Positions 1 through 64,000 of a DNA stretch of 64,000 nucleotides are shown in pieces. Below the pieces are notes generated by a model. It had not been told where the DNA came from. It saw nothing but the letters and a program-made list of their open reading frames with translations, and searched no databases. The stretch is from Desulfococcaceae bacterium HSG9. Its GTDB lineage: Bacteria > Desulfobacterota > Desulfobacteria > Desulfobacterales > JAUCGF01. The position numbers and the translations under genes were made by a program. Positions within the stretch are counted from its first letter, which is position 1. Every line of letters begins with the position of its first letter. The stretch is from the NCBI GenBank assembly GCA_030378005.1, contig JAUCGF010000072.1, positions 10,542 through 74,541 on the forward strand. Direction: 5' to 3'.

Positions 1-2
1 AT

Positions 3-1268
3 CTTAATACAGGTTTAATGTGGTCTAAAGCGGTTGATAAAGGCAAGGTGAGTTTAATCGAAGCAAAAAGGGTTGCACAAAGGATGACACTTGGCGGATA
101 TTCTGATTGGCGAACACCTGATATAAAAGAATTGTATTCTCTGATAGATTTCAGAGGCTATACGGGATTTAGCCGGACAAGATCCAAAAGAGGAGCGCCG
201 GCTAATGCCATCCCCTTTATCAACACAGATTATTTTGACTTCGAATACGGGGACGTTAGCAAAGGGGAAAGATATATAGACGCCCAGTGGCTGTCGAATA
301 CAAAATATGTGAGTACCACCATGAACGGAGATGAAACACTGTTCGGAGTCAATTTTGCCGATGGCCGTATCAAAGGATACGGGTATCGCATGCCCGGAAG
401 TTCCAGGGAAAAAAAATTCTATGCCCGTTATGTGCGTGGCAATGCTTATGGGGAAAATGATTTTAAAGACAATGGCGATGGCACGGTCACAGATCGGGCA
501 AGCGGGCTTATGTGGACGCAGAGAGACAGCGGCAGGGGCATGAACTGGAAGGACGCTCTTGAATATGCCGAAAGTTTGGTATATGCGGGATACGATGATT
601 GGCGTCTTCCGAATGCTAAAGAACTGCAATATATCGTTGATTATTCCCGTTCTCCTGACACTACGGATTCCCCGGCTATTAACCCCATATTGGTCACCAC
701 ATCTATTGTCAACGAGGCCGGGAAAAAAGATTATCCGTTTTTCTGGTCGTCAACCACTCACCTGGACGGTCCGAATCCGGGAAAAAATGCGGCGTATGTC
801 GCATTCGGAAGAGCGCTCGGCAAAATGCGCGGCAAGATTATGGATGTGCATGGTGCCGGCGCTCAACGCAGCGACCCCAAAAGCGGAAATCCGACTCAAT
901 GGCATGGCCCCCAAGGAGATGCGCGAAGAGTTAAAAATTTTGTCAGATGCGTACGGGGCGGTTCGATCAAAATCAGAACTTCAGCAGTTTCACAGAATCA
1001 AGACAAATACCCGAACAATGTCAAAACATCGGAAATCACCCGTCAACAAGGGCAAAGAATTTCGGCAGGAAGACCCGGTTCCCCGTTCGGAGGGAGAAGA
1101 TTTATTAAACGGTTAGATAAAGACGGGGATGGCAAAGTATCCCGATCAGAGTTTGACGGGCCCAAAAATCGTTTCAGTTTCCATGACAAAAATAATGACG
1201 GTTATATTTCTGAAAACGAGGCACCCAAAGGACCGCCTCCAAGAGGTGACAGGCCGCCAGTGCCCTGA
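3..1268 (+). CDS. DUF1566 (Lcl C-terminal domain) protein with C-terminal EF-hand pair. 5' partial: the frame is open to the window start.
   Basis: Repeated DUF1566 signatures (TGLMW at the window edge, DWRTPDIKELYSL, GLMWTQRDSG...DWRLPNAKELQYIV). C-terminal DKDGDGKVSRSEF and DKNNDGYISENE EF-hand loops. Confidence 0.65.
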   Translation, partial: LNTGLMWSKAVDKGKVSLIEAKRVAQRMTLGGYSDWRTPDIKELYSLIDFRGYTGFSRTRSKRGAPANAIPFINTDYFDFEYGDVSKGERYIDAQWLSNTKYVSTTMNGDETLFGVNFADGRIKGYGYRMPGSSREKKFYARYVRGNAYGENDFKDNGDGTVTDRASGLMWTQRDSGRGMNWKDALEYAESLVYAGYDDWRLPNAKELQYIVDYSRSPDTTDSPAINPILVTTSIVNEAGKKDYPFFWSSTTHLDGPNPGKNAAYVAFGRALGKMRGKIMDVHGAGAQRSDPKSGNPTQWHGPQGDARRVKNFVRCVRGGSIKIRTSAVSQNQDKYPNNVKTSEITRQQGQRISAGRPGSPFGGRRFIKRLDKDGDGKVSRSEFDGPKNRFSFHDKNNDGYISENEAPKGPPPRGDRPPVP

Positions 1269-1491
1269 TTATTGACTCTCAGATAAATAATGTCACTGCG
1301 TTATCAGTCGGAGATATACGACTGAGGTATTATCTCCTCCTTCCAGCCTTGTGACATTAATTATCTGAAAGGCTATATAAGGACGCGGAAACCGCATTTT
1401 CACCTCTGATACGATTCAGTTAGCCATAACAATTTAAAAAATTTTATTCAACCGCATAACTCTTACAATAAATGAACGGGGAAACCTGCCA

Positions 1492-2187
1492 ATGGAAATA
1501 CTGAAAAATATACCCTTGAATCTGAAAGCAAAAGAAATAGCGTCAAAGCTGCGTATGCGGCGTACAGGAAATGTGGACATGGCACAGACATTGCTTGAGA
1601 TCGCGCAACCACTGCTCACACCCAAAGCGTTGTATAAAGTGTCTTATATTGATGAAAAATCTGAAGCTGCTGTTGTTATCAACGGAGTTCGTCTGCAAAG
1701 CCGCGTATTACGGAAAAATTTGGATAACGTCGGCCGGGTTTTTCCATACGTTGTAACCATTGGCGATGAATTGGAAAAAAGATCCGATGCCACCGATGAT
1801 TTTCTGGAAAAATATTATCTTGATTCAATTGGAAACATCGCCCTTACCAAAGCTATCCGGCATCTTGAAGCGCATCTTAAAACAAAATTCGCCTTGGAGA
1901 AGATGGCATTCATGGCACCCGGTTCACTTGAAGATTGGCCGCTCACAGAACAGACACATTTATTTTCAATTCTTGGTGATGTTGAAGAGGCCATCGGCGT
2001 GAGGTTGAGTGAATATCTTCTTATGTTTCCGCGAAAGTCTGAATCCGGTATTTATTTCCCCGCGGAGACTGCTTTTTATAGTTGTCAATTGTGTCCTCGG
2101 AAGCGTTGTGAAGAAAGAAAAGCGCGCTACAATGCAAAATTGGCTCAAGAATACAGAATTAACGAAATCAAAGTGGGAACATCATAG
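1492..2187 (+). CDS. Methionine-synthase activation-domain-like protein (B12-dependent MetH activation region family).
   Basis: About 230 aa. Overall resemblance to the stand-alone Met_synt_B12 proteins of anaerobes, with a C-terminal Cys cluster. Recognised by eye only. Confidence 0.35.
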   Translation: MEILKNIPLNLKAKEIASKLRMRRTGNVDMAQTLLEIAQPLLTPKALYKVSYIDEKSEAAVVINGVRLQSRVLRKNLDNVGRVFPYVVTIGDELEKRSDATDDFLEKYYLDSIGNIALTKAIRHLEAHLKTKFALEKMAFMAPGSLEDWPLTEQTHLFSILGDVEEAIGVRLSEYLLMFPRKSESGIYFPAETAFYSCQLCPRKRCEERKARYNAKLAQEYRINEIKVGTS

Positions 2188-2256
2188 CAGAACAAATACC
2201 GCTGCTTGTCTTTCGGTAATGTTTTGAATTAACCGACTCAAACAGAAAGGTTTTTT

Positions 2257-4995
2257 ATGAAATATATTATAGGCACTATCAGCGCGATCATCGGAGGAAT
2301 ACTGCTTGAATTTGCCGGCGTCGTCATTGGGTTCGCACTCGGTTTTCTGTTTGGTGTTGTCTGGGAATTGAAACGCAATCTTGCGCAACTGCAAAAGCGC
2401 GTGGATGATTTAAAATATCAGGTAAAGAAACTGACCGTAGAAACGCCCGCACCGTCGGTAGTTAAGCCTGAAAAAACGTCAACGGTTTCATCGCCGACAG
2501 AGGAATCTGTCCAGCCATTACAAACTGTTCCGGATATAGTCACAGAAGAAACCACGCCGCCTCCCGAACCGTTGGTTTTTGAATATGAATACGCTGCGGA
2601 ACCTCTGGCATCGCCCGCTAAAAGCAAAACAGCATCTGATTCTTCGGAAAAAAACACCGCATCTGAATTTATACACAGGCTGAAAGAGATCATCATCGGA
2701 GACAATGTGCTGGTGCGTATCGGCCTGCTGGTGCTGTTTTGCGGAGTGGCGTTTTTGCTCAAATTTGCCGCTGAACATAATATGCTTCCCATTGAAATCC
2801 GTCTTATCGGCTCGGGCTTGGGCGGTCTTTTCATGCTGGCTATGGGATGGCGTTTGCGCAACCGGCGGCGCAACTACGCACTGATGATTCAAGGCGGCGG
2901 TATCGGCGTGCTTTATTTCACGCTTTTCGCGGCCGCCAAGATGTACACGCTGGCACCGGTCGGGCTGGCCCTGGCTTTGATGGTTGCGATGGTTGTGCTT
3001 ACCGCTGTTTTGGCGGTATTGCAAGACGCATCCGCTTTGGCGCAGTTCGGCTCGGCCGGCGGCTTTATGGCTCCGGTGTTGATGTCCACTGGCGGCGGCA
3101 GTCATATTATGCTTTTTTCTTACTACGCTTTATTGAATGTCGGTATTTTGGGCGTGGCCTGGTTCCGTTCTTGGCGCGCTCTGAATTTAATCGGTTTTGT
3201 GTTCACTTTCAGCATTGGCGCATCCTGGGGCTATAATTATTACACACCGGCTTTTTTTGCTTCAACCGAACCTTTTCTGATTCTCTTTTTTGTTTTTTAT
3301 GCGGCCATTGCCGTGCTTTTTGCCTTTCGCCAGGCACCTGACCTGAAAGGCTATATTGATGGCACGCTTGTTTTCGGGCTGCCTTTGATTTTTTTCAGTC
3401 TCCAGTACGCCCTGGTGCGTGATTTTGAATACGGCCTGGCATATTCCGCTCTGGGTGCGGCTGCTTTTTATATTGTTATGGCAACGGTTTTATGGAAAAA
3501 GCAGACTGATGGCCTGCGTTTGCTGACCGAAGCTTTTCTGTCACTCGGTGTGGTGTTTGGCAGTCTGGCGATCCCGTTGGCGCTGGAAGGGCGTTGGACA
3601 GCAGCGGTGTGGGCATTAGAAGGGTTCGCTCTGATTTGGATCGGCGTGCGCCAATCCCGTTGTCTGGCACGCAATTTCGGATTGTTGCTCCAATTTGGGG
3701 CCGGTATCGCCTTTCTCAGCAACGTTCACAAAATACAACCCCACATCCCGATTGCCAACAGCATCTTTCTCGGCTGTCTGATTATCAGTTCGGCCGGGTT
3801 GAGTGCTGCAAGGTATCTTGAACTTCATGCCGACCGGTTGCGCAAATGGGAAAAATATTTTTATATTCCTATCTTTATTTGGGGATTGCTTTGGTGGTTG
3901 GGCGGCGGTTTGAATGAAATTGAAGAATTTCTGACCCGCAAAAATGAGATTCATGCCAATCTGCTGTTTATTGCCGTCAGCGCCCTGACAATGGGATTGC
4001 TGGCACGCAAGCTGAATTGGCGCGCCATGCGATGGCCGCCGTTAATTTTGCTGCCGGCAATGATGATGACTGCTTTTGCCAGCTATGCCCGCAGTTCGAT
4101 TAAGCATCCGTTTACGCGCTGGGGTGCTGTTCCGTGGATGACCGCGTTTACGGTTTGGTATTATCTGTTGCATCGTTTTGAAACGCTTTGGCACGAACGT
4201 CTGATTCTGATACTGCATCAGGCTGCCCTGTGGCTGGCGGTGCTGATTCTGACATGGGAGTTTGCTTGGGCCGTCGATCAGGTGATAAAAGGCGCAGAAG
4301 TTTGGTCTTTTGCAGTCTGGAGTACTGTTCCCGGCCTGGTGATTTTGGCTCTGATCATAAAGGGCGAGCGTATCCGCTGGCCGTTTGGCAAATATTATGA
4401 ATGGTATGCGGGTACCGGTGCGGCCATGTTGGTGCTTTTTATCGGGATACAGAGTTTTGTTTCCACATTCAAATCCGGAAACCCGCATCCGTTGCCCTAT
4501 ATTCCCCTTTTAAACCCATTAGATATGGTTCAACTGTTTATTTTTCTGGTGATCAGCGTGTGGATTAAATATATCCGAGCAGCAAAACCGCCGCTGATTG
4601 TGAAACTGCCGAATCGAATGTTCATATATGCGTTAGTGCTGATTATCTTCATATTTATCAATGCGGCGGTGTCCCGCACAGTCCATTTCTGGGGAGATAC
4701 GCCTTTCACAGCGCGTTCCATGTTCGCTTCCGTTTTGTTCCAGGCCGCTATCTCGATTGTATGGAGTCTCACAGCCTTTGGTGTGATGGGATTTGCCACG
4801 CGCCAAGGAAAGCGTGAAGTCTGGTTTGTCGGCGCTGCGCTTCTGGGGCTTGAGGTGCTGAAATTGTTTATCGTGGATCTTTCCGGTATCGGAACGATTT
4901 CCCGAATTGTATCATTTTTGGCGGTGGGTGTTCTGATTCTTATTATCGGCTATTTTTCGCCTTTGCCGCCGCGACGTTATGAGGATTCCAGCTAA
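2257..4995 (+). CDS. DUF2339-like large polytopic membrane protein (N-terminal coiled coil, Pro/Ser-rich linker, about 20 TM helices).
   Basis: 912 aa. N-terminal TM helix plus a coiled coil (LKRNLAQLQKRVDDLKYQVKKL), then many hydrophobic helices in a repetitive arrangement. Sits immediately upstream of a DUF3999-type gene, the usual pairing. Confidence 0.55.
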   Translation: MKYIIGTISAIIGGILLEFAGVVIGFALGFLFGVVWELKRNLAQLQKRVDDLKYQVKKLTVETPAPSVVKPEKTSTVSSPTEESVQPLQTVPDIVTEETTPPPEPLVFEYEYAAEPLASPAKSKTASDSSEKNTASEFIHRLKEIIIGDNVLVRIGLLVLFCGVAFLLKFAAEHNMLPIEIRLIGSGLGGLFMLAMGWRLRNRRRNYALMIQGGGIGVLYFTLFAAAKMYTLAPVGLALALMVAMVVLTAVLAVLQDASALAQFGSAGGFMAPVLMSTGGGSHIMLFSYYALLNVGILGVAWFRSWRALNLIGFVFTFSIGASWGYNYYTPAFFASTEPFLILFFVFYAAIAVLFAFRQAPDLKGYIDGTLVFGLPLIFFSLQYALVRDFEYGLAYSALGAAAFYIVMATVLWKKQTDGLRLLTEAFLSLGVVFGSLAIPLALEGRWTAAVWALEGFALIWIGVRQSRCLARNFGLLLQFGAGIAFLSNVHKIQPHIPIANSIFLGCLIISSAGLSAARYLELHADRLRKWEKYFYIPIFIWGLLWWLGGGLNEIEEFLTRKNEIHANLLFIAVSALTMGLLARKLNWRAMRWPPLILLPAMMMTAFASYARSSIKHPFTRWGAVPWMTAFTVWYYLLHRFETLWHERLILILHQAALWLAVLILTWEFAWAVDQVIKGAEVWSFAVWSTVPGLVILALIIKGERIRWPFGKYYEWYAGTGAAMLVLFIGIQSFVSTFKSGNPHPLPYIPLLNPLDMVQLFIFLVISVWIKYIRAAKPPLIVKLPNRMFIYALVLIIFIFINAAVSRTVHFWGDTPFTARSMFASVLFQAAISIVWSLTAFGVMGFATRQGKREVWFVGAALLGLEVLKLFIVDLSGIGTISRIVSFLAVGVLILIIGYFSPLPPRRYEDSS

Positions 4996-5000
4996 ATTTC

Positions 5001-5066
5001 TTAATCTTAATCTTAATCATAATCTTAATCGAAAAGCGATTAAGATTAAGATTATGATTATGAACA
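5001..5066. repeat. Long imperfect hairpin built from AATCTTAATC units between the DUF2339 and DUF3999 genes.
   Basis: cttaatcttaatcataatcttaatcg-aaaag-cgattaagattaagattatgattat gives a stem of about 24 bp with 1-2 mismatches. It is followed by the RBS aaggag of the next gene. Confidence 0.7.
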
Positions 5067-5079
5067 AGGAGATAAGTAA

Positions 5080-6465
5080 ATGAAAATAGTAATGATAACG
5101 CTTATTGTTTTGATATGGCCCCCTGCGATTCAGGCGGATAGCCCGCGCCCGGATGACTTTGCCTTTGGCTATCAATTGACCGTGGACAGCCACGGTTCGC
5201 TTTATAAAATCACTTTGCCGGAAGATATTTACCAAAACGTAACGCGGAGCGATCTGGGAGATTTAAGAGTGTTCAATAATTATGGTGAGGTCGTTCCGCA
5301 TGAAATTCAAAGACGTCAAAGCGTGCGTACCAAAGCGACCGAGTACATATCTTTGCCGTTTTTTCCTATTTTTAATCCCAAAGGCAAAAGCGATACACCT
5401 TTATCTATGAATTTCACAACCAATGCTGCCGGTGCCATTATTATGGTTACCGGCAAAACGGACGAGGATGAAACTTTACAGACAAGCGCATATCTGATTG
5501 ATGTCAGTCATATAAAAAAGAACATCAAAGAATTGGAGTTGCGTTGGGAAGGTGCTGATCAACATTTTATCACGACAGTCAAAGTATCTTACAGTAAGGA
5601 TTTGACGAATTGGCGAACACTGGTTAAGGCCGCAACCCTTACTGAGATGCAGTACGGCAATCACAAATTGGAACAGCGCACAATCGATCTTCCGTTGCGG
5701 AAAACGCCTTACCTGCGTTTGTCCTGGCAGGCCGGCGCAATGGATGTCCGTTTAACATCTGTTCGGGGCGAGGTTCTTCATGAGGCGCTTTCCAGAAAGC
5801 GTCGCGTGATTACACTCTCCGGCGTCCGCGATGCTGACAATCTCAAAGCGTATAATTTTGACAGTAAAGGTGTATTTCCGACCGACCGGGTAAATATCCG
5901 GCTGCCTCAAATAAACAGCCTGATACAAGCGGTCGTGAAATCACGCAAAAATACGGATGCCCCCTGGCGCGTACGCTGCCGAGGGGTATTTTACAATCTT
6001 CGTATGAACCAAACTGATCTGAAAAATCCGGTTTTTTCATCCGCTTTAACTACCGACCGCTACTGGCGTTTGGAAATCTTGTCAGATACCGGCGGCATGG
6101 GAAACAGTCCGCCACTTATGGAATTGGGCTGGACGCCTGATGATCTGATATTTCTGGCTCGCGGCGAATCACCGTTTACCCTGGCATTTGGAAGCGCCCG
6201 GATACGTCCGCGATCATCAACTGCCCACCTCCTTATCGAGCCGTTGCAAAACCAAAACAAGTCCGCTGAATTTATCCGTCCGGCGCAGATCAAAAAACGC
6301 ATCGAACTCGGCGGTGCATCCAGATTAACACCGCTGCCGCCGCCCGTGCCCTGGAAACAATGGTTGTTGTGGGGGATTCTAATTGCCGGAGTCGGCTTCC
6401 TCGGATTCATGGCCTGGAATCTTTATCAACAGATGAATCGGTCGGGGGAAAAAAATGTGGAATGA
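5080..6465 (+). CDS. DUF3999-like secreted/anchored protein (signal peptide, C-terminal TM anchor).
   Basis: N-terminal signal peptide (MKIVMITLIVLIWPPAIQA). C-terminal TM (WLLWGILIAGVGFLGFMAW). Size and adjacency to DUF2339 fit. Confidence 0.5.
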   Translation: MKIVMITLIVLIWPPAIQADSPRPDDFAFGYQLTVDSHGSLYKITLPEDIYQNVTRSDLGDLRVFNNYGEVVPHEIQRRQSVRTKATEYISLPFFPIFNPKGKSDTPLSMNFTTNAAGAIIMVTGKTDEDETLQTSAYLIDVSHIKKNIKELELRWEGADQHFITTVKVSYSKDLTNWRTLVKAATLTEMQYGNHKLEQRTIDLPLRKTPYLRLSWQAGAMDVRLTSVRGEVLHEALSRKRRVITLSGVRDADNLKAYNFDSKGVFPTDRVNIRLPQINSLIQAVVKSRKNTDAPWRVRCRGVFYNLRMNQTDLKNPVFSSALTTDRYWRLEILSDTGGMGNSPPLMELGWTPDDLIFLARGESPFTLAFGSARIRPRSSTAHLLIEPLQNQNKSAEFIRPAQIKKRIELGGASRLTPLPPPVPWKQWLLWGILIAGVGFLGFMAWNLYQQMNRSGEKNVE

Positions 6466-7039
6466 TGTGGTTTGAAGAATCGGGCTTTTCTTAAAATTGA
6501 TTGTTACATTTTCACGGAAGATTAGATCATGACCGTCCTATTATCAGTAGATGGAAAATGTCTGAAAATACAGCAGGGAGCGCAAAAATTAAGCACAGCG
6601 GTTTTTTGCCGGCCCCTAAGTTTTCATCTACTGATTAATTGATGCTTCCGCTATCTTATTCATAATAAGCTCCTTTCTAATAATTATTGCATTTCGTTCA
6701 AAACAAAGCTTATTATAAATCACCATCAATACGGTTGTTAACTACTTTTTGATGCAATCCCCCTGGTCTAATGATCAAATCAAGTTGCTATTTTAACAGT
6801 TATATGCTAATCTGAAAATTTTTTGGCTTGATTTTGGACAATTTAAAAATATTAATGTAAATTAATTCAAATGATTGTAATATTTGAAATCATAGTCTTC
6901 GTTTGGAAGGTATGGCTTCGTCTATTTATATTTTACACAAACAAAACCTTGATGTTAAAGGGTTTTCGCTTTTTCCAAAATGGCTAAAGTCGAGTAAGGT
7001 TAAAACTGTTTATTAACTTAGTATAACAGGAGGCATCTG

Positions 7040-7867
7040 ATGGATAGCACAAAAGTCATGGTCAACGGCATTCCGGGCAATATGGCATGCAATGTCGCGA
7101 AGCTCGTTATAGCTGATCAGCGTTTTGAATTGGTTGCGCAATCGTTTACCGGCCCGGAAATTACTGCGCATCAACATGAAGTAGCCGGAATTACGATTAA
7201 TTTAATTCAACCGGATGAACGTGAACGGGCTATTAATGAAATCAGAGCAAATAAGGGGGATTTCATCGTAATTGATTATACACATCCGTCCGCTGTAAAT
7301 GACAATGCCGAGTTTTATTGTCTGCACAACCTGCCATTTGTAATGGGAACAACAGGCGGAGAACGTCAGTTACTTGAAAAAACAGTTTCGGATTCAGCAA
7401 ATGTGGCTGTAATCGCCCCGAATATGGCCAAACAAATTGTCGGTTTTCAAGCAATGATGGAATATGCCGCCGAATCTTTTCCCGGCCTTTTCGAAGGCTA
7501 CACTTTGACTGTGAGGGAAAGTCATCAAAAAGGCAAAGCGGACACGAGCGGAACCGCTAAAGCGATGGTTAAGGTATTTAACCAAATGGGTGTTTCATTT
7601 TCGTCTGACGAAATTATCCAGGAAAGAGAACCTGAGGTTCAACTTAAAGAGTGGGGCATCCCTGGAGAGCATCTGAAAGGGCATGGATGGCATACGTATG
7701 CGCTTACTTCTGAAGACAGCACCGTGCATTTTGAATTCACACATAATGTAAACGGACGTGATGTGTATGCGTACGGCACCCTTGATGCAGTCAGTTATTT
7801 ACATGACAAAGTCAAACAGGGAGCGCATGGTATAGTATATACAATGACAGATGTGTTGAAAACCTAA
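7040..7867 (+). CDS. dapB: 4-hydroxy-tetrahydrodipicolinate reductase, plant/cyanobacterial type.
   Basis: VMVNGIPGNMA, DYTHPSAVNDNAEFY, FVMGTTGG, ESHQKGKADTSGTAKA and HFEFTHNVNGRDVYAYGTLDA match the plant-type DapB family almost motif-for-motif. Confidence 0.8.
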   Translation: MDSTKVMVNGIPGNMACNVAKLVIADQRFELVAQSFTGPEITAHQHEVAGITINLIQPDERERAINEIRANKGDFIVIDYTHPSAVNDNAEFYCLHNLPFVMGTTGGERQLLEKTVSDSANVAVIAPNMAKQIVGFQAMMEYAAESFPGLFEGYTLTVRESHQKGKADTSGTAKAMVKVFNQMGVSFSSDEIIQEREPEVQLKEWGIPGEHLKGHGWHTYALTSEDSTVHFEFTHNVNGRDVYAYGTLDAVSYLHDKVKQGAHGIVYTMTDVLKT

Positions 7868-7946
7868 ATTGTGCAGGTTTCAGTGTTCAGGTTATGTTCG
7901 TCACCTCCTGACACTCGAAGCCTGACGCTATGTTTTTTGAAAAGGA

Positions 7947-8822
7947 GTGACTGACTTGAAACCTCAAACTTCAAACTTCAAACTTACCACACCCAAAATA
8001 GGTATGCCAAGCAGCGCAATGGTATTAGCTCCCTGGACAAAGGCGATTCAGGCTGCTGCTGCTAACGACTTTGATGCCTTTGAAGTTGTTATTGTTTATC
8101 CTTCAGCCGATTTAGATAGCATCACTCCCCATGAAATCACAAAGGCCAAAGCTATATCTGAAAAGAAAGGTATGGAAATTTGCGTCCATGCCCCTTTTTT
8201 TGAACTCAATATTGCAGGTTACTGTCAAGGAATCAGAAACACATCGGTGCGTTATATCAAAAAAGCGACAGATCTTTGTGCCGCCTTGGGTGGAAACATT
8301 CTTATTGTTCATGCGGGTAATTATATCTATAATTTTCCCCCGGGAACGACACCGGACAACTATCCTTTGATGAAAATACAATGGGACAATAATATTGAGT
8401 CCCTAAGAAAAATTAACGATTATGCGAATGATAAGGGCTTAATTGTCTGTTTGGAAAATATCGGAGACAGGGCGATTGACAAAACATTCGAACACTTGCT
8501 GGAAATACGCCAATCTGTGGGTGATTCATTAAAATTCACATTGGATATTGGCCATGCACGTTTATGGGCTGAAGGAGGGGTTGAAAGAGGTCTAAAAGTG
8601 CTGGGTGATAATATTCGTCATATTCATTTTACGGATAATAATGGAATCGAAGATGATCATCTGCCTATTGGGGATGGCAACTCTGACTATTCCGGTTTTA
8701 TGAGATTTATTCGCGCTTTTCCGCATATTGTTACGCTTGAGGTGCTTGATATCGGGTATGACCCGGCAACTATTATAAGAAGTCGGGAGTATTTCACCAA
8801 ATTATGTGAAATCAATTCGTAG
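7947..8822 (+). CDS. Sugar phosphate isomerase/epimerase (xylose-isomerase-like TIM barrel). The GTG start is uncertain; an internal ATG near 8001 is possible.
   Basis: LENIGD, LDIGHA and HIHFTDNNG metal-binding TIM-barrel motifs. Confidence 0.65.
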   Translation: MTDLKPQTSNFKLTTPKIGMPSSAMVLAPWTKAIQAAAANDFDAFEVVIVYPSADLDSITPHEITKAKAISEKKGMEICVHAPFFELNIAGYCQGIRNTSVRYIKKATDLCAALGGNILIVHAGNYIYNFPPGTTPDNYPLMKIQWDNNIESLRKINDYANDKGLIVCLENIGDRAIDKTFEHLLEIRQSVGDSLKFTLDIGHARLWAEGGVERGLKVLGDNIRHIHFTDNNGIEDDHLPIGDGNSDYSGFMRFIRAFPHIVTLEVLDIGYDPATIIRSREYFTKLCEINS

Positions 8823-8867
8823 TTCTTTGTTACCGCGTTACATTTATAGTGTGATTTACGTTTGTCG

Positions 8868-9689
8868 TTAGAATTGAAAATATGAGGATTCCATCGCGAG
8901 TTCGGTTTCGGGGAAAATTTTCTTGGCTTTAATCAGGATGGCTTCAAGATCGGCATCACTATTTTCAGGATCGTGATGGGCAAGATAGAGTTTGCTCACT
9001 TGGGCTTTGCGCGCGGTTAGCGCCGCTTCTTCCCATGAACTGTGACCCCATCCGGCTTTAAGCCCTTTTTTGTCTTCTGGCGTGTATTGCGCATCATGGA
9101 TTAGCACTGTCGCTCCTTTTACAAAATCAACCACCTTTGAGCTGATGCCTTTCTTAGGATGTTCATGATCCGTAATAATACACATTGAGCCTTTAGGGCT
9201 ATCAACGCGGTAGCCGATGGCTCCGTTCGGATGTGTCAACCTCACAGTACGGACAAAAACACCGGGTAAAACCTCCAAATTATCACCTGCACGAATTTCA
9301 TTAAAATTTAATAATCCTTGTAAGTTATCTATCTTTACAGGAAAATAGGGATGTTGCATTTGTTCGCTGAGGATTTTTTCCATCATTATTCCATCCCTTG
9401 GCTCACCATATATACGAAAACGATTTTCTTTCCGAAAAGCCGGTGCAAAAAATGGAAGGCCCTGTATATGATCCCAATGATAATGGGTTAAAAATATGCT
9501 TCCTTGCCAACAATCGCTATTTTCATTAGCCAAATACTGCCCCAACAGTCGCAATCCAGTCCCTGCATCAAAAACACAAATATAATCATCCAGGCGAAGA
9601 CTGACACATGTCGTATTACCGCCAACGATAATGGTGTCTCGTCCAGGAGTCGGAATTGAACCCCGTACGCCCCAAAAACGAAGAATCAT
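8868..9689 (-). CDS. MBL-fold metallo-hydrolase.
   Basis: THYHWDH (HxHxDH) motif and downstream His/Asp ligands. 273 aa. Confidence 0.7.
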   Translation of the reverse strand: MILRFWGVRGSIPTPGRDTIIVGGNTTCVSLRLDDYICVFDAGTGLRLLGQYLANENSDCWQGSIFLTHYHWDHIQGLPFFAPAFRKENRFRIYGEPRDGIMMEKILSEQMQHPYFPVKIDNLQGLLNFNEIRAGDNLEVLPGVFVRTVRLTHPNGAIGYRVDSPKGSMCIITDHEHPKKGISSKVVDFVKGATVLIHDAQYTPEDKKGLKAGWGHSSWEEAALTARKAQVSKLYLAHHDPENSDADLEAILIKAKKIFPETELAMESSYFQF

Positions 9690-10196
9690 CTTGTCTCCTT
9701 GTGTTGTTTTTATAAATCAATCTAACCTACATCAGTCAGCGTTTCAGCTTAATACGAGGCTGAAACATCGCAACGCGTAAATAAAAGTTCAGCGTCAATT
9801 TGTAAAATCGTCCCACAAACTTTTAAATTTTATATAATATACAACAATTATGTCATTTTTCATGGGAAAGAGCAACCTTTTTTTACCTTTTAAGATTCTA
9901 TCAGATATTCGGCGCTCTTCTACAAGGCTCGTCAGTTACAAGAGATTAGCATCTTGACATTTTTTCACATCATTACACAAAAATCGAATTTACTTGTATA
10001 TCTTTATTGTATGAACCCAAGATAAATGATATATATGAAAAGTGAGATAGTCATTGGGTGCGAAATAACCATCATTCGGATTGCAAGGTTCAGCTTGTGT
10101 CACTATCATCACAAGTTGAACTTTTTATAAAAATGGGTAATTTATTTTATCCCTGATCCTATTTGTCATTAACAAACATTAACAGGAGGCAAATCC

Positions 10197-10676
10197 ATGA
10201 CCGCAAAAGATCAAAATGAACAATCATTGCTTCAGGATGTGGATCGTATCGCTAATAGTCTGGAAAAAATTGCGACATCTCTGGAAACACTGGTGGCTCG
10301 CGACTGTCTTACGGAACCGCTGGGTGAAAATTTTTCAGAAGAGGACGAAGAACTCAATGATACGTTAAACAAAGTGTTTGAAGAAACCGATGACCCGTTA
10401 AAAGTGATTGAATGTTGGGATAAAATCAAGGTAACTAAGGAATCTGATGATGATACCGCAAGCTCTTCGTCAAATACCGTACAAGATAAAGAGCGGCGCA
10501 TATCTGTAATTCAGGAAACTATAAAAAAATTTCGCTCCGGGGACAAGACCTGGCCATGGATTGCTGATTATCTGAATGAAAATGGCTTTCCGACGATAAG
10601 CGGTAAAGGTAAATGGCACAGGCAGAGCGTGTCGGCTCTGATTAAAAATATTGAACTTGACAGTGAAAAGTTGTAA
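10197..10676 (+). CDS. Small acidic protein with a C-terminal recombinase-domain-like DNA-binding motif. Paralog of the next ORF.
   Basis: The C-terminus (IKKFRSGDKTWPWIADYLNENGFPTISGKGKWHRQSVSALI) resembles the E..I..L...G.P.P.G.KW...V..IL segment of the large-serine-recombinase 'recombinase' domain. There is no resolvase catalytic domain. Confidence 0.4.
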   Translation: MTAKDQNEQSLLQDVDRIANSLEKIATSLETLVARDCLTEPLGENFSEEDEELNDTLNKVFEETDDPLKVIECWDKIKVTKESDDDTASSSSNTVQDKERRISVIQETIKKFRSGDKTWPWIADYLNENGFPTISGKGKWHRQSVSALIKNIELDSEKL

Positions 10677-10686
10677 ATAGGAGTGC

Positions 10687-10968
10687 ATGATGGATGATAA
10701 AGAAGCGGAAGCTCTTTTCAATGAAATTGAAACTAAAATGAATGAGCTTAAATTTAAAATCGAAATCGGCATTCCGTTTAAAAAGTTGGAAGATGAAAGG
10801 CGTATAATCAAAATAAAATATCTTCGAACCTGGATCCGTTATAAGCGAAAAAAAGGTTTCACCTATCAGCAGATAGGAGATATTTTTGCCGAAAGGAACA
10901 TTCCAACCCTATCCTCAAAAGGGAAATGGGGATCCCGTACGATCCATAATATTGACACAGGCAAATGA
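10687..10968 (+). CDS. Small protein, paralog of the preceding ORF, sharing the recombinase-domain-like motif.
   Basis: YQQIGDIFAERNIPTLSSKGKWGSRTIHNI aligns with the C-terminus of the upstream ORF. The gene sits 10 bp downstream of it. Confidence 0.4.
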   Translation: MMDDKEAEALFNEIETKMNELKFKIEIGIPFKKLEDERRIIKIKYLRTWIRYKRKKGFTYQQIGDIFAERNIPTLSSKGKWGSRTIHNIDTGK

Positions 10969-11031
10969 AGTTTGGTACCCTAACGGGACCAAAGTATAAA
11001 CTAATCAATGAAGGGGCCAAACTTATAACTT

Positions 11032-12318
11032 ATGCATACTGAAATACTTACTACGGGTGATGAGGTCTGTTCCGGAGCCATTGTTGATAGCAATGCGGCC
11101 CATATCGCCACGCGTATAGAAGAAATCGGAATTAAAATTGAACGGCAAACATGTGTTCGAGATGATATTAAAGCGTTGAGCGGTGCAATCAAAAACATGG
11201 CGCAACGTGCGGACATTGTCATTGTTACCGGCGGACTCGGTCCTACCGTAGATGATGTGACATCACAATCAGCCGCGAAAGCGGCGGGTGTTGAACTGGC
11301 ACAAGATTCTGAGGCACTTAACACCATGCACGCCTTTTTCAAAAAACTAAATCGCCCAATCAAGGGGATGAATAAAAAACAGGCATTGTTGCCTCAAGGT
11401 TCTAAATGTCTGGAAAATACGATTGGAACAGCGCCAGGTTTTTGTATGGCCATATCTGGATGTACTTTTTTTTTCCTTCCCGGTGTGCCGATTGAAATGC
11501 GTCTGATGCTCGCAGATAAAGTGTTGCCACGAATTGCAGCTCTTCGGGGAGAATCAGATGATCATTACATGGTTAAAACCATATCTGTTTTTGGTTTGAC
11601 CGAATCGGCAGTGAATGAGCATCTTGTCGATTTTAACGAAAAATATCCGGCTATCACGCTCGGTTTTCGTGCCAAATTTCCTGAAATTCATATTAAGTTT
11701 TATTTGCAAGGCAATCATGTCAAACGAATGGAAAACCTTATAGAAAGTGCTGGTAAATGGGTTTATCAACGAATTGGCGATAACGTGTTTTCCTTTGAAG
11801 AGCATTCAATGGAAGATGAGGTCGGCAGGTTGCTGCGTCGTCAAAAAGCGACTCTGGCAACAGCCGAAAGTTGTACAGGTGGTTTAATCGCCCATCGGCT
11901 GACTGACGTACCGGGAAGTTCCGCTTATTTCCTCTGCTCTGCCGTCACTTATGCTAACGAAGCGAAAATTAATGTTTTGGGTGTTTCGCCTGATACGTTA
12001 AACCGGGTTGGAGCCGTGCATGAAGAAACTGTCAAAGAGATGGCGATAGGTGTGCGACGGATATCCGGTGCGACTTACGGAATCGCTGTAAGCGGAATTG
12101 CGGGGCCGGACGGTGGCTCTGATGAAAAACCGGTGGGAACAATTTGTATCGGTTTGGCTGCGCCTGATTATGTAGAAGGTTATCGATTTCATTTTCCTTT
12201 TGGAGATCGACGTATGCGAAAATTGATTTTTGCCACAAAAGCGCTGGATATATTGAGGCGTAAACTTATCAGCTACAAGTTTGAAGTTGAAAGTATCAAG
12301 TTATCCCATAAGGAATAA
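11032..12318 (+). CDS. cinA: CinA family competence/damage-inducible protein (MocF-like N-domain plus CinA/PncC C-domain).
   Basis: ILTTGDEVCSGAIVDSNAAHIA N-terminus, VIVTGGLGPTVDD, and the C-terminal TAESCTGGLIAHRLTDVPGSS CinA signature. Confidence 0.85.
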   Translation: MHTEILTTGDEVCSGAIVDSNAAHIATRIEEIGIKIERQTCVRDDIKALSGAIKNMAQRADIVIVTGGLGPTVDDVTSQSAAKAAGVELAQDSEALNTMHAFFKKLNRPIKGMNKKQALLPQGSKCLENTIGTAPGFCMAISGCTFFFLPGVPIEMRLMLADKVLPRIAALRGESDDHYMVKTISVFGLTESAVNEHLVDFNEKYPAITLGFRAKFPEIHIKFYLQGNHVKRMENLIESAGKWVYQRIGDNVFSFEEHSMEDEVGRLLRRQKATLATAESCTGGLIAHRLTDVPGSSAYFLCSAVTYANEAKINVLGVSPDTLNRVGAVHEETVKEMAIGVRRISGATYGIAVSGIAGPDGGSDEKPVGTICIGLAAPDYVEGYRFHFPFGDRRMRKLIFATKALDILRRKLISYKFEVESIKLSHKE

Positions 12319-12346
12319 CTTAAAATTTGCCACTTAGGATAACATC

Positions 12347-13537
12347 ATGTCACTATATGATTTGACCTCATTTTTACGGCTATCCGCGGTTATCAACTAT
12401 AATTTAAGCGCATCCTCTTTAAATCGGCATAATATTTTAAGGTTGATTCTTGAAGGTAAGCGGCTGCATCATAATCATCAAAAAGACCTGGACCAAAAGG
12501 GCATCGTTATGGAAGCGCTGAACTATCTTTTCAGCGCATATAGTCAAAAACGCCGGCGTTTGGGGCCCATGGCTGTTTTGCATCCGTTGCGTGCTACCGC
12601 ATTGTTTACCCGGGCATTGGATGAAGTCACTCTGGTGGATGTTTTAAGTATTCTGTTTCACGATGTTCCTGAAGATATTCATCCGGGAGATTTTGATAAT
12701 GTAATCTGGAAAAAAATGGAAGAACAAATCTATTCACTATTTGACCGTCTGGACAATCAGGAGGAAGAAACATTGTTAAAGTGCCTGGAAAGCCTTACCA
12801 AAAGAGATGGCGAATCCTACTTTCACTATATTTGGCGTTTGCTGGAAACCACTGACCATAGTTATAATGCCATTCAGATTAAATTGGCCGACCGCTTGGA
12901 TAACACCCTGGATATGCGAATTGATCTTAAAGACCCGTTGGATGACATTGATTTTTATTATATTATTTTTCAAATATTGTTTGAAGGTCAGCAACAAGTT
13001 TACACACCCGAAACTGTTCATCCGCCGACTGCTTCTATGAATGGTTCTAAAAGATTATACCAACTGTTTAAAAATGTGGTTTTATTGTCCCTGGTTCGCA
13101 AAAAAGGGGTGGGTGATAGTACAGCGGCCATTCAACACCTTGTCACGACTATTTCTAAAGCCAGCTTAAAAGAAGCTCAACGAATTTTTGTCCATCTAAT
13201 CGGCTATCATTACACGGATATCAAACTTCAACGCGAACTTTTATTGGATGTGATGAATTATTGTCATAGCGGAAAAACATGCTTTATCACGGCTCCGGAT
13301 AGCGATCAAATGGTTGATGGCTTGTTTTTAAATACATTTGGCGTGTTATCTGATCAAAAACGTGCGCAGCAATTGGATATCCTATATCAAAATAAACCAT
13401 TGATGTTACAAGCCGCGATTGCCTTTATCGTTCTGTTTTCCCATTTTTTAAACGATCCTTGTTTTTTTCTGGGTGGAATAAACGCTGACGGCGTGTATGC
13501 GGAAGCATGTACAGAAACGCAAACTGAAAACCATTGA
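12347..13537 (+). CDS. HD-domain phosphohydrolase, RelA/SpoT-type hydrolase-domain-like.
   Basis: LHPLRATALF...LSILFHDVPED matches the HPL...A..L...LHDV.ED HD signature of (p)ppGpp hydrolase domains. It has a C-terminal extension of about 250 aa with no match I recognise. Confidence 0.5.
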   Translation: MSLYDLTSFLRLSAVINYNLSASSLNRHNILRLILEGKRLHHNHQKDLDQKGIVMEALNYLFSAYSQKRRRLGPMAVLHPLRATALFTRALDEVTLVDVLSILFHDVPEDIHPGDFDNVIWKKMEEQIYSLFDRLDNQEEETLLKCLESLTKRDGESYFHYIWRLLETTDHSYNAIQIKLADRLDNTLDMRIDLKDPLDDIDFYYIIFQILFEGQQQVYTPETVHPPTASMNGSKRLYQLFKNVVLLSLVRKKGVGDSTAAIQHLVTTISKASLKEAQRIFVHLIGYHYTDIKLQRELLLDVMNYCHSGKTCFITAPDSDQMVDGLFLNTFGVLSDQKRAQQLDILYQNKPLMLQAAIAFIVLFSHFLNDPCFFLGGINADGVYAEACTETQTENH

Positions 13538-13769
13538 CAATAACAGGCTAAATTAAGTATAAAAGTATTATAAACATTGTTACGGGTGCATACGGCAGTT
13601 GGGGAAAAACCATAATTTGGAGATTGTTCAGCAAAAAACAGACAATTCGCTTATAAAAAAGCGACTCACGATTATTTTCGCCCTCCAAATGGTGATCCAA
13701 AACTAAGCCTCCCAACTGATAAATACGCCCCATTGTTGCATAATATTCATCTCTTAACCCAATTGTCAG

Positions 13770-16481
13770 ATGTTAGTAAGAGGGAAAAACATTATCATGA
13801 ATACGCCGCTGAATGACACCAATACACAAGAGTACGATTCGAAACGCATCATAATTTCCGAACAGAAATCGAAGCTTGACTCAGATACCGCTACCGTAAA
13901 AAAATTCGATGATGAAGAAGAATTTCAGGAAACTGTCGCAATTACACGCGAGGAACTGGAGCAACTGAAGCCGCCGGATGAAGAAGAATTTCAGGAAACT
14001 GTCGCAATTACACGCGAGGAACTGGAGCAACTGAAGCCGCCGGATGAAGAAGAATTTCAGGAAACTGTCGCAATTACACGCGAGCAACTGGAGCAACTGA
14101 AGCCGCCGGATGAAGAAGAATTTCAAGAAACTGTCGCAATTACATGTGAGGAACTGGAGCAGTTGAAACTCTCGGATGAAGAGGAATTTCAAGAAACTGT
14201 CGCAAATTCACACGAAGAGTTGGAGCCGATGAAACTTCCAGGTGAAGAGTTTCAGGAGACCGTCGCGATTTCACGCGAAGAGTTAGAGCAAATGAAATCT
14301 TCGGATGCGGGGGAGTTTCATGAAACCGCAACGATTCCGCCCGACGAATCGGAACCGTGTATGCCGATGGATGAAGAGGAATTTCAGGAAACTGTCGCAA
14401 TTTCACGCAAAGACTTAGAAATGATAATGATCGAAGATGGAGAGGCATTTCAAGAAACTCTGGCAATTCCGCCCGATGAATTGGATCGGATGATGGCGGA
14501 TGAAGAGGCCATGAATAAAAATGAAATGCAGGAAACCGTTGCGATTTTGCCTCATGAGTTAAAAAATATGCTTACGCCGAACGAGGATGTCAGGGATGAC
14601 GCTGAAGAAGTTGAAACAACTGTAGATGAAGCCAAGTATGAGCAGAAAAATGAAAAAGCGTCCAAATCATTCCCGCGCCAAGCTATTCACCAAGAAGTTA
14701 TTGACAGGGAAAATGATGATATAAGTGTCATTACTGCAATGCGTAACAAACTTGACAAGTTAGTTAGTGAGGATGCCAAAAGCAAAAATAAAGAGGCTGT
14801 AATTATTCCGCAAGTTAAAATTGATCAAATGCTCGAATCCGGTCCGGAACAGAGTATTGAAAAAGCCTTTAAAATATCTCCTGCAATGACCTCATTTGAA
14901 ACAATCCGGCTTGAAAAAAAATATTTTCACGAAAACGTCTGCAAAGGTCTCAGTGGCGGTAAATACACGATCAATAAAAAGCTTTTTGCCGGCGGTATGG
15001 GTGCGATCATTGAGGCTGAAGACCGCTATTTATCCCGCATTTCGGCGATGAAAGTTATTTTGCCTGAAAAAAAAAATAATGCTTCCACTCTACAACAGTT
15101 TATCGCCGAAGCTAAAATCACTTCGCTACTTGAGCATCCGAATATTATTCCCGTGCATGAATTGGGTTTGATGAATGCAACCGGGCTTTATTTCACTATG
15201 AAACTGGCCGAAGGCGAGGCGCTAAATGATATTTTAAATAAACTGATGAACAATGACGCTGAATACATCGAAACATACAACACCTATCATTTGCTTAATA
15301 TATTTCGCAAGGTTTGTGATGCGGTTTCGTTCGCCCATTCACGCCACATCATTCATCAGGATATCAAGCCACATAATGTCATGATCGGAAAATATGGGGA
15401 GGTTCTTTTGATGGATTGGGGTTTGGCGCAACCGTTAAAACAATATCTGTCCGAAGTTTCCCCGACTGACCAATCAGCTCACCTGCTTAACGATCTGGTG
15501 ATTACTTCGAATAATCGCATTACAGGTTCGCCAACCTATATGTCCCCTGAACAAACTTATGGTGATCCTGATAAAATGTGTGAGCGGAGTGATATTTTTC
15601 TTCTCGGAGCTATGTTATACCATATCTTCACAATGGCACCTCCTTACAACGGTAAAAACATGCGAGAAGTTATTTTGAAAGCCCGTGCGGGCGATTTTAT
15701 TGCGCCACAAAAGCGCGATCCGCAACGCCAGATTCCCGATGAAATTAACCGGATTATTTTAAAAGCCATGGCCTTTAAAAAAGAAGACCGCTATCAAACC
15801 GTGGATGCGATGAGTCATGATATAGATGATATTATTGCCGGGAAATGGTCCCAACAGGCAAAAAAAGATTTTCAAAAAGGTGAAATGTTAATGACTGAAG
15901 GCGCAATCGGTGAAGAAGCCTATTTGATTTTAAAAGGCAGTGTACGGGTGGTGAAAGAACGCGCCGGCAAAAAAATTGTTCTGGGTCTGTTGAAATCCGG
16001 TGATATTGTCGGTGAAATGTCCCTGATACGTAAAGAAAAACGTTCGGCCAGCGTTGAAGCGGTCGAACTGACTCAGGCGGCGGTGCTTAACCGGGAAGTG
16101 CTTTCACAGAATCTTAAAAAATTGCCACCGTACATGGAAAAAATCGTATCTGCCATGAATGACCGATTACGGGTCGCAAATGAAAAAATTCATCCGCATT
16201 TAGTTCGGGATTGCACATACGTCATTTTAAAACAGCTTCGCTTGCTTTATCAGTATAAATTAAAAAATAAATCGGATGCGACTGCTTTTAATGAAGGCAT
16301 TGAAACAGACGCAATAATTGCTGAAATTGCCGAAGACCTCGGACTTCCATACGAAAGAGTGAATATTGTCGTCAGTCATGCTGCTAAAATACAACTTATT
16401 GATAATACCGATAATATTATAACAATTCCGGATGATGAAAAATTGTTTCAGTTCTGCAAACGGGCTAAAGCCGGACTATGA
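13770..16481 (+). CDS. Ser/Thr protein kinase: N-terminal 22-aa acidic tandem repeats, kinase domain, C-terminal cyclic-nucleotide-binding (CAP-type) domain.
   Basis: Repeats (DEEEFQETVAITREELEQLKPP)n. Kinase motifs HQDIKPHNVMIG, DWGLA (DWG in place of DFG), GSPTYMSPEQ. cNMP-binding signature GEEAYLILKGSVRVV...GDIVGEMSLI...RSASVEAV. Confidence 0.8.
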   Translation: MLVRGKNIIMNTPLNDTNTQEYDSKRIIISEQKSKLDSDTATVKKFDDEEEFQETVAITREELEQLKPPDEEEFQETVAITREELEQLKPPDEEEFQETVAITREQLEQLKPPDEEEFQETVAITCEELEQLKLSDEEEFQETVANSHEELEPMKLPGEEFQETVAISREELEQMKSSDAGEFHETATIPPDESEPCMPMDEEEFQETVAISRKDLEMIMIEDGEAFQETLAIPPDELDRMMADEEAMNKNEMQETVAILPHELKNMLTPNEDVRDDAEEVETTVDEAKYEQKNEKASKSFPRQAIHQEVIDRENDDISVITAMRNKLDKLVSEDAKSKNKEAVIIPQVKIDQMLESGPEQSIEKAFKISPAMTSFETIRLEKKYFHENVCKGLSGGKYTINKKLFAGGMGAIIEAEDRYLSRISAMKVILPEKKNNASTLQQFIAEAKITSLLEHPNIIPVHELGLMNATGLYFTMKLAEGEALNDILNKLMNNDAEYIETYNTYHLLNIFRKVCDAVSFAHSRHIIHQDIKPHNVMIGKYGEVLLMDWGLAQPLKQYLSEVSPTDQSAHLLNDLVITSNNRITGSPTYMSPEQTYGDPDKMCERSDIFLLGAMLYHIFTMAPPYNGKNMREVILKARAGDFIAPQKRDPQRQIPDEINRIILKAMAFKKEDRYQTVDAMSHDIDDIIAGKWSQQAKKDFQKGEMLMTEGAIGEEAYLILKGSVRVVKERAGKKIVLGLLKSGDIVGEMSLIRKEKRSASVEAVELTQAAVLNREVLSQNLKKLPPYMEKIVSAMNDRLRVANEKIHPHLVRDCTYVILKQLRLLYQYKLKNKSDATAFNEGIETDAIIAEIAEDLGLPYERVNIVVSHAAKIQLIDNTDNIITIPDDEKLFQFCKRAKAGL
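13911..14174 (+). repeat. Four near-identical 66-bp in-frame tandem repeats (22-aa acidic units). Degenerate copies continue to about 14520.
   Basis: The gatgaagaagaatttcaggaaactgtcgcaattacacgcgaggaactggagcaactgaagccgccg unit starts at 13911, 13977, 14043 and 14109. Later copies diverge (EEFQETVAISREELEQMK and similar). Confidence 0.9.
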
Positions 16482-16554
16482 ATGAGGAAAATTCATAAAA
16501 TTCTAATTCAGCTTTCATTCAACGTTCGATGTTCGACGTTCGAGGGGGGCGTAC

Positions 16555-19500
16555 ATGTCTAAGCGTAAAGATATTTTTTTTGGTAAACTGGCTGTCAAAG
16601 CCGGATATATCACCGAAAAACAGTTAAACGAAGTGTTTCATGTGCAAAAAGCACTGGCTCAAAAAGGCCAAATGGCAAATATTGGTGCAATTGCGGCGGC
16701 TAAAGGACTGCTTACCCGCGCGCAGGTGCTTAAAATTCGATTGCATCAGAAAAAGATTGATGAAAGCCGAATTTACATGATGTGCTTGTCCTGCGGAGCC
16801 AAATATAAAATTAAAAACTACCGTCCGGAAAGAAAAATTGCCTGCCAAAAATGCGGAGAAAAACTGCGGCTACATAGCCCTGAAACCCAGAATAAAACGG
16901 CCGATACACCCTCATCTGTTCCAACATCTGTTCCAACGGTTGATAAATCTGAAACTAACCCAACGGATACGATTGACAAGGTCAGGAATATTTTAGCCGG
17001 TATGGAGTATAATGCCGTTGCTTCTGGCGAAGAAACGCCCGAACAGCCACCGGTTGTTGAAAGGGATGTCGAGAAAGCGTCTGACCGGTCAGATGACATC
17101 CATGAAGAAGAAACCTCTAATGCTGAAGGAGAAGGTACAGCGGATTTAGCCAAACAGGCAGGCTCTGTTGAAGACACTCAGGATTTGCTCGCAGCAATGG
17201 ATGACGAAGATAGCAGCCTGAATGTAACCATAAAAATTGATCGTTCTGATGTCGCGAAACAGAAAAAAGCGGAGATGAATATTCGTCCACTCAATGTCAT
17301 CCTTGATGATACAAAAGACGCATCCTTGGACGATTTCTCTATTATGCACTCCATTGGTAAAGGCGGTATGGCTGAAGTGTTTGCCGCTCGTCAGGCTTCT
17401 GTTGATCGACTTATTGCTCTGAAAATGATCAAAACGGATAAGACAGTTGATGATGAATCACGTTACAAATTTATCTCCGAAGCTGTGGTTACCGGCGATT
17501 TGGACCATCCCAATATTGTACCGGTTCATGATCTTGGCCTGAGCCAGGATAATGTCCTTTTTTACTCGATGAAACATGTAAAAGGCGTTGAGTGGGAAAG
17601 CGTTCTTCCTGAAAAATCTCTGGCAGATAATCTTGATATTCTGTTGAGCGTATGTGACGCCATGGCGTTTGCCCATGATAAAGGCATTGTGCATCGGGAT
17701 TTAAAGCCGTTAAATATAATGCTTGGCGACTACGGTGAAGTGCTGGTGATGGACTGGGGCTTGGCGATCAGTTTTGATGAAAAAGGCAAAGCCGAGCGTC
17801 TGTCCAGTAAAATGGGAATGGCCGGAACACCGGCGTTTATGGCACCGGAAATGGCCAAGTGCGACAGCCGCCGGATAGATACCCGCAGTGACATCTATCT
17901 GTTGGGTGGAATTCTTTACAAAGTCGTCACCGGTTTAAGACCCCATGAAAGCGACAGCGTTGTCAAATGCGTCCATGAGGCTATGCAAAACAATATTCAG
18001 CCAACTGAAAAAAAAGGCGAATTGATAGATATTGCCCTTAAAGCTATGGCGACTGTACTCGAAGATCGTTATCAAACCGTCAAAGAATTTCAGGACGCTA
18101 TCCGTGAATATCAGGCCCACGCTGAGAGTATTGCTCTGGCGGACAGCGCCCTTAAAGACATTAAAAACGCTGAAACACATAGCGATTACGACCGTTTTGC
18201 CAACGGTCTCTATCGTTGTCGTGAAGCTTTAGAAATGTGGCCTGAAAATGAGACTGCCCAAAAAGGATTGGCTCGCGGCACTTTGTCTTATGCCCAATGT
18301 GCATTTGAAAAAGATGATTTCGATTTGGCGGCTTCCCTCTTAACTCTGGAAAATGATGAACACCGCGATCTTGCCGAGCGTGTGGAAAAAGCCCGCCGTA
18401 AACGTGAAGACCGTAAAAAACGTCTGAAATTGTTATCTTTCGGCGTCAGCGGTTTAGCTATCCTTATTATCATTATTCTGGGAGTCGCTTTTTTCTGGAT
18501 TAAAGGTGAAAAAGAACGCGCGGTTGTTGCTGAACAAGAAGCACGCACCGCTCAGAAACAAGAATCCGTGCAGCGGCAAAAAGCGGAACAGCAGAGGCAA
18601 AAAGCGGAGCAGGAGAACTATTTTAATATTGTGACAATTGCCATACAAAAAATCGGCGATTCACTAATCAGTCAGGCCAAAGAATTACTCCTGACGCCAT
18701 CATCCAAATTACGGGCGTGGGAGTGGGGTCGTTTGATGCATTTATGCAATTTAGAACGCGCTACACTGAAAGGGCATACTGACACGATAACTACCGCCGT
18801 TTTTTCTCCGGATGGTATTCTTGTGGCCACCGGAAGCGGCGATGATACTGTTAAAATATGGGTCAGAGCAAATGGCGAATTACGAACAACGCTGACAGGC
18901 CATAGCTCCGCCATAAAAGCGATTATGTTTTCTGATGACAGTAAGCACTTGAATTCAGTCGATACCAATGGTGTTACTAAAAACTGGGATATTAAAACAG
19001 GTTTGGAAACGAACTTAGACATTAAACTGCCAGATACAATGCGTTCGGTCGCTTTTTCGCCAGATGGCACCTTAAAACTGATGACTCGTCTTGATCGTGA
19101 AAATAGCGCTACCATCAGTGAAATATCCACAGGCAAAGAGTTAATGAACCTTAAAGGACACACAGGCAAAGTGATCGCCGTAACATTCGCACCGGATGGC
19201 AAAAGCGTAGCCACTGGCAGTGCTGACAAAACGGCTAAAATTTGGAATGTTGAAACAGGCCGAGCGATCATGACCTTGACAGGGCATACGCATACAGTCA
19301 GCACAGTGTCTTTTTCCCCTGACGGAGAGGAAATTATCACTGGAAGCAACGATAAAACTGCGCGTGTTTGGGGAACTAAAAGCGGGACGGATGTTAAACT
19401 CCAAGATGTGGATTCGGTCTATGTCAGTTCAATCGCCTTTTCACCGAACAGCCGGCAAATCATAAGCGGCAGCCGTTCCGTCAGCACACCGGTTGCCATT

Positions 19501-20337
19501 ATTTGGGATGCAATCAATGGCAAGATACAGCGAAAACTGAATGGACATACGCATTATATTTATTCAGTCGCTTTCAGCCCGGACGGTAAAACTGTTTTAA
19601 CTGGAAGCCGTGATAAAACAGCAATCCTGTGGAATGCGGCTGACGGCCAAAAATTGCATACCCTCAAGGGGCACACCGGTGCGGTCTATGCGGTCGCTTA
19701 TTCGCCTGATGGCGGTCATTTATATACTGGAAGTTGGGATAAAAGCGTGCGTGTATGGGATGCTCAGACTGGTAAGCACCTCAAAACCATGAAAGGTCAC
19801 ACGGGGGGTGTGCTGGCTATCGGGCTTTCTCCGGACGGACGCCATATCGTTACCGGCGCTGGCATTGATGGAAGAAAAACTGACAAGGAAGCCGCAAGCA
19901 AAAAACAAACCGTGATCGTATGGGATGCGCAAAGTGGTAAACAATTAAAAGCCCTTCCGGGACACGATGATTCTGTATATGATGTGTCGTATTCACCGGA
20001 TGGAACAAAGATCGTTTCCGCCAGTTGGGATGGTTCGGCAAAAATATGGAATGCCGTCAATGGCAAAGTGCTTAAAACACTCAGAGGACATTCCCAAAGT
20101 ATCCAGACCGCCGTCTTTTCACCTGACAGCCGGCGTCTGGCAACCGGAAGCAGAGATCACACTACCAAAATATGGGATATCAAGACCGGGCGTGAACTGT
20201 TGACGCTCAAAGATCACTCGGCGCAGGTGACAGATGTTGTTTTTTCACCTGATGGCCGTAAATTGGCATCCGCCAGCCGGGATAATACGGTCGTTATCTG
20301 GAACACATACACTCAAAAAACGGCGAAGGACAAATAA
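16555..20337 (+). CDS. Transmembrane Ser/Thr protein kinase with N-terminal Zn-ribbon, TPR-like region, single TM helix, coiled coil and C-terminal multi-blade WD40 beta-propeller.
   Basis: CLSCGAKYKIKN...CQKCGEK zinc ribbon. Kinase motifs HRDLKPLNIML, DWGLA, GTPAFMAPE. TM segment LLSFGVSGLAILIIIILGVAFFWI. At least 12 WD repeats (GH...WD pattern, e.g. GHTDTITTAVFSPDG...VKIW). Confidence 0.85.
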   Translation: MSKRKDIFFGKLAVKAGYITEKQLNEVFHVQKALAQKGQMANIGAIAAAKGLLTRAQVLKIRLHQKKIDESRIYMMCLSCGAKYKIKNYRPERKIACQKCGEKLRLHSPETQNKTADTPSSVPTSVPTVDKSETNPTDTIDKVRNILAGMEYNAVASGEETPEQPPVVERDVEKASDRSDDIHEEETSNAEGEGTADLAKQAGSVEDTQDLLAAMDDEDSSLNVTIKIDRSDVAKQKKAEMNIRPLNVILDDTKDASLDDFSIMHSIGKGGMAEVFAARQASVDRLIALKMIKTDKTVDDESRYKFISEAVVTGDLDHPNIVPVHDLGLSQDNVLFYSMKHVKGVEWESVLPEKSLADNLDILLSVCDAMAFAHDKGIVHRDLKPLNIMLGDYGEVLVMDWGLAISFDEKGKAERLSSKMGMAGTPAFMAPEMAKCDSRRIDTRSDIYLLGGILYKVVTGLRPHESDSVVKCVHEAMQNNIQPTEKKGELIDIALKAMATVLEDRYQTVKEFQDAIREYQAHAESIALADSALKDIKNAETHSDYDRFANGLYRCREALEMWPENETAQKGLARGTLSYAQCAFEKDDFDLAASLLTLENDEHRDLAERVEKARRKREDRKKRLKLLSFGVSGLAILIIIILGVAFFWIKGEKERAVVAEQEARTAQKQESVQRQKAEQQRQKAEQENYFNIVTIAIQKIGDSLISQAKELLLTPSSKLRAWEWGRLMHLCNLERATLKGHTDTITTAVFSPDGILVATGSGDDTVKIWVRANGELRTTLTGHSSAIKAIMFSDDSKHLNSVDTNGVTKNWDIKTGLETNLDIKLPDTMRSVAFSPDGTLKLMTRLDRENSATISEISTGKELMNLKGHTGKVIAVTFAPDGKSVATGSADKTAKIWNVETGRAIMTLTGHTHTVSTVSFSPDGEEIITGSNDKTARVWGTKSGTDVKLQDVDSVYVSSIAFSPNSRQIISGSRSVSTPVAIIWDAINGKIQRKLNGHTHYIYSVAFSPDGKTVLTGSRDKTAILWNAADGQKLHTLKGHTGAVYAVAYSPDGGHLYTGSWDKSVRVWDAQTGKHLKTMKGHTGGVLAIGLSPDGRHIVTGAGIDGRKTDKEAASKKQTVIVWDAQSGKQLKALPGHDDSVYDVSYSPDGTKIVSASWDGSAKIWNAVNGKVLKTLRGHSQSIQTAVFSPDSRRLATGSRDHTTKIWDIKTGRELLTLKDHSAQVTDVVFSPDGRKLASASRDNTVVIWNTYTQKTAKDK

Positions 20338-21131
20338 TGAAAATTGTCGCAATTATTCCTTCACGTTACGAATCCAGCCGGTTTCAAGGCAAACCTTTGG
20401 CGCTGATTGCCGGCAAACCTATGGTTGAACATGTATATACAAGGGCATGTCAAGCGAAACTGATTGAAGATGTTATGGTGGCCACGGATGACAAGCGGAT
20501 TTTTAACGCAGTGGCACAGTTCGGCGGCAAAGCGATTATAACGTCTGCCGCTAATCGCTCCGGAACTGACCGTCTGGCCGAAGCGGCTGAAAAAATGAAT
20601 CTCGCGGCGGATGATCTGATTGTCAATATTCAGGGCGATCAACCTCTGCTGAATCCTCGCAGCATTGATGAAATGGTACAGCCACACCTGTATCCACTTG
20701 AAAAGCAGACTTTGCAGGATTCACCCCCCGCTGTTCAAATGAGTACGTTAGCATTCAAAATTGTCAATAAACAAGAGATCACCAATCCCAAAGATGTAAA
20801 GGTGGTTTTTGACAGCCGCGGCTTTGCTTTATACTTTTCACGCTCACCGGTGCCATGCGCACGGGATGCATCTGAGCATTTCGCAACTTACAAACACCTG
20901 GGATTTTATGCCTACAAACGTAGTTTCCTGGATACATTCCGCCAGTTGCCCACGGGGCATCTTGAAAATATTGAAAAATTAGAACAACTACGGGCTTTGG
21001 AATATGGCCATTCTATTCAAGTGATCATTACGCCTCATGATTCCCCCGAAGTCGATTTACCCGAAGATATTGCACGTATCGAAAAGCTGCTTGTTGATTC
21101 GGAATTCGGAACCCGGAACTCGGAATGCTGA
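20337..21131 (+). CDS. kdsB: 3-deoxy-manno-octulosonate cytidylyltransferase (CMP-Kdo synthetase).
   Basis: MKIVAIIPSRYESSRFQGKPL N-terminus and the overall KdsB fold signature. 264 aa. Confidence 0.85.
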   Translation: MKIVAIIPSRYESSRFQGKPLALIAGKPMVEHVYTRACQAKLIEDVMVATDDKRIFNAVAQFGGKAIITSAANRSGTDRLAEAAEKMNLAADDLIVNIQGDQPLLNPRSIDEMVQPHLYPLEKQTLQDSPPAVQMSTLAFKIVNKQEITNPKDVKVVFDSRGFALYFSRSPVPCARDASEHFATYKHLGFYAYKRSFLDTFRQLPTGHLENIEKLEQLRALEYGHSIQVIITPHDSPEVDLPEDIARIEKLLVDSEFGTRNSEC

Positions 21132-21180
21132 ATTCGGAGTTTGGAGTTCCGAGTTCCGAGTTCTTATTGCTTTTGATCGG
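21100..21180. repeat. Cluster of GAATTCGGAA-type palindromic short repeats at the kdsB/plsY junction. Similar clusters lie at 21715-21800, 22545-22580 and 24096-24180.
   Basis: ggaattcggaacccggaactcggaatgctgaattcggagtttggagttccgagttccgagttc. The TTCCGAATTCGGAA core is palindromic. Confidence 0.7.
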
Positions 21181-21742
21181 CACCTATCTGTTTGCTTCAC
21201 TGAACAGTGCCATTGTGCTATTCAAACTAAGCGGCAAGTCTGATCCGCGCGCTCAATTCAGCCAAAACGCCGGCACCACCAATGTATATCGCCAGGCGGG
21301 TCTGTTTTGGGCGTTTCTCGTCTTGTTGACAGATGTCAGCAAAGCTGTCATAATAGCGGTTTGCGCTGACTGGTTGCTGCCGCGGCAGCATATCCCCTGG
21401 ATAGGGTTGGCGATGATCTGCGGCAATCGCTTTCCCTGCTGGCATCATTTTCAGGGTGGCAAAGGAGTGGCGCACTATATCGGTTTTACCTCTGTGGCCG
21501 CACCGGAAGTGACAATCGCAGCATTATTGGCCTGGATACTGGTTTATTGCGTCTGGTGTATCCCTTTTGTCGCCTCTATTATTATGGTATGCGTTCTTGC
21601 GGTCGGCGCAGCCACATCACAACCATGGAACGGGATAGCTGGGTTCGCAACGATAATCACGGCTTTGTTGATTTGTTACAATCATAAACGCAATATTATG
21701 GAACTGGGAATTGAGAGTGTTGAATTCGGAATACGGAAATAA
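21125..21742 (+). CDS. plsY: Glycerol-3-phosphate acyltransferase PlsY. The true start is probably downstream of 21125.
   Basis: SQNAGTTNVYRQAG matches the PlsY SGN.GATNV.R motif. Five TM helices. About 200 aa. Confidence 0.7.
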   Translation: MLNSEFGVPSSEFLLLLIGTYLFASLNSAIVLFKLSGKSDPRAQFSQNAGTTNVYRQAGLFWAFLVLLTDVSKAVIIAVCADWLLPRQHIPWIGLAMICGNRFPCWHHFQGGKGVAHYIGFTSVAAPEVTIAALLAWILVYCVWCIPFVASIIMVCVLAVGAATSQPWNGIAGFATIITALLICYNHKRNIMELGIESVEFGIRK

Positions 21743-22577
21743 TCGTAGTGGTATTCTGAATCCTGAATTCAATATTCCAAATTCCGAACTCCGTATTTCA
21801 ATTATAACAGCGACCTTTAATTCCGCTCATACAATTAAATCTTGCTTGACAAGTTTGAAAAAACAGACCTATAAATTCGAGCATATTATTATTGACGGCG
21901 GGTCAGCCGATGGAACAATTGAAATTCTTAATCAAGAGAGCCAAAAGGATGCTCTGATTATTTCCGAGCCGGATCGGGGGCTTTACGATGCCTTAAATAA
22001 AGGTATTCAATCAGCCTCCGGAGATGTTATCGGCTTTCTCCATGCTGACGATGTTTTCGCAGATTGCGATGTTTTGGCTGATGTCGCGGCTATGTTTGAG
22101 CTATCTTTGAAAAACGGATCCATGGCTTCCTGTTACGGTGATCTGGTGTATGTTCGCGCAGATTATACAAAACAGGTTGTGCGCTACTGGAAATCATCAG
22201 AATTTGACAAACGCCGCTTTTATTACGGATGGATGCCTCCGCATCCAACCTTTTTTGTGCGAAAATCGGTGTATCAGAAATACGGCTGTTTTAACCTTGA
22301 ACTGGGCACGTCCGCTGATTATGAACTGATGCTGCGTTTTTTATTGAAACATGGTATTACCTGCGGCTATATTCCGCGTATTTTGGTTAAAATGCGCACT
22401 GGCGGGGTTAGCAACGCATCTGTTAAAAACCGTCTTCTGGCCAATTACAACGATCGACGCGCTTGGCGTATAAACGGCCTCAAACCGTTTCCATGGACAT
22501 TGTACCTGAAACCGCTATCTAAAATCGTACAGTATATACGACAGCCTGAAAATGCTGAATTCAAAATTCGGAAATAA
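21711..22577 (+). CDS. Family 2 glycosyltransferase. The longest ORF begins at TTG 21711; the real start is probably nearer 21780.
   Basis: ISIITATFNSAHTIKSCLTSLKKQTYKFEHIIIDGGSADGT, the GT2 N-terminal signature. A DAD-like LHADD motif. Confidence 0.75.
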   Translation: MRVLNSEYGNNRSGILNPEFNIPNSELRISIITATFNSAHTIKSCLTSLKKQTYKFEHIIIDGGSADGTIEILNQESQKDALIISEPDRGLYDALNKGIQSASGDVIGFLHADDVFADCDVLADVAAMFELSLKNGSMASCYGDLVYVRADYTKQVVRYWKSSEFDKRRFYYGWMPPHPTFFVRKSVYQKYGCFNLELGTSADYELMLRFLLKHGITCGYIPRILVKMRTGGVSNASVKNRLLANYNDRRAWRINGLKPFPWTLYLKPLSKIVQYIRQPENAEFKIRK

Positions 22578-22607
22578 TAGTAGCGACATTCCGATAGGAA
22601 ATTATTT

Positions 22608-24113
22608 ATGACCACCGTTCTTGTAGTCTTTGCAGTTGCCTTGGCATTATCTCTGATGATTACGCCGCTGGCCGGTAAACTGGGAATGCGCTATGGAGCC
22701 GTGGATACGCCAGATGAACGTAAAGTTCACACACGCTTAATCCCTCGCACCGGCGGTTTGGCCATTTTCATCACCTTTTTTGTGACGTTGTTAATTAACG
22801 GAGAGTTGCAAACTCTTGTTTCTGTTCAGATTGAAATTGATCAACACTTTTTTTATTTTTTTGGCGGCGCGTTTATTATTTTTGGAATCGGATTGGCCGA
22901 TGATTTTCGACGGCTGCATCCTGGGATTAAGTTTGTTTTTCAAATCATTGCTGCCAGTTTTGCTTATATGGGCAACCTCGGATTTGATATGTTCTCCTTG
23001 AACATCCAGTCCGCTGTCTTCAGCTATATTGCAACCGTGGCATGGTTTGTTCTGTTTATCAATGCGGTTAATTTAATTGACGGATTAGACGGTCTTGCCG
23101 GAGGCATCGTTTTTTTTGTATCAGTTGTGATCGTTATGCTTTCCATTTTAAGAGACAACTATGTTTGCGCCCTTTTATTTGCCGTATTGGCTGGCAGCGT
23201 ACTGGGCTTTTTGCGCTATAATTTTAACCCGGCATCTGTTTTTATGGGCGATGGCGGCAGTTATTTTTTAGGGTACATCATTGCGGGTTCTGCCATTATC
23301 GGCAATGCTAAAAATCAGGTGGGAGCCGCTATGTTGATTCCGTTATTGGCGTTGGGCGTACCGCTTTTTGACACCCTGTTGGCCCCTTTAAGGCGTTTTT
23401 TAAAAGGCCGCCAACTGTTCCAACCGGACAACGATCATATTCATCATAAACTTTTGAATATGGGAATCTCAGATAAAAATGTGGTATGGTTGCTTTATAC
23501 CCTTACATTTTGTTTATGCCTGTTCGCAATTGTCATGGTTAATTATCAGGATGAACGCTCCGGTTTATTTTTGATCGTTTTGGGTGCCGGTGCAATTATT
23601 TTTGTGCGCAAACTCGGATATTTTGAATATTTCGGTTCTGATAAAATCTATGGATGGTTTAAAGATTTAACGGATGACACCGGTATTACGTATGAACGGC
23701 GCAGTTTTTTAAACCTGCAAATGGAAATCAGCCAATCCGATGATATTCAATCGCTATGGCTCAATATGATTAAAGCCCTGGAACGTTTGAAATTCGACCG
23801 GGCTGAACTTAACCTTAAAGCCGGTATTTTCGACCCAAAAACCGGGAGACGTTCAGATGAAAACCGATTTTTATGGACCCGAAACGGCTTTTATAATGGT
23901 AAGAACATTTTTAATAAAAGCGATATGAAACTGGAACTGCCGCTGCTGACAGACGCCCCATCTGAACTGAAAACTGATAGTTACGGCATCTTAGTGTTAG
24001 TTAAAGACTTAAAACGGGACCCAATCACCCACTACACCTTGAGACGTGTGGAGCATTTGCGCCGAACCATTATGAGTACTTTAAAGCGGTTGGATTATCG
24101 TAATTCGGAATGA
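22608..24113 (+). CDS. GT4 / MraY-WecA family polyprenyl-phosphate N-acetylhexosamine-1-phosphate transferase with a C-terminal extension of about 160 aa.
   Basis: NAVNLIDGLDGLAGG plus MGDGGSYFLG motifs. 10-11 TM helices. A non-homologous soluble C-terminal tail (residues about 340-501). Confidence 0.8.
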   Translation: MTTVLVVFAVALALSLMITPLAGKLGMRYGAVDTPDERKVHTRLIPRTGGLAIFITFFVTLLINGELQTLVSVQIEIDQHFFYFFGGAFIIFGIGLADDFRRLHPGIKFVFQIIAASFAYMGNLGFDMFSLNIQSAVFSYIATVAWFVLFINAVNLIDGLDGLAGGIVFFVSVVIVMLSILRDNYVCALLFAVLAGSVLGFLRYNFNPASVFMGDGGSYFLGYIIAGSAIIGNAKNQVGAAMLIPLLALGVPLFDTLLAPLRRFLKGRQLFQPDNDHIHHKLLNMGISDKNVVWLLYTLTFCLCLFAIVMVNYQDERSGLFLIVLGAGAIIFVRKLGYFEYFGSDKIYGWFKDLTDDTGITYERRSFLNLQMEISQSDDIQSLWLNMIKALERLKFDRAELNLKAGIFDPKTGRRSDENRFLWTRNGFYNGKNIFNKSDMKLELPLLTDAPSELKTDSYGILVLVKDLKRDPITHYTLRRVEHLRRTIMSTLKRLDYRNSE

Positions 24114-24123
24114 TGAATGCGAA

Positions 24124-24924
24124 ATGTCACCAATAGTATTTCCGTTTCCTTCATTCCTAATTCAAAATTCCGCGTTCCAAATTTTAATGATGAACCTATT
24201 ACTTACATTAACTTTGTGGCTCTATTTTACACTGGGCTTTTTATGCTTTTTCGCCCCCTTTTATTTGGCGGCCGCCCTATTTTCTCCAAATCATGAAATT
24301 GCGTTTCAAAAATTGAATTGTCGCTTTTACCGTATTTTTATCCGGATTATACGTTTGTTCATACCTAAACTGAATTTGAAGATTGATAAAAGTGCGTTGG
24401 CTATTCGTTCATCTGTAATCTTATGCAACCATCTGTCTTTTCTTGATCCGATTATTTTAATCTCAATGTTCACCAAACATAAAACGATTGCAAAAAGCAT
24501 CTTTTTTAAAATTCCTATTTTTGGTCAGATGCTTAAAGCTGCCGGTTATATTCCTTCTGCGGCTTTAGGAAAATTACATACGCTGATGATTCAACAAATT
24601 GAAGACCTACCGGCCTATCTGCAAACCGGAGGGAATTTTTTTGTATTCCCCGAAGGTACCCGCAGCCGTAATCGTGAATTGGGTCAATTCAATCCGGGCG
24701 CGTTTAAAATTGCCCGACTGTGTCGGACACCTGTTAAGGTTTTGTTTATTCGCCATACGGATACACTTTTTAAACCAGGAAAGTTTTTATTTAATACGCA
24801 TCCTCAAACGATCACGGTCAGCTTAATCGGATCACTCAACCCCGATTATGATAGTGCTGATTTTACCATATCCGCCTTAATAACCCAAACACGCAATTTG
24901 ATGCAACGGGAAATGCAACGATGA
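24124..24924 (+). CDS. Lysophospholipid (1-acyl-sn-glycerol-3-phosphate-type) acyltransferase.
   Basis: NHLSFLD (HX4D) and FPEGTRS motifs. N-terminal TM helices. Confidence 0.75.
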   Translation: MSPIVFPFPSFLIQNSAFQILMMNLLLTLTLWLYFTLGFLCFFAPFYLAAALFSPNHEIAFQKLNCRFYRIFIRIIRLFIPKLNLKIDKSALAIRSSVILCNHLSFLDPIILISMFTKHKTIAKSIFFKIPIFGQMLKAAGYIPSAALGKLHTLMIQQIEDLPAYLQTGGNFFVFPEGTRSRNRELGQFNPGAFKIARLCRTPVKVLFIRHTDTLFKPGKFLFNTHPQTITVSLIGSLNPDYDSADFTISALITQTRNLMQREMQR

Positions 24925-26411
24925 AACTTGTTCTGATATCCATGCCGGACACGGCTCCGATCGTTATTCATGAAACTGCTGTTCATATCCCCAACCTTGG
25001 GATTGCCACGATTGGTGCGCATCTTGATAGATGTCATGATGTTTTTATTATCGACCTGGTGCGCAAACGGAATAAGGTGCGTCGCTATTTGACAAAAATC
25101 CTGCCCAAATTGAAACCCGATCTGATCGGATTGTCCGCTATGGCTTGGCAATACGATACCTGTGTGAAAATCGCCAAGCTGATTAAAACCTTATTACCCC
25201 ACGTCAAAATCGTTATTGGCGGGTATCATGCCACATTAATGGCCTCCGAAATTGCGCGCACTTCGGATGCTGCATTGTTTGATTTCATGGTTCGTGGGGA
25301 AGGCGAAGAAGCCTGCCGCCGTTTAATGAACGCATTGCAAGGTTCCGATCAAGTTGAAGATATTCCTTCGCTTTCCTACAAAAAAAACGGTCGATTTATC
25401 CACAACCCTCGTGGGAAATTATGTGACCTCTCCGATCTGAAGCTGCCTATACGCGATAAACGCCGCTTAACATGTGGGTATCACCTGATGAATAAAAAGA
25501 TGGAGGTGATTGAGACATCCCGTGGATGCACCCGCGGATGCAATTTCTGTAGTATCCGCCGGATGTATGGCCGTAGTTTCCGCACCTTTCCCATTGAGCG
25601 TGTTTTGGCCGATCTGGATAATATCTATTACCAAAAAAAAGCATATAATGTGTTTGTGACAGATGATAATATGGTGTTAAACCCTAAAAGAGTGATCGCC
25701 CTGTGTGATGCGATTATTCAACGAAACTATCAAAAACTGGTAATGGTGGTGCAGGCGGATTGCGTTTCTATGGCGCAAAACGAATCCATGGTTCAAAAAA
25801 TGGCTCAAGCCGGATTTAAAATCGTTTTTCTGGGAATCGAGAACATATCGAAAAAAAATCTGACTGCTGCCAATAAAGGTAATATTGTCGAAGCTTCCAA
25901 AACGGCGATTAAACATTGCCATAAATATGGCATGATGATTATCGGCGGGTTGGTTTTAGGATTCCCGGATGATGATGAAGAGACCATCAAACAAAATTAT
26001 GAATTCTTTAATGAACAGGATATTGATGCCGCGATCTGTCAAATTCTTACACCTTATCCTAAAACCGGTATCAGGGAAAACCTTTTAAAAGCGGGCTTGG
26101 TGTCAAATTTTGATGATTTCAGACGTTACACCGGTTTATGGGCCAATGTGCGCACCAAACATCTGAGTACTGAACAGTTGCAGTATCTGGTGTGGTTTTA
26201 CCGACAGACAGTGTTAGGATGGTGGAATCCATCGAAACTGGTGCAAAGGGATGGTAAATTATGGACAGGAATATGGCGCTACGCAATGAAACCGGTGTTA
26301 CAATATTTCCACACCCGTCAAATCCGCAAACATGGCTGGAAAAGTTTATATGCTATGGAAATACAACGATTGGCAGAGATCAACGTTTTTAAAGATTTAG
26401 AAGAATTTTAA
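24921..26411 (+). CDS. B12-binding-domain radical SAM protein.
   Basis: N-terminal B12-binding-like Rossmann segment. CTRGCNFCS radical SAM CxxxCxxC motif. Overlaps the upstream gene by 4 nt. Confidence 0.75.
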   Translation: MKLVLISMPDTAPIVIHETAVHIPNLGIATIGAHLDRCHDVFIIDLVRKRNKVRRYLTKILPKLKPDLIGLSAMAWQYDTCVKIAKLIKTLLPHVKIVIGGYHATLMASEIARTSDAALFDFMVRGEGEEACRRLMNALQGSDQVEDIPSLSYKKNGRFIHNPRGKLCDLSDLKLPIRDKRRLTCGYHLMNKKMEVIETSRGCTRGCNFCSIRRMYGRSFRTFPIERVLADLDNIYYQKKAYNVFVTDDNMVLNPKRVIALCDAIIQRNYQKLVMVVQADCVSMAQNESMVQKMAQAGFKIVFLGIENISKKNLTAANKGNIVEASKTAIKHCHKYGMMIIGGLVLGFPDDDEETIKQNYEFFNEQDIDAAICQILTPYPKTGIRENLLKAGLVSNFDDFRRYTGLWANVRTKHLSTEQLQYLVWFYRQTVLGWWNPSKLVQRDGKLWTGIWRYAMKPVLQYFHTRQIRKHGWKSLYAMEIQRLAEINVFKDLEEF

Positions 26412-26426
26412 TGAAGGAGAAGCATA

Positions 26427-26864
26427 ATGACTTCCGATTGTTTTCAAGTTTATCCTATCGGCTTTATTAAAAAACAGGATAGCCAAACAATTATCACTAT
26501 CCGCACCGCTTACAAGGATGCCCTACTGGGGCTTGATCAATTCTCACATATTATAGTTTGTTACTGGTTTCATCAAAACGATACACCTGAAAAAAGAAAC
26601 ACAGTGCAGGTTTATCCGCGCAGAGATAAATCCAATCCTTTAAGCGGTGTTTTTGCCACCCGCGCCCCTTTAAGACCCAATCTGATTGCATGCTCAACAT
26701 GCAAGTTGCTTGCGATTGATAAACTGAAAATAACTGTCAACGAGATTGACGCTTTCGACAAAACTCCGGTGATAGACATCAAACCCTTTATCCCATCGCG
26801 TCGATCTTTAGTTGACGTCAAAGTGCCTGAATGGGTGCAATCTAAGGCAAGTCGAAAAAAATAA
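26427..26864 (+). CDS. TsaA/TrmO (YaeB)-like tRNA methyltransferase N-domain protein.
   Basis: FQVYPIGFIKKQDS...FSHIIVCYWFH...RAPLRPNLI matches UPF0066/TrmO. Confidence 0.55.
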   Translation: MTSDCFQVYPIGFIKKQDSQTIITIRTAYKDALLGLDQFSHIIVCYWFHQNDTPEKRNTVQVYPRRDKSNPLSGVFATRAPLRPNLIACSTCKLLAIDKLKITVNEIDAFDKTPVIDIKPFIPSRRSLVDVKVPEWVQSKASRKK

Positions 26865-27057
26865 TATACCTAAGGAACAAGGTCACAATAATCACCCCAT
26901 TTGTGATTTCTGAAACATGAAACGTATGTTTGGGGAATTTATTTCATCCTCATTCCTGATAGTATTCCAGTTGTTATTCGTAATGAAAGGTGTTACGAAT
27001 AAATTTAATTTATAACTGACGTGATCATTAAAAATTATTGTTTATAAGGAGGGCAAA

Positions 27058-28050
27058 ATGCGTAAAATCTGGGTCAAAGCGGATCCGTGGGATAAAGACC
27101 TGGTGGTTGCCGCAATTGAGGGCGGTGCCGATGGTATTATGGTGAATAGGGGATGCTCCGCCAAAGTCAAGGAATTGGGCATTATTAAAACAATTGCCGA
27201 AGATGGTGATTTAATACTCGGTGAAGATGTGATTTATTTCAATATTCAGAGCAGTGAAGATGAAGATAAGATTATCAGGTTAAGCCAAAATCGCATGGTA
27301 ATCCTGCAAAGCGATGATTGGACGATCATTCCGCTGGAAAATCTTGTCGCTCAGGGAGTTGACGTGATTGCTCCGGTCACATCACTCCAGGAAGCACGCA
27401 CGGCTTTTGGCATTCTTGAAAAAGGCGTGCGCCAAATTTTATTCCACACTACAAATATTCGTGAACTGAAACATGCCTTGACTCAGTTGCGTCTTAATGA
27501 TGATTACATTGATCTGAAAGTTGCGGAGGTTACCGATATTATTTCTGTGGGCATGGGCGACCGGGTTTGCGTGGACACATGTACAACCATGTTACCGGGA
27601 CAAGGTATGTTAGCGGGCAACACCAGCAATGCATTGTTTCTGGTTCACTCGGAATGTTTATCCAATCCGTATGTGGCGCCCCGGCCATTCAGAGTCAATG
27701 CCGGCGCTGTCCATGGTTATACACGCACTCCGGGTGGCAAAACGTGTTATTTATCAGAATGTGGCTCCGGCGACCAAGTGCTTCTGACTGATTTTCAGGG
27801 TAATTCGATTATATCAGTGGTCGGACGTGTTAAGATCGAAAAACGTCCGCTTTTAATGGTCAAAGCAATAGTGGATGAAAAAAACATCAATACGATTCTC
27901 CAAAACGCCGAGACAGTCCGATTAGTCACCCCGGAAGGAGGCGCGACTTCGGTGGTCAATCTCAAGGCCGGTGACAGAATATTAGTTGCCGCCGAAGATG
28001 GTGGCCGGCACTTCGGTCATAAAATTGATGAAACTATCATTGAGAAATAG
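27058..28050 (+). CDS. 3-dehydroquinate synthase II (archaeal-type, aminodeoxy-heptulosonate-dependent AroB').
   Basis: DDWTIIPLENLVA, ALFLVHSECLSNPYVAPRPFRVNAGAVHGY, GRVKIEKRPLLMV and ILQNAETVRLV match the PF01959 DHQS-II family closely. Confidence 0.85.
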   Translation: MRKIWVKADPWDKDLVVAAIEGGADGIMVNRGCSAKVKELGIIKTIAEDGDLILGEDVIYFNIQSSEDEDKIIRLSQNRMVILQSDDWTIIPLENLVAQGVDVIAPVTSLQEARTAFGILEKGVRQILFHTTNIRELKHALTQLRLNDDYIDLKVAEVTDIISVGMGDRVCVDTCTTMLPGQGMLAGNTSNALFLVHSECLSNPYVAPRPFRVNAGAVHGYTRTPGGKTCYLSECGSGDQVLLTDFQGNSIISVVGRVKIEKRPLLMVKAIVDEKNINTILQNAETVRLVTPEGGATSVVNLKAGDRILVAAEDGGRHFGHKIDETIIEK

Positions 28051-28072
28051 GCGTGGTGATGCGTCATGCTGA

Positions 28073-29038
28073 TTATTTCCGGTTGCCGGTGAAAGAGGTG
28101 CTGTTCTTTAACACATGAATCGTGATTTCCGGCGGACAATTGAAGCGCACTTGCAGACCTGAAGAACCGGTTCCTCTGGATGTATATCCCCGCATTTGCT
28201 TATATCGCCATAAACCGCTGACAAATTTGCGGCGGCCGGACGTATTCGTGATAATCGGAATGCCACCGGGAAGACATATCTGGCCGCCGTGAGTATGACC
28301 GCAGATATAATAACGCATGCCGCATTGATGCGCCTTTATAACCAACTCCGCAGAATGCGCAAGCATAATTTTAAAGTCACTGTGTGGTATTCTTTGCAGC
28401 GCTTTCGTAAGGTCATCCGTTTTATAGTAATAGACGTCATCTGTGCCGACCAACCATAATTTGGATTGGCCGTGTTCAAGAACGATATTTTCATTCAGCA
28501 ATATACGAATTCCCATTTTTTCCAGATAAAATGTGCTTTCAATATAATCGTGGTTACCTAACACACCGAAAATACCGTACTTGCAATTCAAAACAGATGC
28601 CAAGTCTGCCATTTTAGCATGACTGCGGCCATTGACACTGAAAGTGCGTGAATGAAAATCGCCTGTAATAACGCAAAGATCAAAATCTTGTTGGGCGATT
28701 GTTCGCTTTAAATGAGCGCCGCTGTCAATCATAGCGTCAATATGAATATCGGAAAGTTGCAGAAGGCGCAGACCGTCAAAATCAGGAGGAAGATCATCGA
28801 AAAAAATTGTTCGTTTTTCAATACGCAGGTCAAGTGAATTGCGCCGTCCTTTTTCTAATAACCCGAACGCATATAAAATATGTTTTAATATCGTAGAACT
28901 GTATTTGAAATTTTGCCGATAAAGGCGAAATCTGTTGTAAAACGTATCGTCATAGCGATTTATCTGTCGTTTAAGGCGTTTGCTTAAATGTTGATGACTG
29001 ACACGTTTTTTTAAATATTGTAATAGTTGGGAGTTCAT
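28073..29038 (-). CDS. Calcineurin-like metallophosphoesterase.
   Basis: GDFH, GNHD and GHTHGGQ metal-binding motifs. Confidence 0.75.
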   Translation of the reverse strand: MNSQLLQYLKKRVSHQHLSKRLKRQINRYDDTFYNRFRLYRQNFKYSSTILKHILYAFGLLEKGRRNSLDLRIEKRTIFFDDLPPDFDGLRLLQLSDIHIDAMIDSGAHLKRTIAQQDFDLCVITGDFHSRTFSVNGRSHAKMADLASVLNCKYGIFGVLGNHDYIESTFYLEKMGIRILLNENIVLEHGQSKLWLVGTDDVYYYKTDDLTKALQRIPHSDFKIMLAHSAELVIKAHQCGMRYYICGHTHGGQICLPGGIPIITNTSGRRKFVSGLWRYKQMRGYTSRGTGSSGLQVRFNCPPEITIHVLKNSTSFTGNRK

Positions 29039-29249
29039 TGTATTTTGGAGGATTCTCGCCAGTCATAAATTCTTGTAAATTATTGAAATCATTGAAAGTA
29101 AAAAAATGACACGAATTTTGTGAGTTTCAATGAATTCAGGGAGTTACAAAATAACTTCAAACTTTAAACTTAAAACTTGTAACTGACGAGGAGGATTCAT
29201 AATGTGAATATTATAACCATTTTGTCGAACTGCGTAACTCCTGTAAAAT

Positions 29250-30257
29250 TCAACAAATCCGCGGCAATTGTTCGCCGGTCAGCATATCGACAATGCGTCG
29301 GCCGCCTATGCGGGTTTGCATAAACACCTGTCCGGGAAAATCATCTGTCACTTCGCCAATGATACACGCATCCTGGCCGAAAGGATTTTCTCTGACAGCG
29401 GCCAGTACATCTTCGGCATGTCGGGCAGACACACAAGCAAGCAGTTTGCCCTCATTAGCGACATAAAGCGGGTCCAATCCCAACAATTCACATAGCCCGG
29501 CGACCGCGCCTTTTACCGGAATCTTGTCTTCATAGATTTTAATCCCTGCGTTTGACTGTATGGCGATTTCATTCAAAGTCGTGCCGACGCCGCCGCGTGT
29601 GGGATCACGTAAAACATGCACTTGATCAGAAACAGCCAGCATCTGTTCAACCATCCTATTGAGCGGCGCGGTATCACTTTGAATGGCGGCGTCAAAATCA
29701 AGTCCTTCACGTTGCATTAAAATAGTGATGCCATGATCGGCAATGGATCCGCTTAAAATGATTTTATCTCCATGCCGGGCGTTGGAACCGCTTATGGCGG
29801 CATTCTTGAATAGCTGTCCGATACCGGATGTGTTGATAAAAATTTTATCGGCCGCCCCTTTGGGAACCACCTTGGTGTCGCCGGTGACAAGAGTGACATC
29901 AGCTTGTTTAGCGGCAGTCGCCATATTATTTATGACATCGCTAAGTTTCTGCATGGAAAAGCCTTCTTCGATTATCAGTCCGGCACTTAAAAAAAGCGGT
30001 TTGGCACCGCACATTGCAATATCATTGACCGTGCCGTTCACCGCCAAATCACCGATGCAGCCGCCGGGGAAAAAAATCGGGTCAACCACATAGCTGTCCG
30101 TTGAAAAGGCCAGACGCTGTTCACCCACAGTCACAACAGCACCATCATCTAACCGGTTTAATATAGAATTCCCGAAAGCCGGAAGCAGCAAGTTTTGAAT
30201 GAGATTGTGGGATGCTTTGCCGCCGCTGCCGTGGTCTAATAATATGGTGTCTTTCAT
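29250..30257 (-). CDS. hypE: Hydrogenase maturation carbamoyl dehydratase HypE. The start at MKDTILL is inferred; the longest ORF extends to 30308.
   Basis: AIR-synthase-related fold, ILLDHGSGGKASH N-terminus, and the C-terminal ...PRIC with the terminal Cys characteristic of HypE. Confidence 0.85.
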   Translation of the reverse strand: MKDTILLDHGSGGKASHNLIQNLLLPAFGNSILNRLDDGAVVTVGEQRLAFSTDSYVVDPIFFPGGCIGDLAVNGTVNDIAMCGAKPLFLSAGLIIEEGFSMQKLSDVINNMATAAKQADVTLVTGDTKVVPKGAADKIFINTSGIGQLFKNAAISGSNARHGDKIILSGSIADHGITILMQREGLDFDAAIQSDTAPLNRMVEQMLAVSDQVHVLRDPTRGGVGTTLNEIAIQSNAGIKIYEDKIPVKGAVAGLCELLGLDPLYVANEGKLLACVSARHAEDVLAAVRENPFGQDACIIGEVTDDFPGQVFMQTRIGGRRIVDMLTGEQLPRIC

Positions 30258-30591
30258 TTTTTCGCTCCAATCAGTAGAATATTTTCTGCTCATTACCACA
30301 GGATTCAAATTTTGGCAATTTTAATCCGCTGCTCTCAGGTTTAGAGCCTGTTTGGAAAGTCGTAATCGAAGCGAACCAGCATAGCACATACGTTTGAATT
30401 TTTTCTTGATACCTGCTTAGAATTGTTATATGTTGTTTTTCAAGGATAAATTCGATTTCTACTTTCAAATCGTGATTTTTCTTCCGTACCTCTCAAGGCC
30501 ATCATCATTAAATAAAATTAAAATCGCGAAATTCCTTAACTTCAAATACTTGCTTTCCAATGATAAAATAAATTTTTGAATATGTCAGGAG

Positions 30592-30975
30592 GTGAGGTCA
30601 TTGAAAAAATTAAAAATATTTCTATATATATTTTTTGGGGCAATGTTTGCGTTGCCGATGATTATCAACTTTTTAACGGGCGATGAAAAGAAAGAAAAAG
30701 TAAACAAACGGTCGAATTATGAACAAATAAAAGAACCTGTTGAACCAATAAAACAATTGACGAAGAAAGAAGCCGTTGCAAAAACATTGAAACAGCTTCA
30801 AAAGCATCTTCAAAAGTTCAATGATGAGGATATGTTGTTTTTTGCACCGCAACTGCCCGATAACTTTGAAGTGGATTTGAAAATTGATAATTTGGGCCAT
30901 ATAAAGGTAAAGGTTTGGGATAAGGGCAACCCGTCCGAATCCGAAGAATTAATAATTGAAACCGAAGAAAAATAA
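30592..30975 (+). CDS. Small membrane-anchored hypothetical protein, co-transcribed with the SPFH gene.
   Basis: N-terminal TM segment (IFLYIFFGAMFALPMIINFL), a Lys/Glu-rich tail, and only 8 bp before the next gene. Confidence 0.4.
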   Translation: MRSLKKLKIFLYIFFGAMFALPMIINFLTGDEKKEKVNKRSNYEQIKEPVEPIKQLTKKEAVAKTLKQLQKHLQKFNDEDMLFFAPQLPDNFEVDLKIDNLGHIKVKVWDKGNPSESEELIIETEEK

Positions 30976-30983
30976 ACGGAGGT

Positions 30984-33011
30984 GTGAAGATGAGTGAAAT
31001 CATTAGTAAAATAGGCGAAATCGCAGGAAAATTGACAGGTAAAATAGGATTTATTGTAACAGGAATCGGCTTGCTGTTTTTTGTTTTTGTTATTTTTCCA
31101 AATATTTTATATACCGTTGAACGAAACCATGTGGGCGTTATTTTCGATAATTTCGGCTCAGAATCCAAAGTGGCAGGCCGTTTTATCGTCGAAAAGGGCG
31201 AAAAAGGCTGGTGGCGGGAACCGCTGATGCCGGGAACTCATTTCTTCTGGCTTCTCCAACCGTTGTGGCAATATAAAATCAAGGAAGAACCGTTTGTCCG
31301 GGTGCCGGCCGGCAAAGTCGGCATTGTTTACGCCAGGGACGGCGAATCCATGCGACCGGGACAAATTCTTGCCGATCCGGATGTTTATCCGGGAGATATG
31401 GTAGATGGCAAAAAGGCGACCGCATTTAAAATAGGGCAAAAGGGACCGCGGTTGAAAGTTTTAGAGCCTGGCCACTATCCGATTAACTCTCAGTATTTGG
31501 AAGTCAAATTACAACCGGCCATTCAGATTCCGGAAGGTAATATCGGCATAATGACCCGCAAGATCGGCGATGAACCGCCAATCGGAACCGTGTTGGTGAA
31601 TAAGGATTCGCAGTACAGGGGAATTGTGCGCGAAATCTTGAATCCGGGAACCTATTACTTCAATCCCAAAGCGGTAAAAGTTCAAATTGTAAAAGCCGTT
31701 GTAATCACAAAAGGGCAGGTGGGCATTGTTACCAAAAAAGTTGGCAAGATGCCGCCCGGCGGAACGATTTTGGTGGAAGCGAACGATGAATACCAGGGTA
31801 TTCAGCGCGAGGTGCTCCAACCAGGCATGCATTATATCAATCCATATCAGCAAGATGTCAAGATTGAAAATGCGGTTCAGGTTCCCGACGGCCATGTGGG
31901 CGTGCAAATCGCCAAAACCGGTGATGGCAAGCCCGTGGATCAGTTGCTGGCCAAGCCCGGTCAACGAGGGATTCTTGAAGAAACCTTGTCGCCGGGGTTG
32001 TATTATATCAATCCGTATGAAACCGAAGTCGTGGTTGTGGATATCAGACAGCAACGCTATGAAATGACTTATATTGAAGGCATGGGCGATACACAGCAAT
32101 CCGATGCCATTGTCTTTTATTCGGATGACGGTTTTATCATTGCCATCGATTTGACAGTCCTTTATCAGGTGCTTCCCCAGGATACGCCGCATGTCGTGGC
32201 CACAGTCGGTCGGACGGTCAAAGATATCCGTGATAAAATCATACGGCCCCAAGCCCGATCCTTGGCAAGAATTCTCGGTTCCAAATACAAAGGTGAGGAC
32301 TATGTACACGGTGAGACCCGGGAAACCTTTCAAAATAATTTGGATGTCGCTCTGAGAGCGAAAAGCGTGTCAAGCAAAATCCAGGTCAATCAGGCGTTGG
32401 TAAGGCATTTCGAGGTGCCGGACACACTACGCGGACCGATTACAGCCAAGGTCATCGCTTTGAAAATGCAGGAAAAATATGAGCAGGAACAGGAAACCCA
32501 AAAAGCCAATGCGGTGCTGGCGGGTGAACGCGAAAAAGTGACGTTTGAATCGGAAAAAATCAAGGCTGAAACCCGCAAGGCCAAAGCGATTATCGCCGCC
32601 GAAGAACAGCGCGACGTTGAAAAACTGAATATGGAAAAGAAAGAGTTTATCGCCCTCGGCGACGCCAAACAGAAAAAAATTCAGGCCGATGCCGATCTGT
32701 ATATGGCTCAACAGGACGCCAAAGGCATCCTGGCAAGGAAAAAATCGGAGGGCGACGGCGATAAGGTGATTATAGAAGCATGGAACAATCCGGGAGCCAA
32801 AAACAAAGTGGCTTTAAAAATGGCCGAAGTCTTGCAGGGCGCACGCTTGATTCCGCTTGAAATGATTTTTGGCGGTGGCGGCAAAGGCGGCGGCGGTGGC
32901 AACGCCCCGTTTATGTACGGTGACACACTTGATATTCTGAAATTTTTAGGGGTTAAAAAAATGGAGGAAATGAAACAGCAAGGCGCACAAAGCCAGGACA
33001 AAGAAAATTAA
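30984..33011 (+). CDS. SPFH/band-7 (flotillin-like) protein with N-terminal TM, four internal repeats of about 40 aa, coiled coil and Gly-rich C-terminus.
   Basis: Repeats of the form xPGxYYINPYxxxV...G.VG...K.G..PP, four copies. SPFH-like core (IVFYSDDGFIIAIDLTVLYQV). E/K/A-rich coiled coil. GGGGKGGGGGNAPFMYG tail. Confidence 0.6.
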   Translation: MKMSEIISKIGEIAGKLTGKIGFIVTGIGLLFFVFVIFPNILYTVERNHVGVIFDNFGSESKVAGRFIVEKGEKGWWREPLMPGTHFFWLLQPLWQYKIKEEPFVRVPAGKVGIVYARDGESMRPGQILADPDVYPGDMVDGKKATAFKIGQKGPRLKVLEPGHYPINSQYLEVKLQPAIQIPEGNIGIMTRKIGDEPPIGTVLVNKDSQYRGIVREILNPGTYYFNPKAVKVQIVKAVVITKGQVGIVTKKVGKMPPGGTILVEANDEYQGIQREVLQPGMHYINPYQQDVKIENAVQVPDGHVGVQIAKTGDGKPVDQLLAKPGQRGILEETLSPGLYYINPYETEVVVVDIRQQRYEMTYIEGMGDTQQSDAIVFYSDDGFIIAIDLTVLYQVLPQDTPHVVATVGRTVKDIRDKIIRPQARSLARILGSKYKGEDYVHGETRETFQNNLDVALRAKSVSSKIQVNQALVRHFEVPDTLRGPITAKVIALKMQEKYEQEQETQKANAVLAGEREKVTFESEKIKAETRKAKAIIAAEEQRDVEKLNMEKKEFIALGDAKQKKIQADADLYMAQQDAKGILARKKSEGDGDKVIIEAWNNPGAKNKVALKMAEVLQGARLIPLEMIFGGGGKGGGGGNAPFMYGDTLDILKFLGVKKMEEMKQQGAQSQDKEN

Positions 33012-33042
33012 GTACCTGAACAAAAGTTTTCCGGTATTTTAT

Positions 33043-33071
33043 AAATCGGATTTTTTAGAAAAATCCGATTT
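33043..33071 (+). terminator. Perfect 13-bp stem hairpin downstream of the SPFH gene.
   Basis: aaatcggattttt-tag-aaaaatccgattt. No clean U-tract on the + strand. Confidence 0.45.
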
Positions 33072-33174
33072 ATAGCAGAATTTGTAACCTGAAAATATAT
33101 GTCCAAGTACTTAGCCCCGGTTTCACTGTGTTTCCCACTTACCTGATTACGGATATTGACCCTATGGAGGTTGC

Positions 33175-34335
33175 ATGCTTATATCACGCTTAAAACTGAA
33201 AAATTGGCGGAATTTTCAACGTGCTGATGACATTCCGCTTCGTCAACGGCAGTTTATTGTCGGGCCGAATGCATCCGGAAAATCCAATCTACTGGATGTG
33301 TTTCGATTTCTCAGGGACATTGCCAAATTTGACGGCGGCGGCTTTCAAAAAGCGGTCAAAGACCGTGGCGGCGTGTCCAAAATGCGTTGCCTGGCGGCCC
33401 GACGCGATCCTGAAATCGTTATTGACATCTCGCTTTCAAATGATCCTGATGATGTGGAACCGCTATGGAGATATGCTATCGGGATTAAACAAGAATCCCG
33501 CGGATACAGGCAGCCCATATTATCTTTTGAAAAAGTTTGGGAGCGCAATAAGCTGATTTTAAATCGACCTGATCCTACGGATAAAGAAGATGCGGAAAGA
33601 TTAAAACAAACTTTCCTTGAACAGGTCAACACCAATGCCGATTTCAGGGATATTGCACGCTATTTGAATTCCGTCAGTTACATTCATCTGGTTCCTCAAT
33701 TATTGCGTTCGGATGCTTTTTTCCAAACCGGTGCGCTCGAAAATGATCCTTTCGGACAAGGTTTCCTTGTAAGAGTGGCTAAAATGACCCCTCGAACCCA
33801 AAAATCGCGGTTGGCCAAAATAGAAAACGCTTTAAAAATTGCGGTTCCCCAGTTACAGCAACTTAAATTTGAAAGAGATAATGATACGGGCAAACCCCAT
33901 CTTGCCGCTCTTTATTCACACTGGCGACCTAAAGCGGGATGGCAACGTGAAGATCAATTTTCAGACGGCACATTGCGTTTGATCGGGTTACTTTGGGCGC
34001 TGCTGGAGGGTGACTCTTTGCTGTTATTAGAGGAGCCTGAACTATCTTTAAACAACGGCATCGTATCGCGACTGGCTCCGCTGATATATCGCATGCAGCG
34101 TCAAGGTAAACGTCAAGTCCTGATTAGCACACATAGCGAATCACTCCTTAGTGATAAAGGGATTGATGGCCGTGAAGTGCTATTATTAACGCCCGGTCAG
34201 GAAGGTTCCTCAATATATATCGCCGGAAATATCAGTGATGTCAAACCGTTGTTAGAAGCGGGTCTATCCGTGGGCGAAGTCGTTTTATCACGAAGCAAAC
34301 CGCCTGAAGTGGAACAACTGGAATTATTCGGATGA
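33175..34335 (+). CDS. Stand-alone ABC/SMC-like (AAA_21/AAA_15-type) ATPase.
   Basis: Walker A GPNASGKSN. ABC signature-like DGTLRLIGLL. Walker B/D-loop LLLLEEPELSLN. H-loop ISTHSE. No fused nuclease domain. Confidence 0.7.
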   Translation: MLISRLKLKNWRNFQRADDIPLRQRQFIVGPNASGKSNLLDVFRFLRDIAKFDGGGFQKAVKDRGGVSKMRCLAARRDPEIVIDISLSNDPDDVEPLWRYAIGIKQESRGYRQPILSFEKVWERNKLILNRPDPTDKEDAERLKQTFLEQVNTNADFRDIARYLNSVSYIHLVPQLLRSDAFFQTGALENDPFGQGFLVRVAKMTPRTQKSRLAKIENALKIAVPQLQQLKFERDNDTGKPHLAALYSHWRPKAGWQREDQFSDGTLRLIGLLWALLEGDSLLLLEEPELSLNNGIVSRLAPLIYRMQRQGKRQVLISTHSESLLSDKGIDGREVLLLTPGQEGSSIYIAGNISDVKPLLEAGLSVGEVVLSRSKPPEVEQLELFG

Positions 34336-34885
34336 GCCGTATTTATATCACTTTAGCCGTTGAAGATTCCCTGGTGGATATTGGCATGGTTACAGCATTT
34401 AACCTCCCGTCAAACCAACGCAGTCAAAGCGCTGCCCTTTAAATTTGGTGTCTTCTATTTCAGCATCAAAGGTTACGGTTGTGTTTTCTGACGCCATTTT
34501 CTTGCTTATTAACTACCTTCAGCACAGTAAGCTAGGCCCACCAATACGGCCGATGTAGGCATTAGCACGAGCAGAGCCAACCCGACTAAACAATTTTAAT
34601 CATATCATTCACGGTACACACTGATAATCTTTTTTTGAAGCTTGACAATTATTATTCAAATTAATATTTATCTTAAATGTTTAGGGAGTTTCTTTCTCAG
34701 AGGAATGAATGTAATGGAAACAAAGGAAGAACGGAAATGAAAATCAAGTTGTCACAGGTGTTCCAAGCACTATGATAAAATTGGAAAATTATCTGAAAAA
34801 CAAGGCTTGATATTGATATTATTAAGTATTATGCGAATGCTTAATCAAACTTATTAGCAGAATAGTAACATTATCATATCATTTT

Positions 34886-37800
34886 ATGAACCTTCTTGAC
34901 TTTATAAAACTAAGTAAATTTGGTACTATGAAAATCTATAAAAAATCCATATCACATTTTTTGAAGTCTACTGACGCATTTACCCTTGACGACTTTTTAC
35001 GTCAATTTTTTTCATATTGCAAAAAAAGATTAAAATGCGATGGTGTATCTATATTTTTTTATTCAAGTGCCATAGATAAGCTTGAATTGTTTTTCCATTC
35101 CCAAATAAATCCATATTTGTTATCTTTGAAAACAGACGAAGGCACAGTTGGGAGCGCATTTAAAACAAGCCGGCTAGCGTGGGGTGATGGTGACGAGTCT
35201 GAAAACAAATGGTTAGATGCTAATTCTTGTCCAGAGGATAAAATTAGAGGCATTATTGCCTTGCCTCTGAATATTTATAAAATACCATTTGCTATCATCT
35301 GTTTCCAATATCATGAAAAAAATCAGCCTCCATTTGGTAAGCTAAAAAAAGGATTTTATAAACAGGAATCAAAAACGGTAAAAACTTTTTGGAAAGAATC
35401 AAAATCTGCGAATCTCGGTCGTTTTATTAAAAAACTTCGTTTGCAACAGATCACAACGGATTTAAGAAGTACGGGAGAAGCTCCGACATACCTGAAATCT
35501 ACTGGAAGTGAATTTATTGCCAAACTTCAGAAGGCTTTCAAAACTGATCAACAACCTATTCCACCTTTCATCGGCATTCAAATCGTAGATCATCAGCAGC
35601 AAAAAATTAACAGCCTTCACAGTGTGGGGATGCCTTTGGGATACGAATATGCTCATTCCATCCCTTTTTCTTCCGATGATATTCATGCGGATATTTTAAG
35701 GACGCGTAAAATCGAAATAATTTCTGGCAATGACACAAAGCGATTTGATCAGACCATTTTTTCTAAGTATTCCCATGATAAATACATACGCCTATTTATG
35801 CCCTTATTTCCTATCAATTATATCTATGACAACAAAAATTATGATAACTTAAAGATTGAAACCCTTTTGAATTTCAGCCCAAAAAAGAACCCTCATCGTT
35901 TTGAATTTACTTGGAATAAAAAACGTCCGCCCCAAGCTCTAATCTACGGCACATTGGAACTCGGTTATATAAAGAAAGGTTCGGGTATGTCTCCATGGAA
36001 CAAGGAATTAGCTTATTGGGTGGTAAAGCATGCCTTAGAATTAAGTAAACAAATTTATGATTCGACTTTTTCAGGCATATTGGACAAAATCGGAATCCTC
36101 TTAGCTTCTGTGCCGGACGCAGCCCTTAAAAAGTTTACATGTGAATTTCCCGGAGGAATATTCCACGGTTTGCGTGAATACCCGATTCAAAATGAAGGAT
36201 TGCTTGTACTGCCTAAAAGGATGCCGGTAAAAAATTATGATAAAGGCGAAGCTGTGGATAGCGATAAATTTATCCCCTGCAAACCAATTTCGCTTACTTA
36301 TAGACCAATAAATTTAAAAAATTTTCCCAAAGAGATCAAAAACGATCTGAAGTGCATTTCAAAAATTGCAGCAAAAGCTGTAGATATCGCCCTTCGCCTC
36401 CTAGATAGTACTATCGTTCAACATGAATTTTTATACATCGCTGAATCAATTAATAATGTTGGCACTTTATTCCATGATAAAATTTTGGATTCTGTATGTA
36501 ATGAGGCATTACTTTGTTCTGGTGCGAATTGTTGCATGCTTTACCGGTTTACTAAAAGAACAAAACCTTATCTTACTTCAAAAAATGATAAACTTTGGCT
36601 ATTTGGCTCTCCGATAAGCGCACCTAAATCCACTGATGTTCGTTTTCTTGTACAATCTGAAGAAGAAACCATTCATAAGGTTGCCCAATCTAAAATGCCT
36701 ATATATTCATCAGATTATGAGAGCAATCAATCAGAGAAGAGCAATCCATATTGTTTACTTCCGATGGAAATAATTGATGGGCCTGTGTGTGTGTTATTAT
36801 TGTGTTTTTCAAGAGGGTATTTGTTTAACAATCAAGAGAAATTTAACTTAGAAAATCAAGTTGTCAAGTGGGTGGCTCGATTATCTATGCGCCACCTTAT
36901 CCTTAGACAACGATTTTCAGACTTAATGATGCGGCTTAGGATAACTATTCAGGAGATTAGTAAATCGCTGGAGCAAAGTACTGAAAGGCGCATGCCAATT
37001 TTCTTAGAAAAGCTATTAATAGAATTGGTAAAATTAGTAAATTCAAATGCGGCGAGTATAACTGTTTACTACCAGCCTAAAACCGGTACTGAATGGCTCA
37101 GGCGATTTATTTGTTGTAGGGGAGATGACGAAAATGAGATACTTTCCGAGAACCATGATTTTATTAATGCTAAATTAGAAGGCCCTTGCCATGATGCTTG
37201 TGTTAAATCTAAGATTATCATTATACACCAAAGAAATGAAGATAATGGTATTATAAATGTCGTCAATGCTATTGAAAGAATCGTAAACAATAATGGTTGT
37301 TCAAACGAAAAACGCAAAACATTTCAGCAGTATTCCAATTGGCTAACAGGGGACAACACTCCTTCAACCGTAATAACCTTTCCAATTCCCGAATGGAACA
37401 ACGATCAAACTATCCTAAAGGCATCTGTAACAATAGTATTGCCAAAAATTCACTATTTAGATTTTTACCACAAACACCTCATTGATGAAATTGGTGCTTT
37501 GATTGCCGAAACAATGCGCCATATAAGGCATTTGGATAGCAAAGATTCAGAAACAATACATTTAGATCAGTTTGAACAAAGACGGTTAGCTTTTGAGAAA
37601 GCGAAACATCCAGATGAAATCATTGGGATTTTGTTAGCTGGAATGGGTAGAAAAATAACATTTTCAAAGATGGGGGCTTGGAATTTAGCTGAAGACGTAA
37701 TAATCTGGAACCTTGACTGGGGCAATAAAAACCTAATCGTACGATCAGCGCGAGGGAATGGAATGGCAGCATTCCAAAATACACAAAATCTGCTGTATAT

Positions 37801-39505
37801 CAATTGTGATGGCCACCCTATGCTCAAAAAGGAAGGGATTTTTTTTACCAAAAATAAGCCCCCAAGACTGCGTTCAAAATTTCAACTATGGACATTTGCG
37901 CTACAAATCGAATCTAAATATAATCCTCTTTGCCATGCTTATTTGAACAATATAGGTTGTCAAATCCTTGTAAGTTTTCCGATAGTTGACGCAACGGACA
38001 GAATTCATGGAGTTATCGATCTTTTATTAGATACCCCCTTTTATGAAGAGGAAGGCCCTGTTTTCAAAAGGCTATTTTATCGTATGTCACATGGATTTTG
38101 CAATGCGGTTGATAAATGCCAAAAAAGTCGTATAAAAAAAATAACCGATGATTTATATTATAATGTTAAACCTTCTCTGCTGTATTTCCAGACTGATGAA
38201 ATATACTCCCAAATTGTTATACGCATGAAAAAGGAGTTTCAGGGAGAACATTGCGATCTGTTTATTGTAAGAGGTCGTAAAATGCTCCTTCAATCAACAA
38301 CGCGGGAAAAAATTATTGAAACAAATAAATTGCATACCGATTACTGGATTAAACCCGATGAATCGAACCGAGAAATACTTGGTGCCTGTTTTTATAACAA
38401 GAAACCTATTTTATTTCATTCGGGCCAAAAAAATCATTCATACAATCATGTATCAAAAAAGTTGAGAAAAGTGATATGCGAGGATTTTAATTTTGAAAGA
38501 ATGGCCTTTCCGATTATGACAGGTACAGGCCATGAGGAAACCATTATCGGAATACTTCATATCAGAGGACCGGTGAAACTATCGCTAAAACAAGATGATG
38601 ATAAAGCATTTGAAAAAAAAACAGTTAAAAAAAGCACCCTCTTCACTTACGAGGACTATCTCCTTTGTCTCAACCTATGCGTATCAATACAGCGGATAAT
38701 TCAGATGGCGAATCTCGTTGAACGTCAAGGGGGGTTAGTATTGGAACTCGCCCATTCAATCGAACAGCCTCTGCAATTTCTTCGTTCACCTATTCAACAC
38801 GCTCTTCGTTTGCTTCCGTGGAACAATCCTACTTTACAACCTGAATTAATCAACATTAAAAATGAAATATACCATGGGTTTCATCTTGCCATAGAAGCAA
38901 AGGATCATATCGGTTGGCTTGCACGTAGTAGCCATCGAAATGGCAAGGATATTGAATATCAATTTGAAAAAAGCGACCTCTCAAATTTGATCCGGCAGCA
39001 GTGCCATTTTATGAATTCAAAAGCTTCTCAAGACGGCATCCCCATTTATTGCAATGTGAAACAGTTGAAACCTTTACCTTTTCATAAAGATTTGATGAAA
39101 AAAGTGATAATCAATCTCCTTGACAATGCGTGCAAGTATTCATGGTCAAATAAGTATATTAATGTAAGGGGTTACGAACATTATGGCAAAATCAAGATAA
39201 TAGTAACAAACTTTGGTGTCGGTATTCCCAAGGAACAAATGAACAGAATATTTGAACCCTATTATCGCGCCCGTGTTCTGGACGCAAAAGGAAAGAGGTC
39301 CGGGTCAGGCATAGGACTTGGCATTGTCAAAGAAGTGATTGAAAAGATACATAAAGGTACCGTCACTGCGGAAAGCTATCCAAATAAACCGATAAATACA
39401 AACCAGGTTGTCGAATCAATGGAAGTAATAGAGAATGTCGCGCATTTGACCAAATTTATAATAATTTTAAATAGGGAAACCTTAGAGCAGCTAAACCTCG
39501 AATAA
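34886..39505 (+). CDS. Giant multi-GAF sensor histidine kinase (1539 aa).
   Basis: N-terminal GAF-like segments (for example GTVGSAFKTSRLAWGDGDESE...IRGIIALPL). C-terminal HisKA H-box LELAHSIEQPLQFL, N-box NLLDNACKYS, G-box GSGIGLGIVKEVIE. Confidence 0.7.
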   Translation: MNLLDFIKLSKFGTMKIYKKSISHFLKSTDAFTLDDFLRQFFSYCKKRLKCDGVSIFFYSSAIDKLELFFHSQINPYLLSLKTDEGTVGSAFKTSRLAWGDGDESENKWLDANSCPEDKIRGIIALPLNIYKIPFAIICFQYHEKNQPPFGKLKKGFYKQESKTVKTFWKESKSANLGRFIKKLRLQQITTDLRSTGEAPTYLKSTGSEFIAKLQKAFKTDQQPIPPFIGIQIVDHQQQKINSLHSVGMPLGYEYAHSIPFSSDDIHADILRTRKIEIISGNDTKRFDQTIFSKYSHDKYIRLFMPLFPINYIYDNKNYDNLKIETLLNFSPKKNPHRFEFTWNKKRPPQALIYGTLELGYIKKGSGMSPWNKELAYWVVKHALELSKQIYDSTFSGILDKIGILLASVPDAALKKFTCEFPGGIFHGLREYPIQNEGLLVLPKRMPVKNYDKGEAVDSDKFIPCKPISLTYRPINLKNFPKEIKNDLKCISKIAAKAVDIALRLLDSTIVQHEFLYIAESINNVGTLFHDKILDSVCNEALLCSGANCCMLYRFTKRTKPYLTSKNDKLWLFGSPISAPKSTDVRFLVQSEEETIHKVAQSKMPIYSSDYESNQSEKSNPYCLLPMEIIDGPVCVLLLCFSRGYLFNNQEKFNLENQVVKWVARLSMRHLILRQRFSDLMMRLRITIQEISKSLEQSTERRMPIFLEKLLIELVKLVNSNAASITVYYQPKTGTEWLRRFICCRGDDENEILSENHDFINAKLEGPCHDACVKSKIIIIHQRNEDNGIINVVNAIERIVNNNGCSNEKRKTFQQYSNWLTGDNTPSTVITFPIPEWNNDQTILKASVTIVLPKIHYLDFYHKHLIDEIGALIAETMRHIRHLDSKDSETIHLDQFEQRRLAFEKAKHPDEIIGILLAGMGRKITFSKMGAWNLAEDVIIWNLDWGNKNLIVRSARGNGMAAFQNTQNLLYINCDGHPMLKKEGIFFTKNKPPRLRSKFQLWTFALQIESKYNPLCHAYLNNIGCQILVSFPIVDATDRIHGVIDLLLDTPFYEEEGPVFKRLFYRMSHGFCNAVDKCQKSRIKKITDDLYYNVKPSLLYFQTDEIYSQIVIRMKKEFQGEHCDLFIVRGRKMLLQSTTREKIIETNKLHTDYWIKPDESNREILGACFYNKKPILFHSGQKNHSYNHVSKKLRKVICEDFNFERMAFPIMTGTGHEETIIGILHIRGPVKLSLKQDDDKAFEKKTVKKSTLFTYEDYLLCLNLCVSIQRIIQMANLVERQGGLVLELAHSIEQPLQFLRSPIQHALRLLPWNNPTLQPELINIKNEIYHGFHLAIEAKDHIGWLARSSHRNGKDIEYQFEKSDLSNLIRQQCHFMNSKASQDGIPIYCNVKQLKPLPFHKDLMKKVIINLLDNACKYSWSNKYINVRGYEHYGKIKIIVTNFGVGIPKEQMNRIFEPYYRARVLDAKGKRSGSGIGLGIVKEVIEKIHKGTVTAESYPNKPINTNQVVESMEVIENVAHLTKFIIILNRETLEQLNLE

Positions 39506-39546
39506 TAATAATTAATACAAAATAGATGAGAGACAGGAGATAAATT

Positions 39547-40080
39547 ATGAACCTACTAATCATAGAAGACGAAGAGAATATAATTAACGGTATTAAACGT
39601 GCTTTTCAAAGCTATTGCGATTTTGTTAAGTTTATTGAGGCCAAGGACGCAAGTGAAGCTTTAGCTAAAATTTACGCTGAAAGCTCCAAAAAACCGGATG
39701 CAATTATTCTTGATTTAATGATGTCTTATGGAAGCAATAAGGAGACTAGAACGCTTTTAGATGCAGATGACGATCCAATGATGACAGACGCCGGAGTACA
39801 AATTCTAAAGCAGTTGAGACTAAAAGAGGACGAAGATAATAGATTTTTTGAGCATTATCCCCTGTATGTTGCCATCATAACTGCCCGAAGTGAACCGTTA
39901 TTACATCAGGAATTAAATAGATATTTAAAAGGATGGGGAAAGATTTATGCTAAACCTTTCAATGAAGATGAACTCGTAAATGATATATTGTACGTATTCG
40001 GCAAAGAAAGTAAAGTTATTCCTGAACTTTTACCATCCGGTTATAAAGTTCCTGAAAACAGATACGGAGACAGACAATGA
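39547..40080 (+). CDS. Atypical stand-alone receiver (REC) domain protein with an insertion after the phospho-acceptor Asp.
   Basis: LLIIEDEE (beta1 acidic pair), ILDLMM (Asp57 position), VAIITARSE (Thr87 position), KPF (Lys105-Pro). A 20-aa insertion SYGSNKETRTLLDADDDPMMT. Confidence 0.55.
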   Translation: MNLLIIEDEENIINGIKRAFQSYCDFVKFIEAKDASEALAKIYAESSKKPDAIILDLMMSYGSNKETRTLLDADDDPMMTDAGVQILKQLRLKEDEDNRFFEHYPLYVAIITARSEPLLHQELNRYLKGWGKIYAKPFNEDELVNDILYVFGKESKVIPELLPSGYKVPENRYGDRQ

Positions 40081-42791
40081 ATCAAGAGCAGTTCGAGCAA
40101 CTGAGTAAAAAAATTATGGGAAAAGTGTTAGATTGCGACGATCAAGAAAAACTACTAAAAATATCATGTCATTTGCTTCATGCACAGGCTGCAATTCTAT
40201 TGGAATGTCATCATAGAAATGGCAAAATAAGGCCTGAAATTCTATCTGCTTATCCTAAAGAAGATATTGATTTTTTTAAATCTAACATCACAAAGCTTAG
40301 AAAATGGTATGATATTTCAGACCTTCCGGAAAATAATCCTGGTTTTGCAGAAAATAAAGAGATTTGGATAGGAAAAAAAGTTTTTCCATCTGCGCTTGTT
40401 GCTTTTGGAAATCAAGAACCTATAACCGGGAAAATTAAACGGGAACTAATTTTAATTAAAAATCCGACCTACACAGGTCCGTATTTGTCTTATCATTGCT
40501 GGGCTGCAGCAGTGCTTCTAAGACATTATGAATACTTCATAATAGAAAAAGAAATCCTAGCGAAAGAGAAGCTGCATTCAAAACAATTAGTATTAAATAT
40601 CAATGAAATACTTCCAAATATGAACTACAAAGAAATTGAAGAAAGTGTTAAAGAGTTAGATCATATTGAAAAATGGAAACGTTATATCATTTGGGTTGGA
40701 TACCAGGTCAGAAAAAAAAGAGCCGACGAAAAATTTAAAAATCTCAAGAGCATAAAAGAGGAAATTATTAAACTCAAGGAACCGGATTTAATCTTGGGAC
40801 AATCAATTCAATTCTTGTTAAACGAACTTGTTGAAACTGATACGAAGACTTTTCTATGTGAATTAGCAGAGAGAATAACAAAAGGTGAATATAAAACTTT
40901 TAGCAGTATTGGAGCAATAGTTTTAGAGCATGGTTGGCGAATCATTCGGAAAAATATTCGAATCGCTGAGACGAATTTAAGACCTGTTGACAATAAGTAC
41001 CTGATTAATGAAATTGAACCGCTTTTAGAATTGACAAAAGTAATTTTGGCATACGCTCTGTGTAATAAAAAAGATGGTGAAAGCCAAAAAACCGAGGAAA
41101 AAATTGAAATCGGACGAGGCTTCCTGCGCCTTTACTTTGCATATATAATCATTGCTGAATCGCCTCGTCTTTACTCTCTTTATTTGAACCAAGAAGCAAC
41201 AGAAAAACGTACTAAAGCGCCTGATGAGTTGAAGCGTATTTTCATTTTAAATTTATCACGATTTATCTTGGCGGCGGTTGCTATTCTGCAAAAGCAAAAA
41301 TTAGATATGTTTATTGAACCCACTGTAATCACGCCTGCCGAAGAGCTTGATAGCCTGTTATATATTGTAGACCGCTATGGGCATATTGAATTAGGAATTG
41401 ATGAAACAATCCATATCCGTGAACTTCTTGCCAATCAGACCACTGCTGAAATCAGGCATTATATGGCACAAGCCTTTTACCGCGACCATTTATTGCATGT
41501 CATTGATGTTTTCTTACTCGGACACCTTTTGCTCCACACAAATATATGCTGGCAAAAGAAGGAAAAAAAACGGTTTGTTGAGCAGCTATCGAATAGGAAT
41601 GAGCAATTAACGTTATCCGATGAAAGGGGATTCCTTAAAAATTGGGCTGTCGCTTCACTTTTGCACGACATCGGTTATCAAATCGGGGAAGGTTCCAATA
41701 TTTCTCAAGAGCAAAAAGTTTGGGAGGTTTTTTTTAAACTGAAAGAACCGATAAAGGCCAAATGGTTAGAATTCACCTTTGCTGGTAGTGCAAATAAGAT
41801 CAATCCTAAAAAAAGGATTGGCTATCTTAAAAATTTGGTAAAAGAAATCTGTAATTCTGATGGCCTTAAAAAATGCTTTCCCGAACAACTATCTGATTCT
41901 ATTACAGACCATGGTGTTTTGAGCGCTCTTCGGATCGTCCAAATTTTGATTAACTCAGAACACAGTCAAGCATTCAATGAGAAACTATCGGATCATAAGC
42001 AAGCTGAAAAATATTTTTATGCGATCCATGCGATTGCGCATCATAATTTGCATGGTGAATGTGTTCATTTTAAATCTCATCCTATCTCATGTCTTCTGCG
42101 TCTCTGCGATGAACTTCAGGAATGGTCTCGTAAGCGAGTGAATAACGAAAAAATTGTTAAAGATCTATATCTGGATATTCAATATGATAGATCCGGAAAA
42201 ATAGTCGGGTATGAATTGTTTAAATCTTTTATGGCTAATCTGGAAATAACGATCAAAAAGGAAGAAAATACTAAAAGTGAAATAAACATAGGTCTGATAG
42301 CGAATGAAAGTGAAACAGCAAAACCCCGGTTTGAATTCTCACTCACTTACCGAGACGCCCTTCAAGCCAATTTCATTCCTATGATAGCGTTGATGTGCAA
42401 GGCTTATAATCTTCAATATCTTGATTTATCTGAAACCTATTTCGGAGAAGGCGACTTATCGTTCGCTTTGGATTTGTTTTTCCCAAAACCTAACGAATTT
42501 AAATGGCTGACCGAATATGACATCTACGGCCTTTTTACGGAAAAAGATAGAAGGTTTTCATTATTGGAGCTATTTGATTCAATTAAGGATGGCAGACCCG
42601 GTCTGATACGTTTAAGAGATAAGTCTGATCAGGGTGACCATTTCGGTATTATTATAAGCCGCAAAAACAATCCTGAGCATCATCAGGGCTGGTTGCATAC
42701 TAATCCTAATTACATTTATGAAGATTACAAAGATTTCAGGGAAAAATATTTAGCTGACAAGCGCCTTTATTTGAAGCCTTCTTCATCTTAA
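40077..42791 (+). CDS. Large (904 aa) HD-domain protein of unknown family, translationally coupled to the receiver gene by an ATGA overlap.
   Basis: Canonical H...HD...H...H...D spacing: GHLLLH, ASLLHDIGY, DHGVLSA, IAHHNLHG, LRLCDEL. The N-terminal 450 aa and C-terminal 200 aa are unassigned. Confidence 0.55.
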   Translation: MNQEQFEQLSKKIMGKVLDCDDQEKLLKISCHLLHAQAAILLECHHRNGKIRPEILSAYPKEDIDFFKSNITKLRKWYDISDLPENNPGFAENKEIWIGKKVFPSALVAFGNQEPITGKIKRELILIKNPTYTGPYLSYHCWAAAVLLRHYEYFIIEKEILAKEKLHSKQLVLNINEILPNMNYKEIEESVKELDHIEKWKRYIIWVGYQVRKKRADEKFKNLKSIKEEIIKLKEPDLILGQSIQFLLNELVETDTKTFLCELAERITKGEYKTFSSIGAIVLEHGWRIIRKNIRIAETNLRPVDNKYLINEIEPLLELTKVILAYALCNKKDGESQKTEEKIEIGRGFLRLYFAYIIIAESPRLYSLYLNQEATEKRTKAPDELKRIFILNLSRFILAAVAILQKQKLDMFIEPTVITPAEELDSLLYIVDRYGHIELGIDETIHIRELLANQTTAEIRHYMAQAFYRDHLLHVIDVFLLGHLLLHTNICWQKKEKKRFVEQLSNRNEQLTLSDERGFLKNWAVASLLHDIGYQIGEGSNISQEQKVWEVFFKLKEPIKAKWLEFTFAGSANKINPKKRIGYLKNLVKEICNSDGLKKCFPEQLSDSITDHGVLSALRIVQILINSEHSQAFNEKLSDHKQAEKYFYAIHAIAHHNLHGECVHFKSHPISCLLRLCDELQEWSRKRVNNEKIVKDLYLDIQYDRSGKIVGYELFKSFMANLEITIKKEENTKSEINIGLIANESETAKPRFEFSLTYRDALQANFIPMIALMCKAYNLQYLDLSETYFGEGDLSFALDLFFPKPNEFKWLTEYDIYGLFTEKDRRFSLLELFDSIKDGRPGLIRLRDKSDQGDHFGIIISRKNNPEHHQGWLHTNPNYIYEDYKDFREKYLADKRLYLKPSSS

Positions 42792-42857
42792 CAAAAAATC
42801 AGGTTTTCTCAAAAAGCCTGCCGATTCAAAGGCAATACGTTTGATATTGTTTGTCAT

Positions 42858-43943
42858 TTAAGGAATCACCGCCCATTTGACAGGGATTGATTGCTTTTGG
42901 GACGAAGGTTTATCCAGTTCAACTGTGATGGTTAATAAATTACCTTTGGTCCCCTTGGCGATGGCACCTTTTACTTTTACGCCTTGAATGTTGCCGTCAG
43001 CTTGAACCAGGACATAGCCCACATTCAGGACGACATGTTTGTTTAAGACAATCTCTTTAATTGCGGTGCTTTGATTTGTGTCAATGGTAACATGCGTCAG
43101 GCCAGAATCAGTGACTTTACCTCGCATTGACGCGATATTTTGACTGATGGTTTTGGCGGCATCTTCATTCTTTTTGATTTTTTGCGTGATAATCGCAAGA
43201 TTTGAAGTTTGTTTATTCAGTTCAACGTAAAATTGCAAAGACCCCCATAGAAGCCCCAAAATGCCGGGCAGGGAAAATATAAGCAACAAGAGTTTCCACT
43301 TGGTTCTGAATTTAGCCAACAATTCCTGAAACCATGATTGCGATGCGCGGCTGCTGCCAAACGGGTCTATTTCATCGGTTAAGATTTTAAACCAGTTGTT
43401 GCCATAATGATGACAGGTGTCGATGATGGTATTTGCGTCACTTGAATCCGGGTCGATTTGGAAAAAGAACAGGCGCGCAATTTCTTCACCCAATCTGATT
43501 TTAATGGCTCGGTCGGAAAAATTGATAATATGCAGCTTGAGCACGCCTTCCCACAAACTGTCAATATATGAGGGTTCGACATGCAAGCCTTTGGAATAAT
43601 TGGTCACGCGGGACAGAATGATGCCGGTGATGCGCCGGTCGATTTTGATCCATTCGTTGGTGAAAACAACTGCGGATTCTCTGGCTTTCAGCTTAAAAGC
43701 GCCATTGCCTTTGCGCATATCACAAATCTGTTTGTGGTTGCCAAAACGTTGTTTTCGGTGAATGTTGCGGCCGGACAAGGGCATGACCAAAGGGCCGAGG
43801 GTCAGCCCCAATTTATTTCTGATTATTTTGGATTCAAAAAATTTGAAAGCTTCATCATCTTGTACAATATCAACCGGGTGTTGGATAAATCTGACGCCTT
43901 GATCATCCGGCAGAAAATAATATTTAAGTTCGATTAAGCCGGA
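42858..43943 (-). CDS. dCTP-deaminase/dUTPase-fold domain protein fused to a TM helix and a C-terminal domain of unknown function. The open frame extends to 43943, but the only canonical start is TTG 43811.
   Basis: GLHVEPSYIDSLWEGVLKLHIINFSDRAIKIRLGEEIARLFFF matches the Dcd/dUTPase ID.GW.G motif. The upstream in-frame peptide (LIELKYYFLPDDQGVRFIQHPVDIVQDDEAF...) looks like the Dcd N-terminus. TM segment LLLLIFSLPGILGLLWGSLQFYV. Confidence 0.5.
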   Translation of the reverse strand, partial: SGLIELKYYFLPDDQGVRFIQHPVDIVQDDEAFKFFESKIIRNKLGLTLGPLVMPLSGRNIHRKQRFGNHKQICDMRKGNGAFKLKARESAVVFTNEWIKIDRRITGIILSRVTNYSKGLHVEPSYIDSLWEGVLKLHIINFSDRAIKIRLGEEIARLFFFQIDPDSSDANTIIDTCHHYGNNWFKILTDEIDPFGSSRASQSWFQELLAKFRTKWKLLLLIFSLPGILGLLWGSLQFYVELNKQTSNLAIITQKIKKNEDAAKTISQNIASMRGKVTDSGLTHVTIDTNQSTAIKEIVLNKHVVLNVGYVLVQADGNIQGVKVKGAIAKGTKGNLLTITVELDKPSSQKQSIPVKWAVIP

Positions 43944-44000
43944 TCAGATTGAGTTGATTATTTTATTATCTGAAAGCATTTTTACAGATTACATTTCCGC

Positions 44001-44624
44001 TTAAAGGTTTAAAAGGAAGCCCCGTGCCTTTTTAGCTAATAGATGTTTGCGTGTCAAAGATGTGGGTGTGACTGTTAATGGAATAATTTCGGCGATGCGG
44101 ACGCCATTTTGTTCCATTCCCGCTATTTTGTCAGGATTGCAAGTGAGCAGTTCAATGGAAACTACTTGTAACTTCCTGATGATCGCTGCGGCTTCGCTGA
44201 AATCCCTGATATCAGGCGCTTCTCCTAAGGCTTCCACCGCCGAATATGTGTCCATGCCTTTATTTTTATTGGCAAGCGCCAAAATCTTCTTGGTCAACCC
44301 ATGCCCGCGTCCCTCCTGGTTTAAATAGATTAAAATTCCTTGGTTTCTTTGGGCAATCATCGCCAGTGCCTGTTCCAACTGCTCCTTGCAATCACATTCG
44401 GCGGAATCCAGCGCAATACCGGTCAGGCATTCAGATTGAAGACGACATAACACATTTTCCTGCTTGTGTATATCCCCTTTGACAAGCACAACATGTTCTT
44501 GGGCTGTATGAACATTTTTGGCGATATAAATCTGAAATTTTCCATAAGTATGGGTCGTATGAACAGCTTTAGCGGTGAAAGCAATATCATCCGCAGAAGA
44601 TTTCAAGTTTGAGTGTTGCATCAT
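44001..44624 (-). CDS. GTP cyclohydrolase II (RibA)-like enzyme.
   Basis: RLQSECLTGIALDSAECDCKEQLEQAL conserves the three-Cys zinc motif of RibA (HSECLTG...C.CG.QL). EGRGHGL and RDF motifs are present. No other rib genes are nearby. Confidence 0.65.
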   Translation of the reverse strand: MMQHSNLKSSADDIAFTAKAVHTTHTYGKFQIYIAKNVHTAQEHVVLVKGDIHKQENVLCRLQSECLTGIALDSAECDCKEQLEQALAMIAQRNQGILIYLNQEGRGHGLTKKILALANKNKGMDTYSAVEALGEAPDIRDFSEAAAIIRKLQVVSIELLTCNPDKIAGMEQNGVRIAEIIPLTVTPTSLTRKHLLAKKARGFLLNL

Positions 44625-45169
44625 TACGCGCCCTGCTCAAGATTAACAATCATCGTGTCATAGCCATGTAAAACGCGGTCTTGTGCTTGTATGCCCAATT
44701 CTGATAGAAATGCAAACAATTCTTGCTGAACCTGTGCGCCGTCGATTTTTTCTGATGACATACATTCCACTTCGATAAAATCGCCCAATTTATCCACCTT
44801 GTCAATGCAGATCGTATAGTCAGCATATTTGCCGGTCATTCTTTGTTTGCGATAGCGCACCACTTCATAATAACCCATCATTGCCAGCATAGCGCCTGTT
44901 TTCTCAAAATCGGATACGATCACTTCGTTTTCAATACAATCCAGTTCGTTATGGCGGTGCTGTTTGATTGTAAACCTGACCGTGTCATTTTCTTTTCTTA
45001 AACGCAGGATATTGACGCCGGCGGTGATATCGGCGAACCGCATCCCTTGTGATAAAAAGATATAATCTTCCTGGGTGATTTTTTCAGAAAAGATGCATCC
45101 CATGTTTTCCAGCTTGTGAAGAATCTTATCCGGTTCTTTTAATTTGGCTTTGACTTCGATTTCAATCAT
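44624..45169 (-). CDS. CYTH-domain protein (class IV adenylate cyclase / triphosphate tunnel metalloenzyme family).
   Basis: N-terminal MIEIEVKAKL EXEXK motif. About 180 aa. The stop overlaps the downstream start by 1 nt. Confidence 0.65.
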   Translation of the reverse strand: MIEIEVKAKLKEPDKILHKLENMGCIFSEKITQEDYIFLSQGMRFADITAGVNILRLRKENDTVRFTIKQHRHNELDCIENEVIVSDFEKTGAMLAMMGYYEVVRYRKQRMTGKYADYTICIDKVDKLGDFIEVECMSSEKIDGAQVQQELFAFLSELGIQAQDRVLHGYDTMIVNLEQGA

Positions 45170-45495
45170 AAAAACAGTCTTTCTGATTTTGTGATAATAA
45201 AGTGTTTGACGATCAACGCTTAAAAGCCAAGATTATATTATAATCCGGATGATGTCAATGTCAGGATTATCATTCGCTGCCAACAAAATACGGGAGAGCT
45301 TAAAAATCGGGTTTCTCAGTCATTGCAACTTCCGCAGCTTTTCCTTGTTTTAGAAACCCGATTTTTTGTCCCTTATGAAAAAAATCAGGTTGCCTTAAAA
45401 ATTTTGTTCAGATACTTATTGATTGTAGCGTGCTTGTGATTAAGTTAAAGTGAGGCGGATAAGGAATGAGGAGAAAATAAATTCCTGACTGTCCG

Positions 45496-45523
45496 TGAAA
45501 CGTGAATTCACGTATCACGTTTC
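45496..45523. promoter_or_regulatory. Nested palindrome in the divergent intergenic region between the CYTH operon and the Smr gene.
   Basis: gaaacgtga-attcacgta-tcacgtttc, containing the perfect palindrome cgtgaattcacg. Confidence 0.45.
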
Positions 45524-45586
45524 AAAAATCACATTATGGCCTGAACTTCTACCCTTTTCTCATCATCATAAAAAGCGAGCGGCGGT

Positions 45587-46339
45587 TTGAAAAGAAAAAA
45601 GAATAACGCTTCCTGTTCTCACAGGCCGTTTAAGCACCTGAAAGCACTTCTGCAAGACAAAAACCTGCCGCTTGCGTCTTTGCCGCGTAAAATTTCCGTA
45701 AAAAAAATTGATCTCGATCCGGACGATCCCGAATATGAAGACAAGCTTTTTATAGCGGCCATGTCAGACGTTGTTCCCCTTGCAAAAGGAAACTGTATCC
45801 GCAATGTTCCGGAGAGCAGGCCCCCGAAACATCATCATCGTCAATCGACCGGTAAAAGCAAATCTGATGGCCGCGCAGATTCCGAAAGTCTGCTGCGTTT
45901 GAAAGAACTTGTGGAAAAAGGGAAAGGCTTTGTGGTTGCGCATACACCGGAATACATTGAAGGCCGTGTATATTGCGACAACCCGGAAATCACCAAACGC
46001 CTGCATCGGGGGGATTTCGCCATTCAAGGGCATATTGATCTGCATGGTTTGGGCGTCGAAGCGGCTCGGAAAGCGTTTGACAGTTTCCTCAAAGAGACGC
46101 TGCTTGCGGGTAAAAGGGCGATTTTGGTGGTTCATGGCCGTGGGTTGTCTTCTCCGCATCAGCCGGTTTTGAAAAACAAAGTTCAAGACTGGCTCACCCG
46201 CGGCCCCTGGCGTAAATGGATCATCGCTTTCACCAGCGCGCGCTCTTATGATGGTGGTGCCGGAGCGACATACGTTCTTCTGAGGCAGCGGCCTTATACG
46301 AAACGAATGCGCAAAAAATTTGCGCCTGAAAAATATTAA
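45587..46339 (+). CDS. Smr-domain protein.
   Basis: IDLHGLGVEAARKAFDSFLKE...ILVVHGRGLSS is the Smr (MutS2 C-terminal) signature. Confidence 0.7.
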   Translation: MKRKKNNASCSHRPFKHLKALLQDKNLPLASLPRKISVKKIDLDPDDPEYEDKLFIAAMSDVVPLAKGNCIRNVPESRPPKHHHRQSTGKSKSDGRADSESLLRLKELVEKGKGFVVAHTPEYIEGRVYCDNPEITKRLHRGDFAIQGHIDLHGLGVEAARKAFDSFLKETLLAGKRAILVVHGRGLSSPHQPVLKNKVQDWLTRGPWRKWIIAFTSARSYDGGAGATYVLLRQRPYTKRMRKKFAPEKY

Positions 46340-46367
46340 GGGATGGCTGTCACACACATAGAATGAT

Positions 46368-46721
46368 TTCCATTTCGATAATTTCGGTTCTGAGTCCAGG
46401 ATAGCAGGCCGTTTTGTGAAAGAGTTTATCGCCCTCGGCGATGCCAAAGGCATCCTGGCAAGGAAAAAAGCGAAGGGCGACGGCGATAAGGTGATTATAG
46501 AAGCTTGGAACAATCCGGGAGCCCGAAACAAAGTGGCTTTAAAAATGGCCGAAGTCTTGCAGGGCGCACGCTTGATTCCGCTCGAAATGATTTTTGGCGG
46601 CGGCGGTGGCAACGCCCCGTTTATGTACGGTGACACACTTGATATTCTTAAATTTTTAGGGGTTCAAAAAATGGAGGAAATGAAACAGCAAGGCGCACAA
46701 ATCCAGGACAAAGAGAATTAG
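46368..46721 (+). pseudogene. Internally deleted remnant of an SPFH-gene paralog.
   Basis: 46370-46418 matches 31143-31187 of the intact gene. 46419-46721 matches its last 370 bp (about 93% identity, two in-frame deletions). The central 1.45 kb is absent. Confidence 0.75.
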
Positions 46722-46774
46722 ACTCAATTCCACTTTTTTTATGATGCGGCTTTTGGCAAATAGCGATTTGCGAT

Positions 46775-47433
46775 TTGCTGTTCACCGGCGATGAGGGGCG
46801 CAGCCTGATCAGTCATGCCATCAAAGGATTGAAAGTCCATCATTCACCGGACTGTTTCCACGTCATATATGAGATTGGCAAAGGGACTTGCGGCGCTTTG
46901 ATGTCCAAAATCAAAAAGGCTGAGAAAGAGCGCGAGAAGGCGATGAAACAGACTGCGTGGATTGAGTCCGAAAAAGAAAAGTTCGACAGTGCTGAAAAAC
47001 GGCCGAGGGGACGAAGACCCCGCTTCGAGAAAAAATCAGGCAAGCGAAATAGATAGAAAAAAAGGCCGAACAAGACTTGGAACAAGCCCGATTAAACCAT
47101 GAAACCGTTCGTAGCGCAAAGGCAGAGATCGGAGAAGTTTATCATCCATACGATCTGACAACCGGCAAACAACAAAATTCTGAAACGGTTTCCGAGCTTT
47201 TGGCAGGCTGTTTCAATAATTTTAAATCAGTACAGGAGGCAATTATGACGTGTCCACCGATCACTTCGCTGTTTTGTGATATAGTGGGTGTCGCTATCTT
47301 GAACCCCATTTCAGGAAAAACTTGTCGCCAATGCCCCATAGGCATAATTTACCATGGTTACCGCATCGAATACGGGCAGGCCAGTCACCTGCCGTACCGT
47401 ATCGGCATAAGGCGGCATGTTTGTGCACTCTAA
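46775..47433 (+). mobile_element. Possible transposase remnant, fragmented over two frames.
   Basis: Two short basic ORFs (RPRGRRPRFEKKSGKRNR; HETVRSAKAEIGEVYHPYDLTTGKQQN) with no intact gene. Location beside a pseudogene. Family not recognised. Confidence 0.25.
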
Positions 47434-48024
47434 AACGATGGCCCCGACTTCCGGGTGCGCGTTCACCAGTTTCAATGTGGTTGATTGCATTTCGCGCCGA
47501 CATTTTTTCTCATTCAGTGTCTGTTTCCCACCGATAAATACGGCGCTGAACTCCTCAGCATCTTCCATACCCACCACCGCCAGGGGATAGTCCTGAATTC
47601 CCACTCCGGCGAAATGGGCATCGGTCAGAGATTGACGGCGTGCCGTGATGATTCCGACTTTCTGATTCCTGCGGATTACCGTACCGGCCAGATGTACCTG
47701 CAACAGGCTTGATGTATAAACAGGAACGGACAGGGCCTGAACCAATTGTCTATGAAACAAAGCCAGAAAGCCGCAACTGGTGGTGATGGCTTTGACACCC
47801 TGGTCAACCAGTGCATGGCCGACATTGATAAACTCCTCGATCAATCGGGCATCCGCGTCAATGACCACCTTTTTAGGAGAGGCTCCGCTGACGGTTTCAT
47901 AAATGATGGGAAAGGAGAAGGTTTCCGGATTGCCGATATCACCGGGTATTCTCGGAAAAGTGGTCTCCAGCATCAAGATGCCGATGGCCGGTTTCTCTTG
48001 ACTGCAATGGGAATGAGCCGTCAT
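47311..48024 (-). CDS. Asp/Glu/hydantoin racemase family protein.
   Basis: IGILMLETTFPRIPGDIGNPETF N-terminus and the TTSCGF segment are typical of this family. Confidence 0.65.
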   Translation of the reverse strand: MTAHSHCSQEKPAIGILMLETTFPRIPGDIGNPETFSFPIIYETVSGASPKKVVIDADARLIEEFINVGHALVDQGVKAITTSCGFLALFHRQLVQALSVPVYTSSLLQVHLAGTVIRRNQKVGIITARRQSLTDAHFAGVGIQDYPLAVVGMEDAEEFSAVFIGGKQTLNEKKCRREMQSTTLKLVNAHPEVGAIVLECTNMPPYADTVRQVTGLPVFDAVTMVNYAYGALATSFS

Positions 48025-48044
48025 ATCGTCGAAGCCTTTTAATT

Positions 48045-48200
48045 AGTTGCTGCAAAGGATCGGCCACAGGTCAGTCCCGCAATTACCCATACCGTTTCGG
48101 GTGGCTTTCTTAATACCGTTCATGGTGGTAAAATTATTATTCAACTGGTTGCGGATAGTGCTCATAGTAACTTCTTCACACCGGCAAATCACCGTGTCAT
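48045..48200 (-). pseudogene. Remnant encoding a BFD-like [2Fe-2S]-binding domain. C-terminal fragment of an FAD-dependent oxidoreductase-like gene.
   Basis: Minus-strand peptide ICRCEEVTMSTIRNQLNN...IKKATRNGMGNCGTDLWPIL has the C.C...G.C..C BFD pattern. The upstream frame is broken by stops. Confidence 0.35.
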
Positions 48201-48411
48201 CAGGAATATCCGCATAGCAGCACGGTTACAACCGGCGCATGAGGTTAAAAAACGGCCGTATTGAACCTGTCGGCTACGCTGGCGCATTAAGGGTCTGATA
48301 AATGTGTTCCAGGTAGATGCCCAGCACCTGAGTGCCATTGAGAACTTGAATATTGCTTTTTTTATAAGTGAAGTCAGCACTCCTGATGGGTAAGTTATTT
48401 AATTCACAATA

Positions 48412-49062
48412 TCAAAAATAGTTGCTCATAAGATTGAAACGATAACGGGTGGTAAGGAATATTTTTTCGGCTTCCTGGGCGAGTTCCCTTTTACGTCGTT
48501 CAACATAATTTTCGGTTAGGTTGACTCGGAAAACAAGACTGACCCATTCGTCTTCAAGTACGGATTCATCGGATTCAACATCTTGCAAAACCCATGATTC
48601 TTCGTCATCGGAGATTCCCAGTTCCTGGAATAAGGCATCACGATTGGCACCGCCGAAATCTTCATCACTGTATTCATCAGTACTCATTTTGAGAGTATCT
48701 TTCATTTTTCTGATAACAGGAGCGGTACTCTGTTTGACAGTCATGCGGCCTTGTGCGCCTTCCAGAAAATTTTCAGTGGGCACTTTACCTAACCATTTAG
48801 ATACAGGTGGAACGGGCCGGTCGGCTCCGAATTCACATATTTCAAAATCTTCCTCACATATTTTTTCATCTTCAACCTGAAAACATATAACACGTCCCAT
48901 GTGAGTCAGCGCAATAATGGGACCTTTTTCACAAATCCCCATTGCAATAATAATTTCACCCGTATCAGGAAAACGAACTTCCATCAATTTTCTTAGTTCT
49001 GATTTTGGGGGAAGACTTTTTCGACGAGCAACACTTGGACAACTTTTAAAAAATGGGTGCAT
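48412..49062 (-). CDS. Acidic hypothetical protein.
   Basis: 216-aa ORF with an Asp/Glu-rich C-terminal half and no recognisable motif. Confidence 0.3.
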   Translation of the reverse strand: MHPFFKSCPSVARRKSLPPKSELRKLMEVRFPDTGEIIIAMGICEKGPIIALTHMGRVICFQVEDEKICEEDFEICEFGADRPVPPVSKWLGKVPTENFLEGAQGRMTVKQSTAPVIRKMKDTLKMSTDEYSDEDFGGANRDALFQELGISDDEESWVLQDVESDESVLEDEWVSLVFRVNLTENYVERRKRELAQEAEKIFLTTRYRFNLMSNYF

Positions 49063-49125
49063 TTTTACTTATCACCTGTAATATTTGCCTGGAGATATAA
49101 ACAAACCCCAGACTTTCAAATAAGG

Positions 49126-50808
49126 TTATTTGCCAGTTGAAGCCAAAGGGAAATATAATGTAGTCATCATACCATGATTCGGGTCTGATTCACAACTTAT
49201 TTTTCCGCCTATTTCTTTGACTAAATCATAGATAAGAGAAGGCTTTAAACCGCTATCGTTATTATCATAGTTCAGAATAGTTAAAAAATCGGATGAAGGG
49301 CCGGACGTTTCATTGTTCATATTGTCGCTCGTATCTCGAATACAAACCCAGGCATTTTTCCCCGCCCGTTTAGCCTCAATGTATAATGTCCCACCTGCGG
49401 CCATAGTTTCACGGGCATTATCAAATAAAACAAAAAAAATTTGATTTAGCACAGCCTCGTCACCATTTATAGGCAGCGATCCAAGTGTATCAATATGGAT
49501 ATCAATGATGTTTCCGCTCGCAGTTCGAATTGAGTTCTGTAATTGTCGAAGCAATTGTGACAAATCGGTTACTTCCCTTTGAGTATTCGCTTGTTGCCGC
49601 GACAGTTTGATCCGTTTTTCCAATCCATCGATCATTTGGGCACTTTGCTTAACCGCTTCGCCGATTTTAGCGACGTTGTCGGAGATTCCGTCAAGGCTTC
49701 CATGCCGCTTACGGATACTCTGGCTGTGAGACAAAATGCCGCTTAAATTATCTCTGAAATGATTAAGAATCTTAACTGTCTGGGTTCCTAATAGCTCCAT
49801 TTTGCGTATATAGTGAAGCTGGGATTCAATCTTTGCTTTTTCCATTGTATCTTTTGCTGTATGCGCCCATCCCACCCACTTTCCTGTATTATCGTATATT
49901 GGCGTATTAGAAACCAGAAATGTTCTTTCTATTTTTGAATGGTGTATTTCAAACATGTGAATCGTCGAATCGGAAAACATTTCAATAGACGGACACTTCT
50001 TGCAGGGAACTTTACCGCCATGAAAAACTTCATAACAATATTTGCCGATCAGCTCTTCCGCTTTGGCATTCACCGCCAGGCATGCCGCCCGATTCGCTTG
50101 AACAATTTTTCGCTCAACATCTTGAATTGTTACAATATCTCCAATAGCATCAAATGCTCTCAGCCATTGATTTTGATAATGACGTCCTTTTTGTTCGATC
50201 TGTTGCCGTTTAACGATATGATGTTTAAGCTGTCTGTTCGATAAGCTTAATTTTTGCGCCCGCTGTTTCAAATTATCCTGATGGCGTTTTAATTCAAGAT
50301 GCACAGCAACTCGTGCTTTAATAATGGAAAATTTGAAAGGTTTGATGATATAATCAATCGCTCCCAGTTTCAACCCTTTTTCTTCTTCCACAGTCTCGTC
50401 TTTAGCGGTCACAAAAATAACGGGTATGCGGCGTGTTTTTTTGCTTTGCTTTAACTTTTTACAGACCTCATAGCCATTCATGCCCGGCATAACAATATCC
50501 AGTAAAATCAGGTCGGGTTTCTCTTTAACTGCTAACTTTAAGGCTTCCTCACCATTGGAAGCCAGTATAACAGCGCAGTGTTCTTCCAAAATTTTTTCCA
50601 TAATAAGCCGGTTGTTGGGTACATCATCAACAATCAGAATTTTATGATCCGGTATTTGAACGTGAACATTTTCAGAATCAGCGTACATTTTTGTCGGAAT
50701 CGGAATCAGATCATCGCAAATCCTACATTTAAACTCATGAGATTGTGACGTGATCAATGCCGCTTCAATATAATTTCTGGTTCCGCATTCCTCACAAAAA
50801 ATGATCAT
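49126..50808 (-). CDS. Hybrid signalling protein: N-terminal Zn-ribbon, REC domain, PAS, C-terminal HK-like (HATPase) region.
   Basis: CEECGTRN...CRICDD zinc ribbon. ILIVDDVPNNRLI...DLILLDIVMPGMNG receiver. PAS-like middle. A C-terminal GHKL-like region. Confidence 0.6.
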   Translation of the reverse strand: MIIFCEECGTRNYIEAALITSQSHEFKCRICDDLIPIPTKMYADSENVHVQIPDHKILIVDDVPNNRLIMEKILEEHCAVILASNGEEALKLAVKEKPDLILLDIVMPGMNGYEVCKKLKQSKKTRRIPVIFVTAKDETVEEEKGLKLGAIDYIIKPFKFSIIKARVAVHLELKRHQDNLKQRAQKLSLSNRQLKHHIVKRQQIEQKGRHYQNQWLRAFDAIGDIVTIQDVERKIVQANRAACLAVNAKAEELIGKYCYEVFHGGKVPCKKCPSIEMFSDSTIHMFEIHHSKIERTFLVSNTPIYDNTGKWVGWAHTAKDTMEKAKIESQLHYIRKMELLGTQTVKILNHFRDNLSGILSHSQSIRKRHGSLDGISDNVAKIGEAVKQSAQMIDGLEKRIKLSRQQANTQREVTDLSQLLRQLQNSIRTASGNIIDIHIDTLGSLPINGDEAVLNQIFFVLFDNARETMAAGGTLYIEAKRAGKNAWVCIRDTSDNMNNETSGPSSDFLTILNYDNNDSGLKPSLIYDLVKEIGGKISCESDPNHGMMTTLYFPLASTGK

Positions 50809-51003
50809 AAAAATGTTATTCCTTTTAGATCAGAAAGGCTTATTATATGGTTTACTAAAATTGCTGGACGGTAAAAAGTAAACGCTTTTATTGCACGCTA
50901 TTTTTTATAAAATAGCAAGGATTATTTTCTCGACAGCTTGAAGTTTTAGGTTACAAGTTATTGTATAACATCCGATTGGCGGAATCAAATAGCGTGCAAC
51001 CAT

Positions 51004-51603
51004 CTATCGTGGAAATACCGAAATTGTATCGGTATAATAACGTTCGATTACGGATAGCAAGCGTTCAACAGCATCATTCAGACGATCATTCACGATGATA
51101 TGGCGATACTGATGGCGCATTTCCATCTCCAGAATCGCATTTTTAATGCGTTTGGCGATGATTTCCGGGCTATCTGAGGCGCGATTTTGAAGACGACTTC
51201 TGAGTTCGTCTAATGATGGCGGCATGATAAAAATTGTTACGGCTTGCGGATGGCATTTCAAAATTTGTTGCGAACCTTGTACATCAATATCAAGAAGAAC
51301 TTTGCCTCCCTTGTTAAGGATACGGTCTAAAAACGTTGCCGAAGTGCCGTAATAATTGCCATGCACCTCAGCCCATTCCGCCCATTGACTGTTGAGGATG
51401 CCGCGTTCAAATTCATCCTTGGTGATAAAATAGTAATCGGCTCCTTCCACATCTCCGGGCCGCAGTGCACGCGTGGTGTAAGAGATCGAATACACCATAT
51501 CTGTAAAACGTTCCCTTACATATCGGCAAAGCGTCGTTTTTCCGGCTCCCGAAGGTGCCGAAATTATAAACAGAACGCCTTTATCAGTCTGATTGTTTAT
51601 CAT
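51004..51603 (-). CDS. gmk: Guanylate kinase. The start at MINNQTDKG is inferred.
   Basis: [12 protein letters not shown]-loop, TTR...E..G.DY.F GMP-binding motifs, about 200 aa. Confidence 0.8.
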
Positions 51604-51877
51604 TGTCACTGCTGTTTTTATCCAACATCGCGTAACGCTGGGAAATTGTTTCTGTCTGAATAGCGGAAAGGACGATATGATTAGAGTCCATAACGATAAG
51701 TGAACGGGTTTTACGGCCATGGGTAACATCAATAAGGCGTCGCACATCCCTGGCTTCATCTTTCAGTCTTTTCATTGGAGATGAATTAGGGGCTGCAATT
51801 GCGACGACCCGGTCGGCTCTCACCATATTGCCAAAGCCTACATTTAACAAACTTCGCTCTTTTTTTGATTTTTTCAT
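51584..51877 (-). CDS. remA: RemA/DUF370 family regulator.
   Basis: NVGFGNMV...[17 protein letters not shown]...[29 protein letters not shown] matches the RemA/YlzA family. Usual position upstream of gmk. Confidence 0.75.
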
Positions 51878-51993
51878 AATTTAATGCCTGAAAAAGGTTG
51901 ATGGAAAGTTGCGACATAGCGATTCGCAAAATCGTTTTACAATTAAAAGTGAACCACTTTTGGATTATTTTGAAAGATGCCCGTCACGGCATA

Positions 51994-52875
51994 TTATTCC
52001 ACATTCTGAACCTGTTCACGTAATTTCTCAAGTTCGGCTTTAGCATCCACGACGGTATGAGCCACATTGGCCTTTTCTGTTTTTGAACCGGTCGTATTAA
52101 ATTCACGGTTCAGTTCCTGTAGTAAGAAATTGAGCTTGCGTCCCGCGGGTTCCGGCGAATTCATAAAGTTGCGGAATTGTATCAGATGGCTTTTGATCCT
52201 GACCATTTCTTCGGTCAGATCACTTTTTTCAGCGAAAAACGCCGCTTCCTGAGCGATACGTGTATCATCAATTTCCACGATCCCCTCGGTCAGGTTTCGA
52301 ATACGCTCTTTAAGGCGTTCCTGATAAAAGGGAAACAGCCCTTGGGATTCGGTTTGAATTGTTTGGAGATAGGTTTCAAGACGACCGATACGCTTGTTAA
52401 AATCATCGCTTATAAAAGTACCTTCCCGCCGCCGCATCTCTGTTAATTTATCCAGCACCTCATCAAGGCAGGATGTTGTCAAGGTTAGCTGGGCTTCTTC
52501 ATCCGGTACTTTTTCAGCCGGCCGAATCAATCCGTTCTGACGGGTGAACATTTCGAGAGAGATGTCCCCGTTGATTTGAAAGCGCTCTTTTAATTGAAGC
52601 AAAATCGTATTTAAAGCCTCTGCTTTGGGTTCGTCAAAAGTATAGGCCACGGCTTCGTCGGAATCATCCGTAATATGAATTTTGACTTCCACGCGCCCCC
52701 GCGAAACCCGTTGCGTAATTTGTTTTTTCAGATGGCTTTCCATAAACCGGCAGGAGCGTGGCAGCCGTAAAACAATATCAAGGTAGCGATGGTTATAAGA
52801 TCGTATTTCAACATTTACGGCAATATTATTTTCCGTTTTTTCGGCGCTGGCATAAGCGGTCATGCTATTAATCAT
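51994..52875 (-). CDS. yicC: YicC/YloC family protein. The start at MINSMTAYA is inferred.
   Basis: MINSMTAYAS N-terminus and the C-terminal DUF1732-like segment (ELNREFNTTGSK). Conserved gmk-remA-yicC neighbourhood. Confidence 0.75.
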   Translation of the reverse strand: MINSMTAYASAEKTENNIAVNVEIRSYNHRYLDIVLRLPRSCRFMESHLKKQITQRVSRGRVEVKIHITDDSDEAVAYTFDEPKAEALNTILLQLKERFQINGDISLEMFTRQNGLIRPAEKVPDEEAQLTLTTSCLDEVLDKLTEMRRREGTFISDDFNKRIGRLETYLQTIQTESQGLFPFYQERLKERIRNLTEGIVEIDDTRIAQEAAFFAEKSDLTEEMVRIKSHLIQFRNFMNSPEPAGRKLNFLLQELNREFNTTGSKTEKANVAHTVVDAKAELEKLREQVQNVE

Positions 52876-53461
52876 CAGATTTCTTCTCACATTCGGCATT
52901 CGCAGTTTGGCCATTCAGCGTGTTTTTTTCACATTGCCCGGCCTTGATATCTTCCACATATTTTCGTCGCACCGCCATAAGACAAGCGAGCATCTCAGGG
53001 TCAGCGTAATCCGGATAGGTCCAAGGCAGTTTCCGAAATGCGCCTTTCTGAAAAATCAACGTCAAATCAGCATAGATGCCCTTGCCAAGATAGATGCGAT
53101 GGGCATAATTTTTACCGGTGGCTAAAATAAAACGGGAGCGCAACAGATACCCCGGATCAATATTAATTTGACGCTGACCGGCGATGGCATTTCTTTGCTC
53201 AAGTTTGTTGGTGGCAAGCTTGACATAAGCCAAAGTGTCCTGTTCAATTAACCGCTTGAACGTAATTACACGTCTTTTCAAGGGCGTCCCCATTTCGGCT
53301 TCATAATAATGGGTGTAATTGAATGGCATCCACGGGCTGACCATGTCAATCGCCCCCATCTCTTTGATCAAACCCTCCGCAATGGGTGTTATGAGTTCCG
53401 TTTGTTTCATCAAAAGACTGACGACAAGTTTAGCGGGACGAGGGGATTTGGGTAAACTCAT
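52868..53461 (-). CDS. Conserved hypothetical protein (possibly DUF4416-type).
   Basis: 197-aa ORF in the yicC operon position. Family assignment is from memory only. Confidence 0.3.
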   Translation of the reverse strand: MSLPKSPRPAKLVVSLLMKQTELITPIAEGLIKEMGAIDMVSPWMPFNYTHYYEAEMGTPLKRRVITFKRLIEQDTLAYVKLATNKLEQRNAIAGQRQINIDPGYLLRSRFILATGKNYAHRIYLGKGIYADLTLIFQKGAFRKLPWTYPDYADPEMLACLMAVRRKYVEDIKAGQCEKNTLNGQTANAECEKKSDD

Positions 53462-53543
53462 AATTCAAAGTAATCAGTAAATCAGATTTTTCAAAAAACC
53501 CGATTAAAAAAAACGGAAAATTTTTGTTAAGCCACTTAGCTTT

Positions 53544-53727
53544 CATTCAGTGTTCAATCTTTATACGGTTTGGCATCCTCAATCAGCATATTGGGAATAT
53601 CACTCTGAATTTCATACAGTAATTTGCAATGATCACAAATAAGGCCGTTTTCATCATCATTCAAATATATTTTTCCCTTACATTTGGGGCAAACCAAAAT
53701 ATCAAGCAGTTCTTTACGAATTGGCAT
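53544..53727 (-). CDS. Trm112/YcaR-family small zinc-ribbon protein. Not in the ORF track because it is below the length cutoff.
   Basis: MPIRKELLDILVCPKCKGKIYLNDDENGLICDHCKLLYEIQSDIPNMLIEDAKPY matches the L..L.CP.CKG.L......L.C..C...Y.I.DGIP.ML pattern. Confidence 0.7.
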
Positions 53728-53739
53728 ATTTTGCTTCCT

Positions 53740-54729
53740 TTATAATGTTTTCAATTCTTTGATATGTTTCAATTTTTTTTTGACACGCGCCGGAACCGGT
53801 TTTAAGCGCCAACGACGATGCACCCACATCCAATTGTCGGGTGCCATACGAATATGTTTTTCAATAATGCGGTTAAATTGGGCGGTGTTGGCAATAATAT
53901 CATCGCTGATATTTTCACTACGAACCAATTTGACAGGCGCATCAATCATAATTTTGTAACGTCCATCGGGCTGGCGGATATTAAACACCGGCAACACTTC
54001 AGCATCATAGCGGCTGGCAAACAGGGCCAGCCCTTTGTTTGTGCAGGCGGTCAGACCAAAAAAAGGGACGTAAACGCCATCATACCACGAAGCATTCTGA
54101 TCCATCAAAATACTGACAGCTTCTTTTTTTTGCAACAATTTTCCGATAGAGCGGGCGCTGCGAATTTTATCAAGTAAGATATTGCCGGTGCGTTTGCGTA
54201 ATTGTGACAACACGCGATCAACCGGTTCAAAATCAAGGGGTCTTACAAGTATATGGCTTTTGCCTTCAAATTTCAGAGTTACGGCAAGTGCCATGAGTTC
54301 CCAGTTACCAAGATGCGCGGTGAAAACCAGCACCCCTTTCCCGGATTTCCTGGCTTTGGCAATATTTTCAAGACCTTCAAAGGTCGTATATGAATCCAGA
54401 TTGCTTTTGTTTAATTGAAATAAAGATGGCAGTTCCAGTGCCACACGCGCCAGTTGGACAAACGTAGCTCGTGCAACCGTATATACCTGACGCTCATTGT
54501 ATGTCGCTGCGTATGCTCTACGAATATTATTTAACGCAATTTTACGATGCCTGCGGTCCAGCCCCCACCACAGTTTTCCCATAGGAACGGCCAATTTGAC
54601 AATCATCTGTCTAGGAAACAGCGCCCCCAATCGAACAATTATCATAATGGCCGCATAAATCAGTGTATCGGCTTTTTTTTTAAACGTATTTTTTTTGCGA
54701 TTCATTTTGATTTCCGATATTACTGCCAA
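53740..54729 (-). CDS. Lipid A late acyltransferase (LpxL/HtrB/MsbB family).
   Basis: N-terminal TM. AHLGNWE (HX4D-like). Size and the adjacent ycaR-like gene fit the lipid A context. Confidence 0.65.
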   Translation of the reverse strand: MAVISEIKMNRKKNTFKKKADTLIYAAIMIIVRLGALFPRQMIVKLAVPMGKLWWGLDRRHRKIALNNIRRAYAATYNERQVYTVARATFVQLARVALELPSLFQLNKSNLDSYTTFEGLENIAKARKSGKGVLVFTAHLGNWELMALAVTLKFEGKSHILVRPLDFEPVDRVLSQLRKRTGNILLDKIRSARSIGKLLQKKEAVSILMDQNASWYDGVYVPFFGLTACTNKGLALFASRYDAEVLPVFNIRQPDGRYKIMIDAPVKLVRSENISDDIIANTAQFNRIIEKHIRMAPDNWMWVHRRWRLKPVPARVKKKLKHIKELKTL

Positions 54730-55912
54730 TTAAAACGATTAAAAAGGCAAATAAAGCCTGATACCAGCTATGATAAATATTGCATCCCGTAATTCCCAGA
54801 ACTGATAAAACTGCCGGCCATGTAAGCAGTCCGATGCGAAAACCGCTCAAATCATTTAAAATGCGTTGAAACGCTTTTACAAACAACCAAACAAAAGCGG
54901 CAAACCCCGAAATTCCTGTGCAGGCCAATAGCATTAAAATCAAACTGTGTGCGCTGTACGCCGCGGCTTCTTTAAAGACTTGACCCGTCGGAGCGATATA
55001 AGCGCTGATCGTTCCACTTGCCGCCTTATGTTTATACGCATCCTGAAACGATGAAACGCCTACGCCAAACACGGGATGATCCAACCACAACGCATAAGAA
55101 ACTTTCCAATAATAAATGCGGTCGTAAAAGCTGGTCAGATCGAGCATGTTTTCTGAAAGAAAAAAAAGAGCTGTCACACTCGCAAGAATGATCGCCAAAA
55201 ACGCGGCAGTCATTAATGAGACTCGCTTACACACAAAATAGGCGCTGATCACAAAAATTCCTGCGGCCGCTGCCAGCAAGTCTGTGCGAATATGAATCAC
55301 CAGCAACAGGGCAAAGGCTGTAAGGCCGATAGCGATAACGGCTATTTTTTTTTGTAAGCCCAAGCCTTTATCCATCAAGCCCCAAGCCATAAAAAAAGGC
55401 GCCGCATAAGATGCCATCCCGGCGATTCGAGCGGCTTCTTTCAATTTTGCAGTATAACGCACCAGCGGTTTGCCGATTAAATCGTAGCCGCTGACATGCG
55501 CGCATAAAGTGTTTATAGCCGCCCAGATAACGCCAGCCGCCAGTCCGTAAACCAAGTATTGGGACACTGTAACGCGGCGAGCTGTATCTAAAAGCGCCAT
55601 TCCAAAGAAAAGATAGCGCATAAAAGCGATATCATGGATAAAGCCTTTGCTCCCAGGCCCGTTCACAACCACGCTGATAACAATTGTAATAAACCAGGCC
55701 GCCCAGGCAATAACCAGGGAATGGCGTCCCAAAAAACGGAAACTGTTATCATACGTTACAGCCAATCGGATAAACCAGACAACAATTACCATCGCAACAA
55801 TAAATTCAAAACCGATATTGCCAATAACCAGCCCTGCCGGTGTCAGCGCGCCGGTTATGGCGCAGGTGCGATCAAGGCGTCGCGACCATAACTGTCTTAC
55901 TTCATTGTTCAT
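54680..55912 (-). CDS. O-antigen ligase/polymerase-like polytopic membrane protein.
   Basis: About 11 TM helices, Wzy_C-like organisation, LPS gene neighbourhood. Confidence 0.45.
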   Translation of the reverse strand: MNNEVRQLWSRRLDRTCAITGALTPAGLVIGNIGFEFIVAMVIVVWFIRLAVTYDNSFRFLGRHSLVIAWAAWFITIVISVVVNGPGSKGFIHDIAFMRYLFFGMALLDTARRVTVSQYLVYGLAAGVIWAAINTLCAHVSGYDLIGKPLVRYTAKLKEAARIAGMASYAAPFFMAWGLMDKGLGLQKKIAVIAIGLTAFALLLVIHIRTDLLAAAAGIFVISAYFVCKRVSLMTAAFLAIILASVTALFFLSENMLDLTSFYDRIYYWKVSYALWLDHPVFGVGVSSFQDAYKHKAASGTISAYIAPTGQVFKEAAAYSAHSLILMLLACTGISGFAAFVWLFVKAFQRILNDLSGFRIGLLTWPAVLSVLGITGCNIYHSWYQALFAFLIVLIGSNIGNQNESQKKYV

Positions 55913-56100
55913 ACATTCTTTTCAGGATAATAGTGAGGTAGCATTGCCGTGTATATTTTATATATTGTATAAAAGATTGCGGAGCATTTTGCAACTGCTT
56001 TTCTGAATCAATTTTTATGATTTAACAGTTTACAATACATTAATTTAGGAGTAAGAGATAGCAAACTTGATTATGAACCTTCAGGCGTTATTTTCTGTAA

Positions 56101-57183
56101 ATGAACATTCTCTTTTGTAGCGAAGGCTTTATCATTGATGGTGTGGCCTCTTATAATCTTTATTTATCCGGCACTTTAAAACAGGCCGGTCACAACGTCG
56201 CTATTATTGGGCGTTGGGCCCCCGGGGGATTTCAAAAACGTCATCGCCAGGCCGGTGTTAGGGTGATTCAATGTCCTTCATTGACAGTCAATCACCCATG
56301 GTTCATAAGACAGGCCCGTAAATTTGCACCGGATGTTATTATCACAGATGCACGCCGATCTTTTCCGCTGTCTCAACGCATTCAAAAACAGACCGGTGCC
56401 AAGGTGATTACGGTATTTCACGATCCGCCCCAACCGGATAAAACCGGAATACGGGGTGTTGAAGCGCTTGCTGGCGGCAGTGATGCCTGGGTCACATCGG
56501 AAGAATCAATTTACCAGGAATTGCTAACGCTCAAATCTGATCTGCCGGTCAAACTGATTCAAAGACCCATAACCGGTGTGGTTCAATGCACTGCTTTGCC
56601 GCCCAAAGATCCGTTTCGGGTTTTATGTATCGGACGGTTAAGTAAATGGAAAGCCCCGGGATTTCGTGCAATTGTTGAAAATGCGTCTGAATTGAAAAAA
56701 GCGATTCCATCTTTGCAAATTGATATTTTGGGAGGTGGTCGCCGTCGTGTCAGTTTTTGGATGGCCGCTATGCAAGGCAATCGACGTCAGGCGGAAACCT
56801 ATATTCATATTCGTGGTGCTACGACCGATACGCAGTCCTGGATTCAAAAAGCCAACTTGGTGTGCGCCGGGGCCACTTCGGCTGTGGAAGCCATCTTAAG
56901 TGACCGGCCGGTGTTGGCTTTCAGCGGATTTTGGATCGGACTAATCACCGCCGCAAATCTGGAAAACGCCGCGGCCACTCATTTCGGTGAACGCCAAGGC
57001 GCTTTTTATGTAAGAGAGCAACCCGAAATTATTTGTCAGAGCATCATTGAATCATACAATCAATGGCAAGAAAAACTGATGGCACAGCATGTTAAAACGG
57101 TCAGGCAAAAATTGACGCCCCTATATGACGCTAATGCTGTGGCTCGACAATTTAAATGTCTGTTTCTCGGTTTCAATAATTGA
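56101..57183 (+). CDS. Glycosyltransferase (GT1/GT4-like).
   Basis: Rossmann-like halves. C-terminal ...GATSAVEAILSDRPVLAFSG resembles the GT1 EA...G.PV motif. Confidence 0.4.
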   Translation: MNILFCSEGFIIDGVASYNLYLSGTLKQAGHNVAIIGRWAPGGFQKRHRQAGVRVIQCPSLTVNHPWFIRQARKFAPDVIITDARRSFPLSQRIQKQTGAKVITVFHDPPQPDKTGIRGVEALAGGSDAWVTSEESIYQELLTLKSDLPVKLIQRPITGVVQCTALPPKDPFRVLCIGRLSKWKAPGFRAIVENASELKKAIPSLQIDILGGGRRRVSFWMAAMQGNRRQAETYIHIRGATTDTQSWIQKANLVCAGATSAVEAILSDRPVLAFSGFWIGLITAANLENAAATHFGERQGAFYVREQPEIICQSIIESYNQWQEKLMAQHVKTVRQKLTPLYDANAVARQFKCLFLGFNN

Positions 57184-57233
57184 AAACTTATTAAATTCGA
57201 CGTTCGACGTCGGACGTCCATTGAGGTCTTATT

Positions 57234-58181
57234 GTGCACTTTAAAAAAAGAATTATGGTCAGCGGCGGATGCGGATTTCTGGGTTCGCATTTGTGTGAAC
57301 GACTCGTTCGGGACGGTTATGAGGTGTTATGCGTTGACAACTGTTTCACCGGAAGCAAAAACAATATCGCCCATCTGCTCAAAGAGCCAAATTTTGAATT
57401 TATACGCCATGATGTTACTTTTCCACTCTATTTGGAAGTGGATGAAATTTATAATTTGGCCTGTCCGGCCTCACCGGTGCATTATCAGTTCGATCCGGTT
57501 CAAACCACCAAAACAAGCGTACATGGCGCGATTAATATGCTGGGTCTGGCAAAACGGGTCAAGGCCAAAATTTTGCAGGCTTCCACGAGCGAGGTCTATG
57601 GAGACCCGGATCAGCACAATCATCCTCAAAAAGAAACTTACTGGGGTAATGTGAATCCCATCGGCGTGCGCTCCTGTTATGACGAAGGCAAGCGTTGTGC
57701 TGAAACTCTGTTTTTTGATTATCACCGGCAACACGGGCTTAAAATCAAAGTGGCGCGTATTTTTAACACCTACGGACCGCGGATGCACCCCAATGACGGG
57801 CGCGTGATTTCCAATTTTATCATCCAGGCATTGAAACACAAAGATATCACCGTTTACGGCGATGGTTCCCAAACCCGATCGTTTTGCTATGCCGATGATC
57901 TTATTGAAGGATTCATACGACTGATGAATACGCCGGATGATTTTACCGGTCCACTGAATCTGGGCAACCCGAAAGAATTTACAATTTTGGAGATAGCTCA
58001 AAAAATTATCAAGCTGACCGCTTCTGAATCGAAAATAATTTATAAAGACCTGCCTTCGGATGATCCCCGACAACGTCAACCGGATATAACGCTGGCACGC
58101 GAAGTACTAGGATGGGTACCTCTGATTGAAGTGGAAGAGGGTTTGTTAAAAACAATTCAATATTTTAAAAGTATGATATAA
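57234..58181 (+). CDS. UDP-glucuronate decarboxylase (UDP-xylose synthase), SDR family.
   Basis: [62 protein letters not shown] and [10 protein letters not shown] match UXS nearly motif-for-motif. Confidence 0.85.
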
Positions 58182-58261
58182 GTACAGTATTTCTTCAGGA
58201 CGCTTAAATTTTTCTATTGACCTTATATAAAATAACTGCTATATAATTAAATTGCGTTACG

Positions 58262-58349
58262 GGAGGAGTGGCCGAGTGGCTGAAGGCGGCGGTCTTGAAA
58301 ACCGTTGAGTGTCAAAGCTCCGTGGGTTCAAATCCTACCTCCTCCGCCA
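58262..58349 (+). tRNA. tRNA-Ser (anticodon UGA).
   Basis: Acceptor stem GGAGGAG/CTCCTCC, D-arm GCCGAGTGGCTGAAGGC, anticodon loop CTTGAAA, long variable arm, TPsiC GGTTCAAATCC, CCA encoded. Confidence 0.85.
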
Positions 58350-58364
58350 GAAATAATTTAAAAC

Positions 58365-58457
58365 GGAGAGATGGCCGAGCTGGCTGAAGGCGCTCGCCTG
58401 CTAAGCGAGTGTGGGGGTAACACTCCACCGAGGGTTCGAATCCCTCTCTCTCCGCCA
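58365..58457 (+). tRNA. tRNA-Ser (anticodon GCU).
   Basis: GGAGAGA/TCTCTCC acceptor stem, anticodon loop CTGCTAA, long variable arm, GGTTCGAATCC T-arm, CCA encoded. Confidence 0.85.
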
Positions 58458-58734
58458 TCCTTGAACTATGCAATTCTAAGATACCCTCGTATCCTTACAT
58501 TTTATATAAACACCCCATATTCGCTTTTAACCTCGAAGAGGTTTGGTAATAAAGCCTGGTTTTCAACCCCAGGATGAGCTTTTTAAAGAATGTCTTTTAT
58601 CTGGTGTTCCCCGAAGGCCTCATGGTCCCCGATTGGATTGGCTATCGGCATTGATGTTGAACGTATGATCTTAAACAAGGGGGTGCCAATCACCGATATA
58701 ACTACAGGAATTGTCAGGATTCCTGACCGGCGTG

Positions 58735-60468
58735 TCATTTTCCGTCCGCTTTTAATTTGTTATACAATGTCCTTCGATTCACTTCCAGAACTTCGGCGGC
58801 CTGCTTTTTCTTGCCTCCGCAGCGGTCGAGAATCCGCTTGATATAATATTGTTCAAACACTTTGACAGCTTTGCCTAAGGATAGATCGTCCTTGATAAAA
58901 GGGACGTCCTCAGTTTCAACCGCCGCCGGCATAAAGTCTTCATTATTCAGATTGCCATTTTGCCGATAACGGCGCAGCACGTTAAAAAGTTCTCGAACAT
59001 TGCCGGGCCAGGTATATGAATGAAGCTGTCTGAGAACCTTGTCCGAAATGGCAGGAGGAGCGCCACCGGATTTGTTTTTCCCGGTTAGAGGTTCAGATGT
59101 CAGAAAGTATTCGGCCAGCAAGGGGATATCCAGTTTGCGCTGACGTAAAGGAGGAAGTGTTATACCAATCACATTCAGGCGGTGAAAAAAGTCTGCCCGC
59201 ATGTCGCCTTTGGCAAGCATTGTCCGGATATCCCGGTTAGTCGCCGCAATGATACGGACATCAGCGGTGCGGGTGTCAGGGGAACCTGCCGGCGTATATT
59301 CGCCATTTTCAAGAACCCTGAGCAGTTTGGCTTGCATCACAGGCTTCAGTTCCCCGATTTCATCTATAAACAAGGTTCCGCCGTCAGCCCGATCAAAAAA
59401 ACCCGACATATCGTCATCCGCACCGGTAAACGCGCCTTTGCGGTAGCCGAAAAACTGGCTTTCAAACAAAGCTTCCGGAACAGAAGCACAATTGGCCGTT
59501 ATAAAAGCCTGTTTATGCCGCATACTTTTTTTAAAAATCATCCGCGCCGCCAATTCTTTGCCGGTTCCGGTTTCGCCGGTGATAATGACAGTTTCATCCG
59601 ATTCCGATGCCCGTGTGATGTTTTCATACACTTTTTTCATGGCCGGACTGATACCGACCATATCGCCAAAGCGTCCGGCCTGCACCAGTGACAGGCGGAG
59701 TTCTCTGTTTTCCTGTTCCAGCGCTTTTTTATATGAAAGATCATTCATCGTCAGTATGCTGATTTCATTTTCCTGATACGGCATTGTCTTTTCCCGTATC
59801 TTCAAAACAGTGGTGCCGCCGTCTTTTTTCATGCCGCGAACTTGGTAAGCCTGCTCATTTCTGTCGCGCATTTTATCACGTATGAAATCGTGTGATTCCG
59901 GCTGGAACAGATCAAAAATATTTCTGCCGGTCAGTTCCGTGATGCTGTAACCTGTAATGTTTTCGGCCGCACGGTTGGCTTCTGTGATATATTCCCGGTC
60001 GTAAATGACAATTCCTTCGGAAGCGGCTTCGGACAGACGACGGAAACGGTCGCGTTCCTGCCGGACCTCTGTTTGAAGTCTTTGAATATTCAGTTGTGTT
60101 TGCAGCCGTGCTGTCAGTTCATCACAATCAAAGGGTTTGGTGATATAGTCGGCTCCGCCCGCATCAAAACCTTTGAGTTTGTCAACTGTTTCGGTCAAAG
60201 CCGTCATAAAAACAATCGGGATTCGGGCGGTTTCCGGGTCGGCTTTGAGTCTGCGGCAGACTTCAAAGCCGTTTATGTCGGGCATCATCACATCAAGAAG
60301 GATAATATCCGGATTTACCTGACGGGCCAGCCGAAGAGCGTTTTTGCCGTTTTCTGCAACGAAAATTCTGTAATTCAGTTCCTCCAGCGTTTTGAAGAGA
60401 AAACCAAGACTGTTGCGGTCGTCATCTGCAACCAATATATTTATGTCATTATTATTATGTTTTATCAT
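58735..60468 (-). CDS. Sigma-54-dependent response regulator (REC, PAS, AAA+ sigma-54 interaction domain, Fis-type HTH).
   Basis: ILVADDD receiver. GETGTGKE Walker A. GAFTGA-like region. ESQFFGYRKGAFTGA. C-terminal AAEVLEVNRRTLYNKLK HTH. Confidence 0.85.
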   Translation of the reverse strand: MIKHNNNDINILVADDDRNSLGFLFKTLEELNYRIFVAENGKNALRLARQVNPDIILLDVMMPDINGFEVCRRLKADPETARIPIVFMTALTETVDKLKGFDAGGADYITKPFDCDELTARLQTQLNIQRLQTEVRQERDRFRRLSEAASEGIVIYDREYITEANRAAENITGYSITELTGRNIFDLFQPESHDFIRDKMRDRNEQAYQVRGMKKDGGTTVLKIREKTMPYQENEISILTMNDLSYKKALEQENRELRLSLVQAGRFGDMVGISPAMKKVYENITRASESDETVIITGETGTGKELAARMIFKKSMRHKQAFITANCASVPEALFESQFFGYRKGAFTGADDDMSGFFDRADGGTLFIDEIGELKPVMQAKLLRVLENGEYTPAGSPDTRTADVRIIAATNRDIRTMLAKGDMRADFFHRLNVIGITLPPLRQRKLDIPLLAEYFLTSEPLTGKNKSGGAPPAISDKVLRQLHSYTWPGNVRELFNVLRRYRQNGNLNNEDFMPAAVETEDVPFIKDDLSLGKAVKVFEQYYIKRILDRCGGKKKQAAEVLEVNRRTLYNKLKADGK

Positions 60469-62963
60469 TGCATATATTTCTTTAGCAGTTTGCAGATGCT
60501 GTCGAACCGGAATTCATCTGACATCTGCCGCAGACGGGAGACAAAGCCGACCATGGCCTGCTCCGAATTTCCCAATTCGGTCAAATTTTCCCGAAGCCGC
60601 ATTACATCGCCTGTTTCGGCGACATCAAGCAGCTCTTTCAGGATTTCCGGAGATGGAGGAATGATTTCCGCGGACAATGCGGCAGTTCTGTCATCATCAG
60701 GGGGGACCCGGTACACCCATTCAAGATTCAGGAAATTTTTAAGATACGACAGCAGTTTCTCATAGTCAATCGGTTTGGGGAGAAAGGCATCGGCGCCGGC
60801 CTCCAAGCATTTATCCCGATCTCCTTTATAAGCGCTTGCGGACACCACAATAATTATGGTGTCTTTCAGCAGGGAAGAATCACGGACCCGGCGGATAAGT
60901 TCCAATCCGTCGGATTTCGGCATTACCAAATCGGTGATAATGGCATCGGGTTGTGATTCCACAGCTTTGTCAAACCCGTCCAGACCGTTTTCAGCATCTA
61001 TGGTTTTAAAGCCTAAAGGCATCAGCATATCTGTCAGCACAGATCGATTCTCAGGTTTGTCATCTGCAATCAACACCAAAGGAGATTCGTCCCGGATACC
61101 GATGATTTTCCGCTTTTGAGCGCCTGTCGGTTCAATGCCCGGCGATGTTTCAGATATATGCAACGCAAAATGGAATGCAGCACCGTGGCCCGGTTTGCTT
61201 TTTACATCCAATTTGCCACCCAGCAGTTCTATTAAGGTGCGGCTGATAGCCAATCCAAGCCCGGTTCCTTTATTATGCCCGTGATCGTTAAGGGCGTCAG
61301 CCTGATAAAACGGATCGAAGATTTTATCGATGTATTTCGATGATATACCGATTCCGGTATCCAGAACTGTGAAATGGATCAATTCATCCACCTGTTCAAC
61401 TTTAAACGTAATCCCACCGGTTTCTGTGTAATTGACCGCATTGCTCAACAGATTCAACAGCACCTGGCGCAGACGCTGTTGATCTGTGTGAACGCCGGAA
61501 GGCAGCTCGTTTTCATCCGCTTCAAATTTAAAATAAAGCCCTTTGCGCTCCGCCCGAAGGTGAATCATTTCGGTGATTTCGATAAGGAAATGATAAAAGT
61601 GAAAATCAGTGCCCGAACATTCGATTGTACCGGATTCAATCTTAGCCAGGTCCAGCACATCATTGATCAGATCAAGCAGATGGTTTCCGCTTTGTTTGAT
61701 AATGTTCAACCCCTTTTTTTGATTTTCAGAGGCTTCACGCTGTAAAATATCAGCATAACCCAACACCGCGTTGAGAGGTGTGCGCAGTTCATGGCTCATA
61801 TTGGAAAGGAACGCGCTTTTGGCCTTGTTAGCCGCTTCCGCCGCTTCTTTGGCTTTTTCCAAATCTTTTTCAGCCTGTTTCCGGTTCGAAATATCGGTGG
61901 CGATTTCAAACCGCACCAAGCGTTCGTCAATCCAGCGAATCGCCTGATCCTGAATGTGACACCATTTGCCTGTGATTGAATTCCGAAAATCCCAGGAGTA
62001 AATGCCGGCAGGAATTCCATCTTTCAGCAAATAGCGGTTGGTACAAAACGGACAGGGTCCTTCCTGTCCGGCCTGTAACGATTGCCAACAGATCAGCCCT
62101 TCCACATCACCGAAAATATTGCGCGTATATTCATTGATAAACAGAAGCTCGTAAGTGTCCATATCTGCAACGTAAATGATGGATTCTACGCTGTTCATCA
62201 CGGCTGCAAATCTTCCATGGGATATTTCCAGTTTGGAAAAAATTTTTTTCAGTTTTTTTTGATTTTGGATAAGGGCCTGCTCATTGGCTGTCAGCTTGAG
62301 AAGCAAAGCGTTATATGCGGCGATGGTTTGGCCCATCTCATCCTGTGCCGACCAGTCCACCAGCTCACGGACATTTTTTTCATCCGTTCGCCGAACCGCA
62401 GCGAGAAAACGCTGAAGCGGAATTCCTATGGTCAGCCGGTTTGCGGTTACGGCACTAATCACGATAACGGTCACAAGCATCAGCAGAAGCACGGTATCCC
62501 GGAGCAACTGGTCGCTAAGACGTGCATAAATATAATCATAATCGTATGATACACGCACATTTCCAAGTATTTTCGTTCCGTATGAAGTTTTAAATATCAG
62601 TTCCTGTGTTATGTACCGGTATTGCCTTTGTTCGGCCGCACCTCCATCAACACCTGCTTTTGAAACCATCCGCTTTTGTGCATTGTAAACCGCAGCACCT
62701 GAAATACCCGGGTACAAAATCAACGCGTCAAGTGTGTTTTTCAATCCGTCTGCGTCGTAATTCCATAGATGAAATGCAAGGGTGCCTTTCTGAATACGGA
62801 TGAGATGGCTGACATTTTTAAAAAGATTCATCCGCATATCACGATAGGTAAGAAAACCGAAGACAGACATGAGTATGAGGACGGATACAACAACAGGCGG
62901 CAGTAAAATTGTCAGAAATTTGCTGTTAAGTCGCTTCTTTTTGCGAAATACGGGATGGGCCAT
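60465..62963 (-). CDS. Hybrid sensor histidine kinase (N-terminal TM/sensor, PAS, HisKA, HATPase, C-terminal REC).
   Basis: H-box SHELRTPLNAVLG, N/G boxes (LLNLLSNAVNYT; GTGLGLAIS). Receiver LIADDKPENRS...DLVMP. Overlaps neighbours by 4 nt on both sides, consistent with an operon. Confidence 0.8.
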   Translation of the reverse strand: MAHPVFRKKKRLNSKFLTILLPPVVVSVLILMSVFGFLTYRDMRMNLFKNVSHLIRIQKGTLAFHLWNYDADGLKNTLDALILYPGISGAAVYNAQKRMVSKAGVDGGAAEQRQYRYITQELIFKTSYGTKILGNVRVSYDYDYIYARLSDQLLRDTVLLLMLVTVIVISAVTANRLTIGIPLQRFLAAVRRTDEKNVRELVDWSAQDEMGQTIAAYNALLLKLTANEQALIQNQKKLKKIFSKLEISHGRFAAVMNSVESIIYVADMDTYELLFINEYTRNIFGDVEGLICWQSLQAGQEGPCPFCTNRYLLKDGIPAGIYSWDFRNSITGKWCHIQDQAIRWIDERLVRFEIATDISNRKQAEKDLEKAKEAAEAANKAKSAFLSNMSHELRTPLNAVLGYADILQREASENQKKGLNIIKQSGNHLLDLINDVLDLAKIESGTIECSGTDFHFYHFLIEITEMIHLRAERKGLYFKFEADENELPSGVHTDQQRLRQVLLNLLSNAVNYTETGGITFKVEQVDELIHFTVLDTGIGISSKYIDKIFDPFYQADALNDHGHNKGTGLGLAISRTLIELLGGKLDVKSKPGHGAAFHFALHISETSPGIEPTGAQKRKIIGIRDESPLVLIADDKPENRSVLTDMLMPLGFKTIDAENGLDGFDKAVESQPDAIITDLVMPKSDGLELIRRVRDSSLLKDTIIIVVSASAYKGDRDKCLEAGADAFLPKPIDYEKLLSYLKNFLNLEWVYRVPPDDDRTAALSAEIIPPSPEILKELLDVAETGDVMRLRENLTELGNSEQAMVGFVSRLRQMSDEFRFDSICKLLKKYMQ

Positions 62964-62966
62964 ATT

Positions 62967-63746
62967 TTAACGATATTTGCTGTGTATGGCATCGTATGTG
63001 CCGTCTTTTTTAATTTCAGCCAGTTTTTCATTGAATACAGTGACAATATTTTCCACCCCCGGCCATTTTTTGCAAAAACAGACGTGAAAATCTTTTACCA
63101 AAAAATCTTCTCTCATTTCAAACCATTTGAAGCGGTCAGTCAGGTTTGTTTCGCGGCCTGTGTATAGAAAATTTTCCAGAAGTGTCGGCATAATATCAAT
63201 CCGCCCGTCTATCAGTTTCTTCTTTGCGACTTCGTATGACGGAGACAGGTCATAAGGAATTCCGAATGTCTTGCAGCGTTCAATGTACGCCTCGCCCCTG
63301 ACCGTTCCGACAATCAGTTTCAGTTCTTTAAGCTGCGCATAATAGGAAATATCAGGCCCTTTGTAATCCTTTCTGACCAGAAAAATATCGGTCATCCTGC
63401 TTATAGGGTCAGAAAATATGATAAAACTTTCTCTATCCGGCATTTTGGCACATGAAAGCGCACCGGTTGCGTTTCCCTCTTTTACCATCTGCATAGCTCT
63501 TTTCCACGGAAAAAATTCAAACCGGACTTTTATTCCCGCCCGCCTGAAAGCTTCTTCGGTCACTTCCACATCAAATCCTTTCAGATCACCTTTTGGAAAC
63601 TCAAATTCATACGGCGGGTAATCCACTGCAACAATAAGTACCTCCTTATCCGCTTTTTCTGCGGCATTTAATATACCCGTAAAAGCCGCTATACATAACA
63701 GGAGTACAATAACAACATGATAAATATTCTTTTTTTTCATTTTCAC
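62967..63746 (-). CDS. Periplasmic substrate-binding protein (family 3 SBP, amino-acid type). First gene of the SBP-HK-NtrC operon.
   Basis: Signal peptide MKMKKKNIYHVVIVLLLCIAAFTGILNA, SBP_bac_3-like length and composition. Confidence 0.6.
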   Translation of the reverse strand: MKMKKKNIYHVVIVLLLCIAAFTGILNAAEKADKEVLIVAVDYPPYEFEFPKGDLKGFDVEVTEEAFRRAGIKVRFEFFPWKRAMQMVKEGNATGALSCAKMPDRESFIIFSDPISRMTDIFLVRKDYKGPDISYYAQLKELKLIVGTVRGEAYIERCKTFGIPYDLSPSYEVAKKKLIDGRIDIMPTLLENFLYTGRETNLTDRFKWFEMREDFLVKDFHVCFCKKWPGVENIVTVFNEKLAEIKKDGTYDAIHSKYR

Positions 63747-64000
63747 GTCTCCTTTTTATAAGTTTTCAGTAAAATTCAGGTACTTTTTCAGATGTAACCG
63801 TTCACTCCCCCTGAATGGAACGGCTTTCCGCTCTACATGGATGATCCGCCGTGCGTAAAGGTTGTAGCGTGGGAAGCCGTCCCGTTTCGTTATCCCAAAC
63901 TTGGGAATGAGTGGCATCCGAATAATATTCCATCAGAACCCTTTTAATTACAAACATAGTACTTTTTAAGACAGCATTTGTCAAGTTATCTGCCAATATG

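Follow-up and report, generated by a model that had tools for sequence, protein, structure and literature searches.

An AT-rich cassette of three co-directional ORFs (kinase, receiver and HD protein, positions 34886–42791) was found in a 64,000-nucleotide stretch of a contig from Desulfococcaceae bacterium HSG9, referred to below as the window. The preferred reading of this cassette, to which a probability of roughly 60% is assigned, is that of a self-contained, acquired phosphorelay operon in which the receiver, once phosphorylated, acts in trans as the switch of an HD phosphodiesterase. What was computed comprises genes, catalytic residues, folds, gene order and a gene fusion; phosphotransfer, binding of the receiver to the effector, the reaction and its substrate, and the role in the cell are inferred.

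In the proposed mechanism, a large cytoplasmic kinase, equipped with three or more GAF-like domains and with a sensor segment that is conserved, would sense an intracellular cue, autophosphorylate on H1290 and pass the phosphate to D56 of the 177-aa receiver. The phosphorylated receiver may then dock on the 904-aa GAF–HD protein, probably via its insert and C-terminal tail, and docking would switch an HD active site whose ligands are those of dinuclear-type phosphodiesterases; a second, ligand-dependent input could come from the GAF domain of the effector itself. The output would be phosphodiester hydrolysis, most likely of a nucleotide, for instance a cyclic mono-, di- or oligonucleotide or something akin to it. 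A point against this reading is that none of the loci has a nucleotide cyclase linked to the cassette. Because the cassette carries no cognate synthase and moves between phyla, its substrate is probably one common to most bacteria.

The features of the cassette are collected in Table 1. A sequence-only reading of this DNA had reported that the stop codon of the receiver overlaps the start codon of the HD protein (ATGA), and this is what the letters show when read directly; GGAG/AGGAG ribosome-binding sites lie 8 nt 5' of both the receiver start and the HD start. Promoter-like sites in the leader (34749–34776 and 34854–34882) are no commoner than in shuffled sequence. In the NCBI annotation, the receiver and the HD protein are both listed as hypothetical.

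Table 1. Features of the three-gene cassette, in positions of the window
Feature	Coordinates	Strand	Evidence
AT-rich leader, putative promoter region and left compositional border	34590..34885	+	Drop in GC from 0.45 to 0.27-0.30 near 34,590
Sensor histidine kinase, 1539 aa	34886..39505	+	ORF; HATPase_c E = 1.3e-16; homologues precede the receiver in every related locus
GAF-like domain 1 of kinase, residues ~31-167	34976..35386	+	hhalign against 38 canonical GAF domains, 97%; same place as GAF_2 in L002, L003, L007
Most conserved kinase sensor segment, residues ~225-365	35558..35980	+	Dense invariant columns in homologue alignment
GAF-like domain 2 of kinase, residues ~526-653	36461..36844	+	hhalign 96%
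GAF-like domain 3 of kinase, residues ~1102-1271, adjoining DHp	38189..38698	+	hhalign 95.6%
Codon of H1290, predicted phospho-accepting histidine, H-box ELAHSIEQPLQ	38753..38755	+	Invariant in six homologues
HATPase_c catalytic ATP-binding domain, residues 1402-1499	39089..39382	+	Pfam E = 1.3e-16, above threshold
Stand-alone receiver (REC), 177 aa, with family-specific insert and C-terminal tail	39547..40080	+	Pfam Response_reg
Codon of D56, predicted phospho-acceptor aspartate	39712..39714	+	Invariant in 9-homologue alignment; opposite acceptor Asp of RR468
Conserved insert after beta-3 of receiver, residues ~59-82	39721..39792	+	In all 9 homologues
Effector, 904 aa: GAF, helical scaffold, HD, C-terminal domain	40077..42791	+	ORF; AlphaFold models
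N-terminal GAF-fold domain of effector, residues 1-130	40077..40466	+	GAF fold or profile match
All-helical scaffold, residues ~138-440	40488..41396	+	Helices in the model; no matching family or structure
HD metal-dependent phosphohydrolase domain, residues ~466-702	41472..42182	+	Ligands H474, H530-D531, H612, H656, D678
C-terminal alpha/beta domain, residues ~715-897	42219..42767	+	Confident model; no PDB sequence match; family-conserved

The sharp drop in GC noticed at the outset is substantial, with 35.6% GC across positions 34560–42830 against 43.9% in the rest of the window. None of 392 other 8.3-kb windows falls below 40.7% (sd 1.3%), and 1-kb GC bins differ between the island and the DNA outside it (Mann-Whitney p = 2e-6). 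GC3 is 0.30–0.33 in the cassette and 0.41–0.52 in the neighbouring genes, and because GC3 shows the largest fall, the low GC is not just a consequence of amino acid composition, an explanation that was rejected. A switch to Lys/Asn/Ile-rich coding had been claimed as well, and this effect is only modest (K+N+I of 0.22–0.25 in the cassette versus 0.16–0.25 in the flanks). The compositional borders are sharp, at about 34,590 (0.45 to 0.295) and at about 42,800–42,850.

These borders bear on the origin of the cassette. At the left edge of the island, HEC-01B is truncated to a 36-aa stub, which by itself gives no PADLOC match, and a tblastn search returned no significant remnant of the rest of HEC-01B anywhere in the window; an orphan HEC-01A, a defence-candidate ATPase (E = 4.8e-152), lies beside the cassette. 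No short target-site duplications are evident at the cassette borders, and no tRNA adjoins the island, the only Rfam matches in the window being two tRNA-Ser genes. Homologous cassettes have GC below both flanks in two loci (L001 and L008) and below one flank in two others (L002 and L003). Taken together, the composition, the truncated HEC-01B and the IS, integrase and relaxase flanks of homologues favour the foreign origin that the sequence-only reading had proposed, and the classification of the cassette as a horizontally acquired, AT-rich three-gene operon is supported.

The kinase had been described as a cytoplasmic, multi-GAF protein. Hydropathy gives no convincing transmembrane segment, in keeping with the first of these terms, and the second is partly substantiated, with three GAF-like domains detected by profile–profile comparison (95–97% probability) and two weak ones, although Pfam reports only HATPase_c in the window copy; Pfam GAF_2 is above threshold at the kinase N-terminus of the three homologues named in Table 1. 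The most conserved sensor segment is not GAF-like by hhalign, and its invariant columns comprise Q232, D235, G248, P250, L251, D265, R302, PLFP 306–309 and G355–E358. Kinase homologues were taken from the related loci and not from protein searches; word-indexed protein searches with the kinase, either as a single sequence or as a profile of six, recovered nothing beyond the protein itself and generic kinases.

In the catalytic region, six homologues share invariant N, G1, F and G2 boxes (N1410/N1414, G1444/G1446, F1456 and G1473/G1475/G1477). Pfam HisKA gives no match, which counts against the preferred reading, and H1290 was therefore assigned by position and invariance only; it lies 124 residues ahead of the N-box, and an NCBIfam LciS match covering residues 1287–1500 includes it. 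With all catalytic boxes present, the kinase is predicted to be catalytically competent.

The receiver is recognised by Pfam Response_reg (33.4 bits versus a cut-off of 30.2) in a match confined to residues 4–60, and a profile of nine receiver homologues matches CheY-like regulators in the PDB with E = 1e-11. The acidic pocket E7–D8, the predicted acceptor D56, T112 and K136–P137 are all present, and D8, D51, D56 and K136–P137 are invariant across the nine homologues. In CheY, the acceptor Asp and the Thr/Ser are spaced about 30 residues apart; the cassette protein has 56 residues between D56 and T112, and its (beta-alpha)5 core is not the usual unbroken stretch of about 120 residues. The insertion after the acceptor Asp that had been read from the letters is real, as judged by the early end of the Pfam match, by the alignment, and by a 16-residue gap opposite the insert in the solved RR468. 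Its consensus is MMPYG..L....DPD..ETG..LL, and it is found also in the fused protein P0013 and in the distant locus L011.

The 177-aa protein is a variant receiver that is still a receiver, and its phospho-chemistry residues predict competence. The closest solved relatives belong to the CheY, DivK and Spo0F class, with which it shares the stand-alone CheY-like form and the full set of phospho-chemistry residues. However, the cassette receiver differs in its ~16–20-aa insert after beta-3, in its ~40-aa C-terminal tail, and in its probable partner, which is the HD enzyme of the overlapping downstream gene.

Synteny of the three genes, the absence of which had been named as grounds for abandoning the proposal, holds in all close relatives whose flanking DNA is long enough to tell. 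The kinase–receiver–HD order recurs without a counter-example in about 18 loci, which come from Desulfobacterota, Bacteroidota, Pseudomonadota and unbinned metagenomes (contig GC 39–67%), and it is invariant even though identity is only 26–45%. The three grounds on which the sequence-only reading said it would fall (GC, HD residues, synteny) were each examined here, and none of them applies. The same order is also seen in distant relatives with other sensor domains (L011, with a PocR kinase, L012, L013 and L015). Start and stop codons overlap or almost abut in most loci, and the pairwise identities of the kinase and the HD protein co-vary (r = 0.86). The suggestion of a split REC-plus-HD output receives direct Rosetta-stone support from P0013 (locus L006), whose 1089 aa comprise the insert-bearing receiver joined in one chain to the HD protein's N-terminus. 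Recurring as it does in several phyla, the trio is a real signalling or defence module.

Whether that module regulates or defends is a separate matter. With the same wiring, the cassette might be a Detocs-like defensive two-component system, in which the kinase senses phage infection, the receiver passes the signal on and the HD effector causes abortive infection or growth arrest by acting on an essential nucleotide pool, on nucleic acid, or on a phage or host signalling nucleotide; this is possible, though rather doubtful. The flanks of homologous cassettes contain transposases, an integrase and a relaxase, together with conflict genes (PemK, HipA-type and UPF0175/DUF3368 toxin–antitoxin) and HEPN_RiboL-PSP with RtcB, TPR–CHAT, TIR_2 (two cases) and SLOG; rich as this list of neighbours is in mobile and conflict genes, it fits a role in defence at least as well as one in regulation. 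The compositionally foreign cassette itself adjoins the orphan HEC-01A, and no cognate messenger synthase accompanies it. Also in favour of defence, the family is rare and phyletically patchy, amounting to about 45 clusters (full length, 50% identity) out of 1.84 billion representatives; the HD family as a whole comes to about 170 strong 50%-identity clusters and about 2000 that can be detected. Two remote HD relatives lie in TIR and STAND contexts, one (L083) inside an operon of TIR, nucleotide kinase and radical SAM genes and the other beside a MORN–DUF4062–STAND–TPR protein (L043).

Detocs (DtcA, DtcB and DtcC) provides the precedent for immunity built from a kinase, a receiver that stands alone and an effector enzyme, and resembles the cassette as a modular three-gene operon with a cytoplasmic kinase and a nucleotide-acting effector, found in mobile or defence contexts (bioRxiv 10.1101/2023.01.24.525353). 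However, DtcC carries a receiver, whereas the cassette effector has none of its own except in the fusion P0013, and Detocs combines TPR sensors with a PNP effector where the cassette combines GAF sensors with an HD effector. No Detocs-named PADLOC model matches at E <= 0.1 (PADLOC-DB 2.0.0, in which the presence of Dtc models is unconfirmed), the PADLOC matches being weak ones to the PDC-M43B and PDC-M60B kinase/receiver parts only, and membership in Detocs was rejected on this result and on the receiver-less effector. Also weighing against defence are the small-molecule sensors (GAF, a periplasmic-binding-protein domain in P0057, PocR in L011), which are typical of metabolic signalling, and the finding that HEC-01 was unprotective when assayed (bioRxiv 10.1101/2024.01.29.577857). 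Moreover, viral contigs and phages gave no member of the family and plasmids practically none, with a single remote Parabacteroides match among all three.

It is only tentatively that the cassette could be called the founding example of a new defensive two-component family, and a second, independent recruitment of a phosphorelay into immunity after Detocs. Such a system, if real, would use an HD family without a Pfam model. Its multi-GAF kinase would detect infection or an alarm signal made of nucleotides, the dedicated receiver with its insert would relay this, and the GAF–HD effector would abort infection by breaking down a nucleotide or nucleic acid that is universal.

The effector is where the preferred phosphodiesterase reading can be weighed against other HD chemistries. 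AlphaFold models of it have a pLDDT of 79.8 at full length and 91.7 for residues 420–904. No Pfam, NCBIfam or PADLOC family matches the protein except for a sub-threshold HD (PF01966, 14.1 bits versus a cut-off of 22, E = 0.058), for which one of 60 intermediate relatives reaches E <= 1e-4, and PDB sequence searches with HD-family profiles and with the C-terminal domain returned nothing meaningful. The H…HD…D ligands on an all-helical fold nevertheless place it in the HD superfamily, and the effector constitutes a divergent HD family without a Pfam model. The H-HD-H-H-D motif set noted earlier is present, and its conservation in relatives, on which that proposal had itself staked its refutation, is clear: across 83 relatives, some with as little as about 20% identity, H530, D531, H612, H656 and D678 do not vary, and conservation of H471, H474 and D611 is 90% or more. 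H655, the "extra" His of the HH pair, is not conserved, and this, like the sub-threshold HD score, counts against the phosphodiesterase reading.

The H…HD…H…(H)H…D pattern of the family is the one given in a review to polynuclear HD phosphodiesterases, with H…HD…D found in mononuclear phosphatases and dNTPases (PMC8177086). It is improbable that the HD domain is instead a phosphorelay-switched nuclease (Cas3-/YhaM-like) or dNTP/NTP triphosphohydrolase (SAMHD1-/dGTPase-like), given two additional invariant His (H612 and H656) beyond H…HD…D, no helicase or OB-fold partner, and a ranking in which Cas3 and SAMHD1 fall far below the PDEs with shorter alignments. Membership among Cas3-type nucleases or SAMHD1-type dNTPases was rejected on closest fold, on a partner helicase (Cas3) and on a mononuclear site with allosteric nucleotide sites (SAMHD1).

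In the predicted model, the HD effector fold is nearest to the class I cyclic-nucleotide phosphodiesterases, which carry the PROSITE signature HD[LIVMFY]xHx[AG]xx[NQ]x[LIVMFY]. However, sequence similarity to the GAF-regulated members of that class (PDE2, PDE5, PDE6, PDE10 and PDE11) is undetectable, and the HD of the cassette reads HDIGYQIGEGSN, without the PDE signature; membership was rejected on the lack of this signature and of a Pfam PDEase_I match. The cassette effector differs further in its extra His metal ligands, its additional C-terminal domain and its likely control by a partner receiver.

The analogy to HD-GYP outputs drawn by the sequence-only reading applies to function but not to sequence, for the GYP signature is missing. 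Like the RpfC/RpfG-type systems (REC–HD-GYP regulators), the cassette would run from a kinase through a receiver domain to an HD hydrolase with polynuclear-type ligands, and its output would be enzymatic, not transcriptional. In place of HHExxDGxGYP the window reads AHHNLHGECVHF, no aligned member has GYP, PF13487 gives no match, and HD-GYP membership was rejected.

That the three genes are mere neighbours, with the kinase and receiver regulating something else and the 904-aa protein unrelated or a catalytically dead scaffold, is scarcely credible, for although Pfam and NCBIfam do not recognise that protein and NCBI calls it and the receiver hypothetical, the invariant order in about 18 loci at 26–45% identity, the overlapping or near-abutting codons, the receiver–HD fusion and the conservation of all catalytic residues speak against it.

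The 1539-aa and 904-aa proteins are essentially unannotated, yet they belong to a strictly conserved, horizontally mobile unit whose logic, from kinase to receiver to HD enzyme, is clear and open to testing. For the receiver-switched phosphodiesterase preferred here, characterisation would define a new HD-domain family, would show in-trans control of an enzyme by an insert-bearing stand-alone receiver, and would settle whether phosphorelays with enzymatic outputs recur in mobile accessory functions, possibly including immunity. A second messenger as substrate would make the cassette a transferable "signal eraser", whereas a bulk nucleotide or nucleic acid would make it a new abortive-infection effector. 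Finally, the preferred reading also draws on the sensor-swap variant P0057, in which a periplasmic-binding-protein domain and three GAF domains are joined to the same HD module.

The AT-rich block in the window, which comes from a Desulfococcaceae MAG (HSG9), comprises a histidine kinase, a stand-alone receiver and an HD protein, and ORF calling returns three ORFs that agree exactly with the sequence-only reading (see table). All three proteins are 100% identical to NCBI entries, namely MDM8540781, annotated as a 'HAMP domain-containing sensor histidine kinase', and MDM8540782 and MDM8540783, both annotated as 'hypothetical'. The receiver stop and the HD-protein start share an ATGA, as had been proposed, and GGAG-type ribosome-binding sites precede both genes. 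The sharp drop in GC noted earlier is also real: the block has 35.6% GC against 43.9% in the remaining window, and the lowest value among 392 other equal-size windows is 40.7%. GC3 is 0.30-0.33 in the cassette genes versus 0.41-0.52 in adjoining genes, with abrupt borders at ~34,590 and ~42,800-42,850. The accompanying enrichment in Lys, Asn and Ile is present but modest in size.

Features of the cassette, its surroundings and related loci
Feature	Sequence	Position	Description
Kinase ORF	Window	34886..39505	1539 aa
Receiver ORF	Window	39547..40080	177 aa
HD-protein ORF	Window	40077..42791	904 aa
HEC-01A	Window	33175-34442	Orphan ABC-type ATPase
Direct-repeat copies	Window	32716-33011 and 46443-46721	Last ~295 nt of 675-aa SPFH/Band-7 gene, including stop codon
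AAAAATCRGGTTTYCT sites	Window	42794-42809, 45302-45317, 45351-45366, 45380-45395; also 6022, 23857	Intergenic motif
Inverted pair	Window	33009-33030 and 45397-45418	22 nt
Nucleotide-metabolism trio	Window, minus strand	42858-45169	317-aa dUTPase/dCTP-deaminase-like protein, GTP cyclohydrolase II, CYTH protein
oppD/F copies	L001	2378-3961 and 13854-15437	Oligopeptide ABC ATPase
Interrupted cassette	L004	1512-6195	Kinase split by frameshift
Compact version	L011	4880-9450	454-aa PocR-sensor kinase, 184-aa receiver with same insert, unannotated 300-aa ORF, 603-aa HD protein
Remote relative	L043 (Parasporobacterium paucivorans DSM 15970)	9737-15216	567-aa HD-core–RyR fusion, then 1247-aa MORN–DUF4062–STAND ATPase–TPR protein
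Remote relative	L083 (Parabacteroides distasonis NZ_OY725812.1)	2057-7215	TIR-domain protein, hypothetical protein, nucleotide-kinase-domain protein, radical SAM protein, 521-aa HD-core relative (annotated hypothetical, last in operon)
Nucleotide-metabolism genes	L084	17470-20170	DCD-family gene, adenylosuccinate-synthase-like gene, deoxynucleoside kinase
Interrupted cassette	L085	4326-11611	Kinase shortened to 1267 aa, HD gene split into 439 + 536 aa, amid IS fragments

The effector is built on an HD family that lies outside all Pfam, NCBIfam and PADLOC models; only an HD match below threshold is obtained with the 904-aa protein, and no sequence relatives were found in the PDB. Confident AlphaFold models of the full-length protein (pLDDT 79.8, pTM 0.75) and of residues 420-904, modelled with 83 sequences (pLDDT 91.7, pTM 0.92), predict an alpha/beta domain, a long helical scaffold, the HD domain and a second alpha/beta domain, from N- to C-terminus. 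The HD motif set recognised in the earlier reading is well preserved, with H530, D531, H612, H656 and D678 invariant in 83 relatives at identities down to ~20%, and H471, H474, D611 and N657 at least 90% conserved. The family thus carries not H…HD…D alone, the pattern of mononuclear phosphatases and dNTPases, but the extended ligand pattern that a superfamily review ties to di- or trinuclear phosphodiesterases (PMC8177086).

In the receiver, D8, D51, D56 and K136-P137 are invariant across nine homologues, T112 is present, and the family profile matches CheY-like regulators in the PDB (E = 1e-11). The predicted insertion after the acceptor Asp is a conserved insert directly behind the acceptor strand, lying opposite a 16-residue gap in the alignment to these regulators; because it interrupts the domain at this point, the Pfam receiver match is limited to residues 4-60. 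A conserved tail of ~40 residues follows alpha-5.

HATPase_c is the sole Pfam domain recognised in the window kinase. In an alignment with homologues from related loci, which are 22-37% identical to the window protein, the N, G1, F and G2 boxes are invariant, as is H1290 within an H-box-like motif; since Pfam HisKA was not detected, H1290 is assigned as the putative phospho-His from position and conservation. An N-terminal GAF domain exceeds the Pfam threshold in three homologues, and profile-profile comparison with 38 canonical GAF domains gives 95-97% probability for segments ~31-167, 526-653 and 1102-1271, along with two weak candidates. The best-conserved sensor segment (~225-365) gave no match. 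Simple hydropathy detects no transmembrane segment. The earlier label of a cytoplasmic multi-GAF kinase is thus a reasonable one, with three domains as the minimum.

Close members of the HD family are rare: a word-indexed search gave 25 matches, and when 1.84 billion representatives were searched exhaustively with HMMER, ~45 full-length clusters (50% identity) were recovered, with 171 clusters at E <= 1e-30 and 2075 at E <= 1e-3. In all close homologues whose contigs extend far enough upstream (the window, L001-L004, L007, L008, L084-L087, L089, L090, L093/L094, L095, L096, L098 and L100), the receiver lies directly upstream and the giant kinase upstream of it; two further contigs end within the receiver. 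Desulfobacterales, other Thermodesulfobacteriota, a Cytophagales MAG and a high-GC Pseudomonadota MAG are among the named hosts; contigs from metagenomes are unbinned, and contig GC ranges from 39 to 67%. The genes overlap or almost abut at most loci, and divergence of kinase and HD protein co-varies (r = 0.86). P0013/L006 is a single polypeptide that joins the insert-bearing receiver to the HD-protein N-terminus. The metagenomic P0057 (1793 aa) keeps the helical, HD and C-terminal modules, with a LacI-type periplasmic-binding-protein-like domain and three canonical GAF domains replacing the single divergent N-terminal GAF. More distant relatives keep the kinase–receiver–HD order with different sensors, including a compact version with a PocR kinase in an unclassified MAG (L011) and loci in Pirellulaceae (L012), Nitrospira (L013) and Verrucomicrobia (L015). 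Two cassettes, at L085 and L004, are apparently decaying copies.

This comparative sequence evidence argues strongly that kinase, receiver and HD protein are wired together, and a self-contained phosphorelay is the best-supported mechanism. The kinase would phosphorylate the receiver at D56, and the phosphorylated receiver, fused to the effector in one lineage, would dock on the GAF–HD effector and switch a dinuclear-type HD phosphodiesterase. A second input would come from the GAF domain of the effector itself. Phosphodiesterase chemistry is suggested by fold and ligand pattern, and substrate and cellular role are inferred only. The GYP and class I PDE signatures are absent from the 904-aa protein, which excludes it from HD-GYP and class I PDE proteins, and the defining tests likewise place the cassette outside Cas3/SAMHD1 and Detocs, a known defensive two-component system with an enzyme effector. 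The cassette is therefore treated as a new two-component signalling variant with an in-trans HD effector. One candidate role is turnover of nucleotides or second messengers, which the PDE-like fold and the sensor domains of small-molecule type favour.

A Detocs-like defence function is the other candidate role. In its favour are the mobile contexts rich in conflict genes, the family's rarity and the fact that no synthase is linked to the cassette. The flanks of other cassettes contain IS elements, integrase, relaxase and toxin–antitoxin genes, as well as HEPN, RtcB, TPR–CHAT, TIR and SLOG genes. The HD family was not found on viral contigs or phage genomes and is almost absent from plasmids. 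The most remote relatives (hosts Methanobrevibacter, Clostridia and Parabacteroides) align over the HD core only and occur without kinase and receiver in conflict-type gene settings. The Parabacteroides distasonis operon, adjoined by an integrase, resembles an as yet uncharacterised conflict system centred on nucleotides.

In the window, a direct repeat of ~295 bp (~91-95% identity, one 15-nt indel) brackets a 13.4-kb segment (33012-46442) containing HEC-01A, the cassette, and dUTPase/DCD-like, GTP cyclohydrolase II, CYTH and Smr genes. The AT-rich cassette thus lies inside a wider stretch of rearranged or island-like character. The downstream copy is a 101-aa gene fragment 13.4 kb from the SPFH gene end. 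No integrase was seen inside the segment, and the repeat may be a scar left by a duplication or by island integration at the gene 3' end. At L001 (a Desulfobacterales MAG), two oppD/F copies (98.7% identical, 1585 bp) flank the cassette together with an ISL3 transposase fragment; this arrangement suggests an insertion or duplication of recent date, or else an artefact of assembly.

HEC-01A (PADLOC E = 4.8e-152), half of a defence-candidate gene pair, abuts the left border of the cassette. In Ralstonia, its 202-aa TOPRIM partner HEC-01B begins at an ATGA overlap (E = 4e-74); the window has a mere 36-aa stub ORF (MSRIYITLAVEDSL…) at this position, also with an ATGA overlap, and the AT-rich cassette starts ~150 bp beyond it. 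HEC-01B has thus apparently been lost by deletion or displacement.

The motif AAAAATCRGGTTTYCT occurs six times in the window against 0.56 expected, with one copy directly behind the HD stop and three within the CYTH–Smr spacer, and an inverted pair spans the cassette region; these may be REP-like or recombination-related elements. A nucleotide-metabolism trio adjoins the cassette, and other such genes lie near that of L084; the proximity may be fortuitous or may reflect a functional link.
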